64,000 bases of DNA from an uncultured Fibrobacterota bacterium (GTDB taxonomy: Bacteria; Fibrobacterota; Chitinivibrionia; Chitinivibrionales; FEN-1185), in the NCBI GenBank assembly GCA_963753345.1, contig CAVWBU010000024.1, positions 1 through 64,000 on the forward strand, written 5' to 3'. The notes beneath the pieces are model-generated. The model was given only the letters and a program-made list of their open reading frames with translations, was not told the DNA's origin and ran no database searches. Shown here in pieces: positions 1-64,000 of this stretch. The translations under genes and the position numbers were made by a program. Position 1 is the stretch's first letter. Every line of letters begins with the position of its first letter.

Positions 1-2
1 CT

Positions 3-1433
3 TCAGCCCGTCCGGCATCCCGCACTACATCGAAGCGCCTCGGGCTTTCCACCGAATCGTCGTACCGGTTTGAGCGCGGCGTGGACCCGGAGCACGCGCT
101 GGTGTGGGCAATCGACACTGCGGCGGAGATGCTCCGGCTGTACGCGGCAGGTTCGGTTGTTCCGGGAAGAATCGATGCGTACCCCGCACCGGTGAAACGG
201 CCAACCATCCGCCTGCGCCCCTCGCGCGTCAAGCTGCTGCTTGGCGTCGGCATTCCCAAAGCCACAATCGCATCAACCATGTCGTCGCTGCAGTTTGAAT
301 GCCGCGATGCGGGAGAAGATGCGTTCGACTGTTGCGCCCCGGCGTTCCGCCACGACATTTTTGTCGAGGCCGATCTTATCGAGGAAGTGGGACGTTTTTA
401 CGGCTACGACAATATCCCTTCGGCACAGAGCGCGGCCGTGAGCCTTGCCTGCGCTCCTTCAACCGCGGAAACGCGCGTCGATGCCATACGATCTTCACTC
501 GCCTACGCCGGCCTGAGCGAAATCGTCACCAACAGTCTGACATCCGAGAAAAAGAACCGGATGGTGCGGCCCGATGCAACGCCGGTGGCGCTCGTGAACC
601 CGCTTTCTCCGGAAATGGCCCAGCTGCGGACAAGTATGCTCGGATCGAGCCTGGAGATCATTGCCTATAACATCAACCGCAAGAACCTTGACAACAGGTA
701 TTTCGACATTGGCAAAACCTATGTGATGGTTTCCGGCCAGGATTTGCCCGATGAGCGCGATGTTCTCGCCGTTGCAATAAGCGGTAATTTCTTTGCCAAA
801 TCGTGGAACAACGCGGAAGGGATCAAGGCCGATTTCTACGTTCTCAAGGGCATTCTCGACAAACTAGGTGCCGACATTGGGTTGGGTGCGCTTGGTTACT
901 TTTCAGGGGCCGATGCACATCCATATTATTGCGGAACCATCGGCAACAGCGAGGGCGGGACTGTTTATCGATATGGCGATATACAATGGTGCCGCGTTTC
1001 ATCAAGTGGCAAGAATCTAGGTACTATTGGTAGAATACAAAACAGCATATGTTCGGCCTTCGACATCAAAGACCCTGTTTTCTATGCCGAGCTCGACATA
1101 ACGGATTTTCTTTCTGCGCAATTGCCGCCCGTCACCTACAAACAGCTCCCGAAATACCCGGCACTGGAACGGGACTTCTGTTTTGTGCTCCGGGAGAGTG
1201 TGAGCTCGTCGGCAATCGCTCAGGAAATTCTGTCGTTGTCACCGCTCGTCGAAGACGTGACGCCGTTCGATGTGTACCGGGGAGAAAAGCTGGGACCGGG
1301 ACTCAGGAGCATCGCCTTCTCGGTGCGGCTGCGTTCCGCCGAGCGCACGCTGGTCGACAAAGAAGGGGAAGACGTGTGCCGGAACATCGTTGCGACCATG
1401 GAGAAAAAATTCAACGCGACGCTCAGGAAATAA
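3..1433 (+). CDS. pheT: Phenylalanine--tRNA ligase beta subunit (5' part outside window)
   Basis: KRLGLSTESSYRFERGVDP upstream of the ORF-track start, RHDI..EADLIEEVGRFYGYDNIP, NPLSPEMAQLRTS, and C-terminal FDX-ACB domain (KYPALERD...FDVYRG...RTL). Confidence 0.95.
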   Translation, partial: SARPASRTTSKRLGLSTESSYRFERGVDPEHALVWAIDTAAEMLRLYAAGSVVPGRIDAYPAPVKRPTIRLRPSRVKLLLGVGIPKATIASTMSSLQFECRDAGEDAFDCCAPAFRHDIFVEADLIEEVGRFYGYDNIPSAQSAAVSLACAPSTAETRVDAIRSSLAYAGLSEIVTNSLTSEKKNRMVRPDATPVALVNPLSPEMAQLRTSMLGSSLEIIAYNINRKNLDNRYFDIGKTYVMVSGQDLPDERDVLAVAISGNFFAKSWNNAEGIKADFYVLKGILDKLGADIGLGALGYFSGADAHPYYCGTIGNSEGGTVYRYGDIQWCRVSSSGKNLGTIGRIQNSICSAFDIKDPVFYAELDITDFLSAQLPPVTYKQLPKYPALERDFCFVLRESVSSSAIAQEILSLSPLVEDVTPFDVYRGEKLGPGLRSIAFSVRLRSAERTLVDKEGEDVCRNIVATMEKKFNATLRK

Positions 1434-1461
1434 CGGATGTTCGGATTTTATAAGAAAACTG

Positions 1462-1490
1462 TTCAATTTTTGTTGCGGAAATGATATAAT
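1462..1490 (+). promoter_or_regulatory. Putative sigma70-type promoter for zapB-zapA-rny
   Basis: TTCAAT (1462-1467), 17-nt spacer, extended -10 TGATATAAT (1482-1490). Confidence 0.45.
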
Positions 1491-1552
1491 TTTTGTTCGG
1501 ATTCCGTTTACCGATAAGCGGTACCAATATACAAAAAGAAAAGGAGCGGAAC

Positions 1553-1753
1553 TTGTCGTTGGATTCTCTTTCTCAGTTGGAACATAAAGTTGATACGCTG
1601 GTTTCCACGGTTACGACATTGCGTGAAGAAAAGAACAGGCTTTCGGACGAAATCGAATCGTTAAAGAAAACAAACGAGGAAAAGCAGAAGAAACTGGACA
1701 GTGCGGCTGACAAGGTTCAGGGGTTGTTGTCCAAACTTGAATCGGTGGCATAG
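1553..1753 (+). CDS. zapB: Short coiled-coil cell division protein, ZapB-like
   Basis: AAGGAG RBS before TTG at 1553; LSQLEHKVDTLVSTVTTLREEKNRL coiled coil; directly upstream of zapA. Confidence 0.6.
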   Translation: MSLDSLSQLEHKVDTLVSTVTTLREEKNRLSDEIESLKKTNEEKQKKLDSAADKVQGLLSKLESVA

Positions 1754-1794
1754 CCGGATTTTACGATGATCCGGCCGGCCGCGGCGAGGTACGC

Positions 1795-2079
1795 ATGAGC
1801 CCATCATCGGACAGTGTGCGCGTGACCATTCATGGCGACGAGTATCTGATAAAAGGCGATGTGGATATCGAAACCACCAGGCAGGTTGCACAGTACGTCA
1901 ACAGCAAGATGGAAGAAATACAGACAGGCGTTGCATCACGGGACAAGGTGAAAATTGCCGTTCTCTCCGCAATGAATATCGCGGGGGAACTCCTTGACTG
2001 CAGGAAAAAGCTCGAAGCATTTGAGGAGAAAGCAGACATGCTCGGCAGGAAAATAGACGAAAACGTGTGTGCATCATAG
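1795..2079 (+). CDS. zapA: Cell division protein ZapA
   Basis: VRVTIHGDEYLIK...VAQYVNSKMEEI...KIAVLSAMNIAGEL; pheT-zapA-rny synteny. Confidence 0.88.
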   Translation: MSPSSDSVRVTIHGDEYLIKGDVDIETTRQVAQYVNSKMEEIQTGVASRDKVKIAVLSAMNIAGELLDCRKKLEAFEEKADMLGRKIDENVCAS

Positions 2080-2244
2080 CCTCTGCTGACAGACGGAAGC
2101 AATTGCCGGTCCGCACCGCTCAGTAGGTTCCGCGTCAAACACTCTCCGGTGAACGTGCTCTTCATCCCCGCCCTAACCGTTGGCGTTCGAATTTTTGTTT
2201 GACCCATATCCTTAATTTTTGCAAGCAGTCTTCAGGAGGACGAA

Positions 2245-3822
2245 ATGACCATGCAGGTAATACTCATTATCGGATGCGTTGTGTGCGGCATCATTGCCTT
2301 TGTGATCGGGTTCATGTGGCGAACGATTGCGGACCGGAAGCACAAGGACCGGATCATCGAGGAAACGCACGAGGAAGCCGAAAGAATCGTGCGGGAGGCG
2401 CAGAAGGAGGCGGAGCTTTCAAAGAAGACCGCGCTGCTCGAAGCAAAGGACGAGTGGTTCAAGGCAAAGGCGGAGTTCGAGCGCGAAGCGGCAAAAACCC
2501 GCGAGGGAATTCGCGCGGAACAGCAGAAACTCAAGGATCAGGAACTGGAACTCAAGCGCCGCGACGACACCGTTTCCAAGCGCGAAGAGGAATTCACCGC
2601 CCGGGAAAACTTTCTCAACAACAAGGAAAAAACGCTGCGCAACAAGGACAACGAGCTTACCAAACTTGTTTCCATGCAGAACGAGAAACTGGAAAAGATC
2701 TCGCACATGACGCAGGACGAAGCAAAGAAGATCCTCATGACCAACCTCGAGGGCCAGGTGCGGTACGAATGCGCTCAGATGATCAAGGAAATGAAGGACA
2801 ACGCCAAGGCCGAGGCAGAGGGGGAGGCCAAGGAAATCGTGGTGCAGGCAATTCAGCGCTGCGCGGCCGACGCCACGGTGGAGTCCACGGTGAGCGTGGT
2901 GCATCTGCCCAGCGACGAAATGAAGGGCCGCATCATCGGACGCGAGGGCCGCAACATCCGGTCGTTCGAGGAGGCCACGGGCATCGACGTGATCGTCGAC
3001 GACACGCCGGAGGCGGTCATTCTGTCCGGATTCGATCCCATCAAGCGCGAAATTGCAAGAATGGCCCTGGAAAAACTGATCAGCGACGGCCGAATCCATC
3101 CGGGAAGGATCGAAGAGCTCATCAAGAAGAGCGAAAAGGAGCTTGAAAAGAAAATGAAGGAGGCTGCGGAAGAGGTCATCTTCGAGCTCGACGTGCACGG
3201 CCTCAAGCCCAAGCTTGTCGAAATGATAGGCAGGCTCAAGTACCGCACCTCGTATGGCCAGAACGTGCTGCAGCACTGCAAGGAAGTTGCGATGCTCGCC
3301 GGCCTCATGGCAAGCGAGCTCGGGCTCGACCCGAAAATCGCCATCCGCGCCGGGCTGCTTCACGACATCGGAAAGGCCATTGACAGAGAGACGGAAGGAA
3401 CGCACTCCCAGCTCGGCGCAGACCTTGCGGCAAAGAACGGCGAAAACGAAATCATCAGCAACGCCATTGCCGCGCACCACGAAGACGTAGCGCCGATCTC
3501 CGTGTATCCGATCCTCATCCAGGCGGCCGACACGATCTCGAGCACGCGGCCCGGTGTCCGCCGCGAAACGCTCACCAACTACGTGAACCGGCTCACCAAG
3601 CTCGAGGAAATCGCGGACTCGTTCCGCGGCGTGTCAAAGACGTACGTGATTCAGGCCGGCCGCGAGATCCGCTGCATCGTGGAGCCGGAGCAGATCTCCG
3701 ACGCACAGTCCGAGGAGCTCGCGCGCCAGATCGCGCAGAAGATTCAGGATGAGATGGAATATCCCGGGCAGATAAAAGTGACGATAATACGGGAGACAAG
3801 ATTTACGGAATTTGCAAAGTAG
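2245..3822 (+). CDS. rny: Ribonuclease Y
   Basis: N-terminal TM, coiled coil, KH domain (MKGRIIGREGRNIR), HD domain (LLHDIGK), C-terminal YPGQIKVTIIRETR. Confidence 0.97.
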   Translation: MTMQVILIIGCVVCGIIAFVIGFMWRTIADRKHKDRIIEETHEEAERIVREAQKEAELSKKTALLEAKDEWFKAKAEFEREAAKTREGIRAEQQKLKDQELELKRRDDTVSKREEEFTARENFLNNKEKTLRNKDNELTKLVSMQNEKLEKISHMTQDEAKKILMTNLEGQVRYECAQMIKEMKDNAKAEAEGEAKEIVVQAIQRCAADATVESTVSVVHLPSDEMKGRIIGREGRNIRSFEEATGIDVIVDDTPEAVILSGFDPIKREIARMALEKLISDGRIHPGRIEELIKKSEKELEKKMKEAAEEVIFELDVHGLKPKLVEMIGRLKYRTSYGQNVLQHCKEVAMLAGLMASELGLDPKIAIRAGLLHDIGKAIDRETEGTHSQLGADLAAKNGENEIISNAIAAHHEDVAPISVYPILIQAADTISSTRPGVRRETLTNYVNRLTKLEEIADSFRGVSKTYVIQAGREIRCIVEPEQISDAQSEELARQIAQKIQDEMEYPGQIKVTIIRETRFTEFAK

Positions 3823-3852
3823 TAGATTTATATTTTGTAAAGAAAAGAGTGT

Positions 3853-3976
3853 CGGGGGAGAGGTATCTCCCCCGGCCTCGGCCAGCTTCGCCGTCCTCGG
3901 CACTCCCCTCTCCTGGGTAGCCCCCAAGGAAAAACAGTTGCAAAACCACACAGTGCTGCGGGGGCACCCACGAGCG
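3853..3976 (+). repeat. Structured intergenic repeat family A, copy 1
   Basis: GGGGGAGA-GGTA-TCTCCCCC hairpin, then CTCCTGGGT..CCCC...GGGGCACCC stem; similar sequence at 24185, 54009, 57411(-), 63895. Confidence 0.85.
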
Positions 3977-4042
3977 ATTGCTGTCGGGACTCGAGTTGAT
4001 GAATTAGAAAACGGGGAACTTCTGCTGATTTCCTTGAGCATT

Positions 4043-4240
4043 CCGATTGGCGCAAGAAGAATAAATTGACAGAATAGATTCCGGTTGCCGCGCGCCAGGC
4101 CGGACCGGAGGGTGAGCCATAGCGAATTGCCGGCCGACCCCTCGCCAAAGGCGACTTGGGGCGGTCCGGCAACGAGGCGAATAGCCGAGCCCGGAGGGAG
4201 GGCCGCCGACGCGCTCAGCGCGGCGGGGCGCCCAATTCTT
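4043..4240 (+). repeat. Structured intergenic repeat family B, copy 1
   Basis: ATTGGCGCAAGAA..AAATTGAC.GAATAGATT...TGCCGCGCG...CGCCCAATTCTT; close match to 24485-24697, related to 54292, 61064(-), 30498(-), 40211(-). Confidence 0.85.
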
Positions 4241-4280
4241 ACTCCTGATTTCCAGGTGCCCCCACCAAGAGTTTTAATCT

Positions 4281-5203
4281 ATGGAAATCCGCTCCCTTCC
4301 AAAACCATTTCCCTACTCCGTCCCGGAAGTTCCTTCAAACCGCAGGTATCGGCCGCCACCTACCGCCAGTGGCTTAATGTCAAGGCCTCATCCCTGCGTA
4401 AAAGAGACCTGCGAACCCATAAGCCGTTTGCAAACGCCACCCCGCGCAATGTCTACATGCAAAAACTTAATAGCGCGGTGATCGCAACCGGCCTGTTCGA
4501 TCCGTATACGGGCGACGCTCTCCGGTGGGACCTCATCGGAACGTGGGACCCGGCCACGGCAAAAGGCAACGCCGGATACAAAAGGGAATACGATCGGCTC
4601 CCCACCGCGGACCATGTAAACCCGGACGCGAATGGCCTCGAATTTGAAATATGTTCCTGGATGTCAAACACCGCCAAGACGTTCCTGGCCCCGCGCCCGT
4701 TCGTGGCCCTGTGCGCGCAGATTACGGCCTACCGGTCAAAGCAGACAGTACGAAAAACCGGGACGACCCCGGTGTACCGGCTTCCCGTCTTCCTGAGCGG
4801 CATATGCGCGCCCGCCGTTTACCGGAAATGGCTCGACACGCGCGCGAAACAGGAATACAAACGCGATGTCGCACTCAAGCGTCCCTGCGCCGCGGCAGGG
4901 TCAAAAAGCCTGTACAAGCAGGCGATTCACGACGCGGTCGTCGCAGGCAACGCCATAGACCCGTTTACCGGTTGCGCACTCCGGTGGGACCTCATCGAAA
5001 CATGGGGGAATGCCGCGCCGAAAGACAGGGCAAACCGTGAAAAAGAATTTTCCCTCCTTCCCACGGTCGACCATACCGATCCCTCTTCCCCGGTGATCGG
5101 CTTCGAAATATGCTCCTGGCTTGTCAACGACTCCAAAGGAAACTTGTCGGCGAGAGAGTATGTCGATTATTGCGGGCGGGTGGTTGAACATTCCAAGGTA
5201 TGA
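4281..5203 (+). CDS. Protein with two tandem HNH-like nuclease domains (apparent frameshift near 4325-4337)
   Basis: Two ~130-aa repeats, each YRxWL...DP(Y/F)TG.ALRWDLI.TW...LPT(A/V)DH...FEICSW..N..K; the ATG-4281 frame (PYSVPE) joins the ORF-track frame (KPQVSAATYRQW) and restores a match to repeat 2 (PVYRLPVFL). Confidence 0.65.
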
Positions 5204-5312
5204 TGGCCGGTAACTAAAGTATAGTGAAATGAGTGCCTTGCAAAGCGCCTTTCTTCGACAAGCAGTCCTTCGAATTTGACACACGGCGTGACAGAATTGA
5301 TATTCTGTATCT

Positions 5313-6590
5313 ATGGACCAACCCGCCGTTACATCTTCCCTACGGGAAAAGACCCGAAGTTTGACAGATTGGAATGAATTCTGGACGAAACGACTTTGCG
5401 CGGCCGCACGCAAAGAGGGATTGAATGAGAAAGAAACCGCCTGGGAAGAAATAATCCAAGAATATTTGACCAAGAACCCCTATGTTCCGTCGCGCGTCTA
5501 TGTCACGCGTATGATTTCCTTCCTCGAATCGGTCCCTCAATCGTCCCGCATTGAGGCTGCGAGGTGCCTGTATTTCTTCTATGATAGGGTGCATCCGTCC
5601 ACTGCGCACCGCGACGCCGCAGAAAAAGTTGGAAAACTATTGGCCCCGGTGGGCGTCAAGGCTGAAAACCCCGGACAAACCGGCCGATCGCGGGAAACAA
5701 CCGGGAAAAAGGCTGGAAAACTCTCCCCTTTTGTGGATGATACGATTTCCTCGATCGAACACAGGCTTACGGTGGAACTCAAGGCGCGCAATTACAGCCG
5801 ACGCACGATGAAGAACTACGGTGGTTTCGCGCGCAACTATCTCTCTTGGCTGGGGCGCCAGCCATTTGCCGGTGACGGCGAAAACATCAAACACTACCAG
5901 ATCTTCCTCAAAGAGGAAAAGCGGTACAGCCCAAGGACTGTGAACCTCGCCACTGCTGCGGTCCTTTTCCTTTACAACGTTGTGCTCGACGCTCCAATAA
6001 ACGCCGAATCGCTTCCACGGATGAAAGCGGGCCGGCAGCTGCCAAAGGTCCACTCCCAACAGGAGATCGAAAAGATCATTCTGGCCGAGAAGAATTTCAA
6101 ACACCGCCTCATACTCACCCTTGCCTATGCGTGCGGATTAAGGCTTTCGGAGCTAAAACACCTCAAACCGAAGGACATCGACCTCGACAGGAACATTGTC
6201 TGGGTGCGGCACGGGAAAGGCGGCAAAGACCGGGGCGTGATGCTTGATGCTGCGATCAAGCCAGAAATTGCTTCCTTCCTCCGGTCCAGCAAGGGCAAGA
6301 CCTACCTATTCGAAGGATACGAAGGTGGAAAGCCGCTGGCCGGCATTACCATTTCCAAGATTTACAAACATGCCTGTGAAAAGGCCGGCATTGAAGCGAA
6401 AGGTGGTATCCATACCCTCCGCCACTCCTTCGCCACGCATTTGCTGGAGCATGGGACCGACTTGCGCTATATCCAGGAACTTCTCGGACATTCGTCCAGC
6501 AAAACGACCGAAATCTACACGCACGTGACGTCGTCGGCCATAAGCAGAATCCGCAGCCCAATAGCGCATTTGAACTTGAAGCAAAGCTAG
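5313..6590 (+). CDS. Tyrosine recombinase, integron-integrase-like, with N-terminal extension and no IntI-specific insertion
   Basis: SAM-like domain (LKARNYSRRT...TVNLATAAVLFLY), catalytic R-K-H-R-H-Y (GLRLSE, GKGGKDR, HTLRHSFATHLLE, LLGHSS, TTEIYTHV). Confidence 0.9.
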   Translation: MDQPAVTSSLREKTRSLTDWNEFWTKRLCAAARKEGLNEKETAWEEIIQEYLTKNPYVPSRVYVTRMISFLESVPQSSRIEAARCLYFFYDRVHPSTAHRDAAEKVGKLLAPVGVKAENPGQTGRSRETTGKKAGKLSPFVDDTISSIEHRLTVELKARNYSRRTMKNYGGFARNYLSWLGRQPFAGDGENIKHYQIFLKEEKRYSPRTVNLATAAVLFLYNVVLDAPINAESLPRMKAGRQLPKVHSQQEIEKIILAEKNFKHRLILTLAYACGLRLSELKHLKPKDIDLDRNIVWVRHGKGGKDRGVMLDAAIKPEIASFLRSSKGKTYLFEGYEGGKPLAGITISKIYKHACEKAGIEAKGGIHTLRHSFATHLLEHGTDLRYIQELLGHSSSKTTEIYTHVTSSAISRIRSPIAHLNLKQS

Positions 6591-6623
6591 TCCGGCGGTC
6601 AGTATGGGAACCGAGAGGCGATT

Positions 6624-6773
6624 AAAGTATAATTTGCATACTGGCTTGAAAGCCGCAAATGAGCGGGGCTTCTGATCAAAAAGTATAATATGCATGCCGT
6701 TTTGGAATAAATGTCATACTTTACGGAGGGATTCTGCGGGTTTGTTGAAAGTATAGCATGCGGGTAGTTGGCT
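6624..6773 (+). other. Candidate attI-like primary site with direct repeats
   Basis: AAAGTATAAT(T/A)TGCAT at 6624 and 6680, AAAGTATAGCATGC at 6748, then GTTGGCT core at 6767 followed by the cassette leader motif. Confidence 0.45.
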
Positions 6774-6911
6774 GCAATTGGCACAATGCATTGAAATAAT
6801 AGCTGCTGCCGAAGAAAAATGAAAGAGTGGCACGCAAAACGTCAAAACAAGCCGCCTTCAGGGCGGCACTAAGCAAATTGAAAAGTACTTAGCCAAATTG
6901 GAGAAGTCTAT

Positions 6912-9050
6912 ATGAAAATTGATATTCATGTTCACACAAAGAAAGTAAAAAGTGGAGATGCTTTTACTCGCGAGATAACTCCAGAGAGATTTGGCCAAAT
7001 TATCAAATTAACAGATGTAAGAATATGCGCAATTACTAATCATAATTGTTTTGATAAATCACAATACAATGAGATAGTGCGCGAAACATCTAATGATGTA
7101 TTGGTTTGGCCAGGAATTGAAATAGATGTTGACGAAAATGGTAATGCAGGGCATTTGCTAGTAATAGTCAATCCCCTTAATGTAGACAAATTTGACGTGG
7201 TTATTACATCAATGCTCTCAAAAAAAAGCCCTGACACTTTTAAAATTGGTATTTCTGACATCGGAAAACAATTCGATCCACTAGACGCTATCTACATTCC
7301 TCATTATTATAATAAGTTGCCTAATATTTCGGATGAATCAATTGATAAATTATGCACTGCTGTATCAAATCCTAAACGGATTATAAAAGAAGCCACGAAT
7401 TCAATATCAGCTGGCATTTTTGTGAGTCATGGGCATAAAACAATTTTTGGCTCAGACATCCAAAATTGGGATGAATATGAAACTGTTGCGCGGCAACTAC
7501 CAGACCTGAGATTGCCAGTGGAAAGTTTTGAGCAATTTTGCCTACTCATTGAGCGGGATGACTCCACAATTGAAACCGTCTTAAATAAAAAACATCACCA
7601 ATTAATCTCGATAAAGCCGTTTAAAGAGGACGAGCCCTTCGATATTGAAATCTGGGATGATATTAATGTTTTCTTTGGCTCGAAAGGGACTGGCAAGACA
7701 GAAATTCTTAAAGCCCTTTCAAAGTATTATAACAACAATGGACATAAAACAACTGTTTTTGAATCCCATGCAATAAATCTTGCCAAGCACTATGATCTAT
7801 ATGGTAATTCATACCAACTAAATATGGAAGATTTTCCAATAGATTCATGTAAAGCGGAGTTTTCAAAGATTCGTACCGCCCATGAAAAAAATATTACTAG
7901 TGTTAGACGGTATTTTGAATATTATTCTGTTGATGAGACTAGCAAAATTGCTAAAAGCATAAAGGTTAGAGATTTGTCGCCAATAGATAATCATGTTTCA
8001 AAGATCAAACTAAAAGGTTCTTCTGACCTTATGAAAAAGATTATTGATATTCAATCATTTGTACAAAGCAAAGAACTTTACAAAGAAGTTATTGGCGAGG
8101 ATCTTTTTGACGAATTCATGAAGATATTGGACAAAGTCGAGGGAAAAGTTTTTAATGGCATAGAGAATGAATTCGTAGCATACCAAACCGCACATTTGTA
8201 TAACAATATTATCGAGGTGTTTGCTGCCGAAATATCAAAAAAAACTGGGATGCCTGAAAAACCAATTTCAACAGGTTTTAATGAATATGCAAGCAATAGA
8301 TTAGAACTAGAAGTAGCACTAATAAAGATTATTAAAAATATCGAGACAGTAATTCCACCCAAGGCGGAATTCGTATGGGACTTAGAGCAAAAAGGTAAAC
8401 TATTCTGCAAAACATGTTTATTGATTCAAGAAGGCAATGTTGTAGACGGAAATTTCAGACATTTAAATAGTACAACTAAAAACCCAGAAAAATTAGTAGC
8501 AAAAAAGATAAGAGAGATAATGGATGCAGTATACACAGACGAGTTATTCGTAAAGATCAACGATTTAAACAATATCGAAGGTGGAAGTCAAGTGAACTCG
8601 ATTGAAGACCTAATACTATTTAGACGTTTTTTTGAATTGGATCATAGAGAATATGGTCCTTCAAATGGCGAGTCCGCAATGATATTACTTGCTCAAGAAT
8701 TATCCAGTGAAAAAGAAATATTCATAATAGATGAGCCCGAAAAAAGTTTAGGAAATGATTATATAAGCAACTACATTGTTCCGCTATTAAAAGAGCATGC
8801 ATATAGTGGCAAAAGAATTATAATCGCTACGCATGATGCAAATATTGCAGTTAGAACGTTGCCATACAATTCAATCTATCGCGAACATGACGTTGATGGA
8901 TACCGGTCATATTACGGAAATCCATTTTCAAATAACCTTGTTTGTAAAGAAAGTGGCAAAAAGTTAAACTGGAAAGAGGAAAGTATGCGAACACTAGAAG
9001 GCGGCAAGGAAGCATTTGGAGAAAGAGGTAAAATCTATGGAAATGCATGA
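6912..9050 (+). CDS. PHP-phosphoesterase fused to ABC/AAA-type ATPase (Ppl/TrlF-like, putative defence)
   Basis: IDIHVHT, AITNHN, PGIEI, GHLLVI, IPHY, GSD (PHP metal motifs); GSKGTGKT Walker A, SNGE, IIDEPE Walker B, IIATH. Confidence 0.75.
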   Translation: MKIDIHVHTKKVKSGDAFTREITPERFGQIIKLTDVRICAITNHNCFDKSQYNEIVRETSNDVLVWPGIEIDVDENGNAGHLLVIVNPLNVDKFDVVITSMLSKKSPDTFKIGISDIGKQFDPLDAIYIPHYYNKLPNISDESIDKLCTAVSNPKRIIKEATNSISAGIFVSHGHKTIFGSDIQNWDEYETVARQLPDLRLPVESFEQFCLLIERDDSTIETVLNKKHHQLISIKPFKEDEPFDIEIWDDINVFFGSKGTGKTEILKALSKYYNNNGHKTTVFESHAINLAKHYDLYGNSYQLNMEDFPIDSCKAEFSKIRTAHEKNITSVRRYFEYYSVDETSKIAKSIKVRDLSPIDNHVSKIKLKGSSDLMKKIIDIQSFVQSKELYKEVIGEDLFDEFMKILDKVEGKVFNGIENEFVAYQTAHLYNNIIEVFAAEISKKTGMPEKPISTGFNEYASNRLELEVALIKIIKNIETVIPPKAEFVWDLEQKGKLFCKTCLLIQEGNVVDGNFRHLNSTTKNPEKLVAKKIREIMDAVYTDELFVKINDLNNIEGGSQVNSIEDLILFRRFFELDHREYGPSNGESAMILLAQELSSEKEIFIIDEPEKSLGNDYISNYIVPLLKEHAYSGKRIIIATHDANIAVRTLPYNSIYREHDVDGYRSYYGNPFSNNLVCKESGKKLNWKEESMRTLEGGKEAFGERGKIYGNA

Positions 9051-9336
9051 AGCAATTATTCGAAGGAACGAGAACAAAGCAGATCTTGTCTTAAAAATTA
9101 GCGCAACTGAACTCACTATAAAGTTGTCAGAAGAGAACCCTGTTGCAGTTAAATCTGTTTTTAACGAGCTCATTAAAGCTTTGAAAGAAGGCAAGTTTAA
9201 TTTTGAGCTCAATGATACAAAAGAGGATTTGTATTTCAATATTTGCAAGGAATACATCAAGCAATTGAATTCTGAATTATCAAGTGTTTATGGACAAATG
9301 AAGACCTATGGTCTGGTGCAAGAGCCAAATGCATAA
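9037..9336 (+). CDS. Small hypothetical protein coupled to the PHP-ATPase
   Basis: GAGG RBS and ATG at 9037 overlapping the 3' end of the upstream gene; same AT-rich composition. Confidence 0.7.
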   Translation: MEMHEAIIRRNENKADLVLKISATELTIKLSEENPVAVKSVFNELIKALKEGKFNFELNDTKEDLYFNICKEYIKQLNSELSSVYGQMKTYGLVQEPNA

Positions 9337-9527
9337 TCAATGCAACAAAACGGTTTCATTTTACATTTGCATTTGTTCAGCGATTGTATCGCTTGTGGCC
9401 AACTGTTAAAAAGAAAACATTCGCTTAACAGAATGATTGCCATGAAGAACATGAAATCGCAACCGGATAAAAATGCTAAAATAGCCGCTGCTGAAAGGCA
9501 AATAAGGCCTTATTAACGAATTCAAAG

Positions 9528-10745
9528 GTGATTAACCAAATGGCAGAAAATAGGAAGCAACATTATGTCCCGCAATTTTATCTGAGGTATTGGAGCAATA
9601 ATGGCAAAAGCATTTCAGGCTATATGATTGAACAATTGCGTCATGTTGCATCAATGGCAATTGATGGACAATGTCAAGAGGAATACTTTTATGGTAAGGA
9701 TTTGATAATTGAAAAATCCTTTTCAAAGCTGGAAGGTATTCATGACTTGATATGTAAGCGGATACATGTAGCTCAAACTCTTCCAAACCGTAACACGATA
9801 GACGGCCAACGATTTGAACATATGATTGCTCTTCAATATTCAAGAACTCGCCAAATGGCAGATACTTACTCTGACCTTTCGCAAGAATTTTTCGATAAGA
9901 TTGGCAAGAAGATGCTCGATAGCCATATGAGGCAAAATGATTTATATAGGAAAAACAATATAGACCCATCGACTTTGAATAATCTTCAACTTTCTTTGGA
10001 AAATCCAATAAATAATGCCCTCAAATCTGGTTCAACAGGACATTATTATTTATGGGATTTAAATCGAACTTTGTTAATCAATAAAACCACAAGAGAATTT
10101 ATTACAAGTGATTCGCCTGTAATTTGTTTTAATTCCCTCCCTAATCGTTCTAATTTAACAGGCCTTGCCTGTAGAGGTCTCCAGGTTATTCTACCAATAA
10201 GTCCAACTCTTTGCCTTTTTATGTATGATGGGTTTTGCTATAATGCTCCACTCGCCACTTTTGAGATTACGAAAGAATCAGATGTTAGAGAATTGAATGA
10301 CATGCAGTTGATTTTTGCAGAAAATACAATTTACTATAAGGGAAGTGACCCTAATGAAATTTCACACCGGCATACTGAATTGGCTGCCGAGATTGCTATA
10401 CCAAAGATTGTGTCGGAAGAAATTCCTAATTCGAACAATAAAAATGTACTGATACGGATTGGTAACAACCAAAACAGGCATAATCCTATCTTGTCATTTT
10501 GCAATATTATTCCACCCAACAGTTCGAATCAAGCAGAATATTGTCAAGCAGTTAGGGATCGGTTTTACGTTGGAATATTGAAGGAATTTGAGAAAAAGGT
10601 TTTCAATGGCAAAATTAAAGCATCAAGATTCCCATCATATCTTAAACGAAGGATATTATGGATTTCTATCGAACAAATGTTGAAGCGATGCTACATGTGG
10701 ATAATATTTTTTTTAAAAAGATCAAAGAATGATGATGCTGAATAA
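9528..10745 (+). CDS. DUF4238-family protein
   Basis: RKQHYVPQFYLRYWS N-terminal motif; FITSDSPV; ILPISPTLCL. Confidence 0.8.
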   Translation: MINQMAENRKQHYVPQFYLRYWSNNGKSISGYMIEQLRHVASMAIDGQCQEEYFYGKDLIIEKSFSKLEGIHDLICKRIHVAQTLPNRNTIDGQRFEHMIALQYSRTRQMADTYSDLSQEFFDKIGKKMLDSHMRQNDLYRKNNIDPSTLNNLQLSLENPINNALKSGSTGHYYLWDLNRTLLINKTTREFITSDSPVICFNSLPNRSNLTGLACRGLQVILPISPTLCLFMYDGFCYNAPLATFEITKESDVRELNDMQLIFAENTIYYKGSDPNEISHRHTELAAEIAIPKIVSEEIPNSNNKNVLIRIGNNQNRHNPILSFCNIIPPNSSNQAEYCQAVRDRFYVGILKEFEKKVFNGKIKASRFPSYLKRRILWISIEQMLKRCYMWIIFFLKRSKNDDAE

Positions 10746-10853
10746 TTTCTTGAAGAAGCATGAGCGCATAAATGCGCTCAAGAAAATGCGTGCCACGAAG
10801 AAAGAAGATCGGCAGCGAAAAAGAACACTAATGTAGGCATTGTGCCAACAGAC

Positions 10854-10973
10854 AGCCAACAGCGCAAGGAATGCCATGTCCGGTTTGATGCCTCCGTCGG
10901 TGTCCACTCGCAAAGCCTCGGGCACCGTCATGTCGGCAATCCGGCCACGGCATCCGTTGCGCACACGTTGGCC
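10854..10973 (+). repeat. attC-like recombination site
   Basis: AGCCAAC...GTTGGCC ends; arms GCGCAAGGAATGCC / GGCATCCGTTGCGC pair with extrahelical bases. Confidence 0.75.
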
Positions 10974-11052
10974 AACATATTCCGCCGCAATAAAAGAAGA
11001 ATAAACACTGTGTAGAAAATCCATTTGCCACTAAATAAGGAAAGGACCAATA

Positions 11053-11766
11053 ATGATTCCCACAACATGCATAGTCTTCGGAGGAAGTTCGGGAATTGGT
11101 GAATCAACCGCAAAAAAGCTTGCAACTAATGGTTTACGCATAATTATTGCAGGTCGTGACCAAGGACGCTTGGAGAAAGCACGTGACCGCATTGGCGTAA
11201 AGGTGGAAATCGCAAGTGTGGATGCTACGGATCGTTCTGCGGTGGATAAATTCTTTGAGCAGGTTGGCGGTTTTGAGCATCTAGTTCTCTCATTAAGCGG
11301 CGGCAAGGGCGCAGGTCCATTTAGAACCCTTAATTTAAACGACATTCGCAGCGGAATGGAAGGGAAGTTTTTTGCTCAGATTTCGGTGGCACAAAGTGCC
11401 CTCAATAATTTGAAATTCGGCGGATCTATTACTTTCGTCTCAGCTGGAAGCGCACGCGTGGCCTTACCTGGCACAAGTGGGCTTGCTGCAATCAATGGGG
11501 CTATCGAAACAATCATACCTACTTTGGCAAAAGAATTAGCGCCAATAAGGGTGAATGCTGTTTCGCCTGGAGTTATAGACACACCGTGGTGGGATAAAAT
11601 GCCAAAAGAAGCAAAAGACTCAATATTCGAACAAACATCGAAAAGTCTACCAGTCCGCAGAGTGGGGCATCCGGAAGATGTTTCACAAGCGATTTCTTTT
11701 CTTATCGAGAATACATTCATTACAGGAACTATCATAGAAGTAGATGGCGGCGCGCATTTAAGTTAG
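11053..11766 (+). CDS. Short-chain dehydrogenase/reductase (cassette)
   Basis: VFGGSSGIG Rossmann motif; RVNAVSPGVIDTP; ITGTIIEVDGG. Confidence 0.9.
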   Translation: MIPTTCIVFGGSSGIGESTAKKLATNGLRIIIAGRDQGRLEKARDRIGVKVEIASVDATDRSAVDKFFEQVGGFEHLVLSLSGGKGAGPFRTLNLNDIRSGMEGKFFAQISVAQSALNNLKFGGSITFVSAGSARVALPGTSGLAAINGAIETIIPTLAKELAPIRVNAVSPGVIDTPWWDKMPKEAKDSIFEQTSKSLPVRRVGHPEDVSQAISFLIENTFITGTIIEVDGGAHLS

Positions 11767-11879
11767 ATCTGGTGTTTGTCGCAGAAATATTTCCATAATT
11801 CTGGAAGGGAAAATTGAGAATAAATCTTTCCTTAGGCAAAGACAACGGGAAACAGGATATTAACGCGGCGGAATACTTC

Positions 11880-11985
11880 GGCCAACAGCCCCATGCAGGG
11901 CGAAACGCTTCAAATTGCCGCTGATCTATCGGACGTTTGAGCGTATTGATAGGCGGCAACTTCTTGCATTTGTCACACGTTGGTG
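11880..11985 (+). repeat. attC-like recombination site
   Basis: GGCCAAC...GTTGGTG; inner arms AATTGCCGC / GCGGCAACTT shared with the 16076 site. Confidence 0.7.
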
Positions 11986-12125
11986 CTGCATGCTTCGGCT
12001 AGAAAAGACAATACGTGGGATTTTAGTGTTTATGAAAATCAAAATTGAAGATTTAGACGTTGATTCGGTGGCTGATTTTTCAACCTGGCCGGGTAAATTT
12101 CCCATTCGAACTCGAAAATATCTAT

Positions 12126-12181
12126 TTGACAACCTCCGTTTATTATGTATATTTCCTAAAATTAATATAGGTTTTATACAT
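12126..12181 (+). promoter_or_regulatory. Promoter with overlapping inverted-repeat operator of the AbiE operon
   Basis: TTGACA-16nt-TATATT; imperfect inverted repeat ATGTATATTTCCTA...TAGGTTTTATACAT (12145-12181). Confidence 0.55.
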
Positions 12182-12791
12182 GACCACATCCTCTAAATCT
12201 GCTGAACAACGGCTCTTTCAAGTTGCGTCTGAGCAACAGGGATATTTTACCACTTCCCAAGCAATAGAAGCCGGATTTCAGGACGCAACCCACCCCTATC
12301 ATTTGAAAAATGGTGACTGGATACGCGAGTGGCGGGGGATTTATCGGATTTCCCGATATCCTCGAACCGATGACGGTCAATATGTACTCTGGTCGCTCTG
12401 GGCACGGAACCGGAAGGGGCTTTTTCAAGGAGTGTATTCTCACCAGACTGCGCTTTCTCTTTTTGAGCTATCTGATGTAATGCCGGAAAAGCTTCATATG
12501 ACTGTACCGCCTTCCTTTAGAAGGCATAGTGAGACTCCGGGTATTCTTTTTCTTCACCGGGGAACGCTTGTATCTCAGGAAATTGAAGAAAGAGAAGGGT
12601 ACAAGGTAACAAGACCTGCCCGTGCTATTGTTGATCTCATCATTGAAGAATCCGTTTCTACTGACGTTGTGCGGCAGGCGTTCAGGGAATCGAAAAAGCT
12701 GGGCTTGATACGAGACACAGATTTTAAACATTACCGGAGCGATCCGGAAATCATTCGGAAAATCCGCGATAGCATTGGGAACGTCGTATGA
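12180..12791 (+). CDS. Type IV toxin-antitoxin AbiEi-family antitoxin
   Basis: ASEQQGYFTTSQA...WRGIYR wHTH; SHQTALSLFELSD...HMTVP...VTRPARAIVDL. Confidence 0.85.
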   Translation: MTTSSKSAEQRLFQVASEQQGYFTTSQAIEAGFQDATHPYHLKNGDWIREWRGIYRISRYPRTDDGQYVLWSLWARNRKGLFQGVYSHQTALSLFELSDVMPEKLHMTVPPSFRRHSETPGILFLHRGTLVSQEIEEREGYKVTRPARAIVDLIIEESVSTDVVRQAFRESKKLGLIRDTDFKHYRSDPEIIRKIRDSIGNVV

Positions 12792-13657
12792 AGGACAAGA
12801 AAAAATACACCACACCTGCGGCTATGCGTACCGCGCTCGAAGAACGCCTAAATCGAACCGGGCGAGGAAACAATCAGGACATCATGCGTCTTCGAAGACA
12901 AGTTGCCTTTGACAGGTTTCTTGCCAGGGTATTTACCGGCCGGGAATCGAGCCTCTTTGTACTCAAAGGCGGATATGCACTCGAGATGCGCCTGCACAAC
13001 GCTCGCACGACCAAGGATATTGACATTTGCATTAACGACCGGGAAGGGCTTATTGCCGGGAATGATGAAGGTTTACTCAAACTTATACGGCAGGCCGCGG
13101 CAATCGACCTGGGAGATTTTTTCGAATATGCCGTTGGGGAATCTATTCTTGACCTGGGGAATGCGTTATACGGCGGTTCCCGTTTCCCTGTCGAATGCCG
13201 CATGGCCGGGCGTCGTTTTGCGCATTTCAATATTGATATTGCAGCAGGAGATGTATGGCTTGGTACGCATGAGGAGCTTAGCGGGAAAGACTGGTTGGGT
13301 TTTGCGGGAATTTCCACTCCGAAAATACCGGCAATAAGTACCGAACAGCAATTTGCAGAAAAGATCCATTCATATTCGCTTGCCCGGCAATCCCCTAATT
13401 CGCGTACCAAGGATCTGGCTGACTTGGTTTTGCTCATTGAAAAATGTGCTCTCGATCCGGAGCGCCTCCGTGATGCTATTAGCAAAACATTTCGGCGCAG
13501 AAATACGCACGAGGTACCAACCGAATTGGGGAATCCTCCTGAGTCATGGCAAAAACGGTATAGGACCATGGCCGAAGAGTGTGGAATACCGGGCGATCTC
13601 AATAAAGCAATTGACATCGTTCGGCAATTTTATGCAACAACCATGGCGTCAGAATAA
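12788..13657 (+). CDS. AbiEii/AbiGii-family nucleotidyltransferase toxin
   Basis: FVLKGGYAL...ARTTKDID; FAEKIH; NSRTKDLADL; ATGA overlap with the antitoxin. Confidence 0.88.
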   Translation: MKDKKKYTTPAAMRTALEERLNRTGRGNNQDIMRLRRQVAFDRFLARVFTGRESSLFVLKGGYALEMRLHNARTTKDIDICINDREGLIAGNDEGLLKLIRQAAAIDLGDFFEYAVGESILDLGNALYGGSRFPVECRMAGRRFAHFNIDIAAGDVWLGTHEELSGKDWLGFAGISTPKIPAISTEQQFAEKIHSYSLARQSPNSRTKDLADLVLLIEKCALDPERLRDAISKTFRRRNTHEVPTELGNPPESWQKRYRTMAEECGIPGDLNKAIDIVRQFYATTMASE

Positions 13658-13699
13658 GACACACGGGGTTCCTGTTTGATTTCGGACATTTGCTCACAC

Positions 13700-13824
13700 A
13701 GGGCGCCCAGTCACGATTGCCCGACAGGCAAAGCGAAGCCATAGCCGCATGTCAATCGGCTCGTGTCTTTCAGCGTTCGCCGAAATTATAGGCGGCCACG
13801 TCTTGCGTTTGTCACACGTTGTTT
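13700..13824 (+). repeat. Degenerate attC-like site (right arm conserved)
   Basis: AAATTATAGGCGGC.ACGTCTTGCGTTTGTCACACGTTG matches right arms of the 11880, 14615 and 16076 sites; no clear AAC left end. Confidence 0.55.
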
Positions 13825-13933
13825 GCAATTTGGTCGGAACAATTGTAACTCCTTATCTTCGTAAAGATATCGATTTAAAGCACCTGTAAATATTTTTAAA
13901 GAAGAGGAAGAAAAAAAATTGTGAAGGCCTGCA

Positions 13934-14615
13934 ATGAACGAAAATAAAATTGCAATTTTTCAGGGCAAGCATATCCGTAAGGTTCTTCATAATGACTAAT
14001 GGTGGTTTTCGATCATTGATGTTATTGAGGTCTTAATCGGAGGCGGGCGACCGCGAAAGTACTGGAATGACCTGAAAAAGAAGCTTCTTTTAGAGGGTTA
14101 TGATCAGTTGTCCGAAAAAATCGGACAACTGAAAATGAAGTCTGCTGATGGGAAATACTATGCCACAGATTGCGCAAATACCGAGACACTTTTTAGAATA
14201 ATTCAATCCATTCCATCCCCTAAAGTTGAACCGCTCAAACGCTGGCTTGCGCGCGTTGGCAAAGAGCGGATAGATGAAATCGAAAATCCTGAACTTCCCA
14301 TGCAGAGGATGAAAGAAATTTATCAGAAAAAGGGCTATCCAGAGGATTGGATCGATAAGCGCATGCGTGGTATCGCTGTCCGAAAAAGCCTTACCGACGA
14401 ATGGAATAATCGCGGCGCTCAGACCGACCTTGAATATGCGATTTTAACCAATGAAATCATGAAGGGAACTTTTGAAAAAACCGTAGAAGAATACAAACGT
14501 TTCAAAAATCTTGACCGGGAAAATCTTCGGGATCACATGAACGATATTGAGCTGATTCTTACCATGCTTGGCGAGGCGACAACGACAAAATTACACCAAG
14601 ATCGAAACAGCATCG
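13934..14615 (+). pseudogene. Bro-N domain (phage antirepressor-like) pseudogene
   Basis: MNENKIAIFQGKHIRKVLHND*WWFSIIDVI: in-frame TAA at 13997-13999; IIQSIPSPKVEPLKRWLA; reading frame runs into attC-like sequence. Confidence 0.8.
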
Positions 14616-14737
14616 GGCGCAAAGCCGCCCTCGGCCTTCGGCAAATTGCCGCTTTGATGGCTCCGTCGGCGTCTTCGCTTCGCTCGCGGTGTGACGTCGG
14701 CAATCCGACTACGTCTTGCATTTGTTAAACGTTGTGG
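14615..14737 (+). repeat. attC-like site with missing left end
   Basis: GGCGCAAAGCCGCCC...AAATTGCCGC (as at ~16095), GTCGGCAATCCG (as at ~10932), ends TTGCATTTGTTAAACGTTGTGG. Confidence 0.6.
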
Positions 14738-14879
14738 TCAATAAATTGGAACGATCAAGACAAATAGCCGCCGCCGAAAACAAAAGAGAATAAAAGAAAT
14801 GAAGATTAGCATAAACAATGCTCTGAGAAGGTGCTATAATGTAGGTGTCATTAACGCACCAACCATAAGGAGCATTTTT

Positions 14880-15806
14880 ATGAAACGATCAATTTGTTTT
14901 GTGTATTCAATAGGACTGGCTTTGGCCGGAATCGCACAGGCAGCCGGCCCGGTATTTAACTCCACCGACCGTGTGCCTGTCGGCACACGGTGCCAGACAT
15001 ACCAAGTCACCACTCCTTCTACAGTTGACCCGGGCGACTCCGGGGCAAACCAGACTTGGGACTTTTCAAATCTGCAGTCCACCCCAAGCGACACCATCGA
15101 GAGAATTGACAGCTCAAACGTGCCCCAAGATATTGCCGCCGCTCTTCCGAATGCCAACCTATGGTATAAAGTGTATAACGGGACATCGGTAAGTTATAAT
15201 GCCGAACAGGAGACTAGTACCAGTATTGCTCTGATCGCCAATGGAGCGCATGATTCGGCATCTGGGATAGCATACACACAACTCTTTACCGTGCCTGAGA
15301 CCTCTTATCATTTCCCCTGGTCATATGGAGATGCCTTCACCGACTCCTTCCAGATTTCCGGATATTCTTTTATGATACCGTATACTATGGAATACGACGC
15401 ATACGGGACGCTCATCACGCCTTTCGGCACCTATACCAACGTCATCCGCACCCGGTGGAATGGCCCAAACGGAGATGTCTCCTACGGATGGGATGCAACA
15501 AATCCATCTTGGGGTATCATGAGCATTTCACGTATAGCTACGGCGGCCGGTTATTCCATAAATGTTACCATAAACAATCTGATCTCCTCTTCAATCGTTC
15601 GCCAACGCACACTCAATCCCGGCAACAGCCGAAATTCCATAACCTCAGTCACCAGAGTATTTGACATTCTAGGCAGATTGCAGGGCACGGTCTCTTCGAC
15701 CAACCCGCAACTGCCATTGTCCGTCAGACTATATAGCGGTATACTTGTCGGTGTGACAAAGAGTGGCCAGGTGGAACTGATTAATACTTTCGCAGGAGTC
15801 CGGTGA
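14880..15806 (+). CDS. Secreted hypothetical protein with C-terminal sorting-like tail (cassette)
   Basis: AGGAG RBS, signal peptide MKRSICFVYSIGLALAGIAQA; GANQTWDFSNL; YDAYGTLITPFGTYTNV; VFDILGR tail. Confidence 0.7.
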   Translation: MKRSICFVYSIGLALAGIAQAAGPVFNSTDRVPVGTRCQTYQVTTPSTVDPGDSGANQTWDFSNLQSTPSDTIERIDSSNVPQDIAAALPNANLWYKVYNGTSVSYNAEQETSTSIALIANGAHDSASGIAYTQLFTVPETSYHFPWSYGDAFTDSFQISGYSFMIPYTMEYDAYGTLITPFGTYTNVIRTRWNGPNGDVSYGWDATNPSWGIMSISRIATAAGYSINVTINNLISSSIVRQRTLNPGNSRNSITSVTRVFDILGRLQGTVSSTNPQLPLSVRLYSGILVGVTKSGQVELINTFAGVR

Positions 15807-16075
15807 TTCATTCTCTGCGACAATAGGGTATCGGTTTGATGCGCGGGAAAAGCGGGCGGGGTGAGTTCGGTTCTCCGACTGATAAACCTTTCCCCCGTTT
15901 TTATGAGGAAGCCGGCATAATCTGCGCTTAAGTCCATGACCGCCCGTGCTGGCTAAGTGTGTCGTTATAAATCAACAAAACACACCCGGCGATAAAGAAA
16001 ATGTGCGCCATGAAAGAAATAAAAGAAAGAGCGGCGGCGGAAAAGATACACTAAGGTAGCGTTCAAATCTACAGC

Positions 16076-16210
16076 CGCTAACACACGCATGCCTGGCGCA
16101 AAGCCGCCCCAAATTGCCGCAGTTTACATTGGAAAAGGCTCGTGTCCGCGCTTCGCTGGCACGGGCCTAAATTATAGGCGGCAACTTCGGCAATGCGTGG
16201 AACGTTGGTG
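16076..16210 (+). repeat. attC-like recombination site
   Basis: CGCTAAC...GTTGGTG; arms CACGCATGCC / GGCAATGCGTG and AATTGCCGC / GCGGCAACTT. Confidence 0.75.
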
Positions 16211-16411
16211 TAAATAAACTAGAAACGATTAAATTGTAACACGGCGGCGCAGGAAAAAATACAAGGAATTTCAGATTGGGATTCCTGAAAGAAGAAAGAA
16301 ATTAAACCCCTTAAATGCAAAGTCTATTTTAAGAAAAGCGTGTACGCCCACTGATTGCCCCAAGAAATGCCCGGTCATTGTGAGTTTGTGAAATTTGTGC
16401 GAAGGGAAAAT

Positions 16412-16723
16412 ATGAATTCTAAACTTCCTGCAAAAAAGTCCGACTTCCTTCTTTATACCGCCGCAGACGGTAAAATAAAGATCGAAGTTTTTGTTCAAGA
16501 CGAAACGGTATGGCTGACTCAGAAGCGTATGGCTGAGCTGTTTTCAGTCGATGTCCGTACGATAAGCGAGCACCTCCGCAATATTTTTGACAGCAATGAG
16601 TTGGAAGAGTCGGTAACTGTCCGGAAAATCCGGACAGTTCAAAATGAGGGCAAAAACATTGCGGATAAAATGCACATTACCCATTCCAATTATTCGGTCA
16701 ATTGTTACAAATCTGCGGCGTAA
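16412..16723 (+). pseudogene. Truncated RhuM-family N-terminal fragment
   Basis: FLLYTAADGKIKIEV...ETVWLTQKRMAELF...ISEHLRNIF; similarity to the next gene ends after VQNEG (~16650). Confidence 0.7.
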
Positions 16724-16732
16724 AGGTGTACA

Positions 16733-17752
16733 ATGGCAAAAATTAAGAAACTACCGGATAACCAAATTACCGTTTACCAGACTCCTGATGGCAACATAAA
16801 CATCGAAGTCCTCTATGCCCATGAGAATATCTGGCTTCCTCAGAAACGAATTGCCGAATTATTTGATGTTGACCGAACGGTTGTCACCAAGCATCTTCGT
16901 AACATATTTGCGTCCAACGAGTTACAGGAAACCTCAGTATGTGCAAATTTTGCACATACTGCCGAAGATGGCAAGGAATATCAGACAAAATACTATTCAC
17001 TCGAAGCCATCATTGCCGTAGGCTATCGTGTTAATTCCGAACGAGGTACGCAGTTCAGGCAGTGGGCCATCACCATACTTCGAGAGTACATTCAAAAAGG
17101 ATTTGCGCTCGATAGCGACCGGTTTAAATACGGTTCACGGTTCAGCGCCCGCTATTTTGATGACCTGCTCGAAGAAATCAGAGACATCCGTTCCAGTGAA
17201 CGGATGCTCTATCAGAAAATTACCGACATTTATGCGAGTGCAATAGATTATTCGCCGATTGCCGAAGCCACAAAACAGTTTTTCGCGGCGGTTCAGAACA
17301 AGCTTCACTTTGCGATAACCGGCAAGACCGCTGCAGAAATCATTTCCGAGCGAGCAAATAGTACCAAGCCGAATATGGGCTTGACTTCGTGGCGAAAGTC
17401 GCCGCATGGCAAGATTTATCCAAGTGACATCTCCATAGCGAAAAATTATCTCAACAAAGAAGAATTGGATTTTCTCAATCGCATTGTTACGATGTATCTG
17501 GACTATGCGGAATTGCAGGCTGTCCGCAACCGACCAATGTATATGAACGACTGGATTGAAAAGCTCAACGCTTTTCTAAAATTCAGCGAATATGATATTC
17601 TTACTCACAGCGGAAAAATCAGCCATGAGGTTGCCGTTGCTCTTGCACAGAAGGAATATGATAATTTCAAGAAAACACAAGACGGAAATTACATTTCCGA
17701 TTTTGACAAAGAGATAAAACGCATCACAGGTAACAAAGATGTCAATGGATAA
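16733..17752 (+). CDS. RhuM-family (virulence RhuM-like) protein
   Basis: IWLPQKRIAELF; IIAVGYRVNSERGTQFRQWA; IRDIRSSER; VQNKLHFAITGKTAAEII; IAKNYL. Confidence 0.9.
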   Translation: MAKIKKLPDNQITVYQTPDGNINIEVLYAHENIWLPQKRIAELFDVDRTVVTKHLRNIFASNELQETSVCANFAHTAEDGKEYQTKYYSLEAIIAVGYRVNSERGTQFRQWAITILREYIQKGFALDSDRFKYGSRFSARYFDDLLEEIRDIRSSERMLYQKITDIYASAIDYSPIAEATKQFFAAVQNKLHFAITGKTAAEIISERANSTKPNMGLTSWRKSPHGKIYPSDISIAKNYLNKEELDFLNRIVTMYLDYAELQAVRNRPMYMNDWIEKLNAFLKFSEYDILTHSGKISHEVAVALAQKEYDNFKKTQDGNYISDFDKEIKRITGNKDVNG

Positions 17753-17917
17753 ACGTGCTTAACATCAGGTTTTTCAAGATTTACATTTAGACTATGCGCC
17801 GTCGCTCATCCTCCGCTCCGGCGCTGAAAACCCGAGAGGGGCGCTGCAAGAAAAAGACATAAGAGAAGATACGGCGGCGAAAAGACATTAAATCAAAGTA
17901 GCATTCCAATTTACAGC

Positions 17918-18040
17918 CCACGACAGCGCTCAGCATAAAATGCCGATTCAGTAAATCCGTCTTCATGGGTTAATAGGGCTAAGCATTTACAGTAAATACC
18001 TTCCAGGTGGCACTTCATGCCGGTAGCGCGCACGTTGGTG
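17918..18040 (+). repeat. Terminal attC-like site (left core AAC altered to GAC)
   Basis: CCACGAC AGCGCT.AGCATAAAATGCC ... GGCACTTCATGCCGGTAGCGC.CACGTTGGTG; preceded by the shared cassette trailer motif. Confidence 0.6.
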
Positions 18041-18390
18041 TCAGCAATAAATTTCAGATCAATTATCCACCGTATTGTACTTCAAGACGGTTTCTTCTGT
18101 TGCTCATTGATCACCCGGTTGCGGTGCAGTCTCTACACACGGGACGTTGAGACGCAATGAGCCGGAACATGGAAGTTTGTCCCTCAATTCTCATTGCCGC
18201 CGGTCATTAATGCCGTGATCGCCGCAGCGTAATTTATTTTTCAAGCAACGCTATCTTTTCACAATTCTTGGTTCGGATAGTTCTTTGTTTTTATCGCCGC
18301 ATAGCGGCTTTCCTATGTGAAGGCGTTGCGAGCCGAATCGCGCCCACTATGAAGGACGCGAAGCGGTGCCCCCATCAAGAGTATTGAATT

Positions 18391-19197
18391 ATGAAAATCT
18401 TTTTCATCGGCGACGTGTTCGGAAACCTGGGCAAGAGAATTCTCGCCGAGCGTCTCCCTTCCTTTATCCAAGAGCATTCCATTGACGTCTGCATCGCCAA
18501 CGGCGAGAACGTCGCGGGCGGCAAGGGGCTCACCCACAATCTTATCGGCAAGCTCCGCAAATTCGGCGTCAACGTGATCACCGGCGGCAACCACTCGTTC
18601 GCCAACGCGGACGGCCTTGACGATCTGGCAAACGATCCCTTTGTGCTGCGGCCCCACAATTTCCCGCCCGGCAACGTTGGAAAAGGCACGGCGCTGTACA
18701 CCCTGGCCGACGGCCGCACGCTCGGAATTGTCAATTTACAAGGGCGAGTTTTCTTCAACGAAGACCTCGACTGCCCGTTTCGCACGGGCGAGGCCGCGAT
18801 ACGCGAACTTTCTTCCCGCACCAGGGCGATTGTCGTGGACTTTCATGCCGAGGCCACCAGCGAAAAAAAAGCCCTTGCCGCATACATTGACGGAACGGTA
18901 AGCGCCATCATCGGAACCCACACCCACGTCCAGACCGCCGACGAGCGCATTTCGGCTGCCGGCACCGCCTCCATCACCGACGCAGGCATGACCGGCGCCG
19001 AGGACTCCATTATCGGCATGAAAAAGGAGCAGGTGATACGACGGTTCCTTCTGCAGACGCCGGTCCGGTTCGAGCCGTCGGACGACGGCCCTGTCCTGTG
19101 CGGCGTTATTGTCGACATCGACGACGCAAGCGGAAAGGCGGCGTCCATTTCCCGCGTCTACGAGCGGATCAGGTTCTCCCATGAACACGATGCGTGA
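18391..19197 (+). CDS. ymdB: YmdB/TIGR00282-family metallophosphoesterase
   Basis: FIGDVFG, ANGEN, TGGNH, VDFHAEATSEK, GTHTHVQTADERI, TDAGMTG. Confidence 0.93.
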   Translation: MKIFFIGDVFGNLGKRILAERLPSFIQEHSIDVCIANGENVAGGKGLTHNLIGKLRKFGVNVITGGNHSFANADGLDDLANDPFVLRPHNFPPGNVGKGTALYTLADGRTLGIVNLQGRVFFNEDLDCPFRTGEAAIRELSSRTRAIVVDFHAEATSEKKALAAYIDGTVSAIIGTHTHVQTADERISAAGTASITDAGMTGAEDSIIGMKKEQVIRRFLLQTPVRFEPSDDGPVLCGVIVDIDDASGKAASISRVYERIRFSHEHDA

Positions 19198-20548
19198 TTC
19201 CCCGTTGTTCGAAGACGCGGATGCGCTTCTCCGGGTGAAGGAGGGCGGCGGCGGATACGGTGCCGAAACGGATGCCGGCGCTTCCGGCGAAACTCCTGTT
19301 TATCAATTTTCCCCTCCGCAGAAACGCGACAAGCCCTACACCGTAAGCGAGATCAACGGCGGCATCGCCCGCATCCTCGAGGCGGGCAACACGCTCGTGT
19401 GGGTTGAAGGCGAGATCACGGGCTTCAAGCGCGCGTCGAGCGGTCATTGCTATCTGCGACTCAAGGACGAGTCAAGCCAGATTCCCGCAGTTCTCTGGAA
19501 GCAGAGCGCGGTAAAACTCCGCTTTGATCCCAAAGACGGCATGCAGATATCCGCCATCGCGTCGATCCGGGTATACCAGAAAGGCGGATACTACCAGCTC
19601 GACATACACCGCATGCAGCCTTCCGGGCTCGGCGCGCTGTATGCGGCGTTTCTTGCGCTCAAAGAAAAGCTCGAAAAGGAAGGGCTGTTCGACCCGGCGC
19701 GCAAGAGGCCGCTGCCCGACACCGTAGCCGCGCTCGGGGTGATCACGTCGAAACGCGGGGCCGCCCTGTTCGATATTGTCAAGGTGGTGCGCTCACGCTC
19801 GCCGCGGACAAACATCGTGGTGATCGACGTTCCGGTCCAGGGAGAAACCGCAGCGCCGCGCATTGCACAGGCCCTTGGCGACATGAACCGCTTCGGCAAC
19901 GTGGACTGCATCATCGTGGGCCGCGGCGGCGGCTCGGCAGAGGACCTGTGGGCCTTTAACGAGGAAATCGTGGCGCGGGCAATAGCGTCGTCGGCGATTC
20001 CCATTATTTCAGCCGTGGGCCACGAGATTGATTTTACGATAGCGGATTTCGTTGCCGACGTGCGCGCGCCAACGCCGTCGGCGGCAGCCGAAATGGCGGT
20101 CGGCGACGACAGGGAGAACAGGCGGTATTTCGAATCGCTGTGCCGGCGCCTTTCTGCGGGGGCGCACACGCTGGTTTCCACGGCGCGCGCGTCGTTCGAT
20201 TCCCTTTCCGAAAGCCCGGGCTGGCGCCGTGCCGCGGACATGGCAACCGAGGCGAGGCAATTTCTTGACGAACTGGAAAACCGCCAGGCGCTCGCGCTCC
20301 GGGGGGCCTTTGAAAGGTCACGCCTGCGGCTCTCCGCCGCAGCGTCCGGGCTTTCGGCCCTAAGCCCTCTTTCCACCATGGCGCGCGGCTACAGCGTCGT
20401 GGCCGATGCAAGCGGAGCAGCGGTGACAAACGCGTCGCAGGTGTCGTGCGGGGATGCGATAAGAATATATTTTCACTCGGGGAGGGCCGAGGCCACGGTG
20501 ACGGCCGCGAGCGCCGATCCGGGCACTGCATCGCCAAAAAAAACATAA
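19181..20548 (+). CDS. xseA: Exodeoxyribonuclease VII large subunit
   Basis: VWVEGEI..SSGHCY..LKD; GRGGGSAEDLWAFNEE; SAVGHEIDFTIADFVADVRAPTPSAAAE. Confidence 0.96.
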   Translation: MNTMRDSPLFEDADALLRVKEGGGGYGAETDAGASGETPVYQFSPPQKRDKPYTVSEINGGIARILEAGNTLVWVEGEITGFKRASSGHCYLRLKDESSQIPAVLWKQSAVKLRFDPKDGMQISAIASIRVYQKGGYYQLDIHRMQPSGLGALYAAFLALKEKLEKEGLFDPARKRPLPDTVAALGVITSKRGAALFDIVKVVRSRSPRTNIVVIDVPVQGETAAPRIAQALGDMNRFGNVDCIIVGRGGGSAEDLWAFNEEIVARAIASSAIPIISAVGHEIDFTIADFVADVRAPTPSAAAEMAVGDDRENRRYFESLCRRLSAGAHTLVSTARASFDSLSESPGWRRAADMATEARQFLDELENRQALALRGAFERSRLRLSAAASGLSALSPLSTMARGYSVVADASGAAVTNASQVSCGDAIRIYFHSGRAEATVTAASADPGTASPKKT

Positions 20549-20566
20549 GCCGCAAGGAGCCAACCC

Positions 20567-20833
20567 TTGGCAAAAACAGACCTCAGTTTCGAAGCAGCGC
20601 TTAAGGAGCTCGAGAAGATCGTCGCAAAGCTCGAAAGCCCCGACCTCACCCTCACGAGCGCCCTGGAGCTTTTCGAAAAGGGCGTGGCGCTCATGAAGAC
20701 CTGCGATTCGCATCTGAAAAGCGCAGAGGGTAAAATCAAGGAGCTGCTTGCCGGAAAGGACGGCGCGTTCATAGAATCGATGCTCGGCGTTTCGGGCAAC
20801 GAAGCGGACAGCGGGGACAAAGCCGATGACTGA
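20567..20833 (+). CDS. xseB: Exodeoxyribonuclease VII small subunit
   Basis: SFEAALKELEKIVAKLE...ALELFEKGVAL; lies between xseA and ispA. Confidence 0.93.
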   Translation: MAKTDLSFEAALKELEKIVAKLESPDLTLTSALELFEKGVALMKTCDSHLKSAEGKIKELLAGKDGAFIESMLGVSGNEADSGDKADD

Positions 20834-21698
20834 CCTTAAAACCTACATGAAGGCCGTTGCCGAGGCCACCGAAGGCATGCTCAACAGGCTGCTCCCGCCC
20901 GACACGGCTTATCCGCCGTCCATCCATTCACTCATGCGCTACAGCACCTTTGCCGGCGGCAAGCGCGTGCGGCCCTGCCTCATCATGGCGTCCTACGAGG
21001 CGTGCGGCGGCACGTTCGGCGACGAGCACGCGCTGCTCGCCTGCGCCGCGGTGGAGATGCTCCACACGTTTTCCCTTATCCATGACGACCTCCCCTGCAT
21101 GGACGACGACGATTTCCGGCGCGGCAAGCCCACTGCGCACAAGGCGTTTAATGAGGCGCTTGCCGTGCTCGGCGGCGACGCGCTCTGCATCTTTGCGTAC
21201 GAATGCCTTGCCGGCATCGGCAGGGCCGACATCATCGCGGAGATATCCAGGGCGCTCGGCACGAGCGGCATGATCGGCGGCCAGGTGGTGGACGTGGAGT
21301 CCGAAGGCACCAAGGCATCGCGCGAGACGCTCGAATACATCCACAAAAACAAGACCGCCGCGCTCATCCGCGCCTGCGTGCGCATGGGCGCAATGCTTGC
21401 CGGAGCGGACAACGCCGCCATTGCGCGGCTCTCGGCCTACGGCGACGGCGTGGGCCTGGCGTTCCAGGTGATCGACGACATACTTGACGAAGAGGGAACA
21501 ACCGAGCAGATCGGCAAGGACGCGGGCAGCGACCGCGAAAAGGGCAAGGTGACGTTCCCGAGCGTGGTGGGCATGGAAGAATCGAAGAAGTATGCGAAGC
21601 AGCTGATCGACAAGGCGAACAGCGAGATCGCGTCGTTCGGCAACAGGGCGGAGATGTTGAGGGCATTGGCGGAGTTTATAAGAGTGAGGATTTCATAA
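20826..21698 (+). CDS. ispA: Polyprenyl (farnesyl/geranylgeranyl) diphosphate synthase
   Basis: GGKRVRP, SLIHDDLPCMDDDDFRRGKP, FQVIDDILD. Confidence 0.93.
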   Translation: MTDLKTYMKAVAEATEGMLNRLLPPDTAYPPSIHSLMRYSTFAGGKRVRPCLIMASYEACGGTFGDEHALLACAAVEMLHTFSLIHDDLPCMDDDDFRRGKPTAHKAFNEALAVLGGDALCIFAYECLAGIGRADIIAEISRALGTSGMIGGQVVDVESEGTKASRETLEYIHKNKTAALIRACVRMGAMLAGADNAAIARLSAYGDGVGLAFQVIDDILDEEGTTEQIGKDAGSDREKGKVTFPSVVGMEESKKYAKQLIDKANSEIASFGNRAEMLRALAEFIRVRIS

Positions 21699-21812
21699 GT
21701 AAGAAATGTTCCCCGGTTTTCCGACCCCTTCAAATCATGACATTCATCACCGAATATTGTAACTTCGTCAGGTTGACGAGGCGGCAACTGCTTTTCGGGG
21801 ACCCAAACATCC

Positions 21813-22550
21813 CTACGGTGATATGACAAAGCCGAGTGACGCCAGCGGGCAAAAGCCGTTGCCTATGATTCCGCTGAGACATATGATAAAAAACGCATGT
21901 TCCCGACCAAACAAAAAGCGCAGTTCTGGGCAGACTGACCCCCCTTTGATGTGGACAGCCGGTTCCGGGGGCACATTCAAATCGGTGTTGTCCTGGTCCT
22001 TGTCTATTTGATAATAGGTGAAGAACCCACCGGCGGCGAATTCAAACAGGTTTCTATAATCGTAGAGATAGTCGACATGCAGGCCGGCAAGAAACAATTT
22101 GCTGAACCCGTAGATCGTAGGCGAAATATCCAATCCTAAATACATCGGCCAGAATCTCAGACCTGGCTGCAGGGTAACCATCACAAGGGATTCGTTTTCG
22201 ATTGGAACAACGGGAATTACCTGAGCAGACATGGAAAAGTGAAGCCTACGCGGCTTGACTGATATGTGCTCGACACTGTCTTCTAGAGTCGTGACCTTTT
22301 CCCAATCTGAAAAACAATGCAGCTTTCGACCTTCTATAGAGTGCTTGCCGGGTGGTACGCTTACCACAATGCTGTCATGAATGCCGAATGATTTCCCATC
22401 CACGAAGACCTCGACATTCCCTCCCTCGGTTGTTATGTCAATGGTTGACTTCTGCTGGCAAAACGGGGACGACCATGCAGCTGAAAATAGAAACGCCAAG
22501 AGAAACCGCGCTCTACTTTTCATCCGATAAACAGGAACCGGCATTTTCAC
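21813..22550 (-). CDS. Exported hypothetical protein with PEGA-like domain
   Basis: Signal-like N terminus; VEVFVDGKSFG...VPPGKHSIE; beta-strand-rich C terminus. Confidence 0.55.
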   Translation of the reverse strand: MKMPVPVYRMKSRARFLLAFLFSAAWSSPFCQQKSTIDITTEGGNVEVFVDGKSFGIHDSIVVSVPPGKHSIEGRKLHCFSDWEKVTTLEDSVEHISVKPRRLHFSMSAQVIPVVPIENESLVMVTLQPGLRFWPMYLGLDISPTIYGFSKLFLAGLHVDYLYDYRNLFEFAAGGFFTYYQIDKDQDNTDLNVPPEPAVHIKGGSVCPELRFLFGREHAFFIICLSGIIGNGFCPLASLGFVISP

Positions 22551-22989
22551 CCTTTCTTTGATTCACATTCGAGCGGATGCGCCGTTCGGATGTACGCTGC
22601 TTCACTCAATCCGGCGGACCTGCACGAGCTGAAAAAAAATACGGCTTCCCGAGGTTCATGTCAACATTGAAAGGATAAATTCCCATTCGTCATGTTGGCG
22701 GCGTACAATGTGAAGGCGCATCCGTCCAAGATCCTCTTGACAATGCCACTGGAACAGCAGGGAACGCACAGCCATTGTCTCGCCCGGTCCAACAATATCA
22801 GATCCATCGCCATATTGACAAAAAGTATGAGAATCCACGTGGCGAAGACCGCATCTCTCGTTGAATCGCCCACACTCACGCGCCATAACCGTTGACTGCA
22901 CTGACAACAAACCGTATTTTCTGACAGGTGATCGGCCGGATCGTCCATCAGCCCGAGGTTCGCTTCTTCATATACGGATGTGTCTCCCC

Positions 22990-24153
22990 ATGAAAGCGCT
23001 TGAAAAGATCCGCGCCCTGCCTGGATCGCCGCTCGGCTATGTGCTCCTTCTGTTTTTTGCAACCAGGATCGTTTTGACCCTTGTCGGCGTGGCGTCGCAT
23101 GGGTTTCTGGAACATGTTGACGGAAGGGAATTCACGTGGCACTATTCGCATCACGGCTGGCTGTCGGCGTGGGCGCTCTGGGACGCGGGCTGGTATCTCG
23201 ACATTGCAAAGAACGGCTACGCGCTTTCGCTTGTCTCCGACCTGCCGAAGAACGTTGATCCCGGCCAGATCAATTTCGGTTTTTTTCCCCTGTACCCGCT
23301 GTGCATCTCGCTTGTCAGCATGATCATCGGCGGACATTATCTCGTTTCGGCGCTCCTGGTGTCCAACATCTGCCTCGTGCTCGCCGGCCTCCTTCTGTAC
23401 AAGCTGGTGCGTATCGACTGGCCTGAACGTGAGGCGCGCCGAGCAGTCCTCTACCTGTTTGTGTTCCCGGTTTCGTTCATTTTGTCCGCGGTGTTTGCGG
23501 AGTCGCTGTTTTTGGTTTTGTCCCTCGCCTTGTTCTATGCATTGCGAAAAGAGAAGCTCGTGCCGGGCTTTCTCGCCGGCATAGGACTGGGCCTGTGCAG
23601 GCCCGCCGCGCTGTTTGTGGTTCCCGCAGTGGCACTGGCGCTCGCCATGGCGCCGCAGTTGAATAGGAAAAAAATCGCGCTGTCGCTTGTGGCGTGCGCC
23701 GGCATTCCCCTCGGATACTTTCTTTTTTCCCTGTTCTGCCACACGGCAACCGGCGACTGGTCGTTTTATACACACCTCAAGCAGGCGGCATGGGGGGCTG
23801 CATGGCAAAACCCGCTCATGGTGCTCGCGCGTTGTTTTCTTTCGAAAGACGTCACCGTCGTGATCAACGGCTCCGCAATAGCGGCGGGGTCGGCGCTGCT
23901 CGTCATCGTGTGGAAGAAAATCGGCATAGTCAACGCGCTGCTCGGCCTCCTGCTCCTGCTCCTGCCGCTTACCGCCGGGGGAATGATCATCCGAGGCATG
24001 CTGCGCTACACTGCCGCGGTGTTCCCGCTGTTTATCGCCTGTTCCGTTTTCGCAAGGACCCGGTTCGCACACGGCATCATCATTGCCGTTTTCTGCATCC
24101 TGCAGATCATCTTTATGGCGGTGTGGACGAACGGGTTTCCGCTTATCGTGTGA
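22990..24153 (+). CDS. Membrane mannosyltransferase-family (PIG-V-like, GT-C) protein
   Basis: WDAGWYLDIAKNGY, FFPLYP, FAESLFL, multiple TM helices. Confidence 0.8.
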   Translation: MKALEKIRALPGSPLGYVLLLFFATRIVLTLVGVASHGFLEHVDGREFTWHYSHHGWLSAWALWDAGWYLDIAKNGYALSLVSDLPKNVDPGQINFGFFPLYPLCISLVSMIIGGHYLVSALLVSNICLVLAGLLLYKLVRIDWPEREARRAVLYLFVFPVSFILSAVFAESLFLVLSLALFYALRKEKLVPGFLAGIGLGLCRPAALFVVPAVALALAMAPQLNRKKIALSLVACAGIPLGYFLFSLFCHTATGDWSFYTHLKQAAWGAAWQNPLMVLARCFLSKDVTVVINGSAIAAGSALLVIVWKKIGIVNALLGLLLLLLPLTAGGMIIRGMLRYTAAVFPLFIACSVFARTRFAHGIIIAVFCILQIIFMAVWTNGFPLIV

Positions 24154-24184
24154 TATATTTACAGTCGCGATAATGTTGGATTGG

Positions 24185-24300
24185 TGGGGGATGTATCCCC
24201 CTGCCTGCGGCCCTGCGGTCCTCCGGCACCCCCTCCTGGGTGCACCCCAAGTGGAAGCAGCTGCAGAACCAGACACCAGTGTGGGGGCACCCATGGAGAG
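24185..24300 (+). repeat. Structured repeat family A, copy 2
   Basis: GGGGGA-TGTA-TCCCCC; CTCCTGGGTGCACCCC...GGGGGCACCCATGGAG. Confidence 0.85.
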
Positions 24301-24366
24301 CGGTTGAGAAGAAAAAGCGTTGAAAAGTTTGATGGTTGAGAAGTTAAGAAGAAAAGACGTAAACAA

Positions 24367-24395
24367 GTTGACGGTTGACGGTTGACAGTTGACAG
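24367..24395 (+). repeat. Heptamer tandem repeat (GTTGACR)x4
   Basis: gttgacg gttgacg gttgaca gttgaca. Confidence 0.85.
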
Positions 24396-24484
24396 CAGGA
24401 ATACAAAAGGAACAATTTGCATTTCCCTTCTCCACCGAGTGGAGAGGGGTGGCCGCAATGGCGGCCAGGGTGAGGCGACTGATC

Positions 24485-24697
24485 CCGATTGGCGCAAGAA
24501 AAAGAAATTGACGGAATAGATTTCCACTGCCGCGCGTTAGGTGGACTGGAGGGTGAGCAAGAGCGAATTGCCGGCCGACCCGGCCGACAGGCATAGGGCG
24601 GTCCGGCAACGAGGCTTATAGCCGAGCCCGGAAGGAGACCGACCCCATGTAGAGTCGCACGGCCGTGCGACTCTACATGGGGGAACGCCCAATTCTT
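24485..24697 (+). repeat. Structured repeat family B, copy 2, containing a 40-bp perfect palindrome
   Basis: Close match to 4043-4240; CCCCATGTAGAGTCGCACGG|CCGTGCGACTCTACATGGGG at 24643-24682. Confidence 0.85.
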
Positions 24698-24710
24698 CTT
24701 TTTTATCAAA

Positions 24711-25517
24711 TCACATTAATATCAAATCTATCACCACATTGAAAAACAGGATCATGATCGACGCGGCGACCACCGCGTTCTTCGTGGACTCGCCCACGCC
24801 CACGGCGCCGCCGCGCGTAAAGAAGCCGTAGTAGCATCCCGACAAGGCGATGCTGCCGCCGAACACGAACCCCTTGACAATGCCGATAACCACGTCCCGC
24901 GTCTGGAACAGGGCGCGCATTGAGTTGTAGAATGAGATGGCCGTGATGTCGAACGAAATCGTCACCAGGATCTGTGCGGACAGAATGGCGAAGAAGAACG
25001 AAAAGACAATGAGGAACGGCGTCATGAGGAACCCGGCGAGCACCCGCGGGGAGAGCAGGTAGCAGAACGGGTTGAGCGACAGGCATACCATTGCGTCAAG
25101 CTGCTCCGTCACCTTCATGGTGCCCAGTTCGGCGGCAAGCTTCGCGCCGATGCGTCCCGTGAGCACGAGCGCGATGAGCACCGGGCCGAGGTCGGTGAAC
25201 ACCGCCTTTCCAATCGCGAACCCGATGTAGGTCTTGGGAAAATAGTCGCCGCAGAGATACTGCGCCTGCCATGCGCTCACCGCGCCGATGAAGACGGAGG
25301 CGAGAAACACGATGGATATCGAGTTGACGCCGATGCGCACCATCTGCTCGACAAGCAGGTGCGACTTGCGCATGAGGGCGGGAACGGCCTGCAGCACTTC
25401 GAGGAAGAACAGGCCCACGGCCCCGCATTCCTCGATGCCCTCGCGCGCCGACGAGCCGAAACTGTCTGCGATGTCGTTGAAAACGTCGGCAGCGGACTGG
25501 GGGTGTCTGGCAGGCAT
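24711..25517 (-). CDS. MlaE-family ABC transporter permease
   Basis: LGPVLIALVLTGRIGAKLAAELGTMKVTEQLDAM; GGAVGVGESTKNAVV. Confidence 0.9.
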   Translation of the reverse strand: MPARHPQSAADVFNDIADSFGSSAREGIEECGAVGLFFLEVLQAVPALMRKSHLLVEQMVRIGVNSISIVFLASVFIGAVSAWQAQYLCGDYFPKTYIGFAIGKAVFTDLGPVLIALVLTGRIGAKLAAELGTMKVTEQLDAMVCLSLNPFCYLLSPRVLAGFLMTPFLIVFSFFFAILSAQILVTISFDITAISFYNSMRALFQTRDVVIGIVKGFVFGGSIALSGCYYGFFTRGGAVGVGESTKNAVVAASIMILFFNVVIDLILM

Positions 25518-25519
25518 AT

Positions 25520-26698
25520 CTACTTTTGTAAAATATCAATTGCCAAGGCCGTGTGCACGGCTATTCCGGTGAGCATGGCGCGTTCGTCGGGGTTGAAATC
25601 CGGCGTATGAATGCCGGGTACGTTCTTCCTTCCCGCAGGCCGCACGCCGAGATGAACATACACGCCCGGCGCGCGGCGCTGGAAACTTGAAAAATCCTCG
25701 GCGAGCATGGTGGGCCTTGTGCGCCGCACGACCCGTCGCTTCCCCAACACGGCCGACAGGGCCGCGAATGCGCGGGCGGCGGCGGCGGGATCGTTGTAGC
25801 CCGGGGGATAAGCCTTGTCAAAGGAGACTTTCGCGCCTGCGCGGTGCGAGCGCGCGATTGATTGAACCAGGGTTGTTACGCGGGCAACGAGGGACGAAAG
25901 GCGCATGTCCGACAGGGCGCGTACGGTGCCGCAAAAAAAAGCCTCGTCCGGTATGATGTTGTGCTTGGTGCCTGCCGCTATTTTTCCCACCGTCACAATG
26001 CAGGGATGGCGCGGCGATGATTCTTGTTTGGCAAGTTTAGCGAGCGCGACGATCATTTCGCTCGCGCACACAATGGGGTCTACGGCCCGTTCGGGCATGG
26101 CGCCGTGCGCGCCCCTCCCTTTTACGGTCACGTCGAAGTCCGCAATGCCCGCGTAATCCGGCCCGGCCTTGATGCCGACCGCGCCGCACGGGTGCTCCGG
26201 GTTCACATGGAGGCCGAACACGGCGGACGCCCGGGCCGGAAAGACGCCTTCCCGGAGCATGACCGACGCGCCACCGGGCGCCGACTCCTCGCTCGGCTGG
26301 AAGAGAAACACCACCGTTCCCTTCCACCGGTCCCGCAGCGAGATCAGCGCCTTTGCCGCGCCGAGCAGACAAGCGGTGTGCATGTCGTGGCCGCAGGCGT
26401 GCATGACGCCGGAATTGACAGAGGAGAACTTGAGCCCCGTCTTCTCCGCAATGGGGAGGGCGTCCATGTCGGCACGCAGGGCGACGGTTGCGCCCGTGCC
26501 GTTGACAAGCGAGGCAACGACGCCGGTTTTCTTGCAGCAGAACCGGGGACTAAGCCCCAGGGCGCGGAGGCGGCGGTGCACCAGCGCCGCGGTGCGGAAT
26601 TCCCGGCCGGACAGTTCGGGGTGCCGGTGAATTTCCCGACGCACGCTTTTACTCAGCGGATAGGCGCTTTTTGCGGCGGCTAAAACGGGCGACGTCAC
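25520..26698 (-). CDS. M20-family amidohydrolase
   Basis: RREIHRHPELS, LRADMDALP, MHACGHDMH, FQPSEE, AEDFS. Confidence 0.92.
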   Translation of the reverse strand: MTSPVLAAAKSAYPLSKSVRREIHRHPELSGREFRTAALVHRRLRALGLSPRFCCKKTGVVASLVNGTGATVALRADMDALPIAEKTGLKFSSVNSGVMHACGHDMHTACLLGAAKALISLRDRWKGTVVFLFQPSEESAPGGASVMLREGVFPARASAVFGLHVNPEHPCGAVGIKAGPDYAGIADFDVTVKGRGAHGAMPERAVDPIVCASEMIVALAKLAKQESSPRHPCIVTVGKIAAGTKHNIIPDEAFFCGTVRALSDMRLSSLVARVTTLVQSIARSHRAGAKVSFDKAYPPGYNDPAAAARAFAALSAVLGKRRVVRRTRPTMLAEDFSSFQRRAPGVYVHLGVRPAGRKNVPGIHTPDFNPDERAMLTGIAVHTALAIDILQK

Positions 26699-27573
26699 CT
26701 GAACATCTTCTCCCGTTTTCTGAAGAACCTGACAAGCGGATCGACATAATCCGCGCCGGTCGAAATCTGAATCTCGTCGATCCCGTTGGCGCGGAAAAAG
26801 GCCGACAGCTCCCTGCCGCGGCGTTCCGCTTCGGACGCAAACGCACGGCGCAGGTTTCTGTCGCGCGAGTCAACGAGCATGGCCGCGCCCGTTTCCGGGT
26901 CCTGCAATTCGACGAGCCCCACGGCGGGCAGCTCCTTTTCGCGGGGGTCGGTGACGGTGATTGCGACGAAATCGTGACGGTGGCTCGCAACCCGGATTGG
27001 CACCTCGTATCCGGCGTTGAGAAAATCCGACACCAGAAACACCACCGATTTCTTGGTGATGACGCGGTTGAGAAACCCGATGGCCGCGCCGATGTCGGTG
27101 CCGCGCTTGACGGGACGGAAGTAGAGCAGCTCGCGGATCACGCGCAGGACATGGTTCTTGCCTTTCTTGGGTGGGATGTATTTCTCGACGTCGGACGTGA
27201 AGATGATGAGCCCCACCCTGTCGTTGTTCTTGATGGCCGAGAACGCGAGCAGCGCGCAGAGTTCCACGGCCACTTCGTCCTTGAACCGCGCGACCGAGCC
27301 GAAATGCCCCGACGAGCTGGCGTCCACCACGAGCATCACGGTGAGCTCGCGCTCCTCAACGTGCTTCTTGACATAGGGCTGTCCCATCCGCGCGGTGACG
27401 TTCCAGTCGATGGAGCGCACATCGTCGCCCTCGGCGTAGGTGCGCACCTCGGAGAATTCCATGCCGCGGCCCTTAAAGACGCTCTGGTATTCTCCAGACA
27501 GAATCGACTCCACGACGCTCCGCGTGCGTATCTCGATGCGCCGGACCTTCTGCAGCACTTCCTTGGGTATCAT
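26695..27573 (-). CDS. DUF58-family protein (MoxR-associated)
   Basis: GRGMEFSEVRTY..GDDVRSIDWNVTAR; VDASSS; VSDF. Confidence 0.92.
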   Translation of the reverse strand: MIPKEVLQKVRRIEIRTRSVVESILSGEYQSVFKGRGMEFSEVRTYAEGDDVRSIDWNVTARMGQPYVKKHVEERELTVMLVVDASSSGHFGSVARFKDEVAVELCALLAFSAIKNNDRVGLIIFTSDVEKYIPPKKGKNHVLRVIRELLYFRPVKRGTDIGAAIGFLNRVITKKSVVFLVSDFLNAGYEVPIRVASHRHDFVAITVTDPREKELPAVGLVELQDPETGAAMLVDSRDRNLRRAFASEAERRGRELSAFFRANGIDEIQISTGADYVDPLVRFFRKREKMFR

Positions 27574-27617
27574 ATTTGTCTTTAGTCAAGATGAACTGCG
27601 TGTTCGCATGCAAAGTC

Positions 27618-28607
27618 CTACGGCACTTCCACGCTGTCGAAAATCTTCTGGACGATGTCCTCGGGGGTGACGTTCTCCGCCTCGGCCTCATAGGTGAGCA
27701 GAACGCGGTGCCGCAGGACGTCCATGCCGACGCTCTTCACGTCTTCCGGCGTCACATAGCCGCGGCCGCGGATGAAGGCGAGCGCGCGCGCCGCCCGGGC
27801 AAGAAAAATGGTGGCGCGCGGCGATGCGCCGTAGGCAATGAGCTCCTTCAGGTCTTTCTGGCCCGCCTTCTCCGGCTCGCGCGTGGCAAACGTGATGCTC
27901 ACGATATAGTCTTCGACCTTCGGGTCCATGTAGATCTCGTTCACCACGTTGCGGGCCGAAAGGATTTTGTCAACCGTTACCACCTTGGAGACCTCGGGAA
28001 CGGTACCTTTCCCCATCCGAGCGAGGATGTCCTTCTCCTCTTCCCTGGTGGGATAGACGATTTTGACCTTGAGCATGAACCGGTCGACCTGCGCTTCCGG
28101 AAGCGGATATGTCCCCTCCTGCTCGATGGGGTTCTGCGTGGCAAGCACGAGAAACGGGTCGTCGAGGGGATAGGTGGTGTCGCCGATGGTCACCTGCCGC
28201 TCCTGCATCGCCTCGAGCAGCGCGCTCTGCACTTTGGCCGGCGCCCGGTTGATTTCGTCGGCGAGGATGATGTTCGCGAAAATGGGCCCCTTCTTGGGAA
28301 CGAACTCGCCGGTCTTCTGGTTGTAAATCATGGTGCCCGTGAGGTCTGCGGGCAGAAGGTCAGGCGTGAACTGCAGCCTGCGGAATTTTGTGTCGATGGT
28401 CTTGGCCAGCGTGGAAATCGCGAGAGTCTTCGCAAGGCCCGGCACGCCTTCGAGAAGAATATGCCCTCGGGTGAGGAGGCCGATAAGCAGCCTGTCAAGC
28501 ATTTTCGCCTGACCGACAATCACCTTGGCCATCTCGCTCTTGAGGAGGGCGACGAAGCTGCTCTCCTCCTTGATTTTCTCGTTGAGAACCGCAATGTCGA
28601 CGCTCAT
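27618..28607 (-). CDS. MoxR-family AAA+ ATPase
   Basis: LEGVPGLAKT, QFTPDLLPADLTG, DEINRAPAKVQSALLEAMQE, TQNPIEQEGTYPLPEAQVDRF. Confidence 0.95.
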   Translation of the reverse strand: MSVDIAVLNEKIKEESSFVALLKSEMAKVIVGQAKMLDRLLIGLLTRGHILLEGVPGLAKTLAISTLAKTIDTKFRRLQFTPDLLPADLTGTMIYNQKTGEFVPKKGPIFANIILADEINRAPAKVQSALLEAMQERQVTIGDTTYPLDDPFLVLATQNPIEQEGTYPLPEAQVDRFMLKVKIVYPTREEEKDILARMGKGTVPEVSKVVTVDKILSARNVVNEIYMDPKVEDYIVSITFATREPEKAGQKDLKELIAYGASPRATIFLARAARALAFIRGRGYVTPEDVKSVGMDVLRHRVLLTYEAEAENVTPEDIVQKIFDSVEVP

Positions 28608-29027
28608 CGATGTCGTCCTTTCCCGGAAAAAAGTTGCTGTTTGTTGAGAGAGGCTGACGGTCTTTAAAAAGGAATATATTACGATATTCAAAGATAATTA
28701 TTTTCCGGCCGTGCTGTGCTGGCAAATCCGGCGCGCCTCAGCCAAAAAGACAGGTTGTCGCGGCGCACCGAATATTGTAATTTATAAGTAAGGTCCCGGT
28801 TCCCGGGGCCGGTTTTGTCCGCGGAGTATCGCATGACAGCCCTCGCTGCATGGGCAATCCGGCTGATTGCGCTGCTGGTCATCATTCGGATCGCCCTGAT
28901 TTTTTTCTCGAAAAAGCAGGCTCCCTCCCACGAAGGGCCGCGGGCAGACCAGCGATTCGACGCGAAGGGCAAGTCGGTGGAAGACGGACATTTCAAGGAA
29001 CTTTAGCGCGGGCGGGAAGGATTCGGC

Positions 29028-29378
29028 GTGGAACTCTCCATTTCCGACATCGGCGATTTCAAGGTTATCCGAATCAGCGGCAAGGTGGACTGGGAAAACG
29101 CCCGCATGCTCGACAAGGAGATCCAGCAGATCATCGACGCCGGGTGCTCGCACATAGCGTTCAACCTCGACGAAGTCACCTACATCTGCTCCGGCGGCGT
29201 CGGCGCCCTGGTATTCAACCTTAACAAAGTGAAGAAGATGGGCGGAGCGATGTACATCATCTCGGCCAACGAGTATGTTAATTACATTCTGGAAACCCTC
29301 AAGTTCGACATCGTTTTCGACGGGTTTCTCTTCGATTCCTTCGACGAATTCAAGAACCAGATCATCAAAAAGGACTGA
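29028..29378 (+). CDS. STAS-domain anti-sigma-factor antagonist
   Basis: ISGKVD...FNLDEVTYICSGGVGAL. Confidence 0.85.
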   Translation: MELSISDIGDFKVIRISGKVDWENARMLDKEIQQIIDAGCSHIAFNLDEVTYICSGGVGALVFNLNKVKKMGGAMYIISANEYVNYILETLKFDIVFDGFLFDSFDEFKNQIIKKD

Positions 29379-29380
29379 CG

Positions 29381-30484
29381 GTGCCCTCGGCCCTGATTGA
29401 GACCCCACTACAATTCGAACCTATTTTCAAGGAAAAAATATGGGGCGGCTCAGCGCTGAGTGCAGTGCTCGGCAAGCGGGTGCCGCCCGGGGCCGTCGTC
29501 GGGGAATCGTGGGAGCTTTCCGGCGTTGCCGGCAACGAATCCGTCTCAATAAGCGACCCATGCCGCGGCAAGACTCTGCCGCAAATCGTGGCCGCCGATC
29601 CCGAGGCGATCGTCGGCGCGCTGCCGCGCTACCGGGGTTTTCCCCTTTTGTTCAAATTCATCGACGCTAACGCGAAGCTTTCGGTGCAGGTCCATCCGGA
29701 CGACGCGCAGGCAAAGGCGCTCGGCTACGGTGAGTTCGGCAAGTCGGAATGCTGGTACATCATCGACGCGCAGCCCGGAGCCCAGGTGGTCTGCGGGTTC
29801 GCGCACGGCGTGTGCCGCGATGATGTCCGCGACGCAGCCGCCTCGAAACGCATCCTCCCGCTGCTCAACTACATCCCGGTTTCTCCGGGCGACGTGATTT
29901 TCGTTCCCGGGAGGACCGTTCACGCGGTGCTCGGCGGCGTGCTCTTCTACGAGGTGCAGGAAACCGCCGACACCACCTTCCGCCTGTTCGACTGGGACCG
30001 ACTTGACAAAGACGGAAAACCGCGGGCGTTGCACATCCGCGAATCACTCGAGATCCTCGACACCACGTGGCACGACTTTCACAAGATCCCTCCCGTGGTG
30101 GCCGACCAGACCGACCTTTACACCCGTTCCTTTCTCGTGGCGAGCAGGCACTTCGCGCTCGAGGAATACCGCTTCCGCAGCGCCGCAGAAATACCCTTGC
30201 CGGTGAAGCGATCGTTCAAGGTGATTACCATTTGCGAGGGTCCGGTACGGCTCCTGCATAACGGCTCGGTTTGCACGCTTGCCAAAGGAGAAACGGTTTT
30301 GGTCCCGGCCCGCCTTTCCGGGCTCCACGCGGCTGCGGACACCGGCGCCCAGTTTCTGCTCTCTTCCGTCCCCGACCTTATTTCCGAGGTCGTCGCGCCC
30401 CTGAGCGTCAAGGGGGTGTCCGATGACGCCATCGTGCATTTGGGCGGCAATCCGGCGACGAGCGATCTGGCGGTGCTTGTATAA
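29381..30484 (+). CDS. manA: Type I mannose-6-phosphate isomerase
   Basis: KIWGG, GESWELS, FPLLFKFIDA..LSVQVHPDD, KSECWY, EVQE. Confidence 0.9.
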   Translation: MPSALIETPLQFEPIFKEKIWGGSALSAVLGKRVPPGAVVGESWELSGVAGNESVSISDPCRGKTLPQIVAADPEAIVGALPRYRGFPLLFKFIDANAKLSVQVHPDDAQAKALGYGEFGKSECWYIIDAQPGAQVVCGFAHGVCRDDVRDAAASKRILPLLNYIPVSPGDVIFVPGRTVHAVLGGVLFYEVQETADTTFRLFDWDRLDKDGKPRALHIRESLEILDTTWHDFHKIPPVVADQTDLYTRSFLVASRHFALEEYRFRSAAEIPLPVKRSFKVITICEGPVRLLHNGSVCTLAKGETVLVPARLSGLHAAADTGAQFLLSSVPDLISEVVAPLSVKGVSDDAIVHLGGNPATSDLAVLV

Positions 30485-30497
30485 TTTTGTATAAATT

Positions 30498-30678
30498 AAG
30501 AATGCCTGGGCGTCCCCGCCGAAGACGGCGGCGGCCCGTCGCACTTCCGGTCCACCCCTTCGGGTGCTTCCGAGGGTCGTCGGCCTCCGGCCTCGGGCCG
30601 CCACGGCCCGTCATGGCCCACAGGGCCGGGTCCGGGCGGCAATCCCGCTTCGGCGGGACCTCCAGTCCGGCCTGGCGC
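30498..30678 (-). repeat. Structured repeat family B, divergent copy (inverted)
   Basis: TGGGCG.CCCGCCGAAGACGGCGGCGG...GGGACCTCCAGTC; close match to 40211-40360. Confidence 0.75.
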
Positions 30679-30972
30679 ATCGAGATACTTTCTGCTTCGT
30701 CAAGTAACTCCCATGGCTCCAGTCGGATATTGGCTGCCCATCAAACATTAATCTTTTTTTGCTATGTTCTTCGTCTGCAGGATGGATCAGAAAGACTTCT
30801 ACTCACGTCATGATTATGAGTCAAGGGCGGGGTTCTTGAATCATTCAGCCTGAAAAACATATTCAATCTTCCATGAGAACTTCTCACCAACGATGCACTT
30901 GCTTCTCCAGATACGGCTCAAACGAAAACGTCCTTTGGTTGGCCCACACCGGCAGAAACGATGGGTACATAG

Positions 30973-31704
30973 TCACACATCGACCGACACCCTGCCGACT
31001 GCAGGATGGCGCAGTTCTGCGGAAAATGGAACGGGGTTTTCTACAACGAGCGGCTGGTACAGACCCTTCTTCCAGTCATACTCCTGTTTCAGTTCCAACA
31101 GCCCTTGACTGTTAAGAAAATACCCGGGATTATCGGGAATGGATACCGGGAACCCGAACCGGCACGCAATTCGGTCGAGGGGCGGCGGGAAGAAGGGGTG
31201 CGGGAACCAGCGAAGCGGGCATGCCGCCTCGCCGCTGTTCGAAAGCATTGTCGTCGAGACGACACACCTGCCCCTCAGCACAACAGAGCGGGCAATCGAA
31301 ATATCCCATTTGTCAAATATGTGTCTTGTCCGCATGACGGTTTCCCCGGCCGCTTTATCCACATCCCACGGTGCGAATTCCTCAACCACCGGATTGTCCC
31401 GCACATGGAACGGCGCTATCGGGCTTGTGCGGGTTACAACTCCTACCCCGAGCACAACAACATCATCACCTACTTTGGCACCATCTTCGTTGAGCGCCGT
31501 CAGAAAAACTTCAGGCGCGCCTTGGCCGTCAAAGGCATTGTAGGACCCGGATCCGAATGTCGGCCCGCTCAGCAGGCAGCCCTTCCGATTGTCTGATACC
31601 TGAAAAATATAACCGCCTGTGCAGTATCGTGACCCGAGCAGATGTCTGTCCCCGGCAGGGTCAATTATTTCCACAGAAAGTTCGGAATTTTCAAGCTTTA
31701 TCAT
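30973..31704 (-). CDS. Hypothetical protein, possibly galactose-mutarotase-like; C terminus apparently frameshifted
   Basis: LENSELSVEI, RWFPHPFF; plausible continuation CDYVP / FLPVWANQRTFSFEPY in other frames to ~30885. Confidence 0.55.
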   Translation of the reverse strand: MIKLENSELSVEIIDPAGDRHLLGSRYCTGGYIFQVSDNRKGCLLSGPTFGSGSYNAFDGQGAPEVFLTALNEDGAKVGDDVVVLGVGVVTRTSPIAPFHVRDNPVVEEFAPWDVDKAAGETVMRTRHIFDKWDISIARSVVLRGRCVVSTTMLSNSGEAACPLRWFPHPFFPPPLDRIACRFGFPVSIPDNPGYFLNSQGLLELKQEYDWKKGLYQPLVVENPVPFSAELRHPAVGRVSVDV

Positions 31705-31864
31705 ATAAATCAATTCGTTACAAGCATTTAGCGGATGACATTTTTCTGCAATAATACAAGACAAGCTCCCGTATTCCTATCGGCTGCAGTAAGTAGAGTG
31801 TCTGATTGCTAGTAGTGTTTGGGTACACAATTCCTCAGTACCTCCTACATTTCTCAAAAGGGCG

Positions 31865-31897
31865 AACCTGCCGGGGCAGCCACGGCAGGTTTTTTCT
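31865..31897 (+). terminator. Intrinsic terminator-like hairpin
   Basis: AACCTGCCG-loop-CGGCAGGTT followed by a T run. Confidence 0.5.
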
Positions 31898-32344
31898 TGC
31901 TTACTGCCTTCTCTCAACAATGTCCGCTAATCACCGATGACCGCAATTTCCGGTAAGAGCGCTCCGTATACAGAATGACTGCGGTAGAGTGTATCGTAGA
32001 CCTCCTTTAGGTGATGGTGAAAGGCCCGCCGGTTGCAGTCGCCGGCGGGTTTTTTGTTTCCGGTTTCCTTTAGTGTTATTAAAGTATCATGAACATTACC
32101 ATCCTTTGTGATTGCACGCCGAAATAGTATAAATCGCTGATGATCGATGCCGCAAGCTCCGAAGTCGCGAAAGCAACAAATTGCCATGCCGATTCCCAGT
32201 CAAGCAGTCAAAAGAATCGGACACATCCTTAAGCTTGTTCCGAATCCATAAGACCGGCATTTTCTGATTTGATAATTGCGAGCGGGCGAACCTATATTTT
32301 TTCCTCAAAGAAGCGTTTCCCTGTCAATCAGCCCGGACAATAGT

Positions 32345-33538
32345 ATGACATACATTTACTTTCTTTACGGATTGTCTTTCTTCACCCTGGGTATTTCCGT
32401 CATTTTCTTTCCAAGAAGAGGGAGCGAATTCCGGATTGCAAAGACGATTGTGTTTATTGCAGTATTCGGAATACTCCACGGACTGCACGAGTGGACGGTG
32501 ATGTTCGGCCTCATGCAGAATCTCGATGGCGCCGCAGCCCTCAAGCTCTTCGGCCTTGTCCTGTTGCCGTTATCATATTATTTCCTCGTCGTGTTCGGCA
32601 TGAAAAGCATCCTGAGAGCGGACGCCCCGTTTCCAGCGGTTCATGCGGTCCCGGCGGGGCTTTTTATGCTCTGGATCATCCTGACTGTCGCAGCGGGGCA
32701 ACATGCTTTGATGGGATCGGTGTGGGCGCGATATCTGTTGGGCGTGCCGGGATCGGCATTGACAGGGTATGCTTTGCTCAGGCAACTGCCCGAAATGAAA
32801 CGCGTGGACACCTACGTGTACAAGAATGTCGCGGTTGCCGCAAACATGTTTTTCCTCTATGGAATCTTTTCCGGACTTGTCGTGCCCAACGCAGGATTTT
32901 TCCCGGCATCCGTCATCAATGACACGATCTTTGCAAAAGCAACCGGAATTCCAATTCAGATCTTCCGGACCGCATGCGCCGTCGTCATCTCCTTCAACAT
33001 CATCTCCATCTTGAACCTGTTTGCCCGGGAAACGCTGGAGCGGCTGCGCAGCCTGTCGCTGAAGGACGAACTTACCGGCCTGCTGAACCGGCGGGGTTTT
33101 TTTACGCTGGCGGAACAGCAGATCAAGATTGCAAAGCGGAAGAAGCACACTATGCTGCTTCTTGTCGGCGACATGGATAATCTCAAGCAGATCAACGATA
33201 CCCTTGGCCATGCCGAAGGCGACGCGGCGATCATTGACACCGCGGACATCCTCAGGAACAGTTTCCGGGAATCCGATATCATCGCCCGCATCGGAGGCGA
33301 TGAATTTGCGATCCTTCATGTGGAAAGCACCGGCGGCAATCCTGCGGCGTCTGTTGACCGCCTGCAAAACAACTTTATGCTTCACAACGAGCAAAAAAAG
33401 AAGAACTACCGCCTTGCAATGAGCGTCGGCACCGCCTTGTGCGATGCGGCCGGCGCGTATTCAATCAACGAGCTTATCAAGCAGGCCGACGACATCATGT
33501 ACGAACAGAAAAGAGGAAGAAACGGCGCGACCGTATGA
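32345..33538 (+). CDS. Membrane-bound diguanylate cyclase
   Basis: ~7 TM helices, then DELTGLLNRR, INDTLGHAEGD, ARIGGDEF; RESD I-site. Confidence 0.92.
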   Translation: MTYIYFLYGLSFFTLGISVIFFPRRGSEFRIAKTIVFIAVFGILHGLHEWTVMFGLMQNLDGAAALKLFGLVLLPLSYYFLVVFGMKSILRADAPFPAVHAVPAGLFMLWIILTVAAGQHALMGSVWARYLLGVPGSALTGYALLRQLPEMKRVDTYVYKNVAVAANMFFLYGIFSGLVVPNAGFFPASVINDTIFAKATGIPIQIFRTACAVVISFNIISILNLFARETLERLRSLSLKDELTGLLNRRGFFTLAEQQIKIAKRKKHTMLLLVGDMDNLKQINDTLGHAEGDAAIIDTADILRNSFRESDIIARIGGDEFAILHVESTGGNPAASVDRLQNNFMLHNEQKKKNYRLAMSVGTALCDAAGAYSINELIKQADDIMYEQKRGRNGATV

Positions 33539-33809
33539 CACGCTGTTTTGTGCTCGCTGCCCGTCTTCTGCCTGCGCTGTTCGCGATCTCCCGGGCTGAA
33601 AACCTCGGTTTTGTCAATGAGAACATCTTCGCGTCGATCCTGTATCGCTTCGGTGTTCGAGCATTCTACATGCCGGTTGCTGATGGACCCGCCCGTTCTC
33701 CTTGGCGGCGTGAAGTGATGATGACGTCGCACCGGTGCGCTGTTTCGCTTTTCGGCCACGAAATCCAACTTCATTAATCATCACAACGCCATTAACGTAT
33801 TTTATCTCC

Positions 33810-34721
33810 ATGAAATCCACCCCCCGCTGCCTCCCGTGTTTCATCGACGACATTGCGGGTGCGCTTGAGTTGCTTGACGTTCAGGAAAAGATGAAGAACA
33901 AGGTACTCAAACGGTGTCTCTTGTACCTTGCACGCCACCTTGACACAAACAAACCACCATCCTACACCATCACGAACCTCCACAGGATCCTTAAACGCAC
34001 GCTGGGCATGGCTATGCCGTTTGCAAAGCTCAGGCGCGCGTGCCTCAGGGCTGGCATGGCGGCTGCTGCCGCGGTGGACAAGCGGGCGCGGAACCTGTCG
34101 GGCCTTGCGCGGTTCAGGTTTCTCGTGCGCTGGGCGGTTGCGGCAAACAGCCTTGACTTCCGCACCGCGGGCGCAGGCTACGGCCTCACCGCCGCTGCAG
34201 TGCGGAAGACACTCGATTCCTGCTTCAGAAGGCATCTTGCCGTCGATCATACGGCGAGGCTGTTTGCCACGGCACGCAGGGCGCGCAGAATTGTTTACAT
34301 TCCGGACAACGTGGGCGAGCTCGCGTTTGACAAGCTGCTGGTGGCGCTGCTCCGCTCGCAGGGGGCAGAGGTTATTGTGCCCATGCGCGGCGGCCCCATA
34401 ACCAGCGACGCGACAATGGCCGACGCGCGGGCCGTGAGCATGGGAGACGCCGCCTCGCAGGTGATTGTGGCCGGGCCCGACACGCTCGGCATTTCGTTAT
34501 CGGAAATGAGCCGTGAGCTTTCCTCTGCGCTTTCCCGCGCGGACCTTATCATCGCAAAGGGCCAGGCCAACTACTACGTATTGTCCGAATACGGAGCACA
34601 GTATCCGAAGGCGACCATCGCCTGCCTGTTTACCGCAAAATGCAACAGTGTCTGGAAAACCTTCGGCTGCAGCGGCAAGGCTTCGATCGCTGCAATCATC
34701 CAGAAAGGCCGCGCCGCATGA
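33810..34721 (+). CDS. ARMT1/DUF89-family damage-control phosphatase
   Basis: CLPC N terminus, AANSLD, PDNVGELAFD, IIAKGQANY, AKC. Confidence 0.85.
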   Translation: MKSTPRCLPCFIDDIAGALELLDVQEKMKNKVLKRCLLYLARHLDTNKPPSYTITNLHRILKRTLGMAMPFAKLRRACLRAGMAAAAAVDKRARNLSGLARFRFLVRWAVAANSLDFRTAGAGYGLTAAAVRKTLDSCFRRHLAVDHTARLFATARRARRIVYIPDNVGELAFDKLLVALLRSQGAEVIVPMRGGPITSDATMADARAVSMGDAASQVIVAGPDTLGISLSEMSRELSSALSRADLIIAKGQANYYVLSEYGAQYPKATIACLFTAKCNSVWKTFGCSGKASIAAIIQKGRAA

Positions 34722-35335
34722 AACCGTTCAACCTGGCCATCGCGTTCACGCTTTCGCGCATCGCAATCGCGCCGTTTTTCGCGTTCTTCTTCATCCGCAG
34801 CTTTCACGCCGCGTCTCCTGCGCTCTGGCTCTGGGCCTCCATCGGCTTGGCCGCGCTCATCGAGCTGTCCGACGTGCTCGACGGTTTCACCGCGCGGGCG
34901 CGCAACCAGGTTTCCGATTTCGGCAAGCTGCTCGACCCCATGGCCGACAGCCTTTCGCGCCAGACGGTGTTCCTCTCCTTTGTCGTGTGCGCGGGCCGCA
35001 TCATACCGCTGTGGATGTTCCTCCTGTTTCTGTATCGCGATGCGATCCTTTCCATTCTGCGCACCATGTGCGCGTACCACGGCACCGTGCTCGCGGCGCG
35101 GCGCGCGGGAAAGCTCAAGGCGGTGGTGCAGGCAGTGGGCGCGTTCGTGGTGCTGTTTCTGTGCCTCGGCATCGCGTACAACGTCCCCTGGATTCCCCGA
35201 AGCATCTGGGGCAGGCATCCGGGGTTCTGGGTGATGCTCGTGCCGGCGGTGGTGACGGTCCTTTCGGTGTACGATTACGTCGTCTCCAACTGGCGCGTGG
35301 TGAAAATTATGGCGGTCTCGCAGCTTTTCAAGTGA
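34718..35335 (+). CDS. CDP-alcohol phosphatidyltransferase (PgsA-like)
   Basis: TLSRI; SDVLDGFTARARNQVSDFGKLLDPMAD; GKLKAVVQ. Confidence 0.88.
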   Translation: MKPFNLAIAFTLSRIAIAPFFAFFFIRSFHAASPALWLWASIGLAALIELSDVLDGFTARARNQVSDFGKLLDPMADSLSRQTVFLSFVVCAGRIIPLWMFLLFLYRDAILSILRTMCAYHGTVLAARRAGKLKAVVQAVGAFVVLFLCLGIAYNVPWIPRSIWGRHPGFWVMLVPAVVTVLSVYDYVVSNWRVVKIMAVSQLFK

Positions 35336-35348
35336 GAGGCATTCTTAT

Positions 35349-36014
35349 ATGTCAAAAAGGGTGATCCACGTTGCTCCATCGATACTCTCGGCCGATTTCA
35401 GGCACCTCGAACGCGAGGTGAAGGACGCCGAGGCGGCCGGCGCCGACCGCATCCACTGCGACGTGATGGACGGCCATTTCGTGCCGAACCTCACGTTCGG
35501 CCCGTTCGTGGTTGAGGCCGTAAGGAAATGCGTGTCGATCCCGCTCGACGTGCACCTCATGATTGCCAATCCCCAGAAGTACATCGCCGATTACTGCGAC
35601 GCGGGCGCGAACATTCTGCTCGTGCACGCGGAGGTGTGCCCGGACCTGGCGCAGGTACTTCTTGACATCCGCAAGCACGGCGCAAAGGCCGGCGCCGCGG
35701 TCAATCCGGACATGGGGATCGAACCGCTCGTGCCGCACCTCGGGAAAATGGACCAGGTGCTCATCATGACGGTCTATGCCGGGTTCGGCGGGCAGAAGTT
35801 CATGCCCGAAATGCTCCCCAAAATCGGCGCAATCCGCAACCAGGCGGCGCGGCTCGGCATCTCAGTTGATATCGAAGTGGACGGCGGCATCAACGCACAG
35901 ACCGCGCGGCAGTGCATTACATTGGGCGCCACGGTGCTCGTGGCCGGCAGCTACGTGTTCAGCGGCGAAAACTACAGGGACCGCATCGACGCGATCCGCG
36001 CCGCGGCGTCTTGA
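35349..36014 (+). CDS. rpe: Ribulose-phosphate 3-epimerase
   Basis: APSILSADF, HCDVMDGHFVPNLTFG, DVHLM, EVDGGIN, VAGS. Confidence 0.96.
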   Translation: MSKRVIHVAPSILSADFRHLEREVKDAEAAGADRIHCDVMDGHFVPNLTFGPFVVEAVRKCVSIPLDVHLMIANPQKYIADYCDAGANILLVHAEVCPDLAQVLLDIRKHGAKAGAAVNPDMGIEPLVPHLGKMDQVLIMTVYAGFGGQKFMPEMLPKIGAIRNQAARLGISVDIEVDGGINAQTARQCITLGATVLVAGSYVFSGENYRDRIDAIRAAAS

Positions 36015-36017
36015 CGC

Positions 36018-37061
36018 ATGCGCTTGCGCGGCCTGATCTTTGCATTTGCGGCAGCACTGCTTTCCATCTCCTGCCATTGCTCCAAGTACCCGGTGGCGCC
36101 GGACGGGGCCAATCTGCTCGAACTCGAAACCGTGTGGCAGTACCTCGAAACGTACTGCATCTGGCAGGACAGCATTCCCCTGGCGCCCGATCCGTTCGCG
36201 TTTGACTCGGCCGAGCAGCTTCTCGCAAGCGTAAACGACACGTTTCACGGCTACAATTATACCAGGTACAACGATGATACAACGGCCTTGCCACTTGCCA
36301 AGATCGCGGCCGGCGCGCCGGTGCGGGACACTACGGTTAGCGTGGTACCCCTCACCGACTCCACGGTTTACTTGCGAATCTGGCCCGAATTCGAAGATTC
36401 GACCTACTCCGGTTTTCTCATCGTGCTCCCGATTCTTGCAAGATATCCCAAGATAATTGTAGACTTGCGAAACAACGGCGGTGGTTTGATTGACGCAGTG
36501 GATTCGATCATCGAGTATTTCCTTCCGTCGGGCACGCCCTACATAAGCGCAAAGTACCGGAAGTACGACGCATCCTCGCGCACGGCGCAGACCATTGGAT
36601 GGGAACACTGGACCACCGTTCACGACCGCACGCCCACGCTCGCAGGCGCGCAGGTCGCCGTGCTCACCAACGGCCTTACCGCGAGCGCATCGGAGATCCT
36701 TGTCGCGGGCCTCAAGGACGGCCGCGCCCTTTCCGGCCGCGACACGGTTGCCCTTGTCGGCGAGACCACCTTCGGCAAGGGCATCGGCCAGGTCGTCATC
36801 TCGCGCACGTACCTTGGCAAACGCGACTTAAAGATCACGTTTCTGAGGCTTGACGGCCTGGGCGCAAAAACCCGGAATTACCACAGGCACGGCATAGCGC
36901 CGGACATTCGGGTTGCGGATCCACTTGCGGAAAATACCGCGCTCCTGCTTCTGGAGCCGTCGGCAAAACCGCTTGCCAAGTCCCTTGTTGCGGCCGCGCC
37001 GCAGACGGCCAGCGCCGGAGCGTATGTCGTGGTCCCGGCCAATCCGGCAATTGAGAAGTGA
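36018..37061 (+). CDS. S41-family peptidase, probable lipoprotein
   Basis: Signal peptide with Cys; DLRNNGGG, TASASEI, GETTFGKG, GIAPD. Confidence 0.88.
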   Translation: MRLRGLIFAFAAALLSISCHCSKYPVAPDGANLLELETVWQYLETYCIWQDSIPLAPDPFAFDSAEQLLASVNDTFHGYNYTRYNDDTTALPLAKIAAGAPVRDTTVSVVPLTDSTVYLRIWPEFEDSTYSGFLIVLPILARYPKIIVDLRNNGGGLIDAVDSIIEYFLPSGTPYISAKYRKYDASSRTAQTIGWEHWTTVHDRTPTLAGAQVAVLTNGLTASASEILVAGLKDGRALSGRDTVALVGETTFGKGIGQVVISRTYLGKRDLKITFLRLDGLGAKTRNYHRHGIAPDIRVADPLAENTALLLLEPSAKPLAKSLVAAAPQTASAGAYVVVPANPAIEK

Positions 37062-37135
37062 TTATGCCCCGCGCGCCGCACAATAATGTGATTGAACCCG
37101 CGCAGGTTTTCTTGGAATAAGTATTTTTAACCTCC

Positions 37136-38146
37136 ATGGAAAAGACGCCCAATCCACCATCGCATGCTCCCGAACCTGTCCTCGGCCTTGTGGGCGCGTC
37201 CGCCTATCTCCAGGAGTTGCGGAAGGAGATCCGGCGCGTTGCGGAGGGCGATTTTCCCGTCCTTGTCCAGGGCGATTCCGGCACGGGAAAGGACCTTGTG
37301 GCCCGCGCGATTCACGCGTGCGGTAAGCGGAGTGGGGGCAGGCTCGTCGTCATCAACTGTTCCGCCGTTCCCGGGCCCCTCGAGGAAGCGGAATATTTCG
37401 GCTACGCAAGCAACGCGTTCACCGGCGCGACCGTGACCAAGGAGGGCAGCGTCGGCGCCGCCGACGGGTCCACGCTGTTCCTCGACGAGGTGGCCGACAT
37501 GTCGCTTGACATGCAGGCAAAAATGATCCGCTTTTTCGACAGCGGCGAGTTCGTGCCGACGGGTTCCGCCGCGGCGAAGAAGGCGGATGTGCGGATCGTG
37601 AGCGCCACCAACCGCGACCTCGAGGCGATGGTGAAGCAAATGTCGTTCCGGCAGGACCTGTTCTTCCGGCTCAAGGGCGCGGTTATCGCGACGCAGCCCC
37701 TTTCGCGGCACAAGGAGGACATTCCCGCGCTTGTCAATTATTTTCTCGCGCTGCAGGAGGACCCCAAAATCCCCCGGCACATATCGCCCGCGGCGCTCCA
37801 GATCCTTGCGAATTACGCCTGGCCCGGGGACGTGCGGGAACTCAAGTACACGGTGGAAGTGGTTCGCATGGCGAGCATCGGCACAAGGTTAGTCAGCGAG
37901 AAAACGGTCCGCGCGGTGCTCAGGATGAACGACACGGCCCCGCAGCAGCCGCTTGCCTACCGGGAAGCCAAGGCCGCGATGATGCACGATTTTGAGACCC
38001 GGTATTTTACCAAGCTCCTCACCCAGTTTAAAGGGAACATGAATCGGGCGGCAAAGGCGGCGGGCATGTACCGGCCGAACCTCCTCAAGAAGATCAAACA
38101 ACTGAATATTTCGCAGGATGCGTTTAGGATTAAGAGAGAATTATAA
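37136..38146 (+). CDS. Sigma-54-dependent activator (AAA + HTH) without N-terminal sensor
   Basis: GDSGTGKD, NAFTGA, LFLDEV, ATNRDL, FRQDLFFRL, WPGDVREL, C-terminal HTH. Confidence 0.88.
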   Translation: MEKTPNPPSHAPEPVLGLVGASAYLQELRKEIRRVAEGDFPVLVQGDSGTGKDLVARAIHACGKRSGGRLVVINCSAVPGPLEEAEYFGYASNAFTGATVTKEGSVGAADGSTLFLDEVADMSLDMQAKMIRFFDSGEFVPTGSAAAKKADVRIVSATNRDLEAMVKQMSFRQDLFFRLKGAVIATQPLSRHKEDIPALVNYFLALQEDPKIPRHISPAALQILANYAWPGDVRELKYTVEVVRMASIGTRLVSEKTVRAVLRMNDTAPQQPLAYREAKAAMMHDFETRYFTKLLTQFKGNMNRAAKAAGMYRPNLLKKIKQLNISQDAFRIKREL

Positions 38147-38431
38147 TTGCAATAAAGATTTGGAAAGGGCGACCGCTTCCTCCCGTTGGTCGGGTCGAAT
38201 GCCCTTTAGATCCCGCTGGGAAAGGGCAAACGACATAATGGATGGTGCGAAGCACCATTACCATACCCTTAAGAAATGAAATAACAAAATGCTTATTGTA
38301 TCCCGCCCTCCCTTCCCTCCCCCGCCGGGGAGGGCTTCAACAGATGTATTTTTCTAATGAATGGCAAAGACGTCATCAATCCACCTTGACGTACTAGAAT
38401 TTGATTCCGTCGTGCACCTTATCCCGGGAAA

Positions 38432-39469
38432 ATGGTAATGACCTTTTCATCTTCATCCGCCCGATCCTTTTGTCTTGCACTCTTTATCACCCTGGCTCTT
38501 TCGTCACTCTCTTCAACCACCTCCGCTCAAACTCTGTCAAGCCCTCTCAAGCCCGACATCCTCAGCAACAAAAGCTACACCGAGGTTTACACGCTCACTG
38601 CGCACGCCGACGACAGCACCTTTGTCCAGGTAATGTTCACCATCACCAATCTGGGCATCGAAGACAGGAACGCAGCCTGCACCGCGCTCATTTTTCATCC
38701 GTCGAAGAAAGCCTGGAAGGCGAATGAAAAATTCACCTCAAAACAGTGGGCCTATTCGCCGACGCCCAACCCGACGCTCGCCATCGGCTCCAGCGCCCTC
38801 ACCGTGTTTTCCGACAGGCTCAGCCTTCGCGCGGCCGTGGGAGGGGTAAGGATTGACATCGTGCTTCACGCCGCTTTCGCGCCCGTCAAGCCGCCCAACA
38901 CCGACTTCCCGAAATCCGCGTCCGGCAAGTTCCGCGACTTCGAGATTCTCGTTCCCTGGTCGGCCGCGCAGGCCACGATCGTGCTTCCTGGCGCGGCGCC
39001 GCAGAGCATTTCGGGCTTCGGCACGCTCGACAGGGCCCGGTCGGTGGGAACCACGAGGGACATCTGCCGGGGCTGGGTCACGTTCCGCGGCCACAGCGGT
39101 CAGGAGTATTTCCTCGCGGACTTCCGCCTCCCGCCGCAGAAGGACGCCCCGGCCGTCGGATGGGTATGGCGGACGGCAGACGCCGGGCCCGTGGCCATCC
39201 AGGGCCTTGACATCCGCAAGGAACCCCTGATTGTTGACGGAAGGAAATCGGAGCGCTGCACGATTTCCGCACTCGACGGAACGTTCACCATTGCCGGCAG
39301 GGAGGCGCTGTACCGCTATTCCTTTGTGGACGAGCTCGGCGCCGTTACGGGCGGTCTTGTCAAACTGGTGGTCGGGAAGCCCATCACCGCGTATTGCCCG
39401 GCAACGGCACGGTTCAGCGGCGGCACCCGGCCCGTGCCCGGCATGCTGGAGCTGATGACCATCGAGTAA
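38432..39469 (+). CDS. Exported hypothetical protein
   Basis: Long ORF with signal peptide and host-like codon usage. Confidence 0.65.
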   Translation: MVMTFSSSSARSFCLALFITLALSSLSSTTSAQTLSSPLKPDILSNKSYTEVYTLTAHADDSTFVQVMFTITNLGIEDRNAACTALIFHPSKKAWKANEKFTSKQWAYSPTPNPTLAIGSSALTVFSDRLSLRAAVGGVRIDIVLHAAFAPVKPPNTDFPKSASGKFRDFEILVPWSAAQATIVLPGAAPQSISGFGTLDRARSVGTTRDICRGWVTFRGHSGQEYFLADFRLPPQKDAPAVGWVWRTADAGPVAIQGLDIRKEPLIVDGRKSERCTISALDGTFTIAGREALYRYSFVDELGAVTGGLVKLVVGKPITAYCPATARFSGGTRPVPGMLELMTIE

Positions 39470-39502
39470 CCCATCCGGCAGCGGATCGACAGGAGCAAAC
39501 CC

Positions 39503-40162
39503 GTGCGCCCGCGCTTTTTCAAACGAAGAGAATTCCCGGTTCCCACAATATGGGCGTGGTGCGTCGTGCTGGCCTCAATCGCGGCGCTGCTGCTCGTATT
39601 CGTATTCACCATTCATTCTTTTCTCGCCCCTGTCAAGCCCGTACCGTCCCGCATCATGGTGGTGGAAGGGTGGCTGCCCGAATACGCTCTTGCGCGGGCG
39701 GCCGAGGATTTCAAAGGCAAGGGTTTCCGTCTCTTGATCGTGACCGGCGGCCCGGTTGAAGTGGGCCATTTCCTCTCCGGCTACAACTCACTTGCCAATG
39801 TCGGGGCCGCGACCATGAGAAAGCTAGGGATAGACAGTTCTGCAATTGTGGTTGTCCCTGCGCCATTTGTCCAGAAGGACCGGACCTACGAGGAGGCGCT
39901 GTCGCTCAAACACTGGCTGCTCAAGTCCGGAACTCCTGAAAAAGCTCTAACGCTGTATTCAATCGGCTGCCATGCGCGGCGGTCGCACCTGCTGTACGCC
40001 AGGGTTCTCGGCAGAGAGTATACCGTGGGAGTCGTGGCATGCGTCAACAGAGACTACGACAGCCGGCACTGGTGGCATTACAGCAACGGCGTAAGGGCCG
40101 TGGCCGATGAGACGCTGGCATATTGTTATGCGTGGGTGTTTTCGTTGTTTGCGGGAGATTGA
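39503..40162 (+). CDS. YdcF/DUF218 (ElyC/SanA-like) protein
   Basis: N-terminal TM; VVEGW, VTGG, RTYEEA, HARRS. Confidence 0.75.
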   Translation: MRPRFFKRREFPVPTIWAWCVVLASIAALLLVFVFTIHSFLAPVKPVPSRIMVVEGWLPEYALARAAEDFKGKGFRLLIVTGGPVEVGHFLSGYNSLANVGAATMRKLGIDSSAIVVVPAPFVQKDRTYEEALSLKHWLLKSGTPEKALTLYSIGCHARRSHLLYARVLGREYTVGVVACVNRDYDSRHWWHYSNGVRAVADETLAYCYAWVFSLFAGD

Positions 40163-40210
40163 AATAAATACTTTAATGGGGGAAGTGCAACCTGTCTCAA
40201 AACTCAAGAG

Positions 40211-40360
40211 AAGATCTGGGCGCCCCGCCGAAGACGGCGGCGGTTCTCCTTCCGGTCTCGGCCGCAGGCCTCGGGCTGCCACGGCCCTATGGCCCACAGG
40301 GCCGGGTCCGGGCAGCATCCTGCTCTAGCGGGACCTCCAGTCGCCCTTGGCGCGCGGGCA
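40211..40360 (-). repeat. Structured repeat family B, divergent copy (inverted)
   Basis: Shares CCCGCCGAAGACGGCGGCGG, ATGGCCCACAGGGCCGGGTCCGGGC and GGGACCTCCAGTC with the 30498 copy. Confidence 0.75.
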
Positions 40361-40469
40361 GAGGTTGACCTGCCGCGAAATGATTTTTCAAGTCAATAAG
40401 AAAAAGAGAGTTTTGGCATTCTCGTTCTTTTAAAAAGTCAGCGACGAGTTTACAGAAAGGCTGGAGTAT

Positions 40470-40850
40470 ATGCCGTTAACAAGAATATCAATGAATTATA
40501 AGATCACGGACAAGACATCGCTGGTGAAAGATATTCAAAACACGCTTGTCAATGTACTCAAGATACCCGAGCGGGACAGGCTTATTATAGTTGATGAAAA
40601 CCTGGAGGGCTTTTTCCAGCCGCCGGATACCGCCGGGAAGTACGTGCTCGTGGAACTGTCGATGTTCAGCGGCAGAACAAAGGAAACGAAACGGGCGCTT
40701 TACAAATCGCTTGTTGACGTACTGGAAAAGCACGGCATCGGGAAGGAAAACGTCAGGATCGTGATGTATGAAGTGCCGAAGGACAACTGGGGCATTCGTG
40801 GAGGGAAGATGGCGTCGGAGGTGGAGTTGGGGTTTGAGACGGAGAGGTGA
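40470..40850 (+). CDS. Tautomerase-family protein
   Basis: MP start (Pro-1); GRTKETKRALY; NWGIRGG. Confidence 0.85.
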   Translation: MPLTRISMNYKITDKTSLVKDIQNTLVNVLKIPERDRLIIVDENLEGFFQPPDTAGKYVLVELSMFSGRTKETKRALYKSLVDVLEKHGIGKENVRIVMYEVPKDNWGIRGGKMASEVELGFETER

Positions 40851-41038
40851 AGGGAAAGTAGGGTTATTTGCGGATAAGAATGCGCGGGTTGCACTAAAAA
40901 GTCGCCGGCGAAAATGAAATATCAAAAGCAAATGACAAGTCCTGTGAAATTATCTATTTTGCTATTTGCAAGGTATCTGACGAAGATCTGAGTGATTACC
41001 TCTCTGTTAAACGAACGCGAGCGAAAGAGGATAATGCC

Positions 41039-41635
41039 TTGGAAAGAAATGTTGTAGATAATGCGAAATTCAATAAGAAGGCGGAATTACCTTTTGAGCT
41101 CAGGCAACAGGATTTTCAAATGGCAATGCAGGATGTGTACGATTTCTTTTATGATGTAAATTCGCACCTATCTAAAAAGGGACTGCAACGACTCGATGAA
41201 ATGCTTCGACCTGCTATAATGTCTGGTGTATTGTCGGACATGATCACTGCAAGCCTAGCCAAGCACTCAAGAACGCTAATAGAAAACCACTATTTTAATG
41301 GGCATCCCGATTTGGTTGTCCAAGGAGTTTACCCTGGCAATTCTATCAAAGCTGGTACAAAGGGTGTTGAGATTAAGACAACTCGAAAAACAGGCGGAGC
41401 AGTTGACACGCACGGCGCTCGTGATCAGTTCATGTGTGTTTTTCTTTATGATGTCGATAACGAAACGGAACCCGCACACGACCGTCATCCGATGACATTC
41501 ACGGAAGTATATATAGGCAAAGTTTCAGTGGAAGATTTCCGAAAGAACCCGCGTGGCGAACTTGGCACTCGCACTGCAACTCTTCACAAAGATGGTATTA
41601 AGAAACTTCGACAGAACTGGGTGTATCGTTTGTAA
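41039..41635 (+). CDS. Putative type II restriction endonuclease (PD-(D/E)XK)
   Basis: HPDL...GVEIK motif; convergent with and overlapping a DNA methyltransferase. Confidence 0.6.
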   Translation: MERNVVDNAKFNKKAELPFELRQQDFQMAMQDVYDFFYDVNSHLSKKGLQRLDEMLRPAIMSGVLSDMITASLAKHSRTLIENHYFNGHPDLVVQGVYPGNSIKAGTKGVEIKTTRKTGGAVDTHGARDQFMCVFLYDVDNETEPAHDRHPMTFTEVYIGKVSVEDFRKNPRGELGTRTATLHKDGIKKLRQNWVYRL

Positions 41636-42776
41636 CGTACCCACTACACCGGAGCTTTGCGAGTTTGGGTATGCTTGCACTTGCAAGTTTGAAGTACTTT
41701 TCATCTTTCTCGACACCAATACTTGAGTACCCATAAAACTCGGCAGCAGCCAAGGTAGACCCCGCCCCTGCAAAAGGGTCTAATATCTTGCCCTCGCCAA
41801 GAGGGAGTACAGCTCTGACAATCTGCCTCAGAAATGCCTGGGGCTTTAGGCTAGGATGTGGGGCTAGTGTACGCTCTGTCTGTCGTGTTGGTGCTGACGG
41901 TATTACATCTCCAAATGGCCTTTCGTCACTCGGTCGTCGGAATCCACCCGTTTTCCACTTTCGAAGGTTATCTTGCACTCGTCCTTCAATTGGTTTTCTA
42001 TATACTAGCCATGGCTCCCACATTGACCTCGGCATGACACTGATTTCTTTGAATTCTTCGTGCGCTGCCTTCGGTCTATCTCCTCCTCGCATTGTCATTG
42101 TAAGACGAATTACTTCGCCCCTTCTCTCAAGCCCTGCCTCTGACAAGGCCCCTGCTACGATATACGATAATAAGGGATTCGAAGCAACGATAACATTCGC
42201 ACCGGGTACAAGTTTAGGAAGAAGAACTTTTCCCCATCTCAGGAAAAAAGTATACAAGTCATCGAGTTGTTCTTTCGTCAATGTTGTAAAGCGTGGTAAA
42301 GGCGATCTCTTGTGGCCGTCAAAAGAAGGCGGTATTCTCCACACTCCACCTTTGCCATTTCTTAATTTCTCTTGTTGTTCAGGCGAGTATTCATGAAGAC
42401 CATAGGGTGGATCAGTTACTACTGCATGGATGCTATTGTATTCTTGCTTCTCAATCCAATCAAAGCAGTCTGCATGAAATATGATCGACTTTCCAATTTG
42501 TGCGGGCTTGTTCCAACTCGTGGGTGTATGTTTTGCTTGAATAAAAGATTCCTTGGTCTCTCGCATTCCATACATACCGCGTTCTTCGCGCACAAATTGT
42601 TGAGGCGTGTTGAGCCGAAGATAAGATCTTATAGAAGAGCCGGGGGTTGGTCCGATCATCTCACATACTTGAGTCTCAATAGCGGAAACCCCCATTGGTT
42701 TTCTACTGCTCTTCAACACTTTAATAATTGCATCACGAACCCGCCCTGGAGCACTTCTTTGACTAATCTTCTTCAT
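41598..42776 (-). CDS. N4/N6 DNA methyltransferase (beta class) with N-terminal HTH-like extension
   Basis: VTDPPY precedes HPSLKP and LDPFAGAGST. Confidence 0.9.
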   Translation of the reverse strand: MKKISQRSAPGRVRDAIIKVLKSSRKPMGVSAIETQVCEMIGPTPGSSIRSYLRLNTPQQFVREERGMYGMRETKESFIQAKHTPTSWNKPAQIGKSIIFHADCFDWIEKQEYNSIHAVVTDPPYGLHEYSPEQQEKLRNGKGGVWRIPPSFDGHKRSPLPRFTTLTKEQLDDLYTFFLRWGKVLLPKLVPGANVIVASNPLLSYIVAGALSEAGLERRGEVIRLTMTMRGGDRPKAAHEEFKEISVMPRSMWEPWLVYRKPIEGRVQDNLRKWKTGGFRRPSDERPFGDVIPSAPTRQTERTLAPHPSLKPQAFLRQIVRAVLPLGEGKILDPFAGAGSTLAAAEFYGYSSIGVEKDEKYFKLASASIPKLAKLRCSGYVTNDTPSSVEVS

Positions 42777-43082
42777 AAAGATAATATAAGACGTTTGGAC
42801 GTTTTATGTCAATACTTATTTTGTTTTTTATTTCGAATTCACGTTGCAATTTTTCAGCTGTTGGGACGTTTCGGAAAAGTCCAGGATTAACACAATGATC
42901 AAATCCTCCTCCTCTTCATCTTCCCCTGCTTCCCCCAGTCCTTCCTCTGCCAGCAGAAAAAAACCTCCCCGCTTCCTTACCACAGAAGACAAAAGAGAAT
43001 AAGAGAAAGAATAGCGCACGAGAAAAAAACCGCCCAATAAAACCAATCCCTCTTCGTATTTTTTACTGCAAACAAAACCCAC

Positions 43083-45782
43083 GTGGGGCATTCCGAGAAG
43101 GCAATACTGTTGTATTGGTCAAGCAGACATATTGCATTATCGCTGAATTGGGTTCTTATCACGACGTTCTTGTTTGCGTCCACGATCTTCGCTGACGCGC
43201 TTGACTCTGTCAAGAGCGAACCGCCGATTCTCGTCACCGACCCGCTTATTCGTACAACACCCGAGATGCTCAAGCATGGTCTTTGGGGATCTTCCTCCGT
43301 CGAGGTCGGGATCGACTCTACAGGTTCGGTAGATTCATGTACCGTTGCGCCATCGGGAAACCATGGGTTCGATTCTTTAGTCAGGTGCAACGTTGCTACA
43401 GCGCGTTTTACTCCGGCCATAGGAAACGGCCGCGCCGTGCCTTCTGCCGTCAGGTTTGAAATCGCCGTGCCCTGCGATTCACTTGTTTCACAGTGTTTGC
43501 GCCTGCCGCCTAATTTTGTTGGTACGGTGATCGACACCTTCCGAAGGAAGTCTCTCCCGGAAACGCGCATTTTTGTCCACTATACTGACACAACCCAAGA
43601 CAGTGCGGCTGCCATCGGGTTCAGTCGCTACCTTGGCCTCATTGGCGATAGGGCTGGTCAGAAGTATGACGGAACGTTGATTGTTGCCGTCACCGATTCA
43701 CTCGGACGTTTTGCATTCAGGCTTCTGCCGCGCGGGCGCTTCACCATGTCGGTACAGTCGGCAGGATACGAGGTCGGTCATTTCCGCGGCAGCATTTCCG
43801 GAGACAAACAGCAGGAAAGCCGATATATTCTCAGGTCACTGGAGGAACGTTCTCATGGCAGTGCCTATGTAATCACCGTGTACGGACGGCAGACCTTTGC
43901 CGAAAAAAAAATCGACGTTGCCGAAGAGGAGAAACATGTCGGATTCTCCCCTTTGCTGAGCAACGTCGTGCAGGCAAAGGCCGAAATCCGTCGCGTTCCC
44001 GAAGGACCGTCGATGATGCTCGTGCGGTCGGGGTGCCCGTACGACAATGTGTACGTGGTCGCCGGAGTGCCCATGCTGGCACCATTCCATTTTGGCGGTT
44101 ACCCCTATGCCGACATAGACGGCTTGATGATCTCCGCGCTATCAAATGTCAATGTAACGATAAACGATATTGCTGCCAAAATGGTGGATGCAAGCGAATG
44201 CATTGTGGCGGCCGACCCGGGAAAAATTTCGTATGATAATGACAGCGCAGCAAAAGGGTTTTATCTGAAGGGCGATTTCAGCATGCTTGGCGTAGATTTA
44301 TTGGCGGCATATTCGGCTAAGAAAAAAACGGGGGATTTTGTGCAGGTCGGGTATTCGGCGTGCGATAATTATTTGTTGAAATTTGATACTGCTTTCTACC
44401 CATCAGTCAAGCAGGGGAATCAAGAAATCGGCATCCCGCTTAACTATGGGAATGCAACTCTTGCCGGATCGAAATCCGTCGGCCCACTGCGGTGCACAGC
44501 CTTCGGATGGTTGGCGTGGGACTCGTATAAGGTGCTCCAGGCGACCACCAACCAGGGAATTCGCGACTCATTAGTATATTACGGGCTCGCCGGCAAGGCT
44601 GTCTTGCCGTGGGGAATGGGAAGCATCAAATTCACCAATGACTCCTCAAATATGTCGCTCATAATCGGTGGATCGCATCAGTTCTTTGGCACCGGAAAGC
44701 AAGTCATTTCCACCGTGTTTTCCACGCGCGCTTTCCTTAACAACGGCGAAGTAACCGCCGACTTCGACACAATCATTCGCAAACCGTTAGTGGCTAAACT
44801 CACCGCTCATGTTAGCAACGACCAATGGAACGGCTATCTCTCACGACAAGTAAATAATCAAATAGACACGATTTATCGCGCACAAGGCACAGAAACGGGT
44901 TTACACTTCAATACCTCGCTCATCAAGCAAACAGGTCGCATCACTACCGAGTTGGACCTGCTCGCTTCAGCCATCAAATATACCGACAGTATCCAACTCA
45001 TCGGCGATGCGGGAGCATCGATAACATATGAGGGTGATAACTTTCATACCGGCATCTATTTCGGTCGCATCACCTCGCGCCCCGATGTTCGCGGGCTTCC
45101 CGATTCACTTTTCAGAATGCAGCTTGATCGCACCTATGTCGCTTCTCTGCCTATCTTTTTTCGCTATGGCATGGTTACAAAACTCGGCATCGAACCCTAT
45201 TTCCGCTACAGCACGAATGCACCTCAACTTGATCCCATCAGACAAGTGTGGCAGCAAGATGGAGCGACACGAGTTTTAGCATACGGATCGGATTTCGACT
45301 TTCGTATTGTGCCGTTATCGTGGGCGGAACTTTCTGCCGCGCTTAACCTCGCCGACGCTCAAAGGCTAAGCGCAGCCGGCGACCCTCTCGCATACGAATG
45401 GAACCTTCCCTGGACAATCCGCGCCAACCTGCATCTTCATTCGAAAAGCGACCGCTTTCATCTTTATGTCGATTACATCCGCTCCCAAGGTCTGCCCTAC
45501 TACGATCTCGACAACCAGGCCTATGGAACGTTGCCGGTCTATCGTAGTCTCGATCTTAATTTTCAGATCCGCTCTATCCTTCCTCCACCGCTTCGCAATC
45601 TCTTTCATTCGAAATTATTTGTTAATAAACTCGACTGCTATATGACGTTCAAAAACGTGCAGGACCTTGTTCATATATCGAATGTGCGTGACTATTATTG
45701 GGACAGTAATGGCCGCCGCCAGCCGGTATATCTTGGATTTGGCAGGGTTGATATTGGCGCGCGATTTGGGATTAAATGGTAA
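43083..45782 (+). CDS. TonB C-terminal domain fused to a TonB-dependent-receptor-like outer membrane protein
   Basis: IDSTGSV...FD...ARFTPA..NGRAV TonB-C; TDSLGRF carboxypeptidase-regulatory-like domain; LVRSG..DN..VAGVP..PFHFGG plug; C-terminal aromatic residue. Confidence 0.7.
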   Translation: MGHSEKAILLYWSSRHIALSLNWVLITTFLFASTIFADALDSVKSEPPILVTDPLIRTTPEMLKHGLWGSSSVEVGIDSTGSVDSCTVAPSGNHGFDSLVRCNVATARFTPAIGNGRAVPSAVRFEIAVPCDSLVSQCLRLPPNFVGTVIDTFRRKSLPETRIFVHYTDTTQDSAAAIGFSRYLGLIGDRAGQKYDGTLIVAVTDSLGRFAFRLLPRGRFTMSVQSAGYEVGHFRGSISGDKQQESRYILRSLEERSHGSAYVITVYGRQTFAEKKIDVAEEEKHVGFSPLLSNVVQAKAEIRRVPEGPSMMLVRSGCPYDNVYVVAGVPMLAPFHFGGYPYADIDGLMISALSNVNVTINDIAAKMVDASECIVAADPGKISYDNDSAAKGFYLKGDFSMLGVDLLAAYSAKKKTGDFVQVGYSACDNYLLKFDTAFYPSVKQGNQEIGIPLNYGNATLAGSKSVGPLRCTAFGWLAWDSYKVLQATTNQGIRDSLVYYGLAGKAVLPWGMGSIKFTNDSSNMSLIIGGSHQFFGTGKQVISTVFSTRAFLNNGEVTADFDTIIRKPLVAKLTAHVSNDQWNGYLSRQVNNQIDTIYRAQGTETGLHFNTSLIKQTGRITTELDLLASAIKYTDSIQLIGDAGASITYEGDNFHTGIYFGRITSRPDVRGLPDSLFRMQLDRTYVASLPIFFRYGMVTKLGIEPYFRYSTNAPQLDPIRQVWQQDGATRVLAYGSDFDFRIVPLSWAELSAALNLADAQRLSAAGDPLAYEWNLPWTIRANLHLHSKSDRFHLYVDYIRSQGLPYYDLDNQAYGTLPVYRSLDLNFQIRSILPPPLRNLFHSKLFVNKLDCYMTFKNVQDLVHISNVRDYYWDSNGRRQPVYLGFGRVDIGARFGIKW

Positions 45783-45853
45783 AAGAGATCAAATATATTC
45801 AATCGACGGCAGGAGCGGTTGATTCATCCGGTAGGCACGCGAGGCGGGTGAAG

Positions 45854-46411
45854 TCAAGCAACCGTTTGGCCCGTCATTCCCCTCTCCAAATCCATTTCCA
45901 GCAAAAACACCTTTTCCCCTTTGTACACAAGCTCGCCGATCACGCGCAGGCCGACCGCCTGGTACGGCCGCACTCTGCGCTCCGAGCACGTGCCGTACAT
46001 TTTTGTCACGCCCTTTGCGTGGAGTCTTTCCAGAAAAAACTTTGTGAACGACCTCAGGAGGGTCGCGCTGCTCATCACGTCGAGCAGGCAGAACATCTGG
46101 ATGATCTCACACACGCCAGGCGCGGCCTTGTCTATGGAGAATCCTTCGAGCTCGAGCTGCAGCGGCGAGCCGACGCCGAAATTCACCGCGGCCGCCGCCA
46201 CGATCCTTTCCCCCGTACTTGCAGTATAGATTTCCTGCGTGTCGTAGGGGATTTTCGCAACGGTCCGCTTTGATTGGCGGTCTATGGTCCAGATGCGCTC
46301 GAGGATCTCGGACGGGCCGAAGGCGCGGTACAGTGCGCGCTCGTAGGACAAACGCTGCGCATCGGACGCGGTGTCGAGGACCGAAAATACGAAGTTCTTC
46401 CGGGTTTCCAA
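45854..46411 (-). CDS. GNAT-fold acyltransferase-like protein (N-acyl amino acid synthase/LuxI-like, tentative)
   Basis: GGAG RBS plus TTG at 46411; IVAAAAVN...VCEI...GVTKMYGTC...YQAVGLRVIG pattern; last gene of the KS/ACP operon. Confidence 0.5.
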   Translation of the reverse strand: METRKNFVFSVLDTASDAQRLSYERALYRAFGPSEILERIWTIDRQSKRTVAKIPYDTQEIYTASTGERIVAAAAVNFGVGSPLQLELEGFSIDKAAPGVCEIIQMFCLLDVMSSATLLRSFTKFFLERLHAKGVTKMYGTCSERRVRPYQAVGLRVIGELVYKGEKVFLLEMDLERGMTGQTVA

Positions 46412-46451
46412 GAATGCTCCGCGGAAAGGGATTTTGACAAAGCGGAATGCG

Positions 46452-47561
46452 CTACAGTTCGTCGAGCTTGACCGTGAGGCTTTTTGGCATGATGGGCGGC
46501 ATTGAAATGGTATGCAGCTCGGGTCCGCGCTCCGCGCCCAGGTTGAACGTGAGCCCGGCAAACGCGATGTCCACCGGCAGAAGGGCCAGGCCCACCTGCG
46601 CGTTTAACACATAGGAAAAGCACGACGCCACAATTTCGCCCGCCTTTGCGGCGCCGCTAAACACGGACGCGCCCTTTGCAACCTCCTTGACGCCGGGAGC
46701 CGCAGACACGCCGACGATCTTGTGCGAAAGCCCTTTGGCCCTGCGCTCGAAAATCGCCGTGCTGCCCGAAAAACTTTCTTTGCCGAAATCGATCATCCAC
46801 TGCAAGCCGAGCGGAAGCGGGTCGCGCACAATCGCGCCTTCGGCGAAGATATTGAAGAACCTGCCTTCGAGCCGCAAATCGTTGTGAATGTCGACCCCGC
46901 ACAGGCCGCCCTTGTTTTCCAGCGCAAACGACAGGCACGCATCGAACAAGCCCGCGGCGTTTGCCGCAGGGGCCAAAAGGTAATAGCCGAACTCCGAGGT
47001 CTTGCCGGCCCGGAACAGCGACAGCGGCTGGCCTCCGAACTCGTAGCGCTCCACCGACAGGTAGGGCAGGCCGAGCACGTCCGCGCCGAACAGGCCCTTT
47101 GCCGCGGCCCAGGCCCTGTATCCATCGATTGACAAAAGCGCGTGGCTTTCCGAAAGGTCGACCATGCCTGCGCCCTCGGCACCCCGGGAAAGAAGCAATG
47201 CCTTGAATGCCGCATCGTCCATGATGCTTTCGGCTAAAAGGAAAAACTGTTCATCGTTGTTGGCAACATAGCAGTCGGCAATAAGGTTGCCGCCTTCGTC
47301 GGCGATAAACGTATGCAGCATGCGGCCGAACCGCACCTTTGCCACGTTGCCGGCGCACAGCGCATCGAGAAAGTCGAGCCCCTTGTCTTCCGGGAAACTG
47401 CAGCGGTGCATGTAGGAGACGTCGGTGAGCCCGAGGCCGTCGCGCACGAGGCCGTATTCGATCCTCCTATCGGAGACCTTGGAAACAACCTCGGCCCCGA
47501 GCCGTTCGGTAAACACGGCATTCTTCTTTGCAAAGCTATCGTGGAAATGCGAAGCCCTCAT
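46452..47561 (-). CDS. GcvT/aminomethyltransferase-family folate-binding protein
   Basis: EY.LVRDGLGLTDVS; G.TSEFGY; LRLEG; C-terminal barrel (GEIVAS.FSYVL..VGLALL); ATGA overlap with ACP. Confidence 0.8.
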   Translation of the reverse strand: MRASHFHDSFAKKNAVFTERLGAEVVSKVSDRRIEYGLVRDGLGLTDVSYMHRCSFPEDKGLDFLDALCAGNVAKVRFGRMLHTFIADEGGNLIADCYVANNDEQFFLLAESIMDDAAFKALLLSRGAEGAGMVDLSESHALLSIDGYRAWAAAKGLFGADVLGLPYLSVERYEFGGQPLSLFRAGKTSEFGYYLLAPAANAAGLFDACLSFALENKGGLCGVDIHNDLRLEGRFFNIFAEGAIVRDPLPLGLQWMIDFGKESFSGSTAIFERRAKGLSHKIVGVSAAPGVKEVAKGASVFSGAAKAGEIVASCFSYVLNAQVGLALLPVDIAFAGLTFNLGAERGPELHTISMPPIMPKSLTVKLDEL

Positions 47562-47854
47562 CGTCCCGCCCCGCTTTCCGCCTTCTGGGCGAGCACGAAA
47601 TCGACCACCGTGTTGATGGACCGCAATACCGCGATGTTCTCGTCGGGGATTTTGATGCCGAAGGAGTTCTCGATGCACAAAACGATCTCAAGCGCGTCCA
47701 GGGAATCGAGGCCAAGCCCCGCTCCCAGGAGCGCGACATCCTCGTGCAGGTCCTCGGGAGTGTAGGGCAGGTTGAGCCGCCGGATGAGTTCCTGCTTGAA
47801 CGTGTCGATTACGGCGCGGCGCTTGTCGATGACCGCCTTCATTGCATCCGTCAT
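47558..47854 (-). CDS. Acyl carrier protein
   Basis: GLGLDSLDALEIV phosphopantetheine motif; 98 aa. Confidence 0.92.
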   Translation of the reverse strand: MTDAMKAVIDKRRAVIDTFKQELIRRLNLPYTPEDLHEDVALLGAGLGLDSLDALEIVLCIENSFGIKIPDENIAVLRSINTVVDFVLAQKAESGAGR

Positions 47855-47859
47855 ATCGA

Positions 47860-50190
47860 TTACTCTTTCGCCTTGCCTTTGCGGAAAACCGCTGCGCAAT
47901 TGACGCCCTGCGGTGAGCTGAAAACGGTGAGAATATAGTTTTTTCCGCGCCCCTTTTCCAGGGAAGAATCGGCCAGGCCGTGCGAAAGGGCAAACAGTGG
48001 CACCGTGGCTTCCGCGTGCCCGAGCCGGGAGGAAGGATCGAGCCAAGCGGCGTCGCCCTCCCCCATCACGGCGCGGACCGCTTCGGCCCCCCGGCCTATG
48101 CTCGGGCCGCAGCACACTGTCCCGATGTCGGCCGCCGTGATTCCGGCGTTGGCAAGAGCGGTCTTGGCCGTTGCGGTCAGCATCGCTTCACCGCTATCGG
48201 GGTTCATGCAATCCCCGGTTTCCGTGGAATAGGTAACCGAACACACCGTCCCGAGCACCGCGGCGCCGCGCGCCGCTGCGCTTGATTCGGTCTCCAGCAT
48301 CACGGCGCAGGCGCCCTCGCCGTAGGGGACCCCACCGGGCGGGACCACGCCCGCCGCATGCGCGTCGGACAGAATGCGTTTGGACAGCTCGTCCACGCTC
48401 AGGCTCACGATCGCATTCGCGTGACCGTTCTCGATTGCAAACGCGGCAAACCCGAGCCCCATGAGGCCCGCGCCCGGGCCGAAGCTCAGGGTGGTGTTGT
48501 GGCCGGTGAGACGCAGCGCCTTGCATACGTTGCCGGCCACCGAATTCGGCACAACGTACGGAAACGCAGCCACCTGGTTGATGCGGAAATTGCCGCGCAG
48601 GAGCGGGACTATGTGCTCGGATTCTGCCCAGGAAGGGCCTGCGGAAATATGAAGGAACAGCCCGATATCCCTTCGGCCGCCCGGCCGCTCCGCGCCCATC
48701 GCCTGCGAAAGCGCCAGCCTTGTCGCCGCAACCGCGAAGACGCTCGACCTGTCCATGTTGCGGGTGTCGATGCGGCGGTCAATGGCGGCCATGTCGAAGT
48801 CCGGGACCATGGCCGCGCAAACAGCCGCGCCCCCGTCAATGTCAACATCCCGGAAAAGACTTTCAGAAGATTTTACTGCCGCGGCAAGGCGATCAACGCC
48901 CACGCCCGCCGGCGACACCGCGCCGATGCCGGTGATCACCACAGGTCCGGCCGATCCCCTGTCGGGCGGACACCCGGCGGAATCGGGCTTTACTTTTACA
49001 ACAATGCTTGCGTTGTTGCCGCCGAACGCAAAATTGTTCTTGAGCATGGGGCCGGAATCATCCGCGCGTCGGCCCGCGTCCGGGACGTAATCGAGGGTGC
49101 AGCCGTCGCGGCGCTCCGAAAAATGCGCCGTGGCCGGGAGTATCCCCTTTGACAGGCACAGGATGCTTGCCGTTGTTTCGAGCGCGCCCGCGGCCCCGAG
49201 GCAATGGCCGATAATTGACTTTGTGGAACTCACCGGCATCGACGCAGCCGCGGCGCCGAATGTCTTGCGGATCGCCCTGGTCTCGGCCTTGTCGTTGGCC
49301 TCGGTGCCGGTGCCGTGCGCGTTGATGTAGCGAATTGACAATGGCGAAACACCGGCGTCGGCGAGCGCGCGCTCCATGGCAAGCGACTGGCCCGCGCCCG
49401 ACGGGTCGGGCGCGGTGCAATGGTACGCGTCGTTGCTGAGCCCGAACCCGAGGATTTCGGCGTGCAGGGAAGCGCCCCTGGCCTGCGCGGCCTCCATGCT
49501 TTCCAGAACAAGAAACGCCGCGCCTTCGCCCAGGTTGAGGCCGGCGGGCTTTGAAAACGGCGCGCAGGTCCCCTCGCAGGTCGCCTTGAGACCGTCGAAC
49601 CCTGCAAGTGTAGTCTCGGCAAAGGTGTCGCTGCCCCCGGCGACTGCGGCGTCCACAACCCCCATGCGGATGAGGTCGGCGGCAATCCCTATGGCCGCGG
49701 TGCTCGCCGAGCACGCGGTGACCACCGTCGAGCTCGGGCCGGAAATGCCGAATAAATGGGCAAGCGCCTTGGCGCCGGAATAATAGCGAAGCGAGAAGAA
49801 CTCTTCTTTGGTAAGCGATATATCGCCAGCCAGCACGGCCGCATACCGGCGCTCGATGGTCTGCATGGGCCCGCTGCACGTGGCGAACACCAGCCCCATT
49901 CTCGGGCCGAGTTCGCGCGGGTCGAGGTGCGCCCGGTCGAGCGCCTCGCGGCACGCGGCGGCGGCAAAATGGACGAACTTGTCAAGAAAACGTACGTGCG
50001 GCGGCAGGAATGCGCGTTCGTCAAAGTGCCGGACAAGGCCCGCGTGCGTGGCACGGAGATGGGAAAGGTGCGGCCGGCCGATGGGCGAAAACGACGCAGC
50101 GCCCTGCGCCACGGCTTGTGCAAACGAATCGCAGTCGATCCCGGCGCTGCACACCGCGCCCATGCCGGTTACCATTACGCGCCGCCTCAC
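47860..50190 (-). CDS. Ketosynthase didomain: active FabF-like KS plus inactive CLF-like KS
   Basis: TACSAS, NAHGTGT, GHCLGAAG, FAFGGNN in domain 1; second VITGIG domain has SFGPGAG with no catalytic Cys. Confidence 0.9.
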   Translation of the reverse strand: MRRRVMVTGMGAVCSAGIDCDSFAQAVAQGAASFSPIGRPHLSHLRATHAGLVRHFDERAFLPPHVRFLDKFVHFAAAACREALDRAHLDPRELGPRMGLVFATCSGPMQTIERRYAAVLAGDISLTKEEFFSLRYYSGAKALAHLFGISGPSSTVVTACSASTAAIGIAADLIRMGVVDAAVAGGSDTFAETTLAGFDGLKATCEGTCAPFSKPAGLNLGEGAAFLVLESMEAAQARGASLHAEILGFGLSNDAYHCTAPDPSGAGQSLAMERALADAGVSPLSIRYINAHGTGTEANDKAETRAIRKTFGAAAASMPVSSTKSIIGHCLGAAGALETTASILCLSKGILPATAHFSERRDGCTLDYVPDAGRRADDSGPMLKNNFAFGGNNASIVVKVKPDSAGCPPDRGSAGPVVITGIGAVSPAGVGVDRLAAAVKSSESLFRDVDIDGGAAVCAAMVPDFDMAAIDRRIDTRNMDRSSVFAVAATRLALSQAMGAERPGGRRDIGLFLHISAGPSWAESEHIVPLLRGNFRINQVAAFPYVVPNSVAGNVCKALRLTGHNTTLSFGPGAGLMGLGFAAFAIENGHANAIVSLSVDELSKRILSDAHAAGVVPPGGVPYGEGACAVMLETESSAAARGAAVLGTVCSVTYSTETGDCMNPDSGEAMLTATAKTALANAGITAADIGTVCCGPSIGRGAEAVRAVMGEGDAAWLDPSSRLGHAEATVPLFALSHGLADSSLEKGRGKNYILTVFSSPQGVNCAAVFRKGKAKE

Positions 50191-53100
50191 GGCCGCACCG
50201 CGCCCGGTGAAAGAACCAGGGCAAAGTTGTAGCCGAGGTCGGTGCTCGCGAGCGCGAGCGCGTACCGAGGCTGCGCAACCTCTCCCCGGTTGTCAAGATC
50301 GGCAATGCCGGTTTTCTGCGGCCACAGCCCCTTGCCGCTCGCCAGGCCCGAAAGCGCGCAGGCGACCGAAACCAGAATGGAGGCAGTCTCTATGTACCCG
50401 GTGTTGAACGTGGTGGCGGCAAGCGGAACGCTTCCGAGGCCGCTGTCTGCAAGCACGTCGAGCACCTTCTTGTCCTGGCCGTTACCTTGCGGCGCCCAAA
50501 TAATAAGCCCGATGTCCCCAAAGCCGATGCCCGCGCGCGACAGCGCGACATCGCAGGCGTGCGCCAGGCCGTCGGGCGCAAGGCTGGGCGCGGAGAATTC
50601 CTTTCCGTCAATGCTCATGGCGTACGACAGCACCTCGGCCAGCACGGGCGCGCTGCGCTCCGCAGCGCACTCCACGGTTTCGAGCACGATTGCGGCCGCG
50701 CCTTCGCCGATCACCTTCCGTCTTGGTTCCGATATGTCAAGGCGGTACTCATCCTCGGCCGCGCCCTGCTTGAGGAACCCAATGAGGTCGTAATTGTAAA
50801 ACATCTGGCCGTAGATTTCGTCGGACGCGGCGGCCAGCATGGCCTTTGCGCGGCGCTGGCGCAGCGCGTTGAACGCGTAGGCCACGCTTGCCAGGCCCGC
50901 GTGCGGCCCTGGCGCCACGGTCATATTGACGCCCTTGAGGCTCAGCGCATTGGAGACCCAGCCTGCCGTGGAGTTGGCCGTGATGTTCGAGAAGCAGTTG
51001 ATGTGCGGCTCAAAGGTGTCCGATTTGAAAACGCTGTTCATGTGGTCCGATTCCGGCGGGCCGTTGCACACGCCCATCACGATGCCCGCGTCGTCGCAGT
51101 TCTTCTGGCCCACGCGCAGGCCCGCGGCCTCGAGCGCAAGCCGCGAAGCTGCTGTAGCATACCTGCTGATGGCGTTCATTTCCGAAAAATCAAGCCTCCG
51201 ATCCACGTCCGCCGCGGAAAACAGAGGCACCAGTCCCGCCCGCTTCGACGCGGCGCCGGGGTGCCCCAGCCGGTCTGCCGGCCCGATGCCCTTCTCGCCC
51301 CGGCGGAGCCGCTCGAGCGTTTTTTCGACCCCAAGCCCCAGCGACGTCACCGTGCCCGCTCCGGTAATCACCACGCGGCTGAGGTCTCGCTTCCGGGGCG
51401 GAAGCGCAAAGTCCCATTGCGTGATGCAGGCGGCTGCGTTGTTGCCGCCGAAAGCGTAATTCGCGGAAAGAAAGGCGCTGTACCGGGCGGGGCGCGCCGC
51501 ATTGGGAACATAGTCGAGCGTGCAGCCGGGCCGGGGCGAAGAGAAATTGAGCGTCGCCGGGATAAACCCGTCGTTCATCGCAAGAAGGTTGCAGGTGGCC
51601 TCAAGGATGCCGGTGGTGCCCATGCAGTGACCGAAAAACGACTTTGTTGACGTAACAGGAATCTGCGCCGTGCCGCAGAACTTGGCGATGCCTTTGGATT
51701 CCGCGCGGTCGTTGGCCTCGGTGCCTGTGCCGTGCGCGTTGATGCAGCCGATATCGGCCAGCGCGATGCCCGCGTCGGCGAGCGCTCCCGCGAGCGTTTT
51801 GGCAACCCCGTCGCCGCGCGGGTCGGGCGATGTGGGGTGGTAGGCGTCCGAGGTGAGTGAATGTCCCGCCACCTTCGCGTAGATGCGCGCGTGCCGGAGC
51901 AGGGCCTGCTCCAGGTCTTCGAGCACCCAGAACACGGATGCTTCCCCTATGTTAAGTCCTACGGGCAGGGAAAACGGCGCGGTTTGCCCGGTGGAAACCG
52001 CCTTGAGGCCGTTGAACCCGCTCACGTTCGCCACGCACAGCGAATCCGATCCGCCTACCACCACCGTGGAAAACAGCCCGAGGTTGACAAGCGAGGCCGC
52101 AAGCCCGATCGCGCCGGTGGTCGAGGAGCACGCCGTGGTCACGATCCAGATTTCGCCGCCGATCCCCAGCGCCCGCGACAGGGCCTTGCCGAACCCGTAA
52201 TACTGCGCCTGCAGATTCATCTTCTCGTCGAACACCCTGCTGCCCTTGGCGTGGAGCCACTTGTACTCCTCTTCGGCCGAACGGAGCCCGCCGTTGCAGG
52301 TGCCGAGCACGAGCGCTATGTCGCGCCTCGCCTGGCCGGGCTTCCACGAAAGGCCCGCGTCGGCGAGCGCGGCACGCGCGGATGCCACTGCATACAAAAG
52401 GTACCGGTCGTCGTATTCGGCGATTTCGTCTTTGTCAAGATACGCGCCCGGATCGAACCCCTTTATCTCGCCGCCCAGGTTGGTGCGGAAATGACGCGCG
52501 TCGAACTGGGTGATCGGCGCGAGGCCGTGTTTCCCTTCCCGCAGCGCCCTGAGAATCGCCCCAATGCCGTTGCCGATGGGGCTCAGCGCGCCGATGCCGG
52601 TTATCACCGCCTGCCCGCGCACGCCCTGGCGCGTTAGCGGCTTGCCCACCACCTTGCGGCCGTCCTTGAACGTGGACGGCTCAAGGCTTGCCGTATGCGA
52701 ATCCTTCTGACGCCTGAAAAAGGCGTTCCAGATGCCGATGAATTCCCGGTACAGCTCGTCCCGTGTCATGTTGAGCGGCTCGAACACCACGTGCGCGCCG
52801 TTGTAATGCGACCAGTTCCTGTCGACGATGCGGTTCTGGCGTTCGAGCCTGTCCCAGTGCACCGAGCCGGGGTACGGCGTAAACAGGAAGAATTCCGACG
52901 TGTGGATGTTTGCCTTGTCGAACAGGTCGACCACCCTGTCGCCGATGCCGGGCCCGTCCCAGTCGCGTCCTACGGCGCACGAGCCGAAGAACCTTATGTC
53001 GTGGTTGCCAAGTTTCTTGACAAGATCGAAAAGCATCTGCCGCTCTTTGGCCTCGCCGGCGAGCGCCCGTATCGACACAGGGTCGACGTTGAGCGTGCAG

Positions 53101-53936
53101 TAGAAATTCTTGACGCCCGCACGCGCCATGAGGCCGAGGAATTCCTCGTCGGTGTTGAGCGCCATGGTGGAGGACACGAAATATTTCTTCCCGAGCGGGA
53201 TAAGCGCGGCAAGCAGGCTGCGGGCGTATTCCGCCATCTTGCGCTGGGTGAAAAAGAGCGTATCGTCGGCAAGGTAGACGTTCTCGTACTTGAGCTGGCG
53301 TATCTCCTCCACCACGTTGTCAATCGGCCTGAACCGGATTTTACTCCCCATGTGCGCGGGAATGGCGCACATGGCGCAGTTGTAGGAGCAACCGCGCGTG
53401 AGCTGGACCAGGTCTTCGTCCCAGTCGTAATAGTCCTTTTTGTAAAAGAGGTCCCGCCTGGGGATCTTCATCTTCGCCATATCGAAGGTGCAACCGCCCT
53501 TGTAGATCCTCTTGAGGTTTCCTGCCTTCAGGTCTTCGAGAATAAGGGGCCATGTGGGTTCGCCCTCGCCGAGGTTGACGCTGTCCGCGTGCCGCAGGCA
53601 TTCCTCATGCATGAACGACGGGAAAAACCCACCCGTGATGACTTTGGTGCCGCGGCTGCGGAACCCGTCCCCTATTTCGAAGGCCCGCGTTGCCTGCGGG
53701 GTAAAGCAGTTGATGGCCACGAGATCGGCGGCCGCGGAAAAATCGACCGGATCGCCGGCATTATCGTCGACAAGCTCTACCTCGAATTCCGGCGGCGTCA
53801 ACGACGCGAGAATGGGGATGCCCAGCGACGGCGGCGTGGTGAAATCACCGAGGAAATAGTCGACAAGCCCCTGGTCGAGCTCAGGGTTGTTCGTGAGAAA
53901 TTTTTCGAATCGAGGATAAATAAAGATGATTTTCAC
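50187..53936 (-). CDS. B12-binding radical SAM + KS + CLF-like KS fusion protein
   Basis: B12-binding-like N terminus (PSLG..LAS, GG, GEGE), RGCSYNCAMC; KS with TACSS/HGTGT/GHCMG; final KS fold lacking Cys and His. Confidence 0.88.
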   Translation of the reverse strand: MKIIFIYPRFEKFLTNNPELDQGLVDYFLGDFTTPPSLGIPILASLTPPEFEVELVDDNAGDPVDFSAAADLVAINCFTPQATRAFEIGDGFRSRGTKVITGGFFPSFMHEECLRHADSVNLGEGEPTWPLILEDLKAGNLKRIYKGGCTFDMAKMKIPRRDLFYKKDYYDWDEDLVQLTRGCSYNCAMCAIPAHMGSKIRFRPIDNVVEEIRQLKYENVYLADDTLFFTQRKMAEYARSLLAALIPLGKKYFVSSTMALNTDEEFLGLMARAGVKNFYCTLNVDPVSIRALAGEAKERQMLFDLVKKLGNHDIRFFGSCAVGRDWDGPGIGDRVVDLFDKANIHTSEFFLFTPYPGSVHWDRLERQNRIVDRNWSHYNGAHVVFEPLNMTRDELYREFIGIWNAFFRRQKDSHTASLEPSTFKDGRKVVGKPLTRQGVRGQAVITGIGALSPIGNGIGAILRALREGKHGLAPITQFDARHFRTNLGGEIKGFDPGAYLDKDEIAEYDDRYLLYAVASARAALADAGLSWKPGQARRDIALVLGTCNGGLRSAEEEYKWLHAKGSRVFDEKMNLQAQYYGFGKALSRALGIGGEIWIVTTACSSTTGAIGLAASLVNLGLFSTVVVGGSDSLCVANVSGFNGLKAVSTGQTAPFSLPVGLNIGEASVFWVLEDLEQALLRHARIYAKVAGHSLTSDAYHPTSPDPRGDGVAKTLAGALADAGIALADIGCINAHGTGTEANDRAESKGIAKFCGTAQIPVTSTKSFFGHCMGTTGILEATCNLLAMNDGFIPATLNFSSPRPGCTLDYVPNAARPARYSAFLSANYAFGGNNAAACITQWDFALPPRKRDLSRVVITGAGTVTSLGLGVEKTLERLRRGEKGIGPADRLGHPGAASKRAGLVPLFSAADVDRRLDFSEMNAISRYATAASRLALEAAGLRVGQKNCDDAGIVMGVCNGPPESDHMNSVFKSDTFEPHINCFSNITANSTAGWVSNALSLKGVNMTVAPGPHAGLASVAYAFNALRQRRAKAMLAAASDEIYGQMFYNYDLIGFLKQGAAEDEYRLDISEPRRKVIGEGAAAIVLETVECAAERSAPVLAEVLSYAMSIDGKEFSAPSLAPDGLAHACDVALSRAGIGFGDIGLIIWAPQGNGQDKKVLDVLADSGLGSVPLAATTFNTGYIETASILVSVACALSGLASGKGLWPQKTGIADLDNRGEVAQPRYALALASTDLGYNFALVLSPGAVRP

Positions 53937-54008
53937 GGGATTTGTACCAACATTAAGTAAAAATAACCCATGGAGAATTGATAGAAGACATGAAAAACAT
54001 CCTATTGG

Positions 54009-54129
54009 CGGGGGAGGTTTCCCCCTGCCTGCGGCCGCCTCCGGCGTCCTCCGTCACCCCCTCCTGGGTGCACCCCAAGAGAGGGTCGTTGCAAGAGTCA
54101 AGCTTCGGTTGGGGGGCACCCGTGGAGAG
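54009..54129 (+). repeat. Structured repeat family A, copy 3
   Basis: GGGGGA-GGTT-TCCCCC; CTCCTGGGTGCACCCC...GGGGGGCACCCGTGGAG. Confidence 0.85.
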
Positions 54130-54291
54130 TAGTTGTACCGAGCACTTTTCTTTCTCTGTCTCTTTGTCACTTTGTAAGTTTCTGCCTGTGGCGGCACCCA
54201 AGGAGAGCAGTGGGAAATAGAGCCGTTGCAAAGTTGAGTAATTGTAATGTTGACAACAGGGAGGAAGCCAGGCCAATCTTTTGCGAATGCT

Positions 54292-54483
54292 AATTGGCGC
54301 AAGAAAAAGTAATTGGCTGAATAGAATTTCCCATGCCGCGCGTTAGGCAGGACTGGAAAAATGGTCCCGCTTGAGGCGGGATGCTGCCTGACCACGGCCC
54401 GCAGGGCCCTCGTGGCAGGCGGCCCGAGGCCGAAGGCCGAGACCGTAAGGACGGCCGACCCGAGCGCAACGAGGGGAACGCCA
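54292..54483 (+). repeat. Structured repeat family B, copy 3
   Basis: ATTGGCGCAAGAAAAAG..ATTG..GAATAGA...TGCCGCGCGTTAGG..GGACTGGA...GGGAACGCC. Confidence 0.8.
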
Positions 54484-54518
54484 CGCTTATTTACTAAATG
54501 CGAAACTACGCCTGCAAA

Positions 54519-55676
54519 TCATGGCACTATCCACCGCCCTATCCCCTCGATCTGCGGATCGCTCCCGTTCTTCCATGGCCCCGGATGGCCGGCGACAAAT
54601 TCGTGCACCGAAAGACCGAGCGCGAGCGGGATGCGCATGGCCGCCGGGATGCCGGCGTCTTCCACGCTCTGGACCTTGACGGGATGGAAATAGGTGGAGA
54701 GATATTCGAGCAGGGTGAGGTTGTGCGCGCCCCCGCCCGACACCCACACGGTCTCCGGCGTCAGCACGTGGCGGTACTCGCGCTTGTAAAAATCGAACAC
54801 GGTGCGCGCGGTGAGGGCCGTGAGCGTGGCAGCCCTGTCTTGGGGAGAAAGCGCCGCGACCTTCGGATGGCGATAGAGTTCCGTGAAGTCCTGCACAAAG
54901 GCCTGCTTTGGGCCGGGCCGATTGAACCATTCCTGCGACGCAAGCTCGCTCACACATTCGTTGTTGACGGTACCCCGGGCCGCAAGCGTCCCGTCGCGGT
55001 CAAAGCCGTCGGCGCCGCCCGCGTCGCGGGCCGCAAGGTTGACCAGGCACGTGCCCGGCCCGATATCGGTGTCGAGCACGGTGTGCATTGCCTGATTGTC
55101 AACCACCGTGAGATGCGCCATGAGGCCGATGTTGAGGTACACCGACACCGGCTCAACGTTCTTTGCGACCTTGACGTTGCCCGGAAACAGCGGCAGTGTC
55201 CCTGCGCCCCCGGCCAGGATGTTGTGCCGGGCAAACTCGGTGACCACAGGAACGCCGAACGCCGACGCCAGGAGCTGACCGTCGCCGAGCGTCACGTCCC
55301 AGCAGCGCACCTGCCCGCCGTTGTCCATGGGGCCGCTGTAAAGAGTGCATTTGTTAAGCACCACGCAGTGCGGCGTGCGCACGGACTTGTGCGCGTGCGA
55401 TAGCACCGCGCGGCCGCATTCCAGGAACAGGTGCGACACCTTCCCGTCGAGCCAGGCAAGCCTCCGGATCTCCAGCGCAGCCTGCGGCGAGAACGCCGCG
55501 GCCCCTATGGCTTCCTCCACCGCGTCCGGATACGGCACCACCGCGTGCGAAACCGTCTCCCACGCGTCGCCCTCCACGCAGATGTAAATCCCCTGGATGC
55601 CGCTCTGCGGCCCGCCCGCAGAAAGGATGAGCATGCGGAGCTTCTTGGTCTTTCTGAGCTTGAGGAGATGGTTCAT
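54519..55676 (-). CDS. Anhydro-N-acetylmuramic acid kinase-like protein (divergent)
   Basis: LGDGQLLA, AGGAG..P, LNIG, DIGPG, DRDG.LAARG, SGGGAHN; several family motifs altered. Confidence 0.75.
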   Translation of the reverse strand: MNHLLKLRKTKKLRMLILSAGGPQSGIQGIYICVEGDAWETVSHAVVPYPDAVEEAIGAAAFSPQAALEIRRLAWLDGKVSHLFLECGRAVLSHAHKSVRTPHCVVLNKCTLYSGPMDNGGQVRCWDVTLGDGQLLASAFGVPVVTEFARHNILAGGAGTLPLFPGNVKVAKNVEPVSVYLNIGLMAHLTVVDNQAMHTVLDTDIGPGTCLVNLAARDAGGADGFDRDGTLAARGTVNNECVSELASQEWFNRPGPKQAFVQDFTELYRHPKVAALSPQDRAATLTALTARTVFDFYKREYRHVLTPETVWVSGGGAHNLTLLEYLSTYFHPVKVQSVEDAGIPAAMRIPLALGLSVHEFVAGHPGPWKNGSDPQIEGIGRWIVP

Positions 55677-55741
55677 GGTTTGGTTCCAAGAGTTATTAAT
55701 GAAAGCGATAAACAGATGACAAGTCATGAAACTGATAACGT

Positions 55742-55804
55742 CCGTTCGTGCTGAGCTTGTCGAAGCATGAACGGACGCCCTTCGACTAGGCTCAGGGCGA
55801 ACGG
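55742..55804. repeat. REP-type palindromic element
   Basis: CCGTTCG.GCTGAGC.TGTCGAAG ... CTTCGAC.AGGCTCAGGGCGAACGG inverted pair. Confidence 0.75.
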
Positions 55805-56152
55805 TTGTCATCTATTTTCTGACCGGATTAATACAATGTATAAATACTACATAGCCGGGAAGGGAGCAACAGGGGATTGGAGAGGCGGCAGGTAGATAGG
55901 TTTAAGCTATGTTATCAAGCTGTGATATGACTGATTTGGTCGCGAATCAGGGCACTTTATGGTGGAACACGTGGTTTTCCTGCAGAAAACACTTTCTTTA
56001 CTTTGTCCTTGCTTTTTGATTTTGGTCACGTATATTATCAACAAGGAGGCGGGGGTGCAAGCCCCACCTAAAAGGAATCGGAACTGTTTTTGTTCCGATT
56101 TTGGAAGAGGTTTCCGGGAGAAAGCAATCCTTTAGATAAAGGACAAAAGATC

Positions 56153-57304
56153 ATGAAAAGAATCACCCTTGTTGTCCTGTCTGTGGTTATGCCCTTATCT
56201 TCGTCATTCGCATCTACCTGCGCCGCCAAGATTGACAATGCGCTGTGTCAACAGATGGCGAGCCTGGCACAGTCATCATCATTAATCCCAATCGAAATCC
56301 TGCTGCCCGAACCCCCCTTCAGCTATCCTAATAAAATGGAAGTCAGCGTGGACAGCGCGCGGAACTACAGCCTGATGGTCCAGGACTCTCTGAGCCGCCA
56401 CCTGAAGGCCATCGAACCGCAGATTGATTCGCTGTTTGTGAAATATGTCCTGCTGTCCATTTCAACCGGCCAAAGAATTTCTCCGCCGAATATTTCTTAT
56501 GACTATTTTTTGGACGTTAAGGCATCGGTTGCAACAATCAATCAACTGGCGCAGGAGAATCTGGTTGCAAGAATAGATTTGTTTTCGGCCCCCGGTGTCC
56601 CCACCGGTATGCCGGCTTTGACTATCCTGGCAATGCAATTTCCTTTTGACACGGTGCTTGCCGGTCTTATCACGGACAATGGAACGCTTTTAGCGGATAC
56701 GGTCGTCATCGCGCGGTACGGCATGAAATTCAAGTTCGGCCCCTTGTCAACAAGCCTCGTTTGTTGTCCCCAGGACATAGCATTTGATTTTGGAGTTTCG
56801 ACCCTTAAAGACAACAGGTTCCCCCAGGACGGAACCACGCTTTTGTCCGGGGGAAGCTATGACGGATCGGTGTGCTCTCCTCCATGCACTTCCTATGTAA
56901 ACATAGACAGCAGCTACAAGACACACGAGTATCGATTTCCGCTGGCAGACCCGCTTGGCCATGTTTTGTACATGAAAGTTATGGATGGGTCAAGACCTGA
57001 TTCGATAAGGGTTCGTTTTGACACAGTATCCTTTCTCACCAATACCAGCATTAGTGTTCGGTCTTCAGTAACAAATTCCGGGAAGATTGCGGTTGCTTTC
57101 GACAAGAACTTTGTGACCGTCTACGGACTTGACAACGCAAGAATCGCAATTTATGACGTCTCGGGCAGGAAGCTCTTTTCATCCATTCTCAATTCAAAAG
57201 ATTCACGAATACCCTTGCCGGCATTATCAAAGCCCGGAGTCTTTGTCGTCAAGGTGACGTCAGGCCGTGAAGAACTTGTGATCAAGAAATGTATGGTGCG
57301 CTGA
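56153..57304 (+). CDS. Secreted protein with T9SS type-A-like C-terminal sorting domain
   Basis: Signal peptide; IAIYDVSGRKL...PGVFVVKV...KK tail. Confidence 0.75.
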   Translation: MKRITLVVLSVVMPLSSSFASTCAAKIDNALCQQMASLAQSSSLIPIEILLPEPPFSYPNKMEVSVDSARNYSLMVQDSLSRHLKAIEPQIDSLFVKYVLLSISTGQRISPPNISYDYFLDVKASVATINQLAQENLVARIDLFSAPGVPTGMPALTILAMQFPFDTVLAGLITDNGTLLADTVVIARYGMKFKFGPLSTSLVCCPQDIAFDFGVSTLKDNRFPQDGTTLLSGGSYDGSVCSPPCTSYVNIDSSYKTHEYRFPLADPLGHVLYMKVMDGSRPDSIRVRFDTVSFLTNTSISVRSSVTNSGKIAVAFDKNFVTVYGLDNARIAIYDVSGRKLFSSILNSKDSRIPLPALSKPGVFVVKVTSGREELVIKKCMVR

Positions 57305-57410
57305 TCTTAGAACTTTGTTTCGGGGAAACGTGAGTAGATTGCTTCGCTCCGCTCGCAATGACAATCATCCCATTTATTCCCCTAAAATGACTGCGCATTG
57401 CTGATGCCAC

Positions 57411-57567
57411 CGCTCTCCTCGGGTGCCCCCGCAACAGAGTATGGTTTTGCAACCACCCTTTCTTGGGGTGCACCCAGGAGAGGGTAGCGGAGGACCGGCG
57501 CGCGGTTGGTAGCGTGAAAAAAGACGAGAGCGCGCGCCGGGCCGCAGCGAGGGGGAAACTTCCCCCC
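57411..57567 (-). repeat. Structured repeat family A, copy 4 (inverted, with insertion)
   Basis: Reverse complement reads GGGGGAAGTTTCCCCC...CTCCTGGGTGCACCCCAAG...TTGCAAAACCA...GGGGGCACCCGAGGAG. Confidence 0.85.
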
Positions 57568-57691
57568 ATGAATACTCTTCATTTTTAATTTTCTTCATCA
57601 CCTGACTCCAAACTTTTCCTCTCAATATCTTCCCCTTACCCCTGTATCCTGTTATATTTTACCCCCTACCGAAAACCGGGAGAAAACAAAC

Positions 57692-58033
57692 ATGCGAGAC
57701 ATCTTTTCGTACACGAATTTCAGGCGCTATCTCAAGGACTACTACCGGGAGCAGAAAAGGGTGAACCCCGAGTTTTCCCACCGGTGGTTTGTGAGGAAGC
57801 TCGGCCTCTCAACGTCCAACTACGTGCTGTCGATCATGGAGGGAAGGCGGAACCTGCCGCAGGACATTTCGCTCAGGTTCTCCGCCCACATGGGGCTCAA
57901 GAAGAAGGAAACGCTCTACTTCGAGTATATGGTGGCCTTCCTGCAATCAAAGACCGCCTTTGAAAGGAAGGAATACTGGTCCCGCATGGCGGGCCTCAAC
58001 CCGAAGCTCAGGAAAAGAAAGAGAAAACGTTAG
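57692..58033 (+). CDS. TIGR02147-like protein, N-terminal HTH region only
   Basis: IFSY.NFR.YLKDYY..K..NP.FS.R.F..KLG...GRRNL...YFE.MV.F. Confidence 0.7.
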   Translation: MRDIFSYTNFRRYLKDYYREQKRVNPEFSHRWFVRKLGLSTSNYVLSIMEGRRNLPQDISLRFSAHMGLKKKETLYFEYMVAFLQSKTAFERKEYWSRMAGLNPKLRKRKRKR

Positions 58034-58083
58034 ATCCTGGTTCTGCGACCGCACCGCAGACCTTTGCAAACACGACCGGAAAT

Positions 58084-58122
58084 AAAAACGCCGGAGCGCT
58101 TGAGAGCGCTCCGGCGTTTTTT
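58084..58122. terminator. Bidirectional intrinsic terminator
   Basis: AAAAACGCCGGAGCGCT-TGAG-AGCGCTCCGGCGTTTTTT between convergent genes. Confidence 0.85.
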
Positions 58123-58142
58123 GTTCTTCTCGCGCAAAGGTT

Positions 58143-60941
58143 CTATTTCTTGGGAGACGGCGGCTGGGCGAACCCGGGTGCCGCTGCCGAAGGCTGCCTG
58201 GGTTGCTGCTGCGCGGCATAGGCCATCATCTGCTGCCTGAACTGTTCGGCCCGCTTGTCGCCCGGATGCGATTCCTCAAACGAGGTTATCACGGCGATGG
58301 CGCTGTCGAACTGCCTCATCTCGAGATAGTTCTTGGCAAGACTTTCGAATCCCGCGTAGTAGTTGGGGTCCTGCCTGATGAGTTCCTTGAGCGCGGGGAT
58401 CGCGTCCTTGCTCTTGCCCTGCATTTCCAACGCCTGCGACAGCATGCGCATGTACTCGGGGTTTTGCGGGTCGGAGGCGATGGCGTCGCGCGCTGCTTTT
58501 TCCGCTTCCGCGTATCTTCCGTGGTTGACGTAGAATTCCTGGAGCAGGGCGCGCGGCCGCCAGTCCCACGGAACGTGGGCGATGCACTTCTGGAGTTCCG
58601 CGGTAACGAGGTCCAGCTTGCTCTGGTAGTCCTTCTGCTGCGCGACAAACGCCGCCTTCTTCGCCTCTGCGTCGGGCAGCTTCTTCACCGAAGCGGCTGC
58701 GATCTGGGTCTGCAGGCTGTCGAGCTCGTTCTTCTGGTCGAGCAGCGGTTTCCTGAGCGACAGCGCGAGCTCCACGTAGCAGGCGGTGTAATTCGCCTCG
58801 AGGCCGCGCGCCGCCTCGTCCACGGGCTCGTCGGTCACCTTGCCGGTGCCGAACCTGTAGACTTTGTCAAGCATGTACGCCGTCTTTTCGATGTTCATGC
58901 GCCTGTCCTGCGGCACCGGCGTCGGGTTGATCCGGTACACCAGGCCTTCCATCTGAAGATAGGGGTCCAGTCCCATGAAGTTGTCTTCCGAGACCGTAAC
59001 CGCGAAATACATGGGCTTGCGCCAGCGGTTGGAATCCACGATGTTGAGCACCATACGGTCCTGCACCCGCATCACCTGCTGCTGCTTCCGGCTGGGAATC
59101 ACCACCTGGATGCCGGCGTTTGACAGGGTGTAGGGGGCCGGCTCGATAAACGGGTTGAGCTCCGCGTTGAGCGCGTCGATCTGGCTGTAGGAGAACGACA
59201 CCGGCACGCGCGGCTCCACGTCCTTGAGCTGTTTGATGTACCAGTCGGTGTTGAGAAGGCTCAGATTGACAATCCGGACGTCCTTCCTGATGCCGTACGC
59301 CTCCTGGACCGCCCACAGCGGGAACGTGTCGTTGTCGCCGTTGGTGATGAGCACCGCGTCCTTGTCGCACGACATGAGAAAATTGTAGGCGGCGTCGTAC
59401 GGAATCCAGTTCATGTGCCTGTCGCGCGGGCCCCAGTTCTGCGTGAGCGGGAGCGCGGGCGACACGAACAGCGCGATCACCGCGAGCGGCGCGACCGTGG
59501 TGCGCAGCAGCTTGTTCTTGTTGGTGAACAGGAACGTGAGAAAGCACCCCGCGGCGATGCCGAGCCACATGCTGTAAAACATGAAACCCGCGTTCCAGAA
59601 GTAGTCGCGGACGCGCACCTCGCGGTGGACATTGGGCACCGGCCCTTCCCTGCCCGCGTGCATCCACGCGAGATAGTCCTGGTGCTCCGGCCTGTTGCCG
59701 TCGGCGAAATTCATGTACCACGTGAGGACGACGGTGGTCATGAGGGTCACGAGAATGAGCATGACGGCGACGTTGCGGTCCTTCCGATAGTAGTAGTACC
59801 ACGCCATCAGCATAAAGGCGGTCGGCAGCAGGTAGATGAGGAGTTTGAGGAACCCGAGCAGGGGGTTTGCCGCCATGAAATTCTTCTGCGTGTCCTTGAG
59901 GCTGAAATGAAAGAACTGCGTGATGTGGAACCCGCCGAAGCCCATGTTGCTTTCGATGCCGAACTGGTTGGAAAGCTTGCCGCGACGCCAGAACGACCGC
60001 GTTACCATGCTCTCCGAACCGTATTGCTTTCTGTCAAGCGTCGAGGAGAACGCCTTCCACGTGACGGGATGGTCTTCGTCGATGATGGGGTTGAGGTTGG
60101 AGCGTATGGGCATGTAGATATGGTTGGAAAACCCGATCACCGCCATGAACGAGAACCAGAAGCAGAACTGCCACTTCGGCTTGTTGCGTCCCTCCATGAA
60201 CATCATGATGAGGGTGATGAGCGTGGCGCAGATACTCACCGCGATGAACCACGACAGGTTGAACATGAACGTGGACATGCATACGCCGATGAGCCACAGC
60301 CGCCAGTCGGTGAGTTTGGATTTGTCGACCATCATGACAAAGAGGAACACCGCCGGAAGCGTGATGCCGGAAATCATGTGCATGCCGACGCCGGAGAACC
60401 CGATATAGGCGATGAGGAGCAGCAGCCGGTCGCGCTTGGGATCCTTGGACTGCGCCCACATGAGCGCAAGCCAGAGCGTGAGCACCACCGGAAGCAGGCA
60501 GAGGTTGCACTGTTCCGAGAACTCAAGCGAGCAGAACCAGAATGTGCTGCTGTAGGCGCACAGGAGCGCGCCGGTCACGCCGGAGCAGTACAGCGTAAGC
60601 CGCTTCCAAAGCGTGTCGGCCTCGCCCACCACATACCACATGACGCGGATGATGATAAGGTAAACGAACATGGCCGTGGCAGCGCTGCCGAACGCCGCGA
60701 GCAGATTGAGGCGGAACCCGGGGTCCTTGAGGAACGAAAACACCATCAGGAAAAATCTGGCAATGGGAATGAGCAAGGGCGTGCCCGGCGGGTGCGGAAT
60801 GCCGAGACAACCGGCCGCCGCAAGATACTCGCCGCAGTCCCAGAGCGCGACCGTGGGGCCTGCGGTGAGGATGTACACGATTGACGAAGCAAGAAACACG
60901 AAAATGGCGAGCGCGACATTGACGTTCTTGTGGGCGAACAT
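58143..60941 (-). CDS. DUF2723 (TMEM260-like, GT-C) membrane glycosyltransferase with C-terminal TPRs
   Basis: PTVALWDCGEY, LGIPHPPGTPL, RVRDYF, TNGDNDTFPLW.VQE, NLSLLNTDWYIKQL; TPR-like tail. Confidence 0.88.
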   Translation of the reverse strand: MFAHKNVNVALAIFVFLASSIVYILTAGPTVALWDCGEYLAAAGCLGIPHPPGTPLLIPIARFFLMVFSFLKDPGFRLNLLAAFGSAATAMFVYLIIIRVMWYVVGEADTLWKRLTLYCSGVTGALLCAYSSTFWFCSLEFSEQCNLCLLPVVLTLWLALMWAQSKDPKRDRLLLLIAYIGFSGVGMHMISGITLPAVFLFVMMVDKSKLTDWRLWLIGVCMSTFMFNLSWFIAVSICATLITLIMMFMEGRNKPKWQFCFWFSFMAVIGFSNHIYMPIRSNLNPIIDEDHPVTWKAFSSTLDRKQYGSESMVTRSFWRRGKLSNQFGIESNMGFGGFHITQFFHFSLKDTQKNFMAANPLLGFLKLLIYLLPTAFMLMAWYYYYRKDRNVAVMLILVTLMTTVVLTWYMNFADGNRPEHQDYLAWMHAGREGPVPNVHREVRVRDYFWNAGFMFYSMWLGIAAGCFLTFLFTNKNKLLRTTVAPLAVIALFVSPALPLTQNWGPRDRHMNWIPYDAAYNFLMSCDKDAVLITNGDNDTFPLWAVQEAYGIRKDVRIVNLSLLNTDWYIKQLKDVEPRVPVSFSYSQIDALNAELNPFIEPAPYTLSNAGIQVVIPSRKQQQVMRVQDRMVLNIVDSNRWRKPMYFAVTVSEDNFMGLDPYLQMEGLVYRINPTPVPQDRRMNIEKTAYMLDKVYRFGTGKVTDEPVDEAARGLEANYTACYVELALSLRKPLLDQKNELDSLQTQIAAASVKKLPDAEAKKAAFVAQQKDYQSKLDLVTAELQKCIAHVPWDWRPRALLQEFYVNHGRYAEAEKAARDAIASDPQNPEYMRMLSQALEMQGKSKDAIPALKELIRQDPNYYAGFESLAKNYLEMRQFDSAIAVITSFEESHPGDKRAEQFRQQMMAYAAQQQPRQPSAAAPGFAQPPSPKK

Positions 60942-61063
60942 AACCCGACCTTTCCCAGTCCGGAAAAATGGCGTGTGAGGGTGAATCAGAAACAATCGGT
61001 TAAAAATACGTATTTCCACGGGGAGAAGGGAATGAGAAGTTGTATCTGTAATTATTACATAAT

Positions 61064-61251
61064 AAGAATATGGGCGTTTCCCTCGCTACGCTCGGGCCGG
61101 TCTCCCTCCGGGCTCGGCCTTCGGCCTCGTTGCCGGATCGCCCTATGCCTATCGGCCGGGTCGACCGGCAATCCCGCTATGGCGGGACCGCTCCGGTCCA
61201 CCTAACGCGCGGCAAGGGGAATCTGTTTTGTCAAGAAGTAATATTTGCGCC
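61064..61251 (-). repeat. Structured repeat family B, copy 4 (inverted)
   Basis: Reverse complement matches copy 2 (TGCCGCGCGTTAGGTGGAC, GACCCGGCCGA.AGGCATAGGGCG.TCCGGCAACGAGG, GCCGAGCCCGGA). Confidence 0.85.
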
Positions 61252-61304
61252 GCAAGGAATTATCATGGATAAGCACATATGAGTCCTTACTTATTAGTCA
61301 TTGA

Positions 61305-63854
61305 ATGAGTATAGTATTTTCATCCAGAATGATACTCGACACCAAATTCTCCTCCTGGTACGAACGTAACCGCCCCTACCTTACCGGACATGGTCTCTGG
61401 CTGGCCGGAAACGAGATCAACACGCTTGACCCATCGGAATACGATGCGCGGCCGAACAGGATCCTTATTGCCCGGCTGTCCACCTACTACGACACCGCCG
61501 AATCGTTCTCGCACAAGGTGCTGTACCAGATCGCGCGCAGGCAGCGCGGCACGTTTCCCGATTTCGCGTTTCTCCCGCCCGTGAACGACGGCCCGATCAT
61601 GCTCTCCGACAACGTGCCGTGGCTTCTTGGCACCTCCACCAAACGCGGGCCGCTCGATTTCAACCTTGTCGCGTTCTCCAATGCCACGCTGCAGGAACTG
61701 GTGAACATCCCGGCGATGCTTGAAAACAGCGGCATGCCGCCGGGCAAGAGCGCGCGGCTTTCGGACGAGAACTTCCCGCTTGTCATTCTCGGCGGATCAA
61801 ACGCGCTGCACGCCACGGTCTTTTTCACGGCCGACCCTCCCGTGGATGGCATTTTTGTGGGCGAGTCCGTGGAGTGCATTTCCCGGATATTCGACATCTG
61901 CGGCCAATCGCGCCGGAAGGGACTTTCCAAGCGGGAAACGCTTTCCCTGCTTGAAGAAGTGCCCGGCTTTGTCCAGCCGGACAAACCAAAGAAGACCTGT
62001 CGCGCGCACGCAGAATCGCCAGCCCTTAATGGGCTTCTCGAAGATGCGCCGGTTTCCAACCTTGCCCATCGGTACGGTGAGGGCAATCTCCAGATTTCGG
62101 AAGGATGCCCGTGCTTCTGCAGCTTCTGCTCCGAAAGCCTCGGCAGGAAACCGTACCGCGAGGTTCCGGCGAGCGACGTCGTCGCGCAGGCCCGTTGCAT
62201 GAAGGCGGGCATGGGCCTTGATAAAGTGGAACTCTACAGCTTCAACTTCAATATGCACTCCGGACTTCGCTCGATTCTGGAAGGCCTGGCGCGCCTGTTT
62301 CCCTCGGTGGGCCTCAAGAGCCAGCGGTTCGACATGCTCGCGGCCGAGCCGGACATGCTCCCGAGCCTGCTCGCCATAGGGAAATCGAGCCTCACCTGCG
62401 GCCTGGAAGGCATTTCCCCGCGGCTGCGTCGGTACCTGCACAAAAGCCTTTCAGAAAACGATCTCACACGCGGGCTTTCGCTTATACTTTTGTCACCGGT
62501 GCGCGAGCTGAAAATTTTCCTGCTCATTACCGGCAAGGAAGAGGAGCCAGACATGGCAGCCTTTGAGGCGCTTCTCGCATTAATCAAGGAGAAGACGGCC
62601 GGGGCCGGCTGCGGTGCTAACGCACGCGTCATTTTCTCAGCCACGCCGCTGGTGCGTTTCCCGTGGACGCCGCTTGAATTCGAGAACGCGCCGACGCCCG
62701 AGGCGCTCCGTCCGATTGCGGCGCGGCTCCACAACACCGTCGAACGCCGCGGCTTTGAATTCCGCATGTCAAGCGACCTGGGCGATTATCACCTGTCGCA
62801 GATGCTGGCGCGCGCCTCGCACCCGCGAACGTACGAGGCCCTACTGTCCGCCATCCACAGGACGGGGTATGTGTATTACCGGTCGGTGCCTGCGTCGTTT
62901 GTCAATGCATTCGTCGAATCGTGCGAAGGTCTCGGGATTTCCCACGAGGCGATGCTCGCCGGCGCCTCGCCCCTCGACACGGCAAAGCCGTGGCTTGCCA
63001 TTGAAACCGGCGTTGACAGGAGCTTTTTGATAGAACAGCACACAAACGCAGTCGCATTTGTCGACAAAGGTTATTGTCTCGGCGCGCCGGGCAGGGAGAG
63101 CGAATGCAGGGGTTGCGGCGCTTGCGAACAGGCTGATTGCAAGGCCATTACGGCCGCGCGCACAAACGCGCCGTTGCGTCCGGCGCAGCTTAAAGAACTT
63201 TCGCAGCAATGGCATAGTTGCGAGGAAATCAGTTTTCTTGTCAATGTGCAGGAACCCTGCCGCGGCCTTCCCCGGCAAAGCGTGGGCATTGCCCTTGCGC
63301 GCGCGCTCATGACCGCCGAACCCGGGCTCGTCGATTTCTACGTAGGATACCGGGGGTCGTTCTGGGCAAAAGGGGACCAGCCGTGCTGGATCACGGGCAA
63401 AGACATCGTGACCCTTTGCTTCCGCAGGCCGGGTGCGGAACTGGTTGAGAAAACCGTATCAACCAAGTCGCGTCTGTCAAAAGTGAACACCGTCTTCGGC
63501 AGGTGGGGCACGCTTGTCGGACCGGTCCGAGACACTTCTGACCAATGGACCCTCTCGATCCGGTCACCCTATGAATTTACGGCAAAGGAATATTTTGCGA
63601 AAAAAGGACTTCCCTATGTTTTGAGGAAGATCGCGGAGGGAAAGTACGTGTTTGATTTTTCCGCCAAGGCGAAAAAGAAAAAACTTGTGAAGTCGCTTGA
63701 GCATGCGGTGACAACAGACGGAGGGGCGGAGCTGCGCATGACAGTGTTTGACAAATTCGACTCTGAGGAGTTTGTCAAAGCGGCGTTTGGGTTCGGGGAT
63801 GAGAGGGAATGGGTAAGGGTGAGGGTGGAGGCGATTGATAAAGTATTCGCCTGA
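61305..63854 (+). CDS. Large radical SAM protein, TIGR03960-like (divergent)
   Basis: QISEGCPCFCSFC; SLTCGLEGISPRLR; extra C-terminal Cys cluster YCLG...ECRGCGAC. Confidence 0.75.
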   Translation: MSIVFSSRMILDTKFSSWYERNRPYLTGHGLWLAGNEINTLDPSEYDARPNRILIARLSTYYDTAESFSHKVLYQIARRQRGTFPDFAFLPPVNDGPIMLSDNVPWLLGTSTKRGPLDFNLVAFSNATLQELVNIPAMLENSGMPPGKSARLSDENFPLVILGGSNALHATVFFTADPPVDGIFVGESVECISRIFDICGQSRRKGLSKRETLSLLEEVPGFVQPDKPKKTCRAHAESPALNGLLEDAPVSNLAHRYGEGNLQISEGCPCFCSFCSESLGRKPYREVPASDVVAQARCMKAGMGLDKVELYSFNFNMHSGLRSILEGLARLFPSVGLKSQRFDMLAAEPDMLPSLLAIGKSSLTCGLEGISPRLRRYLHKSLSENDLTRGLSLILLSPVRELKIFLLITGKEEEPDMAAFEALLALIKEKTAGAGCGANARVIFSATPLVRFPWTPLEFENAPTPEALRPIAARLHNTVERRGFEFRMSSDLGDYHLSQMLARASHPRTYEALLSAIHRTGYVYYRSVPASFVNAFVESCEGLGISHEAMLAGASPLDTAKPWLAIETGVDRSFLIEQHTNAVAFVDKGYCLGAPGRESECRGCGACEQADCKAITAARTNAPLRPAQLKELSQQWHSCEEISFLVNVQEPCRGLPRQSVGIALARALMTAEPGLVDFYVGYRGSFWAKGDQPCWITGKDIVTLCFRRPGAELVEKTVSTKSRLSKVNTVFGRWGTLVGPVRDTSDQWTLSIRSPYEFTAKEYFAKKGLPYVLRKIAEGKYVFDFSAKAKKKKLVKSLEHAVTTDGGAELRMTVFDKFDSEEFVKAAFGFGDEREWVRVRVEAIDKVFA

Positions 63855-63894
63855 CAATCTATTGCTAAAATTAATAAATTAAGAAATCAAAACG

Positions 63895-63974
63895 TCTTTG
63901 GGTGCTTCGCGGGGTGCAGCGTGGTTGGGCCTGTGGCAAGACCGACACACCCGTTGCGCGCACCCTTGGAGCGG
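63895..63974 (+). repeat. Structured repeat family A, divergent partial copy 5
   Basis: TTTGGGTGC..CGC...TGGCAAGACC..CAC..GTTGCGCGCACCCTTGGAGCGG matches the stem and loop motif of copies 1-4; no 5' hairpin. Confidence 0.55.
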
Positions 63975-64000
63975 CAGTTGTAAAGTAACGATGTTGTATC

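Follow-up and report, generated by a model that had tools for sequence, protein, structure and literature searches.

The island between rny and ymdB in the window (the whole 64-kb stretch of DNA that was analysed, from an uncultured wetland bacterium) is probably an integron-like capture platform run by an IntI-related tyrosine recombinase without the I2 segment. Its elements follow each other on one strand: the gene of a 425-aa tyrosine recombinase, an attI-like core (TAGTTG), and six cassettes (Table 1). A sequence-only reading of this DNA had proposed a non-canonical gene-capture system. The proposal is supported by sites that covary, cassette starts that are complementary to their own sites, variation among congeners, a cassette missing from metagenome contigs, and an attI core present in relatives. 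The anatomy of the island, the covariation, the junction signatures, and the variation between genomes and samples were observed directly. Integron-like arrays and the co-directional layout are known; the new element would be a family of insertion-less recombinases with an attI core of its own, and our judgement of probable covers this reading as a whole.

Table 1. Features of the cassette island and their positions in the window
Feature	Positions	Strand	Remarks
Integron-like cassette island	5313..18040	+	about 13 kb, between rny and ymdB
Integrase upstream region	5260..5312	+	conservation includes the G002 homologue; the shared platform has its left limit here
Tyrosine recombinase, 425 aa	5313-6590	+	Pfam Phage_integrase and Phage_int_SAM_4 matches
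attI-like region	6591..6770	+	repeats and core; adjoins the recombinase gene
Cassette 1	6767..10967	+	attI-like core to site A
PDC-M49A/TrlF-like ATPase	6912-9050		cassette 1
Small ORF	9016-9336		cassette 1
Possible remnant of a site 3' end	9355..9387	+	inside cassette 1; resembles the end of site D over 16 nt (88%); weak
DUF4238	9528-10745		cassette 1
Site A	10852-10976	+	ends ACGTTG
Cassette 2	10968..11979	+	short-chain dehydrogenase (11053-11766) and site B
Site B	11878-11988	+	ends ACGTTG
Cassette 3	11980..13818	+	AbiEi (12180-12791), AbiEii (12788-13657), site C
Site C	13717-13827	+	ends ACGTTG; model match E=2.5e-8, outside the training set
Cassette 4	13819..14731	+	5'-truncated PDC-S13/Bro-N-like gene (14108-14728), runs into site D
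Site D	14603-14740	+	ends ACGTTG; model match E=0.0039, outside the training set; 5' arm degenerate
Cassette 5	14732..16204	+	protein with hydrophobic N-terminal stretch (14799-15806), site E
Site E	16074-16213	+	ends ACGTTG
Cassette 6	16205..18034	+	RhuM-like fragment (16355-16723), RhuM/PDC-S05 (16733-17752), site F
Site F	17916-18043	+	ends ACGTTG
Array end	18035..18090	+	leader-like GTTGGTGTCAGCAAT, then near-palindrome CACCGTATTGTACTTCAAGACGG

Hairpin sites and the cassettes they delimit

The GC content of the island is 0.34-0.50, against 0.55-0.62 in its flanks. By comparison of congeners, the rny-ymdB site is empty in G005, where the two genes are 369 nt apart, and it has different content in G002 and G004, the latter sharing only the short-chain dehydrogenase (SDR) gene of cassette 2 (84% identity, same locus). 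Upstream of the integrase, direct reading and comparison with L032 revealed a TTGACA motif and the palindrome ACAGAAT-N4-ATTCTGT.

Each cassette ends in a hairpin site of 110-140 nt with the form CAAC-A...ACGTTG, and AAC...GTT inverted repeats with R''/L''...L'/R' boxes are present at the cassette ends. The fold comprises R (CAAC/GTTG), an asymmetric unpaired spacer (A versus ACAC, GAAC, or CAC), L, and a third stem; ACGTT is common to all 20 aligned sites. The sites align into a common structure, the test that the sequence-only reading had set for them, and this structure is supported by the covariation of its three stems, the folding of single sequences being weakly better than that of shuffles (z from -3.5 to +0.6). 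A 12-pair structure has 73.8% of its cells paired, versus 64.1% after shuffling, and none of 500 shuffles was as high. For 12 sites, a 23-pair structure has 84.8% of cells paired, versus 68.7% in shuffles (none of 500 as high) and 30-37% when slid, in a comparison where helices drawn by eye from the same site sequences are favoured over the slid controls; 15 of these 23 pairs changed on both sides. RNAalifold found no consensus structure in the first 20-site alignment, and Rfam release 15 had no match on any site. Integron attC sites recombine as a folded bottom strand in which extrahelical bases serve as marks. In the present sites, wobble pairs give no strand bias (five G-T versus seven A-C mismatches), the folding energies of the two strands are alike save for sites A and F, and we identified no extrahelical bases.

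We built a covariance model, R1, from a trimmed alignment of 12 sites (four from the window and eight from other genomes). In the 64-kb window, it finds all six sites, all on the forward strand and two of them from outside its training set; the sole further match has 14 bits (E=0.26). The six hairpins named in the sequence-only reading are recovered with their ACGTTG ends, and all follow the recombinase gene on its strand, which agrees with the claim that the array lies at the integrase 3' end. A degenerate site proposed near 17757 has no R1 match and is not supported. Of the degenerate site proposed at 9370-9400, what remains is the 16-nt likeness to a site 3' end at 9355-9387, also without an R1 match.

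If a cassette is taken to run from the TTG of one core up to the ACG of the core that follows, the sites bound six cassettes. The earlier count of about seven stands for these six; the seventh depends on taking the remnant at 9355-9387 as a boundary. The truncated gene of cassette 4 covers positions 62-233 of a 286-position profile. Beyond site F lies the near-palindrome CACCGTATTGTACTTCAAGACGG (18068-18090, 8-nt arms). Two arrays of the same genome that have no integrase carry it behind their last site as well, and it was found neither in the empty rny-ymdB site of G005 nor at the left end of the island.

The short recombinase and its attI-like region

The recombinase begins with an extension of about 140 aa, which is followed by a core-binding domain (SAM_4) and the catalytic domain; its reading frame is intact and the catalytic residues R-K-HxxR-H-Y are kept. 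The I2 insertion of IntI, some 35-40 aa long and placed between the KDR region and HxLRH, is missing from it, as had been noticed from the sequence: just 23 residues of the protein are opposite residues 182-246 of VchIntIA, and its alignment with the canonical IntI of its own genome has a gap of about 41 aa. The suspicion that IntI models could miss such a protein proved right. TIGR02249, its second-best model, scores 190.2 bits in a match split into two stretches (cut-off 265), and NF011946 scores 137.9 bits (cut-off 435), so that the protein falls below both curated IntI cut-offs. It also falls below every curated Xer cut-off, with 208 bits for NF040815 XerA (cut-off 220), 160.5 for the XerC model (335), and 157.5 for the XerD model (330); the XerA of P. 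abyssi (4a8e) scores 141 bits. Other Xer-like genes of the source genome lie on contigs C42 and C32, and a single-protein search of the genome contigs with the recombinase returned one weak locus and nothing more.

The recombinase belongs to a large and uniformly short family that forms a clade beside canonical IntI. Among its best 120 matches, the spacing from KDR to HxLRH is 58-60 aa in all 92 scorable proteins, and it is 100 aa in 113 of 114 IntI relatives. In a tree with two Xer outgroup rows and a narrow IntI sample, the short family forms its own clade (support 97) and IntI another (support 100).

The region between the recombinase gene and the first cassette contains three direct repeats, AAAGTATA..GCATGC, starting near 6624, 6680, and 6748, and an attI-like core, TAGTTGG, at 6764-6770 (G of GTTG at 6766), 175 nt past the recombinase stop codon. 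The leader that follows this core is complementary to the 5' flank of site A. A scan of relatives, proposed with the earlier reading, retrieved short integrases in relatives and metagenomes, followed by the attI core and by sites on the same strand. Among 15 distinct loci of relatives, 9 have the core, as [TG]AGTTG, behind the homologous integrase, and one more has the variant TAGTTC; the five nearest metagenome loci have the core without exception. At 10 of 16 loci, attI takes the form of a long hairpin, specific to the locus, that directly adjoins the core. The integrase homologues at greater distance (34-42% identity: G018, G003, G035, one of the two G016 loci, and G036) have no core or repeats, and a search for direct repeats downstream of distant homologues (the G018, G003, and G014 loci) gave nothing convincing; sites in G014 were found later, by eye and by the complementarity signature. 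The leader pattern AGTTG-N3-[GT]CAA[TA] is not enriched after the integrase in 80 broad metagenome loci (one match in the first 450 nt), most of which hold more distant recombinases.

Cassette junctions, turnover, and competing explanations

The start of a cassette tends to be complementary to the 5' flank of its own site. Across nine arrays, 11 of 19 adjacent pairs rank first of 27, and scores of at least 14 occur in 9 of 19 adjacent pairs versus 2 of 494 non-cognate ones (Mann-Whitney p=1.8e-7). In the window, the match from attI to site A has a score of 17 (rank 1 of 27), the match from A to B extends over 27 nt at 81% (rank 1), and that of cassette 3 is at background. The signature is absent from 8 of the 19 pairs, four of these among the six of the window. 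Judged from the sequences, this complementarity would be the mark of crossover at GTTG. Comparisons between sites break at the same position: site E and a site of contig C41 are alike up to GTTG and then diverge, and site D is unlike a site of G002 before the core and has the next 55 nt, the leader of cassette 5, in common with it.

The content of the array also varies. In metagenome runs X1 and X2, both from one study, there are contigs in which 16201 is joined directly to 18032, the joint falling in 10 shared letters, ACGTTGGTGT. Cassette 6 is thus absent from these contigs, exactly between two cores; read cover in four runs was nil on cassette 1 (6969-10937) and on part of cassette 6, and we read absence solely from the joint. 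Back-joints (14707 to 11976, among others) hint that cassette 3 may also stand beside different sites. The comparison between strains that the sequence-only reading had called for, there of cassette order, shows content that differs among congeners, one of them empty, and a cassette absent from metagenome contigs.

The best surviving alternative, which we consider unlikely, is that the sites are attC sites recombined in trans by a canonical IntI, encoded on contig C18 of the source genome, the array being a CALIN and the short recombinase having another job or none. The layout of the sites (R''-A-L''...L'-spacer-R', AAC...GTT) is the same as that of the canonical attC of C18, and canonical IntIs accept many attC sequences according to PMC2095811. 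Yet the attC sites of C18 differ in sequence (..CCTAAC / GTTAGG), and R1 has nine matches in the source genome (G000) and none in the C18 array. This genome does contain integrase-less arrays of these sites (on C41, C16, and C27), and Cury 2016 came to the same view of recombinases that lie near attC and lack intI_Cterm. The distribution of enzymes cuts both ways. Canonical IntI and the short integrase are each present in 10 of the 16 site-holding genomes; five genomes (G001, G005, G008, G013, and G033) have sites and IntI without a short integrase at E<=1e-40, but five others (G002, G014, G016, G018, and G020; completeness 86-96%) have sites and a short integrase without a canonical IntI at E<=1e-60. 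Against recombination in trans, the junction directly after the short integrase is itself a recombination junction, the pair of attI and first site ranking first in five of six arrays, and attI sites are specific to their own integrase according to PMC2095811. Conservation of the core behind the integrase reaches across families of the order and into metagenomes. Finally, the strand and position of the sites track the short integrase: R1 matches nothing in 72 of the 80 metagenome loci, and its 11 matches at E<=1 in the others are all on the integrase strand, 10 of them downstream of the integrase, where the smaller share of the DNA lies (189 kb versus 319 kb).

That the island is a decayed true integron, with an inactive IntI that lost its insertion and a fossil array, seems very improbable to us. 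The 190 bits of TIGR02249, the loss of the signature in 8 of 19 pairs, and the truncated gene of cassette 4 would fit such decay, but the short form is uniform across the 92 scorable proteins among the best 120 matches, the family is a separate well-supported clade instead of being scattered within IntI, the reading frame and catalytic residues are preserved, and cassette content varies between congeners and samples. Still less credible are REP/MITE-like interspersed repeats or terminators piled up in an island that the integrase merely inserted whole: sites do occur at several loci per genome (17 sites in G007), the whole island is inserted relative to G005, and a palindrome is conserved at array ends, but the sites keep one orientation throughout (6 of 6 in the window, 11 of 11 metagenome matches), each gene unit is spanned by a complementarity of its own, sites cease to be alike right at the core, metagenome contigs lack exactly one unit, and no T run follows the hairpins at any of the six window sites.

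Proposed mechanism, known systems, and cargo

The capture platform, as we propose it, would consist of the recombinase gene, the attI-like site 175 nt downstream, whose repeats or hairpin, particular to each locus, stop a few bases ahead of TAGTTG, and the array on the same strand. A cassette would be one to three genes, here mostly anti-phage, with a terminal three-stem site. The recombinase would cut inside ACGTTG and swap strands between two sites, thereby excising a circle, and exchange between the site of the circle and attI would insert the cassette next to the integrase. Since the crossover would fall within the stem, the 20-27 nt that follow the core would move along with the cassette. 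Only in the circle would this leader pair again with the 5' flank of the cassette's own site, and the hairpin of a free cassette would therefore be much longer than that of a resident one. For the enzyme, which has no I2, the hairpin (folded or extruded) probably stands in for a duplex Xer-type site, as the CTX phage hairpin does for XerCD. We infer that the short integrase itself does the recombination; the exact cut, the single- or double-stranded nature of the substrate, and the mode of cassette expression are likewise put forward by inference.

More tentatively, and at less than even probability, the platform might represent a sister lineage of integrons that never had I2 or works without it, in which a Xer-like recombinase with its own attI captures cassettes through long hairpins that mimic a duplex. 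This would correspond to the intermediate imagined by Escudero et al. (2016) between Xer/CTX-type hairpin recombination and modern integrons; the same work (Escudero 2016) considers that a Xer-like recombinase without I2 could act on a folded hairpin mimicking a duplex site. If so, the excised circle would be the substrate of choice, owing to its long cassette-specific outer stem. Capture would then be favoured and resident arrays would stay stable, with no need of extrahelical bases.

Like integrons, the island has promoter-poor cassettes, each closed by an imperfect hairpin that contains R and L boxes and AAC...GTT; the crossover would be at GTT, so that the first bases of a cassette complement its own R''; and the site families are homogeneous, the cassettes strain-variable, and the cargo of toxin-antitoxin or defence type. 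The island also shares an integrase beside an attI insertion point with integrons, above all with the sedentary chromosomal ones ("inverted integrase"), and the co-directional arrangement is known from the "inverted" group of true integrons (Cury 2016). Unlike in integrons, the recombinase is insertion-less, below both curated cut-offs, and in its own clade, cassette-specific pairing continues past the core for 20-27 nt (about 6 in integrons), the two sides of the spacer are unequal (1 nt versus 3-4 nt), and attI is in most loci the long locus-specific hairpin described above. The insertion is held to be necessary for IntI activity (Messier and Roy 2001; Cury 2016), integron surveys select on it (Nemergut 2008; Cury 2016), and recombinases without it, even beside attC sites, were judged not to be IntI (Cury 2016). 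Integron integrases being defined and searched by this extra segment, recombinases near attC that lack it are set aside as "not IntI". If the family is active, cassette capture would work without I2, a class of platforms would currently be filed as XerD plus orphan arrays, and there would be a concrete system for how single-strand hairpin recombination arose from Xer-type enzymes.

XerA and XerC/XerD provide the best sequence matches (NF040815 XerA, 4a8e) and have the same short catalytic domain, whereas the window protein has its N-terminal extension and sits in a low-GC island with cassettes. Xer enzymes for dimer resolution work on one dif-type duplex site of about 28 nt; the sole small palindrome noted for this comparison is the one at 18068-18090, with its 8-nt arms. 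Integration of the CTX phage by XerCD shares the proposed recognition of a folded hairpin by a Xer-like enzyme without I2, but that phage borrows the host XerCD and dif, and it is one genome, with no cassette arrays and no dedicated integrase or attI; the window recombinase is dedicated and encoded beside its own site. CALINs and the pdif modules of Acinetobacter are also arrays of accessory genes between recombination sites with no IntI nearby, a description that fits the arrays on C41, C16, and C27, whereas the window array comes with a recombinase dedicated to it and with a junction at attI. The pdif sites are 28-nt duplex Xer sites; those of the window are hairpins of 110-140 nt. REP/MITE-like repeats are dispersed in either orientation, without regard to gene units or to a site-specific recombinase; the sites differ from them by their single orientation and cassette-specific flanks.

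As to cargo, known or candidate anti-phage genes are found in four of the six window cassettes, and the platform would therefore serve bacteria of peat and sediment as a reservoir of defence genes.

The locus and its recombinase

Contig C24 of a 4.5 Mb draft genome (G000) contains the window; homologous proteins bear source names that suggest Chitinivibrionales, Fibrobacterota, as its lineage. The rny–ymdB interval of the window has 34–50% GC, against a background of 55–62%. In the congener G005 only 369 nt separate the two genes, and in the congeners G002 and G004 the same place holds different low-GC content; the sole window cassette content also found in G004 is a dehydrogenase gene (84% identity over 679 nt). 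The platform extends from about 5260 to 18090, and in G002 it sits after metF, not between rny and ymdB. The GC-rich repeat and ORF 4085–5203 are neighbourhood, outside the platform; relatives of this ORF stand at the corresponding locus of G002. The repeat is 100% identical to C7:15093–15560, reaches a summed contig depth of ~270 in metagenome runs versus ~13 for the flanks, and overlaps the start of the ORF, so that the 5' part of the latter is doubtful. In the rny–ymdB locus of G002 (L040, ~5900–6200), one hairpin site is reduced to its 3' end, and the sequence ahead of it, judged by eye, is the tail of an IS3-type transposase gene; an insertion sequence seems to have landed in this site.

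The short integrase, as we call the window enzyme and its relatives without the IntI insertion (I2), has an N-terminal extension of ~140 aa ahead of its Pfam domains. Its top NCBIfam model is archaeal XerA (208 bits, cut-off 220), followed by TIGR02249, the integron integrase model, which scores 190 bits (cut-off 265) over two separate stretches, and by XerC and XerD (~160 bits each). The best solved structures are the XerA of P. abyssi (141 bits) and T. acidophilum (130) and V. cholerae IntI4 (129.7), the last again in two stretches, with 23 query residues opposite IntI4 residues 182–246; the E. coli XerD structure scores 84 bits. The canonical IntI of the same genome, on C18 (431 aa, extra segment present, 48.7% identical to class 1 IntI1), shows 30% identity to the short integrase and a gap of ~41 aa exactly at the extra segment. 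Ahead of the window's short integrase gene, the palindrome ACAGAAT-N4-ATTCTGT, with TTGACA on one side and the integrase start codon on the other, looks like an operator, through which the integrase may be controlled, by SOS or otherwise.

The short form is not a one-off. The KDR–HxLRH spacing is 58–60 aa in all 92 scorable proteins among the best 120 database relatives, which their sources label XerD or 'tyrosine-type recombinase', and 100 aa in 113 of 114 scorable relatives of the C18 IntI. A 58-row tree was built without the insertion and extension columns, with two Xer rows of G000 as outgroup; in it the 27 short-family rows group together (SH-aLRT 97), as do the 29 IntI rows (support 100), each set as a clade of its own. 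With so thin an outgroup and a narrow sampling of IntI, the short family is likely, though not established, to be the sister of IntI. Short integrases are present in 16 of the 41 genomes of the order (E<=1e-40). Many homologues in draft genomes lie at a contig end, with the break just past the gene, which would fit downstream repeats and proves nothing.

Features of the platform, its neighbourhood and related loci (window positions unless a contig or locus is named)
Feature	Location	Remarks
rny	2245–3822	
GC-rich interspersed repeat	3831–4300	high copy; 365 blastn matches in G000
Candidate operator palindrome	5283–5300; L032 (G002 locus) about 5290–5310	kept in G002
Short integrase	5313–6590	425 aa; Pfam Phage_int_SAM_4 + Phage_integrase
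ACGTTG ends of sites A–F (position of G)	10967, 11979, 13818, 14731, 16204, 18034	
G/C-run + A-rich motif	6797–6814, 9479–9496, 10812–10830, 14762–14779, 16026–16043, 16243–16262, 17865–17880	before sites, in cassette leaders
PDC-M49A	cassette 1	TrlF-like ATPase (PADLOC)
AbiEi/AbiEii	cassette 3	PADLOC
PDC-S13, truncated	cassette 4	PADLOC
PDC-S05	cassette 6	RhuM (PADLOC)
Near-palindrome copies	18068–18090; C41:30064–30086; C16:13305	
ymdB	18391–19197	
Canonical integron	C18 about 1–32030; locus L013 = 26000–40000	outside window
Integrase-less arrays	C16:9463–13314, C16:81622–83566, C41:26469–30078, C27:351522–351652	one to three sites; low-GC patches

Hairpin sites, the attI-like core and cassette junctions

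Each of the six hairpin sites (A–F) closes one cassette. ACGTT is present in all 20 aligned sites from the window and other arrays, and a 5'-side CAAC-A in most. Single sites fold slightly better than shuffles (z from -3.5 to +0.6, both strands), and RNAalifold returned no consensus structure for a first, gappy site alignment. Three helices were read off the sites by hand: R, made up of the CAAC/GTTG pairs together with adjacent bases; L, inward of R and set off from it by unpaired bases (5', a single A; 3', ACAC, GAAC or CAC); and a third stem inward of L. For the 12 sites that align cleanly, pairing holds in 84.8% of the cells of the 23 pairs, versus 68.7% in shuffles (0 of 500 reach the observed value, the shuffles ignoring the relatedness of sites) and 30–37% when the same pairs are slid, a control flattered by the derivation of the helices from the tested sequences; 15 of the 23 pairs changed on both sides. 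With the full set of 20 sites and the 12 pairs of R and L, pairing is 73.8% versus 64.1% after shuffling (0 of 500 reach it). R1, a covariance model built from 12 sites, recovered all six sites when run without filters on the whole window, all on the + strand and including C and D, which were outside its training set; the only further match has 14 bits (E=0.26). None of the sites has an Rfam family. GC-clamp and A-rich motifs lie on either side of the sites: each consists of an all-G/C run (GCCGCCGCCG or GCGGCGGCGG) with an A-rich stretch (GAAAAGA..) after it. Between a leader (the bases just after a core) and its own site flank, the G/C runs are complementary, which further lengthens the hairpin; the A-rich part is not complementary.

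The attI-like core of the window, TAGTTGG, lies 175 nt past the integrase stop codon, after three direct repeats. Relatives from five families of the order supply 15 distinct loci: nine have a [TG]AGTTG core 70–210 nt after the stop, the C15 paralogue has a TAGTTC variant, and the five without a core are the most distant homologues. All five nearest metagenome loci have the core as well. The 75 nt ahead of the core form, in 10 of 16 loci, a long hairpin of locus-specific sequence that ends 1–4 nt short of the core, with folding far stronger than in shuffles (z < -2, to -8.7); the window's own pre-core region shows no such folding (z=-0.1).

In integrons, the crossover falls in the R' core, and the bases after it are those of the next cassette, complementary to that cassette's own R''. 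The same post-core complementarity is present in the window and reaches further: the 27 nt directly behind the site A core pair at 81% with the 27 nt that lead up to the CAAC of site B, and the 22 nt after the integrase-side core pair with the site A flank. We scored 19 adjacent core pairs from nine arrays (the window, C16 of G000, G002, G004, G006, G014 and three metagenome contigs). Eleven of them rank first among 27 leaders, and scores of at least 14 are reached by 9 of the 19 and by 2 of the 494 non-cognate pairs (Mann-Whitney p=1.8e-7). Beside the integrase, the junction ranks first in five of six arrays. Within the window the signature is limited to attI-to-A and A-to-B, and the site F flank fits the start of cassette 5 (13) better than that of cassette 6 (8); the distal cassettes would therefore be older or rearranged. 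Likeness between site copies breaks at the core: site E and a C41 site are near-identical through GTTG and unrelated beyond, and for site D and a G002 site it is the part ahead of the core that differs, the next 55 nt being common to both.

Enzyme–site linkage and competing readings

As far as can be read from sequence, the anatomy is that of an integron in every respect except the enzyme, and we consider it probable that this is an integron-like platform run by the short recombinase. The extra segment that the window enzyme lacks is held in the field to be defining and necessary in integron integrases, as reported by Messier and Roy (2001) and Cury (2016); in Cury (2016) a few insertion-less recombinases near attC sites were judged not to be IntI. 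The insertion is not fully conserved in an integron-like subgroup, according to Smyshlyaev (2021). Escudero (2016) notes that XerCD needs neither I2 nor extrahelical bases to act on the folded CTX-phage hairpin, and speculates that a Xer-like ancestor acquired I2. Full-text literature searches (supplements and subscription journals aside) yielded no paper on a recombinase family that lacks the insertion and has an attI and cassette arrays of its own. The system described here resembles what one would expect of such a Xer-like ancestor or of a sister.

Alternatively, these would be true attC cassettes handled in trans by a canonical IntI, which we find unlikely. R1 sites occur in 16 of the 41 genomes, at several loci per genome, and every one of the 8 members of the window's family, G000 among them, is a site holder; canonical IntI occurs in 13 (E<=1e-60). 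The short enzyme is present in 10 of the 16 site-holding genomes and canonical IntI likewise in 10; 15 have at least one of the two and G024 neither. With 10 site holders each, co-occurrence at the genome level gives no preference to the short enzyme, and related genomes are not independent samples. Physical linkage does favour it. The C18 IntI has >30 kb of low-GC DNA upstream, and its attC sites (105–138 nt, ..CCTAAC...GTTAGG) lie on the opposite strand; none of the nine R1 matches of G000 falls inside this canonical array (>30 kb). In 80 metagenome loci retrieved with the family profile, R1 gave 11 matches (E<=1), every one on the strand of the integrase and 10 of them downstream of it, downstream DNA being the smaller share (189 kb vs 319 kb); the 72 loci without a match are mostly distant recombinases matching core domains only.

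That the platform is instead a dead relic is very doubtful. Contigs assembled from two peat metagenome runs of one study (contigs, not reads) join 16201 to 18032 within ten letters, ACGTTGGTGT, common to sites E and F, and the RhuM cassette is therefore precisely absent there. A reading of the sites as unrelated repeats is scarcely credible.

Cargo, array ends and arrays without integrase

PADLOC profiles match four of the six window cassettes. By eye, ORF 16355–16723 repeats the N-terminal part of the next gene, RhuM (16733–17752), and would be a partial duplication within cassette 6. The cargo of the integrase-less arrays includes GYF-domain proteins, a PDZ protein, a DNA methylase and a methyltransferase. 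After the last site of three G000 arrays stands a near-palindrome, CACCGTATTGTACTTCAAGACGG (arms CCGTATTG / CAAGACGG), which may be an array-end or attachment site.

On C15 (178954–180837, locus L011) lies a paralogous short integrase with 41% identity; behind it come the TAGTTC core variant and a single short site without cargo, so to speak an 'empty' platform; two related direct copies of the near-palindrome lie on both sides of this single site. The region is duplicated at the start of C25, and the overlap between the C15 end and the C25 start (99.6% over 4.7 kb) looks like an assembly duplicate.
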